A DNA stretch of 64,000 nt from Euglena gracilis. Lineage: Eukaryota. This document shows, piece by piece, positions 1 to 64,000 of the stretch; positions within the stretch are counted from its first letter, which is position 1, and each line of letters opens with the position of its first letter. Below the pieces are notes generated by a model. The model ran no database searches. It was given only the letters and a program-made list of their open reading frames with translations, and was not told the origin of the DNA. The position numbers were made by a program, and so were the translations under genes. The stretch is from contig CP154954.1 of NCBI GenBank assembly GCA_039621445.1, positions 19,578,642 through 19,642,641 of the forward strand, read 5' to 3'.

Positions 1-454
1 TGCCCGAGAACCTGTCAAGGTCCTGCCCAGGAAATTGTCAAGGTCTTTGTTACTGGCCAACGTGTCATGATAGGTAGTTGTCAGGGTCCCTGCTGCCGGC
101 CTTCCTGTCAGGTGACAGTTTCTCAGGGGCGGGGGGGGGGGAGGAATTTTGTTGAAATTAATTGCTGAAAAGAAAGAAATTGCTGTTGTAGAATAAATGT
201 TTGACCACCGTAAGTGCATCAATCTGCGCAACAGCGTGCAACGATGTGGATCCCTTGCCCAATCGGAAAATCAAGGTGGGCGTGTATTTTTAAAACTTCC
301 CCGCCATGCGCCGATCTTGCCTCTCACCGCCGAAGTAACTGGGTATCGACGTTACCGGTCACCAGGGTCCGCGACAAACCCCTCTCCGCAACCAGAAACC
401 TCTCCCATCCCCCCATCTCCTGGTTGGCCCCATGCCTTCTCTCGTCCTGGCGGT

Positions 455-1070
455 GGTGGGGCGGGCAGCGGCGTGTCGGCCGACCCCGACCGGGACCCGC
501 CCCGGCGCCCGAAGCCCAAGCCGAAGCCGAAGGGCCGGGGCGTGTTCGAGTACAGCGCCGGGGTCGGGACGCGCACTTACTGCGCCCCCGAGCAGGAGAA
601 GTCCCGCAACTACAACGAAAAGGTGTCATTGCTGCCTGTGCCGGCCTGTGGCGGCGGAAGAAACCGTGCGGGTTGACTCGTGTGAGATTTGCCTGGTCCT
701 GCTTTGGTGCCTGCCAGCCATTCCTGCCAGGTGGACATCTTCAGCGTCGGCATCCTCTTCCTGGAGATGCTTGCGGGCTTCGGCACGGAGCATGAGCGGT
801 GCTTGACGTTGGCTGCGGTGCGGGAGACGGGTCGTGCCACCCCGAGAGAGAGTCTGGCTGACTGGACACCCTTCCTCCCACCTTCACAAATTTTTGATCT
901 GCAGCATCTCTCAATGAATTGCAGATTGCCCATTTTTTGGCATTGGGGCAAATAAATATAACGTATAGACATACATACAATCAAAGATGATTGTATTAAT
1001 ATGTTTGTATGTCCACATTCATAGGTTGCGTGTGAGTTATTATTTCAAATTTGCGTGCATGCGCACGCAC

Positions 1071-1101
<31 letters not shown>

Positions 1102-1312
1102 GCTACCCTGCACCTCGACCTGTAGTTGTCTCCCACAGCCCGGCGCTCCTCCCGAGTTCTACGCCAAGTGCCCGCGGGAGGCAGAGCTCGTCAACGTCTG
1201 CGTCACCCACTCCCCGGAGCGGCGCTGGAGCGCGCGGCAGCTGTTGGAGAGCGACCGGCTGCCGAAGCCCCCGGCGGAGGACAGCGCCATTCGCCAGGTG
1301 GTGGACACCGTC
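455..1312 (+). CDS. GCN2: GCN2 kinase C-lobe exons (subdomains VIII-XI)
   Basis: GVGTRTYCAPE, VDIFSVGILFLEM, PPEFYAKCPREAELVNVCVTHSPERRWSARQLL. GT-AG intron 623-730 joins NEK|VDIF in frame. Confidence 0.9.
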
Positions 1313-4300
1313 GCCCAGGGCGGGCTGGTGTATGGCGGCTGCCCCGTGGTCCGGTGAGGTCAGCGGCCTCACGGGGCCGCTGACCTCGCGTACCAGCCCG
1401 TGCGTACGTGAGGTCGCGTGCGCACCTCGCGTGCGGCGAGGTGCGCAGGTGTGAGCATGCGTGTGCACTCACGCACGCGTGCGCACTCACGCACGCGTGC
1501 TGACGCACGTGTACACGTACGTGAGCACGTACGTGTACACGCACGTGCTCACGTACGTGTATGTGACCACCAACAGCTCCGGGTGACCCTTGCAATTGGG
1601 ACAAGAAATGGTGGGGGACCATGATATGGGGAAAACATTTCGAATCATTTTTTTTTCCCGGACGGTACCTGGTACCGGACTGCCTGCTGCTGCTCCCGGC
1701 AGCGCCGAATCCCCTGTCCTGCCGTCCCCCACCTCTAAACTCAGAACGTATCTGTGATCACGCCACCGCTGCCCCAGCGGATCCCGTCAGTGGAAAGCAA
1801 AGGCAGCAAACCCCCAGCTAACGACCCCCGCCCCACAGCCAGTCACCTCCCCCCCCCCAACTCTGGAACCACCCCACCTCCCCAATTCTGCGGAGGCGTT
1901 TTCTCACCGCACCACTCGGATGCCCGTGGCCCCGTCCCCCATCCAAAGGCCGCCCTGCCCCCACCAGCGACCGCGCCTCCCCCCACTTCCAGCGGTTGCT
2001 GGGGTCTTTGTTCAGTTCCGCTTCCTCCGGGCTGAAGGACTACATGGCTGGCTTCCAGAAGCCCGGCCCTCCCCAGGTGTGCCCCCCTCCCCGAAACAAA
2101 CAGGTGTTGCCACTGGCGGGTGGGGTGTCACGGGAGGCAGGTTCGTGGGAGGTCGGTGCTGCGACCGGCTGCGGATGGCCGCCGCCCAACCAAAAGAAAA
2201 AAAAACAGGTTGGACCACGACCCACCAGGGTCCAACCAAAGCACGATTTTGGATGGCCTGAGGCCCAACCAACGGGCACCATACCTCTTGACTGACCGCC
2301 CGCCATTGGTGGTGTGTCAACCGTGCACAGGTGGCTATGCAAAAAAAACAGGATTCTTTCTTGAGATGGGCGTGGCCAGGGGTTTTCTTGAGCCGGAGGG
2401 TACCCCATCCCCCGGGGGGGGGGGGTCCAGCCAGCCAGCAGCTCAAATCCAGCCGGCAGCCCAAATTCGGGCTGGGAGCCCTCCCCCCCGGGCGGGGGGT
2501 CAAGTGAAATAAAGTTGGGTCCAGCCCGGCCGAAGGCCGGCCAACCAATTGGGCTACCCAGCTCACCTATCCCTTCATTTTTTCCCCCTCGTCGCAGCTT
2601 CCACCATCACAGCCCCCCAGCCTTGACCTAGCTCCATCCATCAAAATGTCGAAAATGCAAAAAAAATTAGAAATTTTTGTTTTTCATCGACCCAGCCCAG
2701 CCCAGCCCCCTCCAGCCCGGACCCCCCCCTCCCCCCCCTATCCCCGGGGGGGGGGGGCAGCCAGCAGCCTTTTTGCCCGCCGGAGGCTGGACCCCCCCCA
2801 GGGGGTCCTTAAGAAAACCCCTGGGCGTGGCCAAGCGCACTCTTCCCAAGCTGCCCACACTTATCTTTGCGAAGGGGAGGGAAAAGGGAGGTCAGTAGGA
2901 CGAAGGGAGTGGTCAGTGAGTGGACCACTGGGCCATAAAGGACCCAGTGATACCGTTTTTATTGACATAATTTATTGTTTCTGTTCATCAGATGATAGAA
3001 CACTGTGGCATTTTTGACGGTTTTTGTGCTTACCACCGCCTGATTTCCCAAAATGACACATCGTTTTCCACATTCTTCTTTTTCTTTGTAAAGAGGGCAA
3101 AGTTGTTTGGACGGACCTTTCTGGCCTTCCCCCCTGCTGAGTTATTTGGGCATGCAAAACTTTAGGGCACTGCAAAGTTATTTGAGGGGGTAAATGAGGC
3201 CTTTAGGGTGCGCATTTTATTGGGGGTCAATACTGACAAATCTAAACTGCCCCCCACACATACATACCCACAGCAGGTTCTCGGGGTGGACGCCCACGCC
3301 GCGTATGACAAGGCGCTGAGCACTCTCATGAACGTGTGTCACCAGCACAGCTTCCTCCACATCCCGTGCCCATCAGTCATCCCCCACCTCGTGACTGCCA
3401 GCGAACCCAGCGGAACGGTCTTTCTGACTCGCAAGCAGCCCAAGGCTCAGGGGGGCGTCCCATGCCAGTCCCCGTGTCATCATCCAAGCAACTGGCTTCA
3501 AAGGACCCAGGGGGGGGATCCACTGGATTGGGAGTTCCACTAGATTGATTGAGAAGATAGGGAAGGTGAGGCATGAGACAGAAGAGACACGGGCCGTTAC
3601 TCCAGAAATAACTGAGAGGAAAGAAGCATTGATGGCAACCGCTGCAGAGGTGTTGGGTCATCCCCCCCTCCCACCCGATGCCTACCGACCCGTCAGCAGG
3701 AACAGGCACTTCTCAACACCAGGGAAAGACACATTCGCAAAGACGTTGTGTTGAGGTGGTCAGTCATTTGTGAGCCTGCTCCCATTTCGGGGCAGGATGC
3801 CCAGGACCGGGCTATTTGCCCATCAGCCGATGTGTACTGTATCGTTCTCCCGAAACACGCGCTCCCCCAGTCATGAACGGGCATATTTATCCACCCCAAC
3901 CTCCCCCCCCCCCCGCCACGTCCCTGGCTCCATCACCTGGCCGCATGCCCTCCTCGCTGGAGGTCAACCCGGCCGTGGGCTGGCAACAACGCGGATCTTG
4001 TGAGCCTGCCCAGCAACCCGGTGGTGGCCTGGTCGTACCATCTGGCCCTGCCGGCACAGCAACACACGCGCCTCGGCTGCCCAGTTGTACCCCGTCAAGC
4101 CACCACCTGAACGGTCGCCCGTCTTTCCGCCTGTATTGGGGATCTTAACAACTCATATACCACGCGTGTGACCCTGAGTGGGGTAGCAAAAGGCTCCGAT
4201 AGGAATTGGGGAGGGTGAAGCAGCAGCGACAAAAATTGACGTGGGTCTGCGCTTGATGTGCGCTTTTCGGGATGGCTGCCTGACAACGCTCTGAAGAGAA

Positions 4301-7300
4301 TGCCAGACCTGCCGAGTCCATTTCCGGGAACCAAATCGAAATTGCGAACCTGTCGTCTTTGAAACGTCGTGAAACAAACAAAAATTCAACCACTTGCAAG
4401 GACATGCCCACCCCTTAAACTGTCTCCAAACAACAGGGGGGGGGGGGCTGCCAATATCAGGTACCCCAAGGCACAACACCCAGGTGCCAAGTACCCTGGG
4501 GGGGTGTAGGTTGAGTTTTCATGCAGGCGGCGGTGATGGGGGGGGGGGTCGGCAGACCACACCCCCCGGTTTTAGGCGGGCAGGCCGCGGCGCGGCGGCA
4601 CCTCACGGCCCTGAAGCGGTACGGCGTGCAGAGCCGGCCGACGCCACACGCGCCGGGGGCGGAGGGCGCAGTGCTGTGCCTCGACGTCGTCGCGCCACTG
4701 GACAGCAGCCCCGGCCCGGACGCGGAGCTGCTGGAGGTGCTGGCGGAGGCCCTGCTGGCGGCGGCGCTGCCGGAGGCCTGCAAGCCGCAGTTCCGCGTGT
4801 CCCACGCCCAGATCGCCGAGGTGTGCGGCGGTATCCCCCCTCCGCTTGAAAGTGGTAAAAAGTAAAAGTCTTTGAACCTTTGCTTTCCTCCTAATGAGTT
4901 GCCGATGTCAAGCTGAAAGCTACAACCATACCCAGACGATAAAATTTTTTTTGTCGGGTGGGTTTTGGGTACCAGACCCCCCCCCAAACGCTTCCCCCAA
5001 GATGGTTCCAGCTGTTCCCCCTCCCCCAGACCCATAGCCCCATAGCTTTTCAGACAATTCCTCCCTCACCCTTCCTCGCCCCCACGCCTGTGAGGAATAA
5101 GCCGGATCATGCATTCTTTAACGACCCCCTCTGAGGGAGGGGACATTTACACACCACCAAAAACCAGCCAGCCACCTTTTCTGGAGAGCCAGGTGGAGTT
5201 GTCTAGTCACTGAATCCTTCCACCTGAATGGACAGGACTCAATCTTCCAAGAGTTTCCAGCGAACATCCACAGCGGTGGCTTCATCCCAGCCCCCCCCCT
5301 ACGAAAAAAAACAGATAAAGGGGGTGTCTGCTGGCTAATGTGCCTCGTCCGGTCTCACCGGAGGGGACCCTCACCCTGACCCTCACCCTGAAAGCCAGCC
5401 AGTTCCTCTTTCGAGCAGCTTCCAGCCGGGCAGACAACCTCCCCGTGGGGGAGGGGTTGGAGCCAGCCCAGTCCAGCTGGATGAGCCGGGAAAATCTCGT
5501 TGGGAAGCATTTCGCCTGAGAGGCAGTCGGCTTCGGTCGTCCTCTGTGCTGGATTTTCATCAAAAGAATGGTCGATGCGGATCTTGGGCCATTTTGAGCG
5601 ATGATGAAAATTGTGGGGACAGTCCAACAAATGGTGAGGGTTGTTTTTGGTGGTGGATGATTTTTTCCCCGCTGCATCATTCCAATTCAACTGGATTTGG
5701 GTTTTTTTCCCCTTGGTTGAGTGTCGGCTGGATTCCCCGGAATCTGCACCCCTTTAGGGTGAGTACAGCACCTTTTTCTGCCAGACAGGCCGGAACCCCG
5801 AAGGCCTTCAAAAATCCCCTGCCCGGCTCAGGTTTTCTGCGTTGGCACATTAATGTGTGTTTTTTTGCAAATTGTTTGCGCACATCACCCCGACCAGAGG
5901 GAGGCCCCCCCCCCCCTGAGTTGCACTACGGCTTCTTGGCTGGTTTATGGCCGGCGCTGACTTCGCTTCTGGCCCAGTTTGCTGTGTGATGAGTGGCCAG
6001 GCGTCCCATCCACCCCCTTCATTGCCGCGGCCAGGAGCTGCTCAGCCTCTGCGGGGTGCCGGAGCCCTGCCGGGCGGAGGTGGCGGCGGCGGTGGACGGG
6101 CTGGCGGGCAGCACGTGGCAGGCGGTGAAGCGGCGGGTGCAGCCCCATGTGGAGGACCGCCTGCTGCGCGTGCTGCGGGCAGGGCCAGCCGGGAATCCCG
6201 AAAACCCGAGGGGTGGAGGGGATGGGGGGTGGGGGTGGGGGGGGGTCCCGGGGGGGGGGGGGAGGTTGACATCCACAATTTCCCGACATTTTCCCGCCTT
6301 TTCCCGTGATTTTTCACCCAATCTCCAGCAGTCTTACACAATTCACCCACAAACTTCGCAATTTTTTATTATTTTTCTGGAGCGTCGCTGTAATTCTGCC
6401 GCCCACCCTCTGGGTCCCCCATTTCCCAGGGTGGGTCCACCCCCCCTTCCTACACAGCCCTGGCTGCGGGAGGTTGCTCACATCCAGGCCGCGCTGGAGG
6501 ACCCAGCGGCGGTTCGGAAGGCGGCCAGCGAGGGGTGGGCAGGTCGGGGTGGGGGGGGGGGGGCTGTTGACAACTCTGTCTATGGAATTGCGGCTCAGGG
6601 CCCCATGCAGTTTGCTCTTTATCCCTCTCTCCGCGTCCACCAGGTTTGCGATGGAGACCGGGCTGTATTCCGAAAACGATTTGGAGTGCAGATGAAATCG
6701 GCAAATTTCTTCAAGGTTAAAACAACCTCTCCCTCTCAAGTCCCTGGAGAGTAGCAGCAGCAGCAGCAGCAGCAGTAGAGGTTGTTGTTGTTGTGATGCC
6801 TGGGCGGGAAGAAACCACGACAGCGGGAGTGCGGTGGCCGAGACACTGCCGCTGGGTGGCGGGAATTCTGCAGCATTGCCGTTGCGTCTGCGGCGCCCGC
6901 CCGCCCCTCCCACGGACGATGCACTGGAGGCGTTCCGGAAGGCGGGAGCGGGGCCCGACGCGCTGGCCTCCGTGGAGCGCGCCTTCGGAGACCTCTTCGC
7001 CCTCGGGGAGGTGGTGGGGCCTGTCCCTTTGCTTGGCGTGGGGAAGGGGACCCGATGGATGGCAGTGTGGGTTGGCTACTCACCCACCCGCCACAAAGGG
7101 CCTGTGTGAATGTGTGTATCGTGTTTGGGGTGTTGGGTTTTTGGGGATTGGGGGTTTTTGGCGTTTTGGAATTTTGTGGTTTTGGGGCTTTTAGGGTTTT
7201 GGGGTTTTGGGGTTTTTTTTTGGTGATGGGTTCCAGGGGGGATTGCTGATGGAGGGGGCTGGTCAAAAGTCATCGGCATTTTGGAAGTTTGGCAGTTGGT

Positions 7301-10300
7301 TCTTGAGCTTCCTTCCATGGGGCAAGCCGAGGGACAGTGCGGGCCTTGGGCCTGGCAGTACCCGTCGTGGTCGACCTCGGCTGCCTCGCGGACTACGCCA
7401 CCTACTGCGGGGTGCTGCTGCAGGTGTGGTGGCAGGGGCGGTGGGCGTGCTCCTGCAGGGAGGTGGGGGCAATGGCCATCCATTTGGCCATTGCCGTCAC
7501 GCCTGGCGTCACGTCCTCCCAGTCACTGCAAGAAACAATCGCTGGGTGATTTCAGGGCTCGCTTGGCCATGAGGTACCCATGGGATTCTATTCTCATTCC
7601 TTGGGTTTATATTTCGTTCCAGAATTTCCTCGCTCTCGATTCAGTGACGTCATTGCCAGTACATGAAATATCTATTTCCTGTACTCCCGAAGTTTGTTCA
7701 TTGGAGCTGTTTTGTACTTCTTTTTGGGTTCATTTTTAAATTTTTTAAATTTTTTGCCTTATTTTAATATTTTTTCATTTTATTTTATTTTATTGTTTGG
7801 TATTTATTTCATTTTGGTTTTTTTATTTCCCGTTTTGCAGTTCAACTCCAAAGCCAATGTGCATTTCCTTCCAAGGCCCCCACCCGTCGCCGCAGGCAGG
7901 GCTGCAGGGCCGCACGTTCGAGGTGGTGGCGCGGGGCGGGCGGTACGATAACCTCCTGCAGCGGCTGCGCGCCCGGCAGCACCGGCTGCTGCAGTGCTCC
8001 GGCGCCCGGCGGCTGCCGCCCCTGCCGGAGGTCATCCCCAGGCGGCTGCGGGTCTCCGCCTGCTGTGTACGACTGCCATCGGACTCTTAATGAGATGAGA
8101 ACTCGGGACCCCCCAATGTTTTGTAATACTTCATACACTTCAGTTTGCCCCATCTTGTGTGTGTTTTTTTTATATACAGGAAATGGGGTGTGAATTTCAT
8201 GCAAATTCTGTTTGATTTTAAGTTTTTTGGGGGCTACACCCTGGCAACGCACCACGCACCACTCCGTCCCACGTTCCCACAAGTTTGTACACTTTTTTTT
8301 GACGCCGCTGAAAATTTTCCTCTGCCAGTAAATGACATGGCGGACGGGTAACTCCCCCCCCCCCCGGTTCGACCGCCGCCTGCCGGCAGCGTGCGGGGTG
8401 CAGGTGGACGTCGCACGGCTGGCGGAGGGGGCGGCGGCGGACAAGGCGCGCCGGGAGAGCGCGGCGGGCGGCGTGGAGGTGGCGGTGTGCAGCGGCGGCG
8501 TGCTGGACACGGCGGAGTACCTGCGGGAGGCGTTCCCCGCCGCGAAGGCCCTGCGTGGTGCGCCCTTGCCCCCCTCCCCCCCCTGTTGTTCCGCCAGCGG
8601 CCCACCTCCAAAAGACCTGTTTAATTGCCTGAAACATTCCGTCAATGTTGGGCACACCTGCAAAAAACAATGAATTAATTTTTTGATAAATTAAATTGCA
8701 TTTTCAGGAAACAGCACCCCATCCTTGTTAGTGTGACCGTGTTTTTATGTGCCGGGACCGCCACAGAAATTTTTTAAGTTTTGCGCTGCGACTGCCAGGG
8801 TGATCCTCAATCTCTGTCCTGTCTGCCCCAGACACCTTCTTCAGGCTTCTTCCGCTGCTGGCTTCCTTGATACTTTCTCAACCACGGCCCAGAAGAAACC
8901 AAGAAGGATATTGGGTGGCAGGGCGTGAGTTTTTGTGTTTAGTGAGTCATCTGTTTTCACATATTATCTTTTGATCCCGTCGAAGCAAAATGTTGTGTGC
9001 TGCTCTGCTGCTAAATTTGCATGCTGTGCACCACGGCAAAATACGCTTGTGCCGCAACCACCGTGGCAATAAATTTGTTTGTGTCGTGACTGCCGCAGAA
9101 AAACAAATTCTTTGTGCCATTAAGCCACCCCCAATAAGACCCCCCCCGCAAAATAAGGCCCCCCAAATATATGACCCTGGGGCCGATTGAACAAAACTCC
9201 AAAATAAGGCTCCCAAAAACAATCCCTTGACGCAGGGGAGGGTGTAATTTCTCCCTTAAAAATCACCAATAAAATCCCAATTGGACAAAAAATAATGAAA
9301 TTTCAAAAATTCTAAACATGGTAAATGCCAATTTATATCAATCACCCGGCGCAAAGGGCCGAAGGAAAGTATTTAGTGTTTTCAGGAACCTGAAAAATGA
9401 TGTCTTTTGATTTGATTTGATTTGATTTGAAGTGATTTTTTTTTTTCGGGCGCAGGGTCGGGCGATAAAAAATCCAAAAATAAGACACCCCCAAAGATGA
9501 GACCCCCCCCCCCTGGAGGTTTCCAGCAATGGACCCAAAATATGTCCCGGTTCTAATTTTTTGGGGGGGTTTTACCGCTGCAGATTTTTTTTGCGCCACG
9601 GCACGAGCGCCGCGGCCCACAATCTACCCCTACCCCTCCCCCCGGGGGTGGGTGGGTGGGTGGGTGGGGGGACCCCTCTCCCCCCCGGACTTAAAAAAAA
9701 AACCCTGTTTGATGGCGGGCATAATAAGGCAGCAGATTTCGGAATTGCCACCCACCCCCCCCCCTCCCGGCGCAGCGTGGGGCCTGCGGGTCAGCGTCCT
9801 CTACGACAGCGCCGCAGCCGGCGATGCGCTGAAGGAGCACCTGAAGCGCCTGCAGCCCGCGTGGGTGCTGTTCGTCAAGCCCACTGGCCCCTGGACCCTC
9901 AGCTCTTTCGCCCAGGGCCCGCTGCCCTGCTGATCCCCCCCCCACCAACAGACCCCCAAACCCAGCCTGCGCAAGCCCCAGTGGCATCACACACATGGAA
10001 CATTCTCTTTTTACCAGGACTCCGACGAATGCAACTGGGCACTACCCAGGGTTGAACTGGGAACCAAAAAAATCGAAACTGCAAAAATATCTTAAAGAGC
10101 TCCAACTGTGCAAAAAAGAATACCCCAAATTCGGGCTGTCCAAACCATTTTCGACCCACTTTTGTCCATTTTGGCTCTTTTTGCATGTTCCAAAAAAAAT
10201 CTGTCACCTTCCAGCTGCCAGAAAAAAAAGAAAATAAGGATAATTAAATCGCGTCGTCTGGGCGGGGCAGTACAGATGCAGGCCGTGCAGCGTAGAGAAC

Positions 10301-13300
10301 ACCCTCCTCATTCTCGCCAGCATCTTGTCATCCCCACCATGTTGAGGTGGCCGGCGACCCCTGGCCCCACCCACCGGGTGTCGCGCGAGGTGGGCCGGGA
10401 CCACCTCGGCAAGGTGGTGCACGCCATGGTGCGCGGCGCGAAGGACCGGCCCGGCTCCGCCCACCACGAGTCGGGGGCGGAGGCGGAGGAGGCGGAGGAG
10501 GCCCGGGGGGACCTCGGACTGCAGGTGTGTTGGTGTGTTGATCTTTTTTAAATGAATAAGGACCTTTGGATGTCAGGTGACAATGGAAGCCCGGATGTTT
10601 GGGGAGCCCTCCCCACGTCAATAAGTTGTCTTCCAACCTTTGTATTTTTCGAACCTTACCATAGGGATTGTCTCTTACCCTTATCTTTGCTAACTTGTAA
10701 ACAATTTTAAAACAATTTTCTCACCTTTTTTGTTTAAGAAATTATTTCTTTAAAAAGGTTTGTTTCTCCGAACTGCGAAATCTTTGTCCTCTCATCAGAC
10801 TTGTCCCGGAATTTACGATTATCCACAAAGCCTTGTGGGTGTCGACCCCCCCCACCCCCCACCAGGCCTTCCCGTGTTTCCGGAGTGTCCATTTTTAGTT
10901 CAGAGTTTGGTTTGTTTAGTTCAGAGTTTTCCTTCGCATCGAACGTGCCAACGCAGATTTTCCTCGCGCGGTTTCTTCTGTGGGGGGGGTAGTGGTGTAG
11001 GCGACCACCTGCTGGGTGGGGGTCGACCACCTCTCCCCCGCCAGGCCTTCCTGTACCGCGCTGGACTGATACATTCCGACGTTTGCCTCGGTTTGTTGCC
11101 GTCAACAGGGAGGATGGAGTCGAGGGCGACAATGGAAGGCTGGGGTGGGGGTCACACCCAGGGCTTTAGCCCAACACTGGGTTTCTACAGAGAGATTCAG
11201 ACCCTCCCTGTGGAGCAGCCCCCCCCCCCAGAGGGAAGAGGTCTGGGAGTTCCCCCAGAACCAAATTTTTTTCATCCCTGGCTGCCGTTTTGCACCAAGT
11301 ATTATATCTTGGTGTATTTTTCGGCCAGGTTTTTCGGCCAGGCCAGAAAAGTGTGCAAAAGCACGATTTGGGCTTTTTTTTCAGCTCAAAAAAATATTCC
11401 CGGCACTCTGTGATGGATTTTCTTTGTACAAAAGAGTTCCGACCCCCACCCCCCCCCCTTCTCATTTAGCACCCTGGGGCACCCCTGCCAGCACCACCAT
11501 CTCGGTAGGTGCGGAGGTCCTACCCCGCCCCTGCCTCCTTCTTTTCCTTGTCCTTTTCCACATGCGCTGCATTTTCCATCAAAAATTCCTCCTGCACCTT
11601 CGGAACTTTTGCGGTTGGTGCCAGGCTCTTGTTTAACGCGGACGGCGTCTGGGGGCATGTGGGTGGGCTAAGCCCCCCCCTCCTGGTGGGTCCCACTCCG
11701 GGAGGTGTCGGCCCCAACGGAGAAGAAGCTTGGTTGGTGGCGGGGTCAACCCCCCCCCAGGGTGACCCCACCTTCTGGGGTCACCCCCCTCCCCCCCCCC
11801 CCCAGGCCTTCCCGTGCCGCCGGGTCCGGACCTGCCCTGTCCCACCCCCGCCCACAGGTCACGGTGCTGCCCGCCACGTTCCGCACCGCGGACATGAGCG
11901 CCTCCGTGCGGCGCCAGCTGGTGACCAGGGCCAGCCCCGAATCCCGACAGCCCAGCTGTGTGTGTGGGGGGGGTGCCAGAAGAAAGGGGGGGGGGAGGTC
12001 CTGTTGTGCAAAACAGCCGTGTGCCGAATAATGAGATTAATTGGGTGGAAATGAGAACATCGAGTTCCATTATACACTGTCAGTTCATGCGCAGATGACC
12101 ATCATTTTTCTTGCTTCTTTCAGTGTCCATTTGTCAGGTTAACCCCCCCCGGAAGTCAGATTTTGGGGGCAGGTTCCATTTCTGGTGCTTATTTTGGCAA
12201 CCCCATTTTCAAAGTTTTGCTTCTACCAACCATTCAAGCGTTTTAGAAACGGACGACAATATCTGCGGGTTTTTTCCCCAGATTTCCGGGCTGAAAATGC
12301 TCCGCCCTGACCCTCCCCTCCACCCCAAAAGGGATCCCATTCTGCTCCCAACCCCCTCGTCTGAGGTCTCATCTGTTGTAGCATTTGGTCATGCAAAGAT
12401 TGCTCAATCACAGACACATTGTTTCCACGAATTTGCCGGCCAACTGACGATGCCGAGGCTAGCGGAGGGGGTAAATGACAACACGGAGCACGTGTGACGC
12501 AGGGCCGCCCTGTCACCATCGTGCTGCCTACGCGCCTTCCAGTCGGCCATCCGCCCCCAGCTGCCGAACTGCCTCGTGCTGTACTGCGGGCTGTCCTTCC
12601 TGGACGTCCGCACGGCGGTCAGCGTTTTCCACGGTCTGATGCCCGGCCGGCCTGGCGTTGGTGCCAATGGCCCAGTGGGTGTATTGTGTTATGGCTGCCA
12701 GGTCGCAAGAGCTGCACTTGCACAACCCCTGGACCCCCCATCTGCGATTTAATTGCCCTTATTCAGGCGGCTGGAAAGTATCAGATTTTTTTGGAACGTG
12801 TGAAATTGGCCAAAATGGACAAAAGTAGGCCGAAGCTGGTCTGGGCAGCCCAATTTTGGGGTCGATAACTTGACCTTTTTCAGGTGTTTTTTGCAGTTTC
12901 GATTTTTTTTTGGTTCCCGGTTCAACCCTGGGTAGTGCCCAGTTCCAGCCGGGAGTCCCATAGAGGGGGGGGGGAGTCCAGAGATTAACTCAAGCCGGAG
13001 GGGGCCAGTCATGAGGGATCAGACTGCCACCCGGGGGGTCCAGTCAGCACATTTTTTTCCGGCCAGGAGCTCCCAGCCGGGCTGAGGAAACCCCCCGAGG
13101 GGGGGGGGTCCTTGCAATAAAGTTCGGGCCACCCCGGCGAAGCCAGGCTGGACCAAATTAATTTTCACCAAAAAAAAATTGAAAAGGGGCACTTTCTTCG
13201 CTTATTGAGTCGTAGTAGGTTCGCTTAGGTGGTCCAGTCCTCTGAGCTGGACAACCCAGGGTGGTCCAGCTCAGAGGCTGGAAAGTTTGGGCTGATTGGA

Positions 13301-15319
13301 AAAAACGCTGCTGATGACCCCCCAGGGGGTCCTGGGGGTCCGCAGGCTGGCGGGAAAAGGTGCAGGCTGGACAAACCAGGGGTCCAGGGGGGTCTGGCTG
13401 GCTGGCAGCTGGACCTGGCAGGCACCCCCCACAGAATAACCGGCAAAGAAAACCAAATCCAGCCAGGTTGGCATTTCTTTCAGCCAAAATTGGGAGTTGA
13501 GAAAACAAAAACCAATCAAAAATGCCATTTTTTTGGCCATTTTTTGACCGCGCATTTCGTCATCACTTGACGGAGGTTTTCGGGATGGGAGCATTTTTGG
13601 GATTCACTGCGCATTCTTGCGCACATGCATCCGATTGAGCCCGACGCATTCCCTTCCCCCATGAAAGTCGGTGTCGGGCCGCTTTTTTTCCTGACCCCGG
13701 ACAAGCCCACGCCTTGCTGCTGCCGCAACAGACGTGCGGTACAAGCACCTGCAGCCCCTGGTGGCCGCCCTGCATGAGGCCACAGAGGCCGTTCCTCTGC
13801 TCCCCCTTTCGTTGCTGTTTGGCATTGGAGGGCATTGTGGGTTGAAGCGCGCCGCAGGTCGGAGCAGTGGGGTGCTGCCGGCCAAGAAGCACGCCCACCT
13901 GTTTGTGTACAGTCACCTGGACCAGCGGTTTGAGTTGGTGCTGACTCAGGCGGCGCAAACAGCTCGTTCTTCTGGATGTAAGAAAGATGTTGAGTTCCCT
14001 AGGCGTGTCGATTTTGGGGTAAATTTTGGGTCGGCTGAAATTTCAGTCTTTTTTTTTAGGGAAATTGGATGCCTTTCCACCACTAAAACATGTATTTTGA
14101 AACATGAAAACATTTTGAAAGATGTATTTTTCGAAGCATTTTGTAGAAACATGTATTTTTTGTGTGTTAGTCAAGTATTCTGAATTTCTCCAAGGTTTCT
14201 CTTGAGCCTTGAGAAGAAACTTAACTTATGCCGACTGCAATTTGCTGAAAACGATCATTTGATCGTTTATGAAGCAATATGCGCACAGAAACAGCCATTT
14301 GACAGCGCGAAATGAAAGAACCACGGCGTTGCTTGTTTGTTTCTGCATTTTTTTCTGCCAATTGCTTGAGGTATGGAGAAGATTTTTTTGGATGGGGAAG
14401 TTGTTTCCCTCTTGAAGAGCTTTCAGACTCCAAACAATCTTTTCTCTGAGAGGATGACGCCAAGCCTATGATGAGCTATGTGTGTGGGTGTGTGTGTATG
14501 TATGTATGTATGTATGTATGTATGTATGTATGTATGTATGTCTGTCTGTATGTATGTATGTATGTATGTATGTATGTATGTATGTATGTATGCAGTATGT
14601 ATGCATGCATGTATGTATGTATGTATGTATGTATGTATGTATGTATGTATGTATGTATGTATGTATGTATGTATGTATGTATGTATGTATGTATGTATGT
14701 ATGTATGTATGTATGTATGTATGTATGTATGTATGTATGTATGCATATATGTATGTATGTATGTACGCATGTATGCACATATGTATATATATACATACAT
14801 CCATACAAACCAGGGGTTTTTTTTAGTCGTGGACCCCCGGGGGGGGAGGGGGGGGAGGGTGGGTCTGGCCGAGCCCCCCCCCCTCCGGGAGGGTCCCCCG
14901 GAAGGGGGGTGGGATATATTTTTCGTCGCCTTTGGCGCCGATAATTTTTGAAAAGTGCTATTTTTAGCACTTTTCGCAATTATTCGGCCATTTCTTTGTG
15001 GGTCCCCCGGGACCGCCCCCGGGAGGGGCCCCCCCAGGGGGTGGGTGGGTGGGGGGACCCCCCTCCCCCCGGTCTTTAAAAAACCCCTGATACAAACACA
15101 CAATCACACACACACACATATGTGTGTGTGTGCGTGGATATGCCAGCCTGGCTTGCATTTGTGGTACTCCGCCACGGGGGGAACAGAGAACGCTGCCGTT
15201 TGCGCCGCCTACGGCCGAGTGCCCTGGCCCCGGCGCGGTCCGCCCCCGCGGTGCACTTCAACCGCCGCCACCCGAAGCGGACAGGCAAGACCTACCGACA
15301 CGACGTGACCTCCGACTGA
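455..15319 (+). CDS. GCN2: GCN2-like eIF2-alpha kinase, 3' part (5' exons lie upstream of the window); about 19 exons
   Basis: Reconstructed exons: 455-622, 731-~830, ~1139-1312, 1963-2076, 3277-3432, 3988-~4053, ~4576-4820, 6035-6176, 6468-~6535, ~6890-7010, ~7345-7423, 7896-8035, 8388-8557, 9776-9909, 10369-10524, 11858-~11930, ~12532-12633, 13732-13943 (may hide a short intron), ~15217-15319 (TGA). Kinase motifs GVGTRTYCAPEQ...YNEK|VDIFSVGILFLEM...FGTEHER. HisRS-like motifs FLTR|NADLVSLP, LKRY, VARGGRYDNLL, ACGVQVD. C-terminal LFVYSHLDQRFELVL. A kinase followed by a HisRS-like domain is the GCN2 architecture. Confidence 0.88.
1073..1100. repeat. (GT)n microsatellite
   Basis: Direct reading. 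Confidence 0.95.
1313..1962 (+). other. Nonconventional (non GT-AG) intron
   Basis: gcc-CAGggcgg ... ccgccCTG-ccccc, 8-bp perfect terminal pairing. Removal gives in-frame VDTV|TSDRASPHFQRLLGSLF. Confidence 0.8.
2377..2823. mobile_element. hAT-type MITE, 447 bp
   Basis: TIR caggggttttctt ... aagaaaacccctg. 8-bp TSD ggcgtggc at 2369-2376 and 2824-2831. Confidence 0.9.
3277..9909 (+). CDS. GCN2: GCN2 histidyl-tRNA-synthetase-like domain exons
   Basis: In-frame joins across introns 3433-3987, 4821-6034, 6177-6467, 7424-7895, 8036-8387 and 8558-9775. Class II aaRS motif-3-like GGRYD at ~7935-7950. Confidence 0.8.
3433..3987 (+). other. Nonconventional intron
   Basis: aag-CAGcccaaggc ... gccgtgggCTG-gcaac paired ends. 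Removal gives VFLTR|NADLVSLPSNP. Confidence 0.8.
6177..6467 (+). other. Nonconventional intron with intact 8-bp target-site-like duplication
   Basis: gctgcggg(6172-6179)-CAGggc ... gccCTG-gctgcggg(6463-6470). Removal gives RVL-R-EVAH in frame. Confidence 0.82.
8036..8387 (+). other. Nonconventional intron
   Basis: ccc-CAGgcggc ... gccgcCTG-ccggc, 8-bp perfect stem. Removal gives PEV-I-ACGVQVD. Confidence 0.82.
9635..9707. mobile_element. 3'-end fragment of the same hAT-type MITE family
   Basis: gggggtgggtgggtggggggacccc...ttaaaaaaaaaaccctg matches 15035-15089. Confidence 0.6.
9910..10368 (+). other. Nonconventional intron
   Basis: gcc-CAGgg ... ccCTG-gcccc. Removal gives WTLSSF|THRVSREV in frame. 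Confidence 0.72.
10033..10252 (+). repeat. Interspersed repeat; inverted copy at 12744-12944
   Basis: aactgggcactacccagggttgaac...aaaaaaatcgaaactgcaaaaa is matched in reverse complement at ~12890-12944, and similarity continues for ~200 bp. Confidence 0.8.
12744..12944 (-). repeat. Inverted copy of the 10033-10252 repeat
   Basis: Reverse complement similarity to 10033-10252. Confidence 0.8.
14496..14765. repeat. (TATG)n microsatellite
   Basis: Direct reading; source of the spurious MYVC/YIHT ORFs. Confidence 0.97.
14811..15089. mobile_element. hAT-type MITE, 279 bp
   Basis: TIR caggggtttttt ... aaaaaacccctg. 8-bp TSD atacaaac at 14803-14810 and 15090-15097. Confidence 0.92.
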
Positions 15320-15471
15320 GCGGCCGGCCGCGGCCCCGCCCCGCGGTGGTGTTGTGTGCTGGCTGGCCCCACCCATGGCCGCCCGCCAGCTTGTTGTCCG
15401 GGTCTTGCCTGATGCCGAAAGCCCCCTCCCCCACCACCACCAGCCAGCCGGGGGGGGGGGGGGAAGGGCAG

Positions 15472-15713
15472 GGCAGAACGGGAATCGGCCAAACAGCCAG
15501 GGTGGTGGGTGGGGGAGGGGTCGACCCCCCCCACCACCTCCTCCCGTATTTCCGGGAGCACCAATTTCCGACCCCAAAAATTTTTCCCGGCGCCTTTGGT
15601 GCCGGAAAAAAATTGTTAAAAAATGTGTGAAAATGCTGTAGTGGGTGGGGGGTCGACCCCCCACCTCCAGGGAGGGGGGGTCGACCCCCCCAACCAGGCC
15701 TTCCCGTTCTGCC
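15472..15713. mobile_element. Short interspersed MITE-like repeat (GTCGAC-core family)
   Basis: Ends ggcagaacgggaa ... ttcccgttctgcc are inverted. Related copy at ~18462-18635; partial copies at ~10835-10876, ~10990-11053 and ~11735-11815 all end ccaggccttcc. Confidence 0.75.
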
Positions 15714-16653
15714 GGGTGGAGGGGCAGTCCTGTGATTACAAGCTGGATTTCCAGCAGACCCCAGCCGAGGGAGGGGGGAGGGGGCTAGGCAGTCAGGCGG
15801 CTGGCATACACATCACAGGCACCGTCGGCTCAGAATTGGGAGCTTGTGTGCCCCCTCATGCCAACCACACTGGGGTGGGGGGCAGGGGAAAAAGCAAATG
15901 TGTTTTTTTTGTGTTTTGATGGGTTTTTTGATTTTAGAAAAACCTGTTTTTCTGCGAATCTCTCTGTTTTTCTTTGCAGGATTTTTGCTTTCCCACTGGT
16001 GATTTTTTTTGGGCACAATGCTGCCTAACGTCAAATTTTCCTGAGAAGAGTTGAAAAATTCACAGGTCCTCTCCAGCAGAAGTATTTACACCCCAGGCAT
16101 GAATTTTCACGGTTTTACATTCAATTTTCTTTTTCTTTTTGCATTTTATTGCTTGTGTGTGCGTGTGCGTGCGTGCGTGTGTGTACGTGTGTGTGTTTGC
16201 ATCGCATTTTTGAGGTCCGTGTTGCATCCCCCTCCCCAGGCTTCTGCTTGAGGGTTCGCGGGGGGAGGGCTCAACTGCACTAGTCCAAATTTGGCTAGTG
16301 GAAATCCTTGTGGGCCCCCAGGGGGGTTTGTTAGAAGGGCGATCAAGTGGAGTTTTTCCACGCGACCAGTGCGGAGGTTGTGACCTCAAAACCTGCCAAA
16401 AATGCCCATTTTTTGGCGGTTTTGGGTTTTTCTCCCTACCAAATGACATCCAGAAAACATATTAAAATTGTCGTTTCCACCTCGGCCTGCCAGAGGAAAT
16501 TCTTTGCAGTTGGGGAGACCCCAAGACCACCCCCAAGTGGACCCCCCTGGGGTCTTTAAACAAACACCTAGTCCCCCCTTGGGGTGAAGGGTAGTTGCAC
16601 CTCCCTCAGCATGCCCTTCTCCTTGAACCCCCCCCCTCCGGTTTGGTTGAAAC

Positions 16654-16943
16654 CAGGGGTTTTTTTTAGTCGTGGACCCCCAGGGGGGAGGGGGGTGGGG
16701 GGGGGGGTGCGTCGCGCCGGCCGGGCCCCCCGGGGGGGGGGGGTCCCCCCGGAGGGTGGTGGGATATACTTTTCGGCGCCGAAGCCGCCGAAAAGTGCCG
16801 TTTTTAGCACTTTTCGCGATTTTCGGCCATTTTTTTGTGGGTCCCCCCGGGACCCCCCCCCCCCCCCCCCGGGCCCCCCCCCCCCCCCCCCCGGGAGGTG
16901 GGGGGGGGGGGGGGGGCACCCCGGCGCTAAAAAAAAACCCCTG
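16654..16943. mobile_element. hAT-type MITE, 290 bp, same family as 14811-15089
   Basis: Same TIRs and internal sequence (agtcgtggacccc, tttttagcacttttcgc, tgtgggtccccc). 8-bp TSD gttgaaac at 16646-16653 and 16944-16951. Confidence 0.92.
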
Positions 16944-17749
16944 GTTGAAACCCTCTGTGGTCTATCTGATGGCCTGGTGCTGACTCCAACGCTGTCCGGT
17001 CCGGTCATTGCAACCGGTGCCTCTCTCCCCCTTCAACGGTTTTTTTTTGCCAGAGAAGGCCCAGCGGCGTATCATTTGTGTGGGCCCCCCGTCCATCACC
17101 CACCGCACCCCTTAAATCACTCGCACGCTCGGGACCGGTCAGCACTGAACCGAATGCCGGTGCTCCAACGTGCACCGCATGTCCGCTGCGAAAGCGCCCG
17201 ACCCCCTCTTTCCCAGCGAGAGGTCCACAGCCGCCACTTTTTGCCACTCAGGAGCCTTCCCCTGACCTGTCACGCTGTGCCTCTTGCAGGACACTCCAGC
17301 CACGCCCGTTTCCTTTGTGTAAATGACCACCACTTTCTCCCGGCCCCCTCACACAGTATTCTGGATCGACACCATTCAAGGGGTCCCATTGGGCGAGGGA
17401 GGGCCGTTTTCGTCCAGCTCTCTCTTTTGCTTGCGGCCAGTTCCACAGTCACAGACAGTTGTTTTTTTAGAGACATTCAACATAGAAACAGGGAGACATG
17501 ATGGCGTTCCCCAGGGTTGAAAAACACTGTGCTTGAGCACAGCGTTCCTTTTTGATGGCCCTTTTAAACCTTTAAAGGGTGGTCTCCTGCAACTAAGCTT
17601 CCACGCTTGTCGTTCTCAATGGCACAGAACTATCCAGGAGAACGTTTTGCTTTGGATAGCATCCGCCCCTTTGGGGAGCCCCATTGGAAACCACACCCAA
17701 GTGAACGGTTGCTCGGGTGGGTTTGAGGAGGGTTCGATGCTTGTCCATC

Positions 17750-17765
17750 GGCTTCTCATTCGCAG
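17750..17765 (+). promoter_or_regulatory. Candidate spliced-leader trans-splice acceptor (or a 5'-UTR cis acceptor) for gene 2
   Basis: Pyrimidine tract plus AG (cttctcattcgcag) ending 33 nt before ATG 17799. Euglenids add a spliced leader to mRNAs. Confidence 0.35.
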
Positions 17766-17798
17766 GAAGCGCCGTAGCTGCAGCCTCCCACCCCCCAC

Positions 17799-31523
<13,725 letters not shown>

Positions 31524-33059
31524 CGTCCCTCCAAAAAAGAGCACGATGTGCAACCAAGTGGTCTGTGTTGTTTACTTTTTCTGGTCAACCGTTGTCAGGT
31601 TGCTGCCAACATCGGCCCAGAAGCTGTCACCTGCGTTACGCTCGCTGACTTGTGACGTCTTTGTTGGCCACGCTCCGGGAGTTCGGGAGGGGGTGTGCTC
31701 AGGTCGCCGAACATTAATGGGTGGTAGCTCGCTTACGATTGACGGCTCTTTTTGCTCGTTCTTTTCCTCTTCATTTTCATCGTATCAGAGATTTTCCCAT
31801 TTGCATTCCCGGAGCTTTCCTGAAAAGAAGCCTGGAGCTGTCCTCGGTTAGGGACATCGTCGATATGGATTTTTAAACCACAGGAGGCAAATTGTCTGTG
31901 CATGGTTTTTGGGCCTCCGGCCAGGGTGGTGGGGCCCGGAAAATTAATATTCTAAAGTGAGCAGGACCCATTAAACGAGGACCATCTGCCCCCCCCCCAC
32001 CCCTCTGAGGATGGGCACCCCCCCCATGCCAAACAACCTGGTGGGATTTTGGCATCCGACGGTATTCCGCCAGAGAAAAAGTTGAATTGCACTTTTAAGT
32101 TTCTTAAATTCGCCATCCACACAGCAAATTTGCGTCCCCAGCCCCAGTTCTTTCCCTCCACCATATGCACCAGCCAACGCACCGTCTATACAAGCGTGTA
32201 CCATCAAGTGTGTCCCTCCCTCTCTGGCACAGTGCGATGTGTCAATCTTCTTTTGTTGCGACGTCGTCAAAGGCAACGATGTTGAACCAACATCTCCTGG
32301 GTGATTCTATGTTGAAAATGTTTCTCTCGCTGCAGTGTTTGTTTTTGCTCCCCCAAGCGATGTGTTTTTTTGACTGGGGGGGGGACTGCCCAGCTCAAAT
32401 TTTGGGTCAGGGTGACGGCGCCTGGCGTTTTGTTTTTATTTTTGGCGTTTTTTTTTGTATGTTGTTTTTAATTGCCCATTCCGGCCCTGGGTCGAGGCAT
32501 GGCTGGGTTTTCCCAACCTTTGGGCCCATACCCACTTGAGGGCATTCGTTTCTGGGCAGATCATGTGGCACTTGAAAGTTTATTTTTCCTGCGCAAATTG
32601 CCCCCCCCCCCAGGACATCTGTGGCACCAATTGCCCGATGTACGGTTTTGGCGTTGTGGGTAAAACCTGTTTACCTGTTTGCAGCGTGGTGGCCCTCTTA
32701 CATTTGGCTGCCCGGGAAATCTGTGGCACAGGAGGGATGGAGCATTAGCCCACGGGGGGGGGGGGGGCGGCGACATCATTGCAGCGACTGCAGTCTACGC
32801 CGTGAAATCCAGTTGTTTTTGAGGCGGGGAGTTTGACAGCCGGGCATAGAGGGGGGATCCCAATTCAGTGCAATTTTCTTTGTTCCAGGGAGAAGAACCC
32901 TGCTTAGTGCCGCCTCGCCGGAGTTGACTGACGATGCTGCTCCGACGGGGCGACGTGGCTTCTTATCCCTGTGGGGGTTCCCCCTCTCCCCCCCTGGTCC
33001 CCCTTCTCTGACCGAGGGCTTTTGAACAAAATTTTCTTTCACGGGTGGGGGGACCGGGC

Positions 33060-33230
33060 TCACAAGGTGTTTGTGCTTCGCCCACGGTGCTCCTTCCCCC
33101 CTTTTGGTTTTTCCACCTCGGGCTCCGCGCTGTGCCCTTGTGAGGCGTGATTGTGCACTGAAATTAGGGGGGCCAGGGCATTTTCTAAAACGCTTTGGGC
33201 CACAAGTCGTTGATAGTGGGCTGAAAAGGC
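33060..33230 (-). mobile_element. Remnant of the 3' end (YR tail) of another DIRS-like copy
   Basis: AFSAHYQRL..A.SV resembles AFSSHYLRLEA; the nucleotide tract ttgtgcttcgccc...gtgaggc..ttgtgcac resembles 57410-57508 and 56595-56700. Confidence 0.6.
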
Positions 33231-33599
33231 CCCCACCCCCCCTCCACTAACCAATTTCAAAAACTTCTTGGGCAGAAAGGTCCAATTTTTTGAGCAAACC
33301 AAGAGAGTGGGCCCCCCTCACCTGGTAGAGTGGGCCCCCCACACCTGGGGGGGGACCCCCTGTTTGGCCAAGAATTCTTTAGTGATTGAAGCAATCGTAT
33401 CAGCACTTATGGCCTTGCAGGGATTTTTAGTGAAATCAGGAGGGGACCCCCAGGGTTTACGTCAAACCAGGTTGAGGCCACAGGCCATTCGGGCTGCGCA
33501 CACTGTGGGGGGTGAGGTGAGGTCCTGCTTCTTTTGCCGGCTTGTTGTGTGATTGTTTTTTGGCGGGGTCTTTCTTACTGGTTTTTGTTGCCGGAGTTG

Positions 33600-35845
33600 G
33601 CGGATCACAATCGTCCTTCGAACTACAAAATGAGTTTCACCATGCTGGATTTACTATCTGAAGATGAAGCGAAGTACAACAGTGCATGGGGCACTTTATT
33701 TTTAAGCACAGACCTGCTGGGAGCATTTCTGCGAGAAACCTCTGGGGAAGATGTTCAAAGAGTTTTGACGGCAGGTTTGCGTTGGCAAGGAGGAGGCAGG
33801 AATACTGTGAGGGCGGCGAAGGAGCTGAGAGCTATCAGCGGCACATCTCTCATCAGCGCCAGCTGGGTGAAGTATCTGATGTCCTCTTGTTCTCACTCGC
33901 CTTGGTACGTGCGATAGAAGTGCTGCAGTTAAAGCTGAGCGAGAGAGCTGGAGAGTGTGCCTTCAGGCTGGCCGAGACGTGGAAAACGCTGCTAGAAGGC
34001 GGCACCGCCGAGAAGAAAGGGAAGCAGAAGGTCGCGGCAAGCGCCGCGATGGAAGAAGACGACGAGGAGGACGAGGAAGAGGTGGCGGCGGAGACACCAG
34101 TGGAGCGGCTCCCCTGGCAAGAGGATATGACCCCACTTCCCCTCGATCTGTCGGCCTGCCTCAGGCAGGCGGCGGCAGGTCCACGATTACCCTGGAAACA
34201 AGTCCTGAACGAGCTGCCGCTCTTCCAGGACCTAAAAACGCGAGCTGAGGTCAACAACCACAACCCGGACGCCAAGGCCCCCATGGACAAGATGCTCAAA
34301 GGAGTACAACAAAAGTTTACCCATTCGATGAGGATGATGGCCACCATCTACAGTCAGGTGGATGCATTCCCAGAGGACTATCGAGTCCTCTCCCAGCAAC
34401 TCTTCTTCGCCATGGCGGAGTTAGAACAAGGACTTCGCCGAGAACGGAAGCGTCGAGGTATACCTGGAGCAATACCTTCAACGTCTCTTTTCAAAAGAAG
34501 ACCTTCAGGTGGAGAGGACTCAGCAGCAGCTGAACAGTGCTGGTATGAACACACAGGTGGGTAGGGTGGAATGGTGGCATTTTCCCACCCCCACAGGCAG
34601 CCGAGGCTGGAAATTCAAAGGACGATTCAAGGGTTTCAGAGGAGGATTCAAGGGTGGAAGAGGAGGCTATGGCAGCCAAGTATGGAGAAGTCCCTGGACT
34701 TCCAAAGGGTATGGCGCCCAGTCAAATCCAGCTCCTCCCTCCTTGTCCATTGCAGGAAAAAGGGCAGAGGGAAGCCCTGACATCCAGGTCCCTGGAGAGG
34801 GCACCAGACAGCCCCCAGATTGGGGTGAACAGAAGTCAAGCTACCCTGCTGTGGAAGGAGCAAGATGCTCCACACCCTTCTTCTTGTCCCACAACCCCAC
34901 GTTCAACGTCAGTCAGCCCCAACCAGGGGGCACAGGGCCTCAACCTGCAGCAGCAGCCAGGAGAGTGGGATGAAAAGATGGTAAAGATAATCTTGAGTCA
35001 GCAGGAAAGATGGAAAGACTCCCCTCTCTTTCAGAGGTTGAGGGAATGTCTCCCCTGGTGGAAAACCCATGCTCACCCCAAAGTGTTGCAAATGAATCAA
35101 CAAGGGGTGGGGGCAGATCGACCCCTTCCAGTAAAACTTTCCACCTGTCCCCGGCAAAAGAACAAGCCAGAAACGTTACTGGCCACAGAAATTTTGGAGG
35201 ATTAAAAAAAGTCAGGAGCTGTCAGAGTGGTGACAGATTCTCAAAACACCAGACATCTGGTGCCCTGGTTTGTGTTATCCAAACCAGAATGGGAGGGGGT
35301 GAAACAACGTCTTATCGCAGACTGCAGGGAACTCAATCTTTATTGTTCCCCAGAAAGACTCACACTGGAAAACATTTCCACCATTTTTCCCCTCCTCAAG
35401 CAAGGTTGGTATGCTGCAAAACTGGATATCAAAGCTGCTTACTTCCCCCTGGCCCTTCAAGAAAATTTCAAAAAATTTGTAACGATGGAGGTAGGAGGAA
35501 AACTGTGGGAGTTTCAAGGTGCTTGTTTTGGTCTAAGCACTCTCGCAAAAGTTTTCCTGTCCCTCATGAAAGTGCTCCTAAAACTTTGGAGATCAAAGGG
35601 TCTCATGGCATTCGTTTATTTGGACGACATCATACTAATTGGTTCCTCAGAAAATTTGGTAAAGAAGCAACTGACCATGATGATACAAAATCTGCGTTCT
35701 GCATGATTCAGGATATATCTCAAAAAATAAATTATCTCCCCTACTCAAAAGCTGCACCACCTGGGATTCACCGTCAACCTCCAAGATGGGCTGCTGGAGG
35801 TGCCAGCTGGAAAATTAATAATCATCAGAAAGGAACTGGGAAAAG
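33600..35845 (+). mobile_element. DIRS-like tyrosine-recombinase retrotransposon 1, 5' half (gag-like ORF plus RT), decayed
   Basis: ORF1-like 33630-34564. RT motifs LIADCRELN, LDIKAAYF, ACFGLS, YLDDIIL, HHLGF (35227-35845). It continues at 52134 after the LTR insertion. Confidence 0.85.
35227..35845 (+). pseudogene. Reverse transcriptase of DIRS-like element 1 (stop codons, interrupted)
   Basis: YLDD motif and DIRS-type RT blocks; stop at 35704-35706. Confidence 0.88.
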
Positions 35846-36257
35846 AGTGTACGTCCAAGGACTTCCCTTTGACCCTTTTTGCCCCGAAAAAGCCTGTTTT
35901 GCTTTCTCCTGGTGCGCACCTACTTAGGTGAGTAAAAAATCCTTGGAGTAACAAAACCCTTTTTCCCAATTCCTCTATGCTAAGGCAGAGCACAAAGCAA
36001 GTCGCTGTGAAAGGATTTTCCTGCACAGTCGTGTTCAGTCTTTTCAGAGGGTTATCCTCTTACTTCAAAACAGTCAGAATGTGAAGAATAGAATACCACC
36101 TGTGGGGAAAAGAGATCACGCGAGCACGTGTGATACGTGTCGCTAATTCCCATAGGATCTGCCACGATCGTCAGGCTGTGTTCATCACAGCCGTCAGATT
36201 GTTACGTATCCTGACTCTGCAGGTTTCCTACAGAGCTGGGATCGTGCCTGGTACACA
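35846..36257 (-). repeat. 3' LTR
   Basis: Near-identical direct repeat of 51724-52128. Confidence 0.95.
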
Positions 36258-36266
36258 TCCCCCTCC
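36258..36266 (-). promoter_or_regulatory. Polypurine tract GGGAGGGGA
   Basis: Purine run directly 5' of the 3' LTR on the minus strand. Confidence 0.75.
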
Positions 36267-37160
36267 CAGGGCTATGCCCGATTTCCTTCTTGGACCAGGT
36301 CATCCCAGGTCCCGTCCGGATTTCGGACACAGCCCTGTTCGGGTTCTGCTTTCCAGAACACGGATCTCTTTTCTCCACGGGGGCACAACCCAAAAACCCG
36401 AAAACGCGCAAAAGGTTACCGCTTCTCGCGGTTACCTATTAGCCGTTTCGGCTTAGGGGTGCGAAAAAGCCCACTGTGGGAAACGGGGCTGGCAGGCTTC
36501 CTGACAAAGTGTCCCATCCACCCACTTTGGGTGTGCCAAAGGCACGCGGGGTTGGTCAAGCGTATTCGCTGAAAACCCGAGGGGAGAGGTGTGGAAGGGG
36601 GGGGGGCAGGCTCCTATCCTGGTCATACCCGGATAGGGCTCCTAGGCGGTCATATCCGCACTAGGAAACAAAAGCCTACTTACCAAACCGACTGCCGGCG
36701 ACAGCTTTGCGGGGTTGGGGGGAAAGTAGGGAGGAGAGGGGGGCTGGATTAGGCCAAAACAGAATTTTTGCTGTCTGGCAGCCTTAGGCGGCCTTATTGG
36801 CCGAAAAGTGACAAGTTGGCCTATTATTACGGCGTGCGCGCTGTGTGCTGTGTGTCACTTAGAGGCTTGCCAGGTTTCCCGGCTGCCAAGGTCTTCACAA
36901 CAGTAGCTCCTTCACGACGCGATAAGAGGCGCTTACCTCCTGCAGACGCTTTCCGTCCGCATGGCCATTGGTAGAGGGGTTGGGGGGGGGGGGCTCTTGG
37001 ATGCTTCCATCCAGAGCGCAGAGTGTGTGACACAGACCCAGGTTCATCCCAGGGCTGTTTAGCGATTTCCGCTACCAGTGTATTGTGTATGAGTCTCCTG
37101 GGGTGTCCAGGCTCCATGAAGGCGCTTACCTTACATGGGCCTGGTAATGCCGTTTCGGCA

Positions 37161-40100
37161 TTACATCCTTTCCAACCGCCAATAATCATGGCGGGAGTCC
37201 ACCAGGACCATCTGAAAATGCGGTGGTGGTGGCCTGTCCACGAGCCAGGTTGCTGGCGATTCGTAGTAAAAGTCAGGTGCCACCCAGTCCCGAACCCATC
37301 CTTCCGGGACTGTGTGCTTGGTTGCACTCGCTCTTTCCGCGAGGAACCATTGCAGCTTCTCCCAGAATTTCCTGGGCAGAGTGGCTGGCCAGATGAAGTG
37401 ATTCATCCGTGGGTGATTGGCTGACACCTGCGGGGCATTCTCCGGGTGGAAGTCAATGGGCATGTGATACGCACATTCCGCGCGGACTGTATGGGGTCGT
37501 AATACGGCCCCAAGCCAGTCTTTCCAGGTCATCCCGTGGCTTTCGGGTGGCCATTGTGGCAGGCACCAGCGACCGTTTCGGTCCTGGGTTGTGAACAGGC
37601 GGAAAAATATCTTTTCCCTGTCCGCTGTCTCCCAGAGGTAAGGTAATCTTACCCCTGCCTCCTCAGCAGCGAGGCGTATCGCCCCACTGTCGATCTGCCA
37701 CCCACGGGCCATTCCCGTGTGGTGGTAGTCGTCAAGCTTGAGGTTGGAGTACTTGAAAAAGTCCTTGTACTTTTTGTGCAAGCTGGAGTATTCCTCCAGT
37801 GGCTTCTGGGCTCTTGGCACGATTGTGCGAACTGCGCCTTCCGCAGTTTGCCAGAAGGTACCTCGAAGGCAGTTGACACAGAGTAGTGGTGCATTCGTAC
37901 CATCTCGCTCGGTGTAGCTAAAATTGTGCTTGTGGGTCAAACTGTCCACGCACTTGGCGCATACCAAGGCGGCACAGTTGGGGATGTATACATCCTTGTG
38001 GAACGATTTCCGATACACAGGGTTGCACACATGGACGAGGGATAATCCAAAGTCAGGTGCACCGTTATACATCTTGTGGCATACAGTGCAAAGCCACACA
38101 AAACGGTTTTCCGTCGTTTTGTCGACGAGTAATTCCTCGCCGAAGTATTGGGCCAAAACACGGGGGTATCTGGAATTGTAATAATTCCAGGTCACGTTCT
38201 GATCAAAGGACCATTTTCGGCCCTGACAGAACAGTGGCTCAATCCATCGGTTGAGACATTGATGTGTCCTCGGTTTGTGGTCGATCATCATGTACCTGTT
38301 TTTCAGGTTATGAGTCCCAGGATCATCCTGGTTGATCGCGTTCCAGTCGATGACAACTTCGTCTTCCGAAGGTGTCTCGGCTGTTGAGGCGCGGGATATT
38401 CCCTGCCCCTTTGACTGAGGTTTCGGCTGTGAGGTTTTCCCATAGCCGGATGACGTGACGTGCGTGAATCCTTGTCCCGAGGTTGATCCCCGAGAAGAGG
38501 ATGCAGCACTCTGGCCTCCAGCACCACCACCGCCTTTCGGTGGGGGCTGATCACCAGATTTCGGTGTGGGCTTGCAAGGGGCGGCGCCTGGCTTTGTTTT
38601 CGCCCGGGCCTTCGGACTTCCGGTTTCCGGAGTATCCGAGGGCCGCCGTTCGGCGTCACGCTTGCTCGCCCAGGTGCGTGGTGACGCTTGGGACGGGGGT
38701 CTTCTCCCCGACGCCGAGCGTCGTGGACCTTCAGCAGGGGCTTCCAGAGCTGATGGTCGTCCTACACGCTCCTTCGCGGCTTCCGTGGGTTTCCCAGGGG
38801 TAGCCGTGGTGGATGGTGTGGGTGTAGCCTTGGCCGGCGCACTTCGCGCTGGCTGAGCCCGTGGTGGAGGCATGGACGTCCGCTCGGCCTGTTTTTCAGG
38901 CGCCGGTGACCGTGTGCCTTGACCCTTCTGTGCAGTGATTGTGGCTGTGCCCTGAGGTGCGGGTTCATCCCGTGCCTCTGGTGGCAGTGCCCGTGCTGGT
39001 ACAGGTTCATCCTGTACTGTCACGGTGGGTATTGTCTCCACTGCCATTGCTGTCTGGTCGCCTTCCTTCCGTGTCGCTTCCGACACTGGCGGTGGCGCCG
39101 GCGTTGGGGGAGGTTCATCCTCCGCCATGGCTGTAATGTCAGGTGTTTCTTCCACCGGCTGGGCAGTTTCCGCCGCGGCTGTGGAATAACTGGCCGCAGT
39201 GCCACGTGGAGTGACAACTGCGATCAGTGACCGCAAACCACCAAGTACGCGCCCGCCCAGTGAGGTGCGCCGCTCAGGTCCTTCACCTGAAGTGGGCTCC
39301 TCCGCTGGCTCCTCTGTCGACGGGGTTTCCACGGAAACAGGGAGCTTGAGGCGTAATACCTCAGGCGTGTGGGGTACCGTCTCCGGCGGGTTTTCCCGCG
39401 GAGGGGTCGGTACGCCTGCCGTACCCGTTGAGGTTGGTGACAGTGGCACAGGTGTCATTTCACCTGTCGGTGATACTGGACGCTGGGCAGTTTCTGCCAC
39501 AGTGTCCAGCAACACGACCGATGGGCTACGGGTTTCCCGTGCCGGAGGTTCCGCTGGCTGAGGTTCATCCTGGGCCATTGGGACCGTTTCCTCCTCCTCC
39601 TCCGCTTCCGGAGGGGATTCCTCTGTGTGTAGTTGTGCTGCAGTACGCGGGTCTTTTGCGCTCCTGTAGCACCCTTGTGTGTCTGACAGGCGGTAAAAGC
39701 TTATACTTTCACTCCGGTCAGAGTTGGGGTATGGGGGCGGCCACGACGCTCTCACCCAGCTTCCGGGTGGAGGTTGCGGCTCGTCGTCGTCGATCAGACA
39801 GAGGTCTTCCCACTGCTGTCGACAATTCTCGCTCACGCCGTATTCTCCTGGGTCTTCCAGGAAAGCGGGCAGCGGCAACGCATAACGAGGTTCTTTCCCC
39901 TCGTGTGCCGCGAAAAACATTTGGAAATCTTCCCAGATCAGGATATTCCCGAACTGGGTGTCCAGGTGCTCCTGGAGGCCGATTTCGGCGTCTTGCCAGT
40001 CCGGTCGCAGGTTCATCCTGCGTTGGTCCGGGTCATTGGGTCTGGCGTCTACCTCGGTGTATCCCCGAGGTAACCACTTTCTGTGCATATCCACATCAGC

Positions 40101-40910
40101 GGTCATGTATTTCAGGAAATATATGTAGACCTCCAGGACGTAGGTAATCCACGCCCTGTGCCAGTACTGTTGTAGCAGAAATATTTTCTGCCGGTGCTGT
40201 TTCAGCACCTTTCGGTCTTGCGTTCCGATCTGGGGATTCCGGCACTGATGCAGGAGGAATCTCCTGGTCGGCTGGCTACCGGCATTCTCGGCAGTCGGAG
40301 GCGGTTTTCCGCGTTCTCCGAAACCCCAGAAGTCAGCAATGTGAACTTCCTTGCAAAACTGGCATTCCAGTTTGTACCGCTGGGGGTACGCGAGGTCGAC
40401 GTCCAGTACCTTGAACAGCGTGCCATACATGCTGTCCAAGTATACTTGGAGATTGCATGTGAACATTACCGCGGCCTGCGCCTGGAGTTTCTCCGGCAGG
40501 GGGTAATATTTCCACTGAATTCCCAGTGCTCCCACGGAATACATGTGCGTGAAGATTTCCTTCAACTGTGCGACGAACGTTTCGTCGTCGTCACAATTAT
40601 TCATACAATCGATATACGTCAGACCGTTTCGGTCGGTAAAAATGCCGAAATTCTGGCAGGGGTATCCCAACCAGAACCACAGCTCCCAGAAACCAGGCAT
40701 CCGGTCCAGGACAACTTCATTCGAATGAGGGTATCCCTCAAAATCATGAAGTTCAGAACTGTAGAAAAAACGTTTGCAGTGATCGTTCATGCGATTCTGC
40801 ACCACTTCGAGCACCGCATCCGGTGGTCGGTGGATCATGTTGCCTGCTTTTGTGTACTTTTGGAGATCTTCGTCGGTTTTCTGCCAGATCTCCTCAAGGT
40901 ATTTGAACAC
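37161..40910 (-). CDS. Large extra ORF after pol (1249 aa open frame), unknown function, Cys-rich fingers
   Basis: Uninterrupted 3.75-kb frame between the chromodomain and the 3' LTR; two aromatic-rich globular regions flank a Pro/Thr/Glu-rich linker. Confidence 0.85.
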   Translation of the reverse strand: MFKYLEEIWQKTDEDLQKYTKAGNMIHRPPDAVLEVVQNRMNDHCKRFFYSSELHDFEGYPHSNEVVLDRMPGFWELWFWLGYPCQNFGIFTDRNGLTYIDCMNNCDDDETFVAQLKEIFTHMYSVGALGIQWKYYPLPEKLQAQAAVMFTCNLQVYLDSMYGTLFKVLDVDLAYPQRYKLECQFCKEVHIADFWGFGERGKPPPTAENAGSQPTRRFLLHQCRNPQIGTQDRKVLKQHRQKIFLLQQYWHRAWITYVLEVYIYFLKYMTADVDMHRKWLPRGYTEVDARPNDPDQRRMNLRPDWQDAEIGLQEHLDTQFGNILIWEDFQMFFAAHEGKEPRYALPLPAFLEDPGEYGVSENCRQQWEDLCLIDDDEPQPPPGSWVRASWPPPYPNSDRSESISFYRLSDTQGCYRSAKDPRTAAQLHTEESPPEAEEEEETVPMAQDEPQPAEPPARETRSPSVVLLDTVAETAQRPVSPTGEMTPVPLSPTSTGTAGVPTPPRENPPETVPHTPEVLRLKLPVSVETPSTEEPAEEPTSGEGPERRTSLGGRVLGGLRSLIAVVTPRGTAASYSTAAAETAQPVEETPDITAMAEDEPPPTPAPPPVSEATRKEGDQTAMAVETIPTVTVQDEPVPARALPPEARDEPAPQGTATITAQKGQGTRSPAPEKQAERTSMPPPRAQPARSAPAKATPTPSTTATPGKPTEAAKERVGRPSALEAPAEGPRRSASGRRPPSQASPRTWASKRDAERRPSDTPETGSPKARAKTKPGAAPCKPTPKSGDQPPPKGGGGAGGQSAASSSRGSTSGQGFTHVTSSGYGKTSQPKPQSKGQGISRASTAETPSEDEVVIDWNAINQDDPGTHNLKNRYMMIDHKPRTHQCLNRWIEPLFCQGRKWSFDQNVTWNYYNSRYPRVLAQYFGEELLVDKTTENRFVWLCTVCHKMYNGAPDFGLSLVHVCNPVYRKSFHKDVYIPNCAALVCAKCVDSLTHKHNFSYTERDGTNAPLLCVNCLRGTFWQTAEGAVRTIVPRAQKPLEEYSSLHKKYKDFFKYSNLKLDDYHHTGMARGWQIDSGAIRLAAEEAGVRLPYLWETADREKIFFRLFTTQDRNGRWCLPQWPPESHGMTWKDWLGAVLRPHTVRAECAYHMPIDFHPENAPQVSANHPRMNHFIWPATLPRKFWEKLQWFLAERASATKHTVPEGWVRDWVAPDFYYESPATWLVDRPPPPHFQMVLVDSRHDYWRLERM

Positions 40911-42574
40911 CGAGGCAACGTCGTAGTCCTTCGTTTTCGAAGGTTCGGCGGCTTTTCCGCCTTTTCCTGCTGGGGGTCCGGCAGATTTTCCGCCTTTGCC
41001 TGGAGCTGGCCAAGCGGCTTTTCCGCCTTTGCCAGGTGGGGCTTTTCCACCTTTCTCCTGGCCTTTTCCTTTCCCCTTACCCTTGCCCTTTCCTTTACCC
41101 TTACCCTTTGTGTTGGACAGCCATTCGAATGTTGCCCAGTAATCCCACTATTCTGGGTCTTCTGGTGTAAACACAGGGTAAGTCACGGATTCCGTGCTGG
41201 GCGTTCGAGCAATTTCCTGCTCAGCGTCGCCACGATTTGAGTAAACCGGCGCGAGCAGGGACAGTCGGGTTTCGCGACGTGCCCGTTCTGCCGTCACGTC
41301 TGGCGCTGGCGGAGATTCCTCCTCAGCGTCAACGTGCATCGCCGCGGGCGGATTTTCCGACCTCGGCGAGTGGCGCTGTGACTGCGGCGTCAGATTTTCC
41401 GGCCCGCGGTCACGCTTGCCGGCGGTAGAGCTTGGGTGTCGTGCTGATGGCGCTTCCGCCACAGCAACGTCCTGCTGTCGTGCTGGTTGACGTGATCGTG
41501 ATGGAGCTGGGACTCCTGTGAGAGCCGACACAGCGGCGCTCTTCGGTCGTCATTTCCGCCCGGGCAGGATTTTCCTGGACAGCGGAAACAGGGGGGCGAT
41601 GTGCGATTTGTCGTTGGATCGTCACAGCATATTCATACTTTTGACGCACCTCTTCAGACTCGAACGGCCGGCCAGTCCACGGGTTAACGGGTTCATCCCG
41701 AACCGGAGGCACTGGCGCCGCACGAGGCGCTGCCGCGGCTTCCCGCGGACGAGCGCTTCGGGCAGGGTCAGACGTCGCGGGAGGGTTTCCCTCCACAGAA
41801 CGTCGTGGCATAGTGTCAGGTATGGTTGGGTGGGGTTGAGGTGGATTCACGTACTGATCCCGTGGCATTGGTGCCTCCTGGGGGTAATCCCCACAGACGG
41901 TGTACTGAGACACGTGCTCCTGCGCAGGATAATCACGCCTGGGGCATGCGCTCAGGGGATCGACAAATACTTTCTTTCACACGTGGGTGTTCACTCCGGA
42001 CAGGTGCTTCCCCTGTCTCTTCCTCGGGTAATCCTGGGGAGTGAGCACGAAAGTGTGCAGTGTAAGTGCCAACTGGTGGTACCTGCCGTGCTACCTGTGG
42101 CGGGACTTCCACGCCCAGGTCACGCATGGTAATGTCCGCCGCGAATCCCGACGTGTCCGGGTCGGTGTAATACACCAAACCGGTCATCGTTGCCTGGGCG
42201 CACATACACCACAGGGCTGGAGGGGTATTCGCGATGGTCAAAATTTGACGACAGTGGTCATCCCACAACACCTGTGTGAGGTGGTCTGGTGCCGGGTTTG
42301 CGCTCATACGCATCACCCGGTTCATCGTCTCCGCCGTGCGGTGGATCATCACACCCGCATACGGTGGGAGGCGACGAGAGCCTGATGGCTGAGATGGACG
42401 CGCTTCCGCGGACATCGGGGTCATCCTGCTACTGCTGCTGGCCTCAGGGTTTCCCTGAGCCGCAGTTCGTGCAGGTGGCTGCGTACCGTATCGGTACGCA
42501 TACTGGTCAGGTTGTGGGTGAGTGGTTGGGTGGTAAGGCGGTCCTCCGCCTGGCTCCCTTCGACCGGGCAGCAT
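40911..42574 (-). pseudogene. N-terminal part of the extra ORF (two frameshifts, one in-frame TAG at 41148-41150)
   Basis: ATG 42574. Pieces 41933-42574, 41410-41913 and 41148-41531; the last is in the same frame as 37161-40910 and reads through KGKGKG/GKGGKA repeats. Confidence 0.7.
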
Positions 42575-42738
42575 GATACCGCCCGGGGTCGGTACGGTGG
42601 GGTGGTTGGGTTATTGGTTGTAGGTTGGTAAGGGTAACCGCTTGTGTGTTGTTTGGTAAAAAAAATTATGCGGAAAGAAAGAATGATAAGAATCAATGAT
42701 AAAAAGAAAAGAAAACGACATGGGTTTCCCATGCGTTC

Positions 42739-44192
42739 TCAAAAACTTGTCATGGAAACATCAATGTTATGCTTCTTGTTCCACAGCTTCCAAACTTGCT
42801 GGACATACCCAACAAAACTGGTTGATGGCTCCCAAGTGTCCTCCTCGGGCCCATACCCTTTCCAGCGGACCTTCCAAAGGTGCATACCTTTGTCGATTTT
42901 GTGATCGATAATTTTATCGACTACAAAGTCGTCCGTCTCAGGTAATCTGGAACGGGGCTTGAAGTGCAAGCACGGGATGGGTTTCCATTCCGGCGGTGCC
43001 AGGTATGGCTTGAAGTCGTCCATATGAACGTCCTCAACAGCATTCGGTAATGCAACCTTGTATCGCCCGCTGGTACCTAGTCTTTCTAGGATTTCACAGG
43101 GGCCGAGAGCCAAAGGGGGTCCAGCTTGGAAGACTGCATGCGAGTACGGCTATTCCGCACCCACACGCGGTCACCGGGACTATACACAGGTGACTTGAAA
43201 TTCTGCAAAAACGATTTCCGTTTAGTTGCATGAATATCAGTGACTCGCTTCTGGACTGCAGAACGTAGATTTTCTACGTCCGCAAACCAGGTCTCGCAAC
43301 TGACACTCGTTCGGGCGGGTCTCTCCGAAGGGACATCCCCTATGGCCGGAGGGTCCCGTCCGAAAACTAATTTATAGGGTGAGTGAGGTAAAACCAACCC
43401 TGGTAGGGTATTGATATAAAACAAAGACCATGGTAGCACTGATATCCAGTTGCTGCGCGAGTCAGCCAGTGAAAGGCGAAGCATATTCACGACGGATTTC
43501 ACGGCTGCCTCGGCTCTACCGTTGCCTTTGGGTCGGTATATAATGGAAAAATGTTGCTCAATTCCGAGTAAACCGCACAAAGTGGTGAAAAACCTTGAAG
43601 AAATCAAATGGTCTTGATCACTCACAATTTCATTCGGCAAACCCATTAAGCAAACACATTTCTCCAAAAATATAGTTGCAAAAAATTGGGCAGTCAACCC
43701 TGACTTCTGGCATGGAATGGCTACAATGTACCCACTCAGCCTGCAGACGACAACAAAAACGTAATCGTAAATTTTGTCGTCCGTTCCTTAGCACGGTTCT
43801 AATTCTAGAAAATCCATGCAGAGGGATGTAATAATGTCAGTGGGTACGGGGAAAAAATCCATCGTACCAGGGGAGGTACCTCTGCGGGGTTTTACCGCTT
43901 GACAAATTTGACACCGTTGCGCTATTCGCAAACAGCGTGAGTAAAGCTCTTTCTCGCTCAGGGTTGCGCAATACCTGTGGCCCACCAACGAAAGAAGTTT
44001 GGGGGCCCCAGGGTGACCGTGGTTGTGATAGCACAAAATCACATCACCAACCAGGTCCTGGGGGACACAATATTTGTAACCCGATTCATTGCGAAAAACC
44101 AACCGTAAAGGTGAAAGAGTGAAATTCTCCAGCACTTCGCCATTGCGAAGTCTGGTTACAATGGTGTCATACGGATCACGACTATAATCCAT
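42739..44192 (-). pseudogene. Integrase (HHCC, DDE) with C-terminal chromodomain; a few frameshifts/stops
   Basis: HNHGHPG...CQICQ, MDFLEL, IVSDQD, GNGRAE, SPYKLVFGR. Chromodomain [10 protein letters not shown]...[17 protein letters not shown]. Confidence 0.92.
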
Positions 44193-46050
44193 TCGCGAAA
44201 GAAGTGGGGAAGGGACTCAGCATACGCTGGGGTCCAGACGTGCTTCCACGTCGGCGCCTTCCACGCACTGGTGCGACCAGGATTAGTTGTGAAACCGGAA
44301 AAGAATCCAAAAGATTATCCGCAACGTCGTTTTGACGTGCGTATTCGTCAGCTTCCTGACTTCCATGAAAAGTCGCGTCTCCCTCATCCGGGTTCCCATG
44401 GTAATACCAAGGGGCCCGACTGAGCGGATCCGCTACTTTCTGTGTGTGACCAGGGGTATAAATAACCACAAGGTTGAATTGACTCAAGAACTCATGTCAT
44501 CTGCATCGCCTTCCGACCGATGACATGGCCTTGTTCAAATCCTGGTGTACCAGTGTTGGAGACTCTCATGATCGGCCTGACGAGGATCTGGACGAGGCTG
44601 CTGGCGACCCAGCTGCGAAATTTCTGGAGTATAAGCACGATTGCGTAGCGTATCGATATATTTCCACTTGACTTGACCTTTGCCGTCGTCGCCCTGTAGT
44701 TTCTGCTGAGGCCACAGGTCGGAGTTCATCTGCCGCGTTTGCTGGCTAAGAACTCCGAACAGCGTAATCGCTGCTGTCGACTTCCAGCACATATGGTTTG
44801 TACCGGTGCGATTCGGGGACAACATTCTCCAAAGCAAAACCTTGATTTTTTCAATGGCCTCACGCTTTTGGTCATCCCAATGACTTGTGTTGAAACAGCC
44901 CGGTTTTTGAGCGTGGTGGGGGCACCGCGATCGCGAAGTCCTTCATATATGCGTAGTATTGGCGAATCCCAAAAATCATTTGAGTATAATCGTTTTGATA
45001 CCTCAGGTGTCCATTTCTTAATGGCTTATAGTTTGCTCGACGGCTTTCCGCTGCCCATTGCTGAGGATGCTTATAAGTTCGCGAAACAGACGCGAGTTTC
45101 GCTGCACGTTTTTGCTGGCTAATCTCCGCAACAGAATGAGTTTGTTTGACTATCCGCTCGATTTTGCGGATGGTGGTGGTGTACGCACATCATCGTACAC
45201 GATGGTAAAGCAAATCGCGTAGACCTGATTTTTTCATGGCTCACTTAACACCCATGGACTTTGGCTGTTGTCAACAGCCCGTGTTTTGTGATGGGGGCAA
45301 GTGCATTGGTGAAGTCCTCCAGATAAGAACACAACATTTATCGCGTAGTTTGGTGCAAATCCCATCAAGGTGAGTATCGTTTTGATTACCAGCCCAGGTG
45401 TCCATTTCTTAATGGCCTAGTCTGGGGGCTTAGGAACAACTGCTGGGATGTCAGTCGCTTTCGAACAATCATTGCGGCGAAAAGCACATTTTTGAAATGC
45501 GCGTTAACCGCGAAAAACATGGTGCATTGGTTTGAGGATATCTTCGCTCGATTTTGCGGATGGGGTGGTGTTCCACCAGCACATTTTCAGCACACGATGA
45601 AAACGGCAATCGCGCAGAATCATGATTTGACATGGCTGCCTCGACGGATGGGTACCGTCCATTGGTACACATTCCGATGTGTCGCGTGATTCTTGCAAGG
45701 GTGTATGGTTTATTTTGGTGCATTGGTAAACCTCCAGATCGAAATTGAACACAACCGTTTTTCCGATTGTGGTGATCAGTCCTATGGGGAGGGTAGAATC
45801 TCCCGGGGGTTTCCGGTCATCAACTCCGATATGGGGGAGGGGTTTTGAACACACCTGCCTGGGATGGTCCAGTCGCTTCGAACAATCATTGCGCTGAATA
45901 GGAATAAGAAAGAAACGAAAATTTAGGTGAGGTTTCAGCGATTTACAAACACGACCGCATGTCGGATGGTTTCCAGCACACCATGGTATCGAATTCAGCT
46001 GGCTCGATACACCCCGATTTCGTTTTAGGAATGAGGGAATCGAAGGGCGA
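44182..46050 (-). pseudogene. Heavily disrupted RT and RNase H of the Gypsy element
   Basis: Remnants GCIEP, AIKKWTP, KPYVLEVDSSDYAV, KLQG, YAIVLILQKFRSW, YTPGHTQKVADPLSR, with many indels. Confidence 0.75.
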
Positions 46051-46417
46051 AAAAAAGGGCGCGGAAAAAAACGGCAAGGGGGGAAAAAAACGAAAAAAAA
46101 AACAAAGGGGTGAAAAAAGGGGTATGAGGGAAGAAACACAACGAAGGGGGGGGGGGGGGACCCCAAAATTTATCAAAATTTTCCATTTCAAATGACGTGG
46201 CAGGGTTGCATCGATTTCCAATTCAAATCAAAAAAGCCATGTCGCGATTGAAAATCGAAAATGCGAGCACCATTTGAAAATCGTTCCAGAATTGAGAAAG
46301 ATTGGTACCGAGGAATCCAAAAACGTGGATTCCAAAAATGGGAGGGTCTTAACTAAGGGTTAATCCCAAGGGAGTTTGGACAGGTTGGGGTATTCCCCAT
46401 TCCGCATCAAATTCGTA

Positions 46418-47644
46418 TCAAGAGTAATCAGGATGGTGATTAGGAATGACGCTTTTCGCGTTTCCAAACAACGAGGCTAATCCGCGTTGTTGGAGTACTC
46501 GGTGTATTTCCGCGCATTGCGAGCTACAACCAAGTGTATCATCTGGTGTGGATTCCGTTTTCGGAATTGCGATTAGTGTTGGATTTTGAACTAAACATCC
46601 ACAATCGAAATCCGATTGGGTGGAAATTCTCCTGCAGTGCACACATTGGAAGGAAGTGTTGTGGTGTGACGGGTGTGCGTGTAAGTGGGTGTCGGTGGCA
46701 TTAGCCGGTGAGTCTTGTACAGGTGTGCCTGGACTCGGCACAACTGGTGGGAAACGGAGTGGTGGTGTTGCTGGGAGACTACTCAACACCGTGATCACTG
46801 CAGGCCTTTGGGCTTTCGTCTTGTAACCCAGTGGAACGGCGGGGGTACCGCTACTCGCTTGCCCTACCTCATGTGGAACGCATGTAGGTGTGTCATTGGG
46901 TAGGGGGGAGGCTTTCTCCGTACCCCGGGTGTGGAAAACGGTTGTTGGTGTGGTTGATAACGGTGTTGCCATTGTGGGTAACGGTGTTGGAAAAGTGGTG
47001 GTCACCCTGGTGGATGCCAACGGTGATGGTGGTTTGGGTGGCATTGAAGTGGTGGGTGCTGTGCGCAAACCGTGGGAGTGGCAATCCACAACCAATCGGT
47101 ACTGGCATAAAAATGGGTATCCCAAAATTACGTCAGACCCGTGAATTCCGGACTCGTAACCCCAAATATTGGTGAAATGTTGTAATTGTGGGGGGTGTGA
47201 GTGATGCTTGGGAATAATGGGCAAGATTATCTCGAGCACACATCCCAAATCACCACCGCACATGGGGGTATTATCCGCGGTTGTAATTTTGATCGGTTTC
47301 TTGGCGCTTACCAAGAGATGGGTCGGTATCAACCCCAACCGAAAGAGCAGTGCAATGCAACAACCAGTGTCAATGAGAATTTTAACTTTGGTGGCGAAAT
47401 TTTGAATGCGGATTTCCGCTTGGACGAGTAATTCCATTGGTGGTACGCAAAGTGAAGGGTCTGGCGGAAATACGTTTGCATGCCAACTTTCCCATGAACC
47501 CTTTCCTACTTTGCTCAGCATTCCGAGCGGAAATGTGGAGTGGGGGGTAGGGGACCCGAAATAATTCCGGGTACCAACCGTGAAGGCGGATGGGCAGGGG
47601 GGGCAAGGTTGATCAGGTCTTACCTGCATCTGTTCATCAGCCAA
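46418..47644 (-). CDS. Retropepsin aspartic protease plus Pro/Thr-rich linker
   Basis: ILIDTG catalytic motif and DVILGYPFL. Confidence 0.85.
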   Translation of the reverse strand: MADEQMQVRPDQPCPPCPSAFTVGTRNYFGSPTPHSTFPLGMLSKVGKGSWESWHANVFPPDPSLCVPPMELLVQAEIRIQNFATKVKILIDTGCCIALLFRLGLIPTHLLVSAKKPIKITTADNTPMCGGDLGCVLEIILPIIPKHHSHPPQLQHFTNIWGYESGIHGSDVILGYPFLCQYRLVVDCHSHGLRTAPTTSMPPKPPSPLASTRVTTTFPTPLPTMATPLSTTPTTVFHTRGTEKASPLPNDTPTCVPHEVGQASSGTPAVPLGYKTKAQRPAVITVLSSLPATPPLRFPPVVPSPGTPVQDSPANATDTHLHAHPSHHNTSFQCVHCRRISTQSDFDCGCLVQNPTLIAIPKTESTPDDTLGCSSQCAEIHRVLQQRGLASLFGNAKSVIPNHHPDYS

Positions 47645-47736
47645 GAGGTCCGTGCCCTCGGACCTCGGGCTCCCCTACTCCAAGTCCGAACCGGCCACAT
47701 AGCCGGCAACGGACTTGTTGGTGGAGTAGATGGAAT

Positions 47737-49842
47737 TCAATGAACGCACCGCCATTCGGGCTTCATTAAATTCCCCTTCCGAGGTCTCATCCCCCTCCCT
47801 GCCCGAATCGGGGTGTCCTCCTCCAAACAAGAAATCTTGAAACCGACTTTTCGCCGGTTGGAGGAGTTACCACGGTCCTCGCGGCGCTTACCGCGATTTC
47901 CGTAGCCGGGCCGGGGGGAACGAGATCTGGGACATTTGGATGAGTGGTGGTCCTTGGAACCGCAAAGTGAACAACGGGATTTGTGGCGGGATTCCGCATA
48001 ACGGGGGGAACAGTATTCCGTTCTTCCGTCATACCGTCGTGGTGAACAGATTTCCCGTCGACCATGACCGGTGTACCGGGGTTTCCCCGGTGACTCGCGC
48101 GAAGAGGATGATCCACTTCGTGAACGAGATTGTGAAGAATCGCGATTGAAATACCGTTTTCGGGTAGGAGGGTCAGGTGACTGACCGCGAGAAGGACGAG
48201 TTTCCCGACCATCAAGCGATGGTGACTTTGGCCTACTACCGGTTCTAAAGCGGTTCTCCGAAGAACGTGAAACTCCCGATTGACGTGAAAACGCCGAGGA
48301 ACCCGATCCCCGTGAGGAGGTCGAGCCCCTTGGGCTTCCAATACGCTTTCGCGCATCGGGATTCGGGCATTCCCGAGACATGTGACCAGATTTGTTGCAC
48401 AAAAAGCACAGTTTATCCGTGCCTTGGTCCGAAGAACGCTGATTCCGCGTTTTTGGTCCCGTGGTGGGTGATCTTGGTGACATGGGGGATTTTTGCAACG
48501 CATTAACCGCACCCGCAGGGATTCTCGCGGTGGGATGCGTTTGAAAAGCGGACTGTATTTGTCCCAAAACTTGTGTAAACTTGAGTTGCTTTGACACATA
48601 ATTACAACGTTGGGCAAGAGTCATCTCATGCCTCGCCAACTCCTTCACGAGGGATGGAGTGAAATGCAACAAAACCGCATGGAATTGTTCGCGCATTTGC
48701 TTCTCGCTAAGTTCATCAACTTCGGAAGCAAGTGCTAACCATTTGGCATACCAAAGGTCAATGGATTTCCATTTGCGATCCGATGGCGCGCTTTGTCGCC
48801 ATTTTTTCTCCAGGGTAATCCTGGTGACCAAGCTTGAGTTGGTTGAAGCATATTGCTCAACCAGGTCATCGAATGATACGCCATTACGTATCACCAAATT
48901 GCGTGCGCGTTCTCGCTCCTCCCTCGGTAGGCAATCGATGAATTCAATCTTGACTACCTCGGGATTCGGGTCTTGGGTGGGACCCTTTAGTGCCCAGTAG
49001 TACTCCCAGTCCCGAAAAAATTGTCTCCATGTGGTTGGATCCCCGTCCCATTGGGGTTTCACCTTGTTCGCGACTGCGATGGTGCCCTTGAAGTCTCTCT
49101 GAATAACCCGCCGACCCTCGGTGGTATTCCAGGGGTTTGGGTCCGGGTAATTCTTAACACCAAACGCGTTTCGCGAATTTTCCGCTCCATGTGTACCCCG
49201 TGCAGTATTTCCCGCACCAAGTGTAGGGGTGGCAGGATTTTCCTGCGGGATTTGCGAAAAATGTGGTGAAATTCTCCCGGTGGGGTGGGTTTCCCGCCGA
49301 AAACCCAATGGGTGATCTGGTATTCCAGAACCCGTTGGTGGTTGGTATGATCGCGAATGCGATACATGACCAATACCAGGTGTGGGGTGTTGGCTCATTC
49401 CTCGTACAAGGTTGGAATGTTGAACTTCTTGGTGGAGACTCGAATTTTCGAGCGGTGGATCAATTTCCCCATCAGAAATGTCCTGTGAAAAAGGGGTTTG
49501 TGGTGTGGGCAAATGCAAAGGTGGTACATTTCGCGTTTTCGCGGGATTTTGCACCAAATTTGTGGTGGATGTAGGGATTCCTACTCCAGAAATGGTAATT
49601 TGAGAACGTGATTCCGGGACATTTGGAATACCAACCGCAGCGCTTACGGCGGTGGGTGGTGGCACAACCGGTACCGGAGTGGACATTTTATCCAAACTCG
49701 CGGACAAGTCATGCACCGTTTCTTCCAAATGTTCCACCAACTGGAGTTTGCCGCAAATACGGTCAACCTCAGTCTCCAAAAGCCTAATGCGTTTGCGGTA
49801 ACGGGAAAAGTCTTCCAAGTGTGGCAACTTTTCAGAAATCAA
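47737..49842 (-). CDS. gag: Gag with two CCHC zinc knuckles and an RS-rich region
   Basis: CFLCNKSGHMSREC and CSLCGSKDHHSSKC; capsid-like PQWDGDPTTWRQF. Confidence 0.85.
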   Translation of the reverse strand: MISEKLPHLEDFSRYRKRIRLLETEVDRICGKLQLVEHLEETVHDLSASLDKMSTPVPVVPPPTAVSAAVGIPNVPESRSQITISGVGIPTSTTNLVQNPAKTRNVPPLHLPTPQTPFSQDISDGEIDPPLENSSLHQEVQHSNLVRGMSQHPTPGIGHVSHSRSYQPPTGSGIPDHPLGFRRETHPTGRISPHFSQIPQENPATPTLGAGNTARGTHGAENSRNAFGVKNYPDPNPWNTTEGRRVIQRDFKGTIAVANKVKPQWDGDPTTWRQFFRDWEYYWALKGPTQDPNPEVVKIEFIDCLPREERERARNLVIRNGVSFDDLVEQYASTNSSLVTRITLEKKWRQSAPSDRKWKSIDLWYAKWLALASEVDELSEKQMREQFHAVLLHFTPSLVKELARHEMTLAQRCNYVSKQLKFTQVLGQIQSAFQTHPTARIPAGAVNALQKSPMSPRSPTTGPKTRNQRSSDQGTDKLCFLCNKSGHMSRECPNPDARKRIGSPRGSTSSRGSGSSAFSRQSGVSRSSENRFRTGSRPKSPSLDGRETRPSRGQSPDPPTRKRYFNRDSSQSRSRSGSSSSRESPGKPRYTGHGRREICSPRRYDGRTEYCSPRYAESRHKSRCSLCGSKDHHSSKCPRSRSPRPGYGNRGKRREDRGNSSNRRKVGFKISCLEEDTPIRAGRGMRPRKGNLMKPEWRCVH

Positions 49843-49845
49843 GTG

Positions 49846-51172
49846 TCAGTCTTGGACAAGTTGTCCTTGGGACTCCTCCACATTCCGGACATTCCGGAGT
49901 TGACCCGCAACCGCTTTTACTGCATTTGAGACAATTTGCAATTGGTGGGGTATCTTGCTGGGGGTTTCCGCGGTGGTGCGTGAATTTTCCGTGGTTGGCT
50001 TTTCCAACAACGCAGAAATTCGTCCATCCACCCGTGAAACCTCATCTTCCATGGATCAGGCATTCCGATTCACAGATTCCTCAAGTTGGATCAAACTCGT
50101 TCAGAATGCTTGCAAGGTTTCCTTGTTGTCACCAAGCATTTTGTCATAAAATGAGCGAAATTCCGGTGACTCGGATATCCTAGCGCGCGAAACATTGGGA
50201 AGTGCGCGAATTTCCGCTAATGTGGTGGACAACAAGGTACAACGGGTTTGCAATTCCCCAATAGATGCAAAATCTGTTGTTGGGCTTCTTGGAAAGAAGT
50301 GGTGAGTGCGGCAAAATGCTCAACCGCGACAAAGTTACCGATTTCCGGCATTTTGGGGGTGGCATTTTGCGCGTGTAACTGTTGCTGCAATTGCAGTGGC
50401 ATTGTTGAACAAGATTACACTTTGGCAAAAAGATGGCTCATACCATCTTGCACATGCAGAAACTTGGAATCATTCCGCGTTTCCGCTTCATGCAGTGTTT
50501 CACTGATTTGTTGGAAATTCTGTGGAAGTTGGATGCGCAAAATACTGTCAACACTTTCTCGAAAATGCTGAAGGTCTTTCCCCGCATTTTCAAAATTGTG
50601 TTGGAAATATTTGCCGATTTCCTGCAAATAATTCCAGCAATATTCCAGTTTGGTGTTGACAACCCTTTGATTGTCCTCATCAAACTGCAAAACCTTGTTG
50701 AGCATGGTTGCACATTCCGCAACGCATTGGTGGACATGCAAAATTTGCTTGCTCGGCGGGTGATCCGCTGGAAGTTGACCGAGAATTCGGAAAACATCAC
50801 CGGGGGTGAGGTTATCCCTCAAATCATCCTCATAGTCCTCCACAATGGACACGGTACCAGAGATTTACGGTACCACCAGACGGTTCCATGGCAAAGCAGG
50901 GAAAACCGCAGTTTCCGCGGGTAATCCCGGCAATGCGCGAAATGGTGTGGGGGGTGGTAATTGAGGGGGGGGGGGTTGGAAAAAACACGGTGTTTCCACC
51001 GAGGTGCACTCCAAAAGGCCCACCGGTGCTTCCACCGGGGATCTTTTGGGTGTGAACAGAGCAAAGGGCACATACCCCTCACTTTGTTCATGGGTGACAT
51101 GGCTAACCAAGTGTAAGCGGGGTTTATCCCCACTATCCTTGTGATCAAAATGGGCTTGGGCAAGGGGATCAT
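49846..51172 (-). pseudogene. Frameshifted coiled-coil-rich 5' extension of gag (or ORF0)
   Basis: Consecutive same-strand ORF pieces (50415-50852, 49846-50052) with heptad-like composition lead into gag. Confidence 0.5.
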
Positions 51173-51713
51173 CCCCTCGCCGCATCAATGTGGGTGAACC
51201 GGGATGGAGGTAGGCATTTTTCCACCCACATCCCGCGCAATCAATGACAATGATGATGAAGAGAGTTCATTACCCCCTTGCAACAATAATGGCATTTCAC
51301 CTTGTGACAATGACAATTGATGCAATGTGTCTTCTTGTTGCTTGGGGGGTCGGGAATTGGAACTTGTTTCAATCGAATCGTTCCAATCCCCGCAATCTTC
51401 ATCAAGATTGGTCAATGAAATCATCAACAAGTCATAATCAAATTTGTGGTTGGGGGTTGTGCACTGCATCTTTTGAGATGTGTAAAAAGGCAAAAACCCA
51501 AAAATTCACACAAATAAGCAGTGAAAAAGGGACCAGAAAGGTTGTATCGGCGAATACCGAACAGAGCCTCCTGAGACCTGTATCAGTGCTTAAAGGTTAG
51601 CCAGGGGCCAGGAACAGCACTTTCACCGTGTTTCACGGCTCAGTACGATCCTCACCACCAGTCAACCGCAGAGATTCTCTATGTAGAACGACTGTGTAGG
51701 CTCGTTGCCTAAA

Positions 51714-51723
51714 TCTGCTACCA
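51714..51723 (-). promoter_or_regulatory. Primer binding site TGGTAGCAGA (initiator tRNA-Met type)
   Basis: Immediately 3' of the 5' LTR; complementary to a ...UCUGCUACCA tRNA 3' end typical of eukaryotic tRNA-iMet. Confidence 0.8.
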
Positions 51724-52128
51724 AGTGTACGTCCAAGGACTTCCCTTTGACCCTTTTCGCCCCGAAAAAGCCTGTTTTGCTTTTGTGCGCACCTACTTAG
51801 GTGAGTAAAAAATCCTTGGAGTAACAAACCCTTTTTCCCAATTCCCCTATGCTAAGGCAGAGCACAAAGCAAGTCGCTGTGAAAGGATTTTCCTTCACAG
51901 TCGTGTTCAGTATTTTCAGAGGGTTATCCTCTTACTTCAAAACAGTCAGAATGTGAAGAATAGAATACCACTGTGGGGAAAAGAGATCACGCGAGCACGT
52001 GTGATACGTGTCGCTAATTCCCATACGATCTGCCACGATCGTCAGGCTGTGTTCATCACAGCCGTCAGATTGTGACGTATCCTGACTCTGCAGGTTTCCT
52101 ACAGAGCTGGGATCGTGCCTGGTACACA
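51724..52128 (-). repeat. 5' LTR
   Basis: Near-identical direct repeat of 35846-36257. Confidence 0.95.
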
Positions 52129-52133
52129 AAAAG

Positions 52134-53600
52134 TTGTCCTGGTTTAAAGCCATTCTTGCAGAAAAATTGCCAGCATCCTAGGGCAGATACAGATACGATC
52201 ATATCATGCCCTTCCTTTTTTAAGGCTGGTCACACAAGAATTACTAAATTCAGCCAGTTGAACGCCACCATGGGCTGGTATTTTGCAGTACCCAAACCCT
52301 CCCAGCTGAAGGTTGAAATCAAGAACCTCAAAAGATTTTCTGGTGCCAGTGGCAGGTTGACCATTTTTAAAAACACCCAAACATGTGCTGTACTCAGATT
52401 CATCCACCTGGGCCTGGGTGGGGGGGGGTGGACAGCACACAAAAGTTGTTCATCCATCAGTTTTGGAGGTAGCAAAGTTTGCTCCCCATATATGTAAAGG
52501 AATTCACTGCTGCAGTAAACACTGTAAAAGCCTTTGCAAAAAAGGCGGAGACTGTCCTAAAAAAAAGTGGACAGTCAGGTAGCACTCAGCTACCTGCAGA
52601 AATTGGGGGGGGAGAAAGAGCACCCAAACACAATTTTACATCCCCTTTTCAAGTGGTGCTGGGAAAGCAAAATTCAGCTCCAGGTCCAGTGGGTTCTCTC
52701 AGAAATATGGTGGCAGACCCCCTGACAAGGTTGTCACAAGACAGGGGTGATTATATACGAAACCCCATCATCTGTCCAAAAAATTGCAGATATTTTCCAA
52801 AACACATCACCCCCTTAGTGGACATGTTTGCATCCCCGGGGAACACAAAGTTCCCAAAGTTTTGCTTCAGATGGCCTCACCACCAGGTTTTTTTGGTGGA
52901 TGCTCAAAACTGCAGCCTGGATGGGGTAGAGGAAGTGTATGCCAACCCCCCTTGGAAAGTCATAATTCCCTGGCTCATCAAACTTTCCCTGAACAAACAG
53001 GTCAAATGCCTTTTAATAACCTCCATGTGCGTTTCAAGTGCATGGTGGCGCCTATTAACAAAAATGGGGTGTAAATGTTAGTGGTTCCCCCTGCCAATGG
53101 ATGTTCACAAATTGCTGGGGAGAATCAATGCCCAGGCCAAAATGGCCCCTAGCCTGAAGCATTTTTCAGGTTCCTTTTGGAACAGCAAATAATGTCAACT
53201 CACAAATTGACATAATCTTAAAAAGTAACTCTACTTTAATGAGATATGAAAGGGCCTTCAAAAAATTGTACGTGCTGCTGCAGGACAAGGGTCTGGACCC
53301 CCTGCAGGCCACCACCTTGGACATTGTGTCCAGCATCCTGGAGCTGCACAAGCTGTCGAGTGCTGAGGCCAGAAACGCTTTATTTGCTGTCACATCACTT
53401 CCTGGTTTCCACCATGTTTCTTTTCACCCTCTGCTGAAGATTGTCAGATCCTGTTGGAACAAAAATGTGCAGTGCAACCTTTTGAGTCCCTTACCCATCT
53501 TACGAAACGTTGGGGAGGGGAGTCCACTGGAAATTATCTCCACCAGTTTGTTCAGACTCAGAATCACTCTGTTGTCCAGACTTTTGGCCTTACACAGAGG
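52134..53600 (+). mobile_element. DIRS-like element 1, 3' half: RNase H, Dam-like methylase, N-terminal tyrosine recombinase (truncated)
   Basis: SCRKIASILGQI, YSDSSTWAW, YVKEFTAA, ADPLTR (RNase H). VDMFASPGN...YANPPW (N6-adenine methylase-like). RYERAFK...LLALHRG (YR up to the first catalytic Arg). Confidence 0.88.
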
Positions 53601-55450
53601 AATTGTAATTCCTCTACTGCTGAAGCCTCCGAATGGGGCCACCTGGCCACAAATTTGGGCAGTTTTTTGTTGCCCGGTGAAGCAAATAAACCTGTTTTAG
53701 CTGAATGTACTTTTTGAAGTGCTGTTGAAGTCAGCGAAAACAGTAGGGGGTCTAGTGAGTAATCCCCCCTGTCCATTTCCTATCTGCGGATGGGGTCCGC
53801 TAGACGTTCGACTTATGTTGTGCTCCATGCATCATTTAAAAGAGGGCCTTAGAACTTTGTTGAAGGGGTCTTTTCTGCCGCCCCCATGCTGTTTCTAGGT
53901 AATACTAAATCACCTGATTTCCACTGAAACGGACACAGTTTCCCCTGGCTTGCTTAAACTTTTCATTTTGTTGACTGCTCCATGCAATTCTTTGACATTT
54001 ATATGCAAAATGGATCTTTCTGTCCAAAAAACTCGTGGACAGTATTTCCAGTATGGTTGTCTAGCCCCCCCTCCACGCATGGGTGCTGCTGTTGAGTGTA
54101 ATTCCCTGGTTGCATTTTGGGGGAAGGGTCTGCTCCCCAGGTGTCTAGCCTAATGTTTATCTCCCGTAATTGGCCATTTTTTTCTGGGGAAATGTGATGT
54201 TTTGAGTCCCAGGGGCTCCAGAGTGTGTAGCCAAGAATTTTGCCAGGGAATCTGTGAATTCCCTCAAAAATGGAAGGGCGATTAAAATTGCATCTTATTT
54301 GACCCAATATGGCAACTACCTGCCTCTTTAACATGTAATCCTTTTTAACGATTTTCCCCAGTTCATTTTTTATAGTCTTTACTTTTTGCGGGGACCACCT
54401 GTAATCTTCCTTCTTGAAAGTTCAGTTGAAATCCCAGATGACTTACAGTCTGTCTGGGGTGCAGGGTTGACTTTTTGACATTGATTTTGAAACATGAGCT
54501 TAGTAAATCCTTGACCGCTGTGTTCAGATGACTTTTGAAATTGCTTTGGGTGGGGGCCACCAGCAGAACGTCGTCCAGGTAAATGAATACCTGAATTCCG
54601 TTTTTATTCCAAAGCTTTTCGAAAGTTTTCATAACCCCCATGAAAATTTGGGGCATAACATTTAGGCCAAAACAGCCTGCCTGGAATTCCCAGCTCTTCC
54701 CCCCCCCTACCTGATGTCTCAAAAATGGTCTTAGGGCTGGGCTTACAGGGATGTGAAAATACGCACCCTTGAGATCCATTTTGGCGGCCGAGTGGCCTTT
54801 TTGCAAAACTGGAAAAATGTGCTGGATATGATCCAGCTTGAACGTTTTCACTGGGAAATGTTGATTGATTTCCCTGCAGTCGCTTATCCTTCTCCATTTT
54901 ATTGTTCCCCCATCCGGTTTTGATATTAAGCGCCATGGTATTAAGTGCTGAGTGTCTGAATTCCCCACTCTCTTTACTGAACTAGTTTTTTCGTAGCACA
55001 GAAGGATTTTCTCTGCCCGTTTCAGGTATAAATTGGCTCTGGGTTTTTGGTGGGTGGACAAATTTGGGTGCCTTACTCATGGGGGTTTGATGCCATCTTT
55101 GATTAGTTGACATCGGGGGCATTTTTCTGCCACCACTGCAGGCCTTTTTGAAGCCTCTGGTGTAGGGGGGTGTCTGCCCATTTCCCATCCATGGAATTTA
55201 TTTCCCCGATCAGGGGATTTTCTGGGAGTTGGTAAGAGGGTGTTGGTCATTTCACCCTTGTTTGAGCATTTTAAAAAAGACAGAGGGGGTGTGTGCATGC
55301 ACTCTCTCCCTCTCTGCTCAACGACTCTCTGGTCCTCCAGTTTGTTCTCGGTGTTGTCAGATGACATACCATAGGGGGGCCCTTGAGGGTCCCCCCCCTT
55401 TTTTTGATCTTCCCCTGCCATGGGCGTGAAAAAATGATCCGGGGGGTTGG
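53600..55450 (-). mobile_element. DIRS-like element 2 (decayed): RT, RNase H, start of methylase
   Basis: ORF 54363-55061 with ISDCREIN, MDLKGAYFH, CFGL, YLDDVLL, SHLGF. DRGDYSL...LFASPGNKKLPKFVARWPH at 53600-53776. Confidence 0.88.
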
Positions 55451-57108
55451 CCCACTATTACTCCACTGCCCCTCTTGTTCATCCTCCTGGGGCTGTGATG
55501 TGTGTGTGTGAACTGATGAGGAGTGCACATTAGCTTCTGGGTGGCCAGTGTTGGACCACCCCTTTGGAATTGCAGATGATTCTGGCCTTGCTGGTCTTGT
55601 GAATGAAACTGGCCTCCATTACCTTTGATATAATTCTGGCCTCCATTGCCTTGGATATAATTCTGGCTTCAATGGCCCTGGTAGCTTTTGCTTGGTCTCT
55701 AGCTCCTTTTGAAATTTAAGAGGGCTGCTGTGCCCCACCCCTTCCCCTTAAGAGGGGTTGTTGTGCTAGAAAAATTGGGGGATTTGACAGACCTTTTCTG
55801 CCCCTTCCTGTGGGGAGTTGTTTGTGGAATTGGCCCCATGGCCACCACCTTGTCCTTGATTATATCTTCCCCACTTTTGTTGGAAATGTGTCCTTGTAGC
55901 TGGGTGGCATTGTTGGTATTGCCTTCGGCATCTTCTGGGTTTCTGCTGTCCCATCTTGCCTGGTGTTCTGGCCCCAACGCCCAGGTCTTTCTGCCCGTAT
56001 TGGGCTGGGGGTTCCTTATTCCTCCTGGCCTTTCTGACCACTGTTGTCCACAGTCCGTGGCCGCGATTGGGGGGAGGTATTTTGCTGGGAAATTTCTGAC
56101 GCTGCGGAAACATGCTCCTGCAAACCGACAACGGTGGCATTAATACCGCCAATGTCCGTTTGCATTTGTTGTTGCGCGAAATCCAACCGTTGTGCGCAAT
56201 CCGCGATTTTCGCGTTCAAGGAGGTTAATCCATCCTGATTTGCGACACAGTGGCAGGATTTTTGCTCCAGGTGTAAAATTCGTTCCTCCAAAAGCTGGAT
56301 TTGTGTATGGGGAACAAAAGTTTCTTGCACTTTCGCCTGAAATTGCTTCAAGTGCTCGATTTCCGAGCAAAGATGACCACAGTTCGTCACGTTTCTTCCG
56401 CACCTCCAGGTTCTCCAGCTGCTGTGGCGACTGCTGCGCCGGGTAGTTCACATCGACCGTAAAAGTCGAATTTTTTCTCCACAGCATTGTTCATTGAAGT
56501 CAATTTGAAATTGTAAATTGTAAAGTGCTGTCAAAATTATTTTGGCAAGTTTACGCCCAAAGGGGCAAAGCAAAGAGTTCCAGACACCTTGGGCTCGGCA
56601 CTTGTCCCTTGTGAGGCCATGCCTTGGTCGCCGGGAAAAAAGGCACAAGGTCTTTGTGCTTCGCCCTCGGTGTCCCTTCCTCCCTTGTCGTTTTGCCTCG
56701 GGGAGTACGAGAATCCACATTTCTGTTTGGCACACGAAAGCGCAGGACATTTCGGTGCCCACAAAGGTTTTTTTGCTCCCTTAAAAGTTCTTTTGAAGTT
56801 CCTCTTGGCCGTTTGGATTCCTTTGAAGCACAGTCGTCATTTAAATCCAGCACTATGACCGTCGTATTTTCAGGTCTTCCTGTAATAATTCCAACTGAAT
56901 TCGTGGAGTTGAGTTTTTTCCCTCTTTTCAGTCGAAGGCCAGAGACAGGGGTCGACGGCATAGCACACACCGACCGCACATCAGAGCATAGCAACCGGCA
57001 AAGGCCGCAGGGCCCAGCATCTCGAAGTGCGGGGCCCGACTGGTCGGTTTTTTTTGCGCCCCGAAGCGCGGCTGGCCCTCCAACCCAGGCGCATTGAAAC
57101 TCCGTTCC

Positions 57109-57462
57109 GGACTCTGGTGAAGAATGATCCAGGAGGAAGGGACAGCGAAGGCGGAGCACAAGACAACAGTGAGGTCCTGCTCTTCTTTCCGGCGGTTTTT
57201 TTTTGGGTTTTTGGTGTTGGTTGTGGTGTTTCTTACTGCGATGAGATGTCGGAAGGCGGACTCGGAGATGTTGTCGGACTTCTCGGCGGCTGGCGGCGGT
57301 GGGTTGCTGGCCTGTCTGTGGGTGAATTGAAATTTCTTGGTGGGGGGGCCTGACCGACTTTTTTGTTCTCTTTCGGGTCAGGGGGGGGGGGGGCGGGCTC
57401 ACTGTTGTCTTGTGCTCCGCCTTTGCTGTCCCTTCCTCCTGGATCATTCTTCACCGGAGTCC
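57109..57462. repeat. 65-bp inverted repeat (57109-57173 / 57398-57462), probable DIRS ICR/terminal pair
   Basis: Arms differ at 2 positions; 224-bp spacer; located just past the YR catalytic Tyr. Confidence 0.85.
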
Positions 57463-57499
57463 GAGACAGCCCCGGCTCCGCACAAGACCCCAGTGAGGC

Positions 57500-58400
57500 T
57501 TTGTGCACCATTTTTTGGACAGCAACCCCCGCCTTTTTTCCTGCTTCCAACCGCAAGTAATGGGAAGAAAAGGCCTGCACATTTTTCCACTTCCCAATTT
57601 TGCACACTTCCTCAGAAGACAAACCTGCCAGTTTATACATGTACACTCCCGCCCCCCTTGTGGAGTGGGGGGCCCATTGGGGGGGTACCCCGTGCTTATC
57701 CAACAATCGTTTTGTCAAACTCCCAATGATTTTGGCAGACAGGGGGTAAAGGGAGGTTTTAAACTTAATAATAATTGTCCCCTGGGGGGGGGCACAGTGA
57801 GATGTCAAACTGACATATTTTTTCATGTTGAACCAGGGGCAAATATTGTGACGTGAAGGCATTTGGGGGATTTCCTCTCACTGAGTCTGTCTCCAACCCT
57901 TTCTTCTGACCAGGACAAAGACCTTGCCATCAACCTGGGACACTGTCCTGAAGGTTCTGCTCAAGTCCACTGATCGAAGCAAACAGATGAGTCTGAAACT
58001 TAAAATGACTTGGTCCCTCAGGTCACTGAGGCACTCTGGGGGAGGTGCTGCTGCCAACTACTGAAGTAATTATTCAGGATTCCAAATGGAAGGATACCTA
58101 GGGGTGGATGTGTTCCACTGTCTTTTGTAGGGGGCCAACAGGGGTAAAAACCTTAACATGTGAAAACCAGTAAGCTGGACCACAGCACTATAAGCATTCC
58201 TGGCCTGGGCGACACTGAAGGTGAAACATTTTATGATGCCAGAAGCGACTAGTTCTGGGCTTATTGTGTTGAGGTCCAGCTGGGACATGGTCAAAACGCC
58301 CCACAGGAGCCTGAAGGCATAGTCATATCTCGCCAAGGAAAGATTGTGACTTAAGAAATTGTCCACCACTGAGGGGGGGATATGTTGCTTCTGTAACAAC
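57500..58400 (-). pseudogene. Tyrosine recombinase of DIRS-like element 3 (frameshifted)
   Basis: Catalytic R (LLRSVDL, ~57975), HSTR, G-x-W and Y (SSHYLR) in the expected order. Confidence 0.88.
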
Positions 58401-58574
58401 TGACTGACAATAAACTGCAGGCCAGGTGCCACCTTGGGGTTTTCATGGGCTGCCCATGACGATTCTCGAACATGTGGTGGCAAGACAGAATTCTTAGGGC
58501 TGGTGTGATCACAAACTTCCTCAGTTTGTGAGTCGATGGCCCCATTTTCAGGCAGTGTGTTTACGTTGGTTGTT

Positions 58575-58890
58575 ACCACCCGCCGTTGGACGGCCACGGG
58601 GCAGCTCATACTACTTGCCGTGGCTCGTCCTCAGGCGGGGAACTGCGCACATGGTCCGGCCAACCAGTGTCTCGTCCATTTGCGCAATTGCGCGCGCCGA
58701 ACGATCCCCGCGGTATGCCCTCTGCCCGTACGGGATCGTTCAGGACTCACACGGCGGGACCTGGGTCTCGAACGCACAACCTCCCGCGTGTGAGCCCAGC
58801 ACTTACCGAATAAGCTACTCGAGCGATACTCGGCTTGGTACTACGTGCCGGCTACCAACCTCCGTAGGATCTCCCGTTTGCCGCACACAC
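58575..58890 (-). mobile_element. tRNA-derived SINE-like structured insert
   Basis: Minus strand 58824-58746 has A box TAGCTTATTCGG and B box GTTCGAGAC at tRNA-like spacing but no proper cloverleaf. It is GC-rich and foreign to the flanking DIRS sequence. Confidence 0.55.
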
Positions 58891-61800
58891 AGTGGCCACA
58901 GACAGTTTGAACTGCCCTCTGGACATGTTCTCAGAAGTTTATGCAAACCCTTCCTGGTCTGTGCTGAGCCAGTGGTTCCTGAGGTTAAAAGAACACAGAC
59001 ATCTAAGACGCCTTCTGATTTTCCCCCTGTGGGTTTCAGCTGTGTGGTGGCACTTGTTAATAAAGCTACACATTCCACCCTCCCTGGTGATGCAAACATA
59101 TCCACAGTGGGGTTTATGAACTGCTGAAAAATGTGCATGACATTTTTGAAATTGAAATGGTTTAAACTGTAGTACCCTGGGTCGAAGTGCCATCTGCTGA
59201 TGGCATCGCTTTTCATGGTTTGGGAGGGAGCCCAGTGAACTTGGAGGGTGACGTCCATTTCCATGCACCACTTCAGAAAAGGTCTGATGAGTTTGTTCAG
59301 GTGGGGCATTCTTCCCCCCCGCTTGAGGAAATAGTAGTAGGAAACTTTGTTGTCCACTGTTAGGGACACTGTGTCCATTTTTCTGGCCAAAGACCTTACA
59401 GTGGAGATGGCTGCAATCAATTTTTTTACATTTATATGTAAGTGAGAATTCTTTCGCCAAAATTCCTGCAACTGGGTTCCAGCTTGTAGGTCTAGGCCCC
59501 CCCAACCAAAAGTTGAACTGTCTGACTCCAGGTGTCTGGTTTCTTGGCTTGGGAAGGGTCTCCCCACCAGGTCTGCAAAATTTCTCGTACCTCTCTCAGT
59601 TGAGATTTTACCTCATCTGAGATTGGAACTTGATGATCCCGGCCGATTTTTTCTTGTAGGTTGACAAAACCTACCAAAGTGTCTGTTAATGCCCTGAGGA
59701 CGGGCAGCCCCACCAGGAAGCTTCTTATGCACCCCAAAGTTGAGGCCATCTTTCTGCAACTGAGGGACTGGTGTGTGACCAATTTTCCCAGTACCCTCGG
59801 GACCAGTTTTAGATTTTCTGCCCCCAACTGTAACTCTCCTGGTGCCAGGTTGAGGTGGAACCCCAAATGTGGGAGATTTTGGGTGGGTTGAAAGATCTAT
59901 TTCTTGCTGTTGATTTTGAAACCCCCCTGTAGTAAATCTGCCAGCATGATGGCCAGGTGGTTGCTGACTTGCTTCTGGCTGTCCCCCAGCAGGAGGATGT
60001 CCTCCAGGTACACAAAGCAGAAAAGGCTTTTGGCCCTCCAACCTTTTTCCAGGCACTTCATGAGGCAAATGAACTTTTCTGGCAGCACACTTAAACCAAA
60101 GCAAGCTGCCTGTAATTCCCAGAATGTTTCCTCCAGAACCATCCTCATGTAAGGTCTTAGGGTTGGGTTCAACACAAAATGAAAGTAGGCGTCCTTTAAG
60201 TCTACTTTCGCTCCCCATTGTCCTTTCTTTAGGTGCCTGAAGTTGACCTGGATGTTGTCCAGTTTGAAAGAGGTGTGGGGAAAAGTGCTGGTTTAGTTGG
60301 CGACAATCGCTTATTAAACGATGTTTTTCTCCCTGAGGCTCCTTTTTGGACATTGCAAACCAAGGTAAGATGTGTTGGGTACACAGTGTTAGGGGTCCGG
60401 GACCCTTCTCCTCCGGGGGGCTGCCGGGGCTGCAACTTCCTTTTTCTGGCCCTGGTGGGCTCAGGCCAGGGCCTTTGTGAAATTGGGCCCCGTTTTCGAA
60501 CATGCCAACCGGCGGTAAAGGGGGTGAGGTGTGCCCCCCCGACCCGGGGTCCCCAGTTGCCCCGCGTAGGATCTTTTTTTCCCTCCACTGTTGTTTTTTT
60601 CCCATTTCTCAACTTTTGGTCCAAAGGGTGGACAAAGACAAACCAACCCACCTACTTAGGATCAAACAGCAGAGCACAACAAACCTGGGAGTTGAGAGGG
60701 TGGGTGAGTACCTTTGAGATCAGGTTAGTTGTGGGGCAAGAAAACAAAAATGTGGAATGGAATGCCTTGGCTTCTTATGGATTGTCAATTCTTGTGTATC
60801 TTTCTTCAATTCTTTCTGGAATTCCCAAATGACTTCTTTGCTTGAATTTGCTGTGGTTCCAATTCCTCGTGCGTGGCGATTGACCTGCTTGGGTGGTTCC
60901 TACTGGGGGTTTTTGGGAATTTTCTGGGAAATGTTTGGTTGCCGACGCCAGCGGCAGCCGACACCCCCTCCCTTGCGACGTTAGTCGGACCCGTTTTTCT
61001 GCCCCCCCCCCCTCGAACAAAAACGGGGAGAGTGAAGTCGATTTTTTTTGTTGGGGGGGGTGAAAATTCTGCGTTTTTGTTTTTGAAACGGGTCCTGTCG
61101 CTTTTTTTTTTGAAAATCTGCGTTACGAGTCGGACCCCCCCCCAGCCATAATATCGGGCGCCTTGGGGGACTCAGAAAAATCAAGTCCGCGGGGAACAAC
61201 CCCCACCCCTTTCCTCCGACAAGCATGGGGAACGGGACTTTGTACACAAAATCTGAAAATTCTGAGCGAAACCAACTCTGGGCACTCTACCCCAAGGCAT
61301 AAGTCCCACGCTGCCCCCTTGGAGAAAATTATTTGTTATTTTTTTGGCAGCTTTCCTTATGCGAGGCTTCATTCGATTTGGATTTTTTTAAAAAAAAATA
61401 TCAGGGAGTTTGGCCAACAGTGCCTCAGAAAACAAATTGTGTGGGGAAAGAGAAAACAGAAACCTAGGCATTCCTTTCCAATTCGGGACAGAAGAGGTAA
61501 AAGGTAAGAAAAAGCAAACGGTGAAGCGCAAAGGTGAGACGGTTATATGGGGGAATAGTGTACAGATGGGTGTGCAGGTTCGTGTGCAATTGTGTGTTTT
61601 GTGTGTGTGCACGCTCACTTCCTTGTCATGCATTCCAACTGAAAATGACTTGGTCGATCGATTTTTTTTGAATGCAAAGAGAACAGGGATTCAGATTGGC
61701 CCTCGGCCACTATATCACAGGACTTTAGTGCCCACGTGGCTGGGTTTTTTTTCCGTTGGCCCACACCAGGGCCTATGGACGGAAGAGGGGTCATATCCTG

Positions 61801-63592
61801 TCCAGGGTCCCCCCCCCCCGAGTTCAGATGCCTCCAAGCTGTGTTCCATGAAGAAGAAAAAAATGCCTTTGGCGAATGTCCACCATCCAAACCGAAGCAA
61901 AAATCTGAGTTTTAAAATCCACACTCGTTTTTAATCCGCCAGAAAAATTATCAAAATCCCTGGTTTTTCCCAACTTTTTGTGTAAAAATCCTCCAGCAAT
62001 GAAAATCCTCAAACATTCAAAAATCTGAGTCCAATCCTGGGCCTACAAAAGCCCTCAACAAGATCCAGAATTACACCTGCCATATACAACAAACAAAGTC
62101 CAACCGAGAGCAACCAACCCAACAGAAGCAACATTCAGCAGCATACCGAGGGGCCAGGCCAATCCAGCCCTACCCTGGGTCCAACCGATTCACTGGAGCC
62201 GTAAAACCAACAAAGCCGGCTTGCCAATTAAAATTCACTGCCCCCCCCCCCCCAGTCACACTGGGCATTGGGGGTCAAATGACATGGCAAACTCAAAAAT
62301 ACTGAAAATTCAAATCCAATTTTCTCAGCCAAGGCGATTTTTCGCTGCCCCCCCCCCTTGTCACATGGGGCCATGGGGGTCAATCTGGCTTCAGCCTCCA
62401 AACAAAAAAAATCTCAAACCTGGGCCAATATCCAGACCGGCTGAAATCACAATCCCCACCCCAAAATGACATTCGGGACAAGAACCGAAAACTGAAAACT
62501 CTGAAACTGAAAATGAAAGATCATTGATCTGGCTGCCTGAACACTAGGAGAAATTCCCAAGCATCGTGGCTGGGCGTCTCCATTTAAGTGGAAAGCAACT
62601 GGGGAGAAACATGCACCCCAGAAACCAGATTCAAAAAATGTTTGACTTGGCTGTTTTTCCATAAGTCAAACTCTGTGAACTGAAAATCCAGATTATGTCT
62701 CCAGGCTGATTGCACATCTGCCTCCAACACTAGATCACCATGAAAAAAATATCAAAAAAAAATCACAAAACAACCCACAGAAACATACTCGACACTGTAA
62801 AGTGCTATGCTGTGCCAGTCAGTGGTCAGACCTGTGCTGAAAGAAAAATCACCACCACCACTGATATGGTGGAAACCACCCCCAGCTGTTCCATGGATTT
62901 AAATGCCTGTCCCAACCCCACCAATCTTGAAACCAACTTGGACACAAAAATTGAAAGTCATTCCAACTGTTTTTGGCAGGCCTCCAGAATTTTTTTGTCT
63001 GTCTGAATTTTCTTGGCTGTGCGGCAAAATCCGAGGAAGATTTCTCAGAAGAAACTGATGACGGCTGCAAATTTGTGACATGTCAAGAATTCAGGTTCAC
63101 AGGCACAAATTTTTCTGGACTTGTTAATTTCAGTTCACTGGCTGCAACTTTTCAGCGATTTGCAGTTCCAACGTTTTTATTTGCTCGGTCAACCTTCCGA
63201 TTTCCACTTCTGCCTTTCCCAATGAATATTTCACCTCTTTCAGCTGTTTCGTCAGAGCCTCGCCCTCAACATTCAGGGACTGAATCTTGTTAATTACCCA
63301 CTTTGAGTTTCGATTCAAAAAATCCGTTTCTGTGTCCTGTTCCTCTGAGTGGCTGGGCTCACTTGACAAACTCCGCCAAAATTTTTCAATGTGATTAATT
63401 CTGCATTCCAAACTACTCAGTGTGCATTGCATTGGATCTTCAGGAGAACCCACAATTAAAGCCCACAGAACACCAACCTTCAGGAACAAACCCTCAACTG
63501 GAAGACTTTGAGGTTGAGATTTGTCATCGACCGAATCCAAAAATTCTTCACTGACAGAGTCAGTGAAGCAACCCCTGCGTACCATGTTGGGC

Positions 63593-64000
63593 GTCCGGGA
63601 CCCTTCTCGCCCGGGGGGGCTGCCGGGGCTGCAACTTCCTTTTTCTGGCCCTGGTGGGCTCAGGCCAGGGCCTTTGTGAAATTGGGCCCCTTTTTCGAAC
63701 ATGCCAACCGGCGGTAAAGGGGGTGAGGTGTGCCCCCCCGACCCGGGGTCCCCAGTTGCCCCGCGTAGGATCTTTTTTCCCTCCACTGTTGTTTTTTTCC
63801 CATTTCTCAACTTTTGGTCCAAAGGGTGGACAAAGACAAACCAACCCACCTACGGAGGATCAAACAGCAGAGCACAACAAACCTGGGAGTTGAGAGGGTG
63901 GGTGAGTACCTTTGAGATCAGGTGAGTTGTGGGGCAAAAAAACAAAAATGTGGAATGGAATGCCTTGGCTTCTTATGGATTGTCAATTCTTTTGTGTATC
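63593..64000 (-). repeat. Near-identical copy of 60395-60800 (5' region of DIRS-like element 3 family)
   Basis: Colinear ~400-bp direct repeat with few substitutions; runs off the window end. Confidence 0.92.

Follow-up and report, generated by a model that had tools for sequence, protein, structure and literature searches.

A CAG...CTG insert with an intact 8-base duplication in a coding exon of a putative Euglena gracilis kinase gene fits the published code of nonconventional introns

The origin and removal of euglenid nonconventional introns is a question about 30 years old. These introns lack GT–AG borders, follow the arrangement N3-CAG...CTG-N5 plus a purine with paired ends, and carry direct repeats at their junctions that make the border slidable (Milanowski 2014, 2016; PMC12501133). 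Their published junction consensus is Y/R, identical at both ends. Knock-in genetics in E. gracilis established the code 5'-N3-CDG...CH'G-N5-6/R, with the slash at the junction (Nomura 2025, PMC12501133). At the 5' end the spacer must be 3 bases long; at the 3' end 5 bases are preferred and 6 tolerated, and synthetic 50-base introns carrying these features alone are spliced in E. gracilis (PMC12501133). Nonconventional introns, of which roughly 466,000 are annotated in E. agilis, account for 71.8% of the introns of that species (PMC12501133), and a strain-specific new intron in its gapC gene is bordered by eight-base junction repeats (PMC4770533). The proposal that these introns derive from MITE-like elements goes back to 2014, and a 2024 review points out TSD-like repeats (PMC11282704); the first-pass annotation of this DNA was therefore correct that a MITE origin had been hypothesised, and the TSD-like repeats are likewise in print. 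The earlier idea had no basis beyond inverted ends and short repeats that were left unspecified. In the parts covered, the texts of Milanowski, Nomura and PMC11282704 contain neither the equation of the 3 + 5 spacers with a target duplication, nor a superfamily, nor non-exonic elements with the same ends. As far as these sources extend, only the 8 = 3 + 5 relation and its link to hAT transposons are new here.

Introners (Micromonas, Aureococcus, dinoflagellates, Fritillaria) are likewise non-autonomous elements with inverted ends and TSDs that become introns (PMC11282704). Their duplication forms part of the splice boundary, and the element is removed with one copy of it, as is predicted for the locus described below. 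For introners, the cuts are made by a spliceosome (in some cases an altered one) at sites that element and duplication supply, and the duplication measures 3 bases in Micromonas and 3–5 in Amoebophrya, as compared with 8 here (PMC11282704). By contrast, the cut predicted here is set by the distance from the stem, and the machinery is apparently not the spliceosome. Bulge-helix-bulge (archaeal/tRNA) introns and IRE1 targets resemble the euglenid introns in that an RNA helix joins the ends and sets the cuts, but that geometry is absent here and the two spacers differ in length (3 and 5). Release of the intron as a circle is also typical of tRNA-type splicing. Full-length circles are the form in which euglenid nonconventional introns are released (PMC11282704). 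Maize Ds offers a parallel in its removal at the RNA level, from which the removal predicted here differs in being exact by construction. Cryptic spliceosomal sites are used for Ds removal, which is usually imprecise. Ds itself is a hAT element that was found in an exon and is spliced out of RNA (Giroux 1994, cited in PMC3935182).

The 64,000-nucleotide stretch of E. gracilis DNA analysed here (the window) contains an exonic insert with an intact duplication, an anatomy that is statistically significant and fits the published code. Direct reading and a script both place the inserted element, 283 bases reading CAGGGC...GCCCTG, at 6180..6462 of the forward strand, between a left target duplication copy GCTGCGGG at 6172..6179 and a right copy GCTGCGGG at 6463..6470. 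The two copies adjoin CAGGGC (6180–6185) and GCCCTG (6457–6462) without a gap, and the repeat is exactly 8 bases long, being bounded by the mismatches t6171 versus g6462 and c6180 versus a6471. This confirms the perfect 8-bp direct repeat abutting the stem of intron 6177–6467 (6172–6179 = 6463–6470) that the first-pass annotation had reported. The inverted end is exact over 6 bases, with complementarity at 10 of the 16 end positions.

The predicted nonconventional intron spans 291 bases (6177..6467, forward strand) and matches the code of PMC12501133. Its CAG is preceded by exactly 3 intron bases (ggg-CAG, 6177–6182), its CTG, with the complementary middle base (A–T), is followed by 5 bases (CTG-gctgc, 6460–6467), and the downstream exon opens with a purine, G6468. 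Pairing extends beyond CAG/CTG, with CAGGGC–GCCCUG paired in both the MFE and the centroid RNA folds; the extra pairs number only 3 (GGC/GCC), and the whole fold is ordinary (z = –0.75). The register 6177–6467 is one of nine that yield the same mRNA, and it is the one that matches N3-CAG...CTG-N5/R. In this register, the left GCTGCGGG would contribute its first 5 bases to the mRNA and its last 3 to the intron as the N3 spacer, and the first 5 bases of the right copy would form the N5 spacer, followed by G6468 as the opening purine of the next exon. Since the spacers add up to 8, the predicted splicing would restore an uninterrupted exon. The 3 + 5 = 8 geometry of the first-pass annotation is thus arithmetically right, its spacers agree with the published code, and the element plus 8 bases would be removed. 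The 3/5 cutting rule and the sufficiency of these features in synthetic introns are taken from the published work.

The element lies in what is probably a GCN2-like kinase gene, an identity based on the exon at 1151–1312, which matches the GCN2 chain 8t7t_A (E 0.0011). The upstream coding exon extends over 6023..6176 (5' limit approximate) with an in-frame GC3 of 50/51, and the downstream coding exon over 6468..6530 (3' limit approximate; GC3 16/20; ORF 5993–6754), both on the forward strand; the two share one frame after removal of the 291 bases. GC3 in the host frame is 52/96 within the insert, and the shifts fall exactly at the predicted borders. The insert is open throughout in the host frame (97 codons, 0 stops), as are 5.2% of shuffled inserts. 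A protein search with ORF 5993–6754 against 1.84 billion representative proteins returned no transcript-derived product; its sole hit (P0001) is spurious and repetitive. PDB searches with the ORF for homology across the 6180 junction gave noise only, and Pfam matches to the gene pieces were sub-threshold (Pkinase, E 0.07; tRNA-synt_His, E 0.11). Enumeration of the splice options in 12 gaps of the GCN2-like gene, with the rows for two gaps touching 6468–6530 left out, gave mostly many frame-compatible GT/GC–AG or weak-stem choices, and owing to these competing options in each gap the gene model could not be fixed.

Three non-exonic elements in the window begin with CAGGGG, end with CCCCTG and have perfect 8-base flanking repeats. 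The element at 2377..2823, CAGGGGTTTTCTT...AAGAAAACCCCTG, sits in a non-coding gap of the GCN2-like gene, has inverted ends exact over 13 bases and is flanked by the duplication GGCGTGGC at 2369–2376 and 2824–2831. The element at 14811..15089, CAGGGGTTTTTTTTAG...AAAAAACCCCTG, has inverted ends exact over 12 bases and the duplication ATACAAAC at 14803–14810 and 15090–15097. A second copy of the latter family occupies 16654..16943 (78% identity over 219 aligned bases), with inverted ends exact over 14 bases and the duplication GTTGAAAC at 16646–16653 and 16944–16951. Reading and script alike bear out the earlier description of these free elements as CAG...CTG structures with paired ends and 8-bp TSDs. 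The duplications at 14811 and 6180 measure exactly 8 bases, and the targets at 2377 and 16654 have the form G-(8-mer)-C, so that a 10-base repeat that takes in the terminal C and G of the element is an alternative reading. The sixth base is a purine in all four duplications, as required by the code. The exonic element at 6180 and the CAGGGGTTTT elements fall into different repeat families, and the inverted end of the former is exact over only 6 bases. A generic scan of the window for inverted-repeat elements with 2–12-base flanking repeats, in which a low-complexity filter removed 16654 and 2377 was reported one base out of register, yielded no further family. For further MITE copies, metagenomes scanned with the terminal motif gave a single contig (L001), which is unrelated, and Rfam and tRNA scans of the window returned nothing.

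We consider it probable that 6180–6462 is a hAT-like non-autonomous transposon that was inserted into an exon and is spliced out scarlessly together with one copy of its duplication. A DNA transposon that is non-autonomous, bears inverted ends and is hAT-like by structure would have entered a coding exon of the GCN2-like kinase gene and duplicated its target, GCTGCGGG. The inverted ends would then pair in the pre-mRNA, and the euglenid nonconventional-intron machinery would cut 3 bases ahead of CAG and 5 beyond CTG. The removal of the element plus 8 bases, equivalent to one duplication copy, would bring back the original frame without a scar. Splicing of this copy, its arrival by transposition and its membership of the hAT family are inferred. 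The transposon reading is supported by the other three perfect-flank structures, which are clear non-exonic inverted-repeat elements with CAGGG ends.

A chance match of the 8-base repeat, for which GC-rich composition alone speaks, is already disfavoured by the counts in the window and appears vanishingly improbable. By script, nine CAG...CTG pairs lying 40–3000 bases apart have a perfect 8-base flank; 4 of them have an exact inverted end of at least 6 bases, 4 are poly-C and 1 has only 3 paired end bases. Among the 1510 CAG...CTG pairs whose inverted end is exact over 6 bases, an 8/8 flank is found in 4, namely the 6180 element and the three non-exonic elements only, and a stem–flank gap of 1, 2, 3, 4 or 8 bases gives 0 perfect flanks each. 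The 200 block shuffles contain a mean of 0.01 such structures (at least one in 2/200), compared with the 4 observed, and the same four elements are the only 8/8 flanks among 7865 CAGG...CCTG pairs. The repeat could instead have arisen without a transposase, if a staggered double-strand break captured filler and the fill-in of its 8-base overhangs produced the duplication. Milanowski et al. attributed the eight-base repeat at the gapC intron to break repair (PMC4770533), and the inverted end of the 6180 insert is short, with 6 exact bases. However, break repair offers no reason for exactly 8 bases in two independent cases, and it leaves unexplained why the repeat abuts CAG...CTG and equals in length those of three inverted-repeat elements in 64 kb; moreover, the ends of the insert are common to other dispersed copies. 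We regard this origin as quite improbable, and we give similarly little credence to a recent insertion that stays in frame and is translated or tolerated instead of being spliced. The latter accords with ORF 5993–6754, which crosses the insert without a stop, and with the length of 291, which is divisible by 3. Nevertheless, the insert fits every sequence feature of the code that suffices for the splicing of synthetic introns in E. gracilis (PMC12501133), and within it lie a run of 13 G and an AT-rich part whose GC3 is 29/66, as compared with 50/51 in the exon, its freedom from stops being shared by 5.2% of shuffles.

With regard to the superfamily, the four elements resemble hAT MITEs in their 8-base duplications, YARNG ends and absence of coding capacity, and perhaps in their short inverted ends. 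Duplications of 8 bases are present in 4/4 elements (exactly 8 in two, 8–10 in two), and the hAT terminal motif YARNG occurs as CAGGG at all four; non-autonomous families have been assigned to hAT by 8-base duplications and YARNG ends (PMC3014272). As compared with the hAT range of about 10–25 bases, the inverted ends are exact over 12–14 bases in the three non-exonic elements and over 6 in the exonic one. The target pattern nTnnnnAn, described for hAT elements (PMC10368747, PMC8961557) and characteristic of the Ac/hobo/Hermes group, fits 2/4 duplications, ATACAAAC and GTTGAAAC, and not GCTGCGGG or GGCGTGGC. A Pfam search of sampled pieces of the window (10 exon-sized pieces and ten long ORFs chosen by hand from 207) found no DNA transposase of any family, and its hits are retroelement domains. 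The hAT identity given in the first-pass annotation thus holds for the duplications and the YARNG ends, but no hAT transposase accompanies them in the sampled pieces. An element with 8-base duplications that is not hAT, such as one mobilised by a Merlin, P-like or undescribed transposase, is the alternative here. In the sources covered here, Merlin elements are the only DNA transposons reported for Euglena, and the two Merlin families of the E. gracilis assembly combine near-perfect inverted ends with a conserved DDE motif and likewise have 8-base duplications (PMC8101967); the lack of a hAT transposase in the sampled pieces and the two duplications outside nTnnnnAn also suit such an element. 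On the other hand, Merlin ends carry a conserved terminal 5'-GG (PMC8101967), which is absent here, as the repeats abut CA...TG and the elements begin with CAGGG, the hAT YARNG motif. Furthermore, both CAGGGGTTTT copies occupy nTnnnnAn targets. On balance, a non-hAT transposon seems unlikely, and we retain the hAT-like assignment for the exonic insert.

Relatives of the exonic element are present elsewhere in the window. Over the 64 kb searched, its 5' ~45 bases align with copies starting at 15469, 18456 and 20917 (64–76% identity over 45–58 bases, G-rich low-complexity parts included), and its last 18 bases match 18628–18645 at 16/18 positions by eye. The relative at 18456..18645 (forward strand) starts with CAAGG, ends with GCCCTG and lies between coding-like flanks, which are 7/8 identical but within a poly-C run. 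Its length plus 8 equals 198, which keeps the frame, whereas its CAA differs from the CDG of the intron code and the next exon would open with C; its status as an intron is uncertain. The sequence at 15469..15716 (forward strand; flanks 6/8) is related to 18456–18645 at 73% over 195 bases. Each of the two precedes ...KLDF... coding sequence, so that their likeness may be due to duplication of a gene segment and not to a separate insertion. A degenerate relative that starts with CGGGGCCGCACGGGAATCC occupies 20917..21080 (3' end uncertain; flanks 3/8). Four copies in the 64 kb share about 45 5' bases, which might point to an introner-like family with many similar copies at unrelated intron positions, although two of them may be duplicated gene segments.

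It is possible, and we advance this tentatively, that nonconventional splicing acts as an RNA-level eraser for CAG...CTG transposons with 8-base duplications (hAT-like), and that most nonconventional introns (a class that makes up roughly 70% of Euglena introns) are fossil insertions. If so, an element inserted into a transcribed exon would be removed with exactly one duplication copy in either orientation, given a purine as the sixth base of the duplication, and Y/R at both junctions would be the duplicated target read twice, the doubling of this consensus being what a duplicated target predicts. In deriving their motif, Nomura et al. excluded 'slidable' introns (Nomura 2025, PMC12501133), an exclusion that would discard exactly the youngest copies, which on the eraser reading have been overlooked through this filter. 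To the earlier MITE proposal, the window adds elements outside exons that have the same ends and a duplication of defined length, 8 bases, together with an exonic copy whose duplication is intact; the genetically defined spacers (3 + 5) sum to the duplication length. A loose hypothesis thereby becomes sharply testable on existing data. If true, it would describe a transposon-to-intron system that works without the spliceosome and would explain ongoing intron gain within species.

Decayed repeats show no detectable excess at the 8-base register, a comparison that the first-pass annotation proposed genome-wide, in the 64-kb window, where power is low and the pairs are mostly chance. Flank identity of at least 5/8 occurs in 14/202 strong-stem pairs at the true register versus 10/202 in the shifted control; at a threshold of at least 6/8, there are 16 hits at the true register (the 4 perfect ones included) versus 5–12 at shifted registers, and the 12 non-perfect hits look like chance. 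The counts of 5/8 reported for 1316–1957 and 31074–31380 are accurate, but their reading as remnants of duplications is not supported, such identity being at chance level. The proposed intron at 31071–31385 is unsupported, with no convincing downstream coding frame and a C as its first exon base. Two in-silico predictors of nonconventional introns, based on a stem and GC3-rich in-frame flanks, returned 854 and 345 candidates and were set aside as too unspecific. Seven candidate introns, picked by hand from among the enumeration rows with a stem of at least 7 pairs and supplemented by the perfect-repeat intron, all of candidate status only, show flank identities of 8, 5, 4, 1, 1, 1 and 1. In the same gene, CAGGGCGG...CCGCCCTG at 1313..1962 (forward strand) has an 8-pair stem and flanks of 5/8. 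Its 650 bases fit the flanking frames, the next exon opens with a purine, and reading through it meets 4 stops, which makes it a plausible nonconventional intron of the GCN2-like gene.

The octamer gctgcggg lies at 6172–6179 and again at 6463–6470, enclosing 283 bases that run from CAGGGC (6180) to GCCCTG (6462) within an exon of a GCN2-like kinase gene. The next outer bases mismatch on either side, so that the perfect direct repeat which the first-pass annotation set against the stem of the nonconventional intron predicted at 6177–6467 can be read directly and is exactly 8 bases long. The three non-exonic elements that the annotation called free MITEs, with paired CAG...CTG ends and 8-bp target-site duplications, are likewise as described. 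These are 2377–2823 (flanks GGCGTGGC), 14811–15089 (flanks ATACAAAC) and 16654–16943 (flanks GTTGAAAC), each starting with CAGGGG, ending with CCCCTG and showing exact end complementarity over 12–14 bases. The elements 14811–15089 and 16654–16943 form one family, with 78% identity over 219 aligned bases. At 2377 and 16654, the target reads G[8-mer]C, and the repeat could be extended to as many as 10 bases by taking in the terminal bases of the element itself; the 14811 and 6180 repeats leave no such ambiguity, and the duplication length is therefore 8. The G[8-mer]C target in two of the four elements (2368–2832 and 16645–16952) may point to a symmetric target preference immediately beyond the duplicated bases, or be due to chance. 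At 9654–9707 the CAGGGGTTTT family (14811/16654) has a further, third 3′ end (91% over 46 bases, terminus AAAACCCTG); it lacks a recognizable matching 5′ end and is probably a truncated copy. The 14811 element borders a long microsatellite (14421–14810); others occupy 19834–20290, 26404–26607 and 27024–27400, the periods being 8, 5/10 and 2 bases.

The combination of an 8-base repeat with CAG...CTG ends is confirmed and significant. A scripted search of the window for CAG...CTG pairs spaced 40–3000 bases apart returned nine with perfect 8-base flanks, of which four (6180, 2377, 14811 and 16654) have at least 6 exactly paired end bases, the other five being four poly-C cases and one with 3 paired bases. 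Among 7865 CAGG...CCTG pairs, the flanks match at 8/8 in four and at 7/8 in seven. Perfect flanks accompany four of the 1510 pairs with exact 6-base inverted ends, and none of these 1510 when a gap of 1, 2, 3, 4 or 8 bases is placed between stem and flank. Block shuffling (200 replicates) gave a mean of 0.01 such structures, with one in 2/200. A generic scan of the window detected no other inverted-repeat family with flanking repeats of 2–12 bases; thus, its recognizably recent inverted-repeat elements are all CAG-ended with 8-base duplications.

The host gene is a chain of short plus-strand segments with GC3 (G or C at the third codon position) above 0.9, extending from 458 to ~10500. Among solved structures, segment 1151–1312 matches human eIF-2-alpha kinase GCN2 best (chain 8t7t_A, residues 975–1016, E 0.0011), with hits 2 and 3 likewise GCN2; segment 1963–2085 shows a weak resemblance (E 0.45) to the beginning of a different kinase chain, and Pfam gave only sub-threshold Pkinase and tRNA-synt_His matches on the gene. 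The GCN2 structure hits and the weak kinase matches together lend moderate support to the label GCN2-like. No product of this gene was found among 1.84 billion representative proteins, and the window contains no rRNA, tRNA or other marker. A long inverted repeat (10030–10252/12744–12947; arms of ~220 bases including CAGGGTTGAAC/GTTCAACCCTG, 82–100% complementary and 2.5–2.9 kb apart) surrounds one of the kinase gene's GC3-rich segments.

The reading frame is identical on both sides of 6177–6467, whose 291 bases are divisible by three, and the insert is open in the host frame throughout. The same holds for 5.2% of 20,000 shuffled inserts, and frame alone therefore does not tell an intron from a translated insertion. 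GC3 is 50/51 upstream (6023–6176), 52/96 within 6177–6467 (29/66 without its G-rich part) and 16/20 downstream (6468–6530), placing the shift in composition at the predicted intron borders. Knock-in experiments in E. gracilis defined the nonconventional-intron code as 5′-N3-CDG...CH'G-N5-6|R (Nomura et al. 2025, PMC12501133), in which splicing is lost when the 5′ spacer is lengthened or shortened by a single base, the 3′ spacer has 5 bases but accepts 6, the purine is the first base of the downstream exon, and pairing within the CDG/CH'G motifs is needed; wholly synthetic 50-base introns carrying only these features are spliced (PMC12501133). Every sequence feature of the code is present in 6177–6467: the 5′ spacer and motif read ggg-CAG, the 3′ motif and spacer read CTG-gctgc, and the downstream exon opens with G at 6468. 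The stem, lengthened by three GGC/GCC pairs, is paired in both the minimum-energy and centroid folds. The insert is thus predicted to be spliced, given euglenid machinery of this kind, and owing to the 8-base repeat nine registers yield identical mRNA. An unspliced transcript would still encode the protein, enlarged by 97 residues, and a stop-free insert in a multiple of three might have eased the survival of a fresh insertion.

Our best reading of this single locus, held with moderate confidence, is that a transposon insertion at 6180 would be erased from the RNA along with one copy of its duplication. The annotation had argued that cutting 3 bases before and 5 after the stem removes the element plus one duplication in either orientation, and the arithmetic holds: from t1–t8, CAG...CTG, t1–t8, the loss of t6–t8, the element and t1–t5 leaves exactly one t1–t8 by construction, on either strand because the element ends are mutual reverse complements. 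The code adds only the requirement for a purine at t6, which is present in all four duplications (G, G, A and A) and, on the opposite strand, in three of the four. In gapC intron 4 of E. agilis ACOI 323, the only strain-specific recent nonconventional gain found by Milanowski et al. (2016, PMC4770533), the junction carries eight-base direct repeats, the longest of all; those authors read them as break repair, and the repeat length would fit the duplication model as well. The published junction consensus, Y|R at both intron ends, would correspond in this model to t5 and t6, each read twice. This is consistent but not decisive, since the enzyme making the cuts might itself select for Y|R at each site.

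The superfamily assignment proposed earlier, hAT, stands in part. Eight-base duplications and YARNG ends are the marks by which non-autonomous families are placed in hAT (PMC3014272), whose inverted ends measure 10–25 bases (PMC8961557), and the CAGGG ends here fit YARNG. By comparison, the target preference nTnnnnAn of Hermes and the Ac group (PMC10368747, PMC8961557) is seen in both CAGGGGTTTT copies but not in the other two duplications, and Pfam searches identified no DNA transposase in ten long ORFs chosen from 207 of at least 120 codons, and nothing relevant in ten exon-sized pieces. The hAT label is a structural one only. Merlin is a real rival, as E. gracilis is documented to carry Merlin transposons that make 8-base duplications; their ends start with GG (PMC8101967), unlike those of the elements here.

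The first ~45 bases of the 6180 insert align with copies beginning at 15469, 18456 and 20917, sharing CGGGAATC, AAAC and GGTGGTGGGTGG blocks, and its last 18 bases match 18456–18645 at 16/18 positions by eye. Coding sequence for ...KLDF... follows both the 15469 and 18456 copies, which may therefore represent one intron copied along with its stretch of gene. Identities to the insert are 64–76% over short, partly G-rich stretches, the flanks match at 6/8 (15469), 7/8 within a poly-C run (18456) and 3/8 (20917), and the 18456 copy begins with CAA, which does not fit CDG; given these features and the possible gene duplication, the family link is suggestive. Within this group of four copies, the duplication is intact at 6180 alone.

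A MITE origin of nonconventional introns, which the annotation cited as hypothesized, is indeed in print (PMC3935182) and has been repeated for Euglena (PMC12501133) and diplonemids (PMC12621601); a review mentions 'TSD-like' repeats and equates the inverted ends with CAG/CTG (PMC11282704). In the portions of euglenid open full text consulted, there is no statement of the 8-base duplication, the 3+5 match, hAT-likeness or non-exonic copies. 'Slidable' introns were left out of motif derivation in the 2025 study (PMC12501133), and we infer that any intron with its duplication still intact would have dropped out with them. As a general claim, transposon origin of nonconventional introns by this route is plausible and open to sharp tests. 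In this window, decayed repeats show no clear excess at the true register: identity of at least 6/8 is found there in 16 cases (4 perfect) against 5–12 at shifted registers, and the 12 that fall short of 8/8 seem to be chance matches. The 5/8 remnants noted earlier at 1313–1962 and 31071–31385 are correctly counted but not above chance, identity of at least 5/8 occurring in 14/202 strong-stem pairs at the true register versus 10/202 in the shifted control. Fast decay and low power are expected, because the tested pairs are mostly spurious and every comparison sets a base in the exon against an unconstrained one in the intron. Both intervals had been called introns; 1313–1962 is a plausible nonconventional intron, and the status of 31071–31385 found no confirmation. 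Inside 1313–1962, a near-perfect palindrome with ACGT-rich repeats spans 1488–1561, where 50 bases match their own reverse strand at 96%.

The only Pfam matches in the ten long ORFs are to reverse transcriptase, integrase and gag zinc knuckle, all within the minus-strand retroelement regions 42742–49845/54366–55076: reverse transcriptase (E 4e-17), an integrase core just below the Pfam cut-off (E 6e-7), and integrase zinc domain and gag zinc knuckle pieces. A 1328-codon minus-strand open frame with a GK-repeat start (37164–41147) has no Pfam match. Direct repeats that are 90–99% identical lie at 35846–36257/51724–52128, 15.9 kb apart, and at 60415–60797/63614–63995, 3.2 kb apart, and both pairs may represent the retroelements' long terminal repeats.
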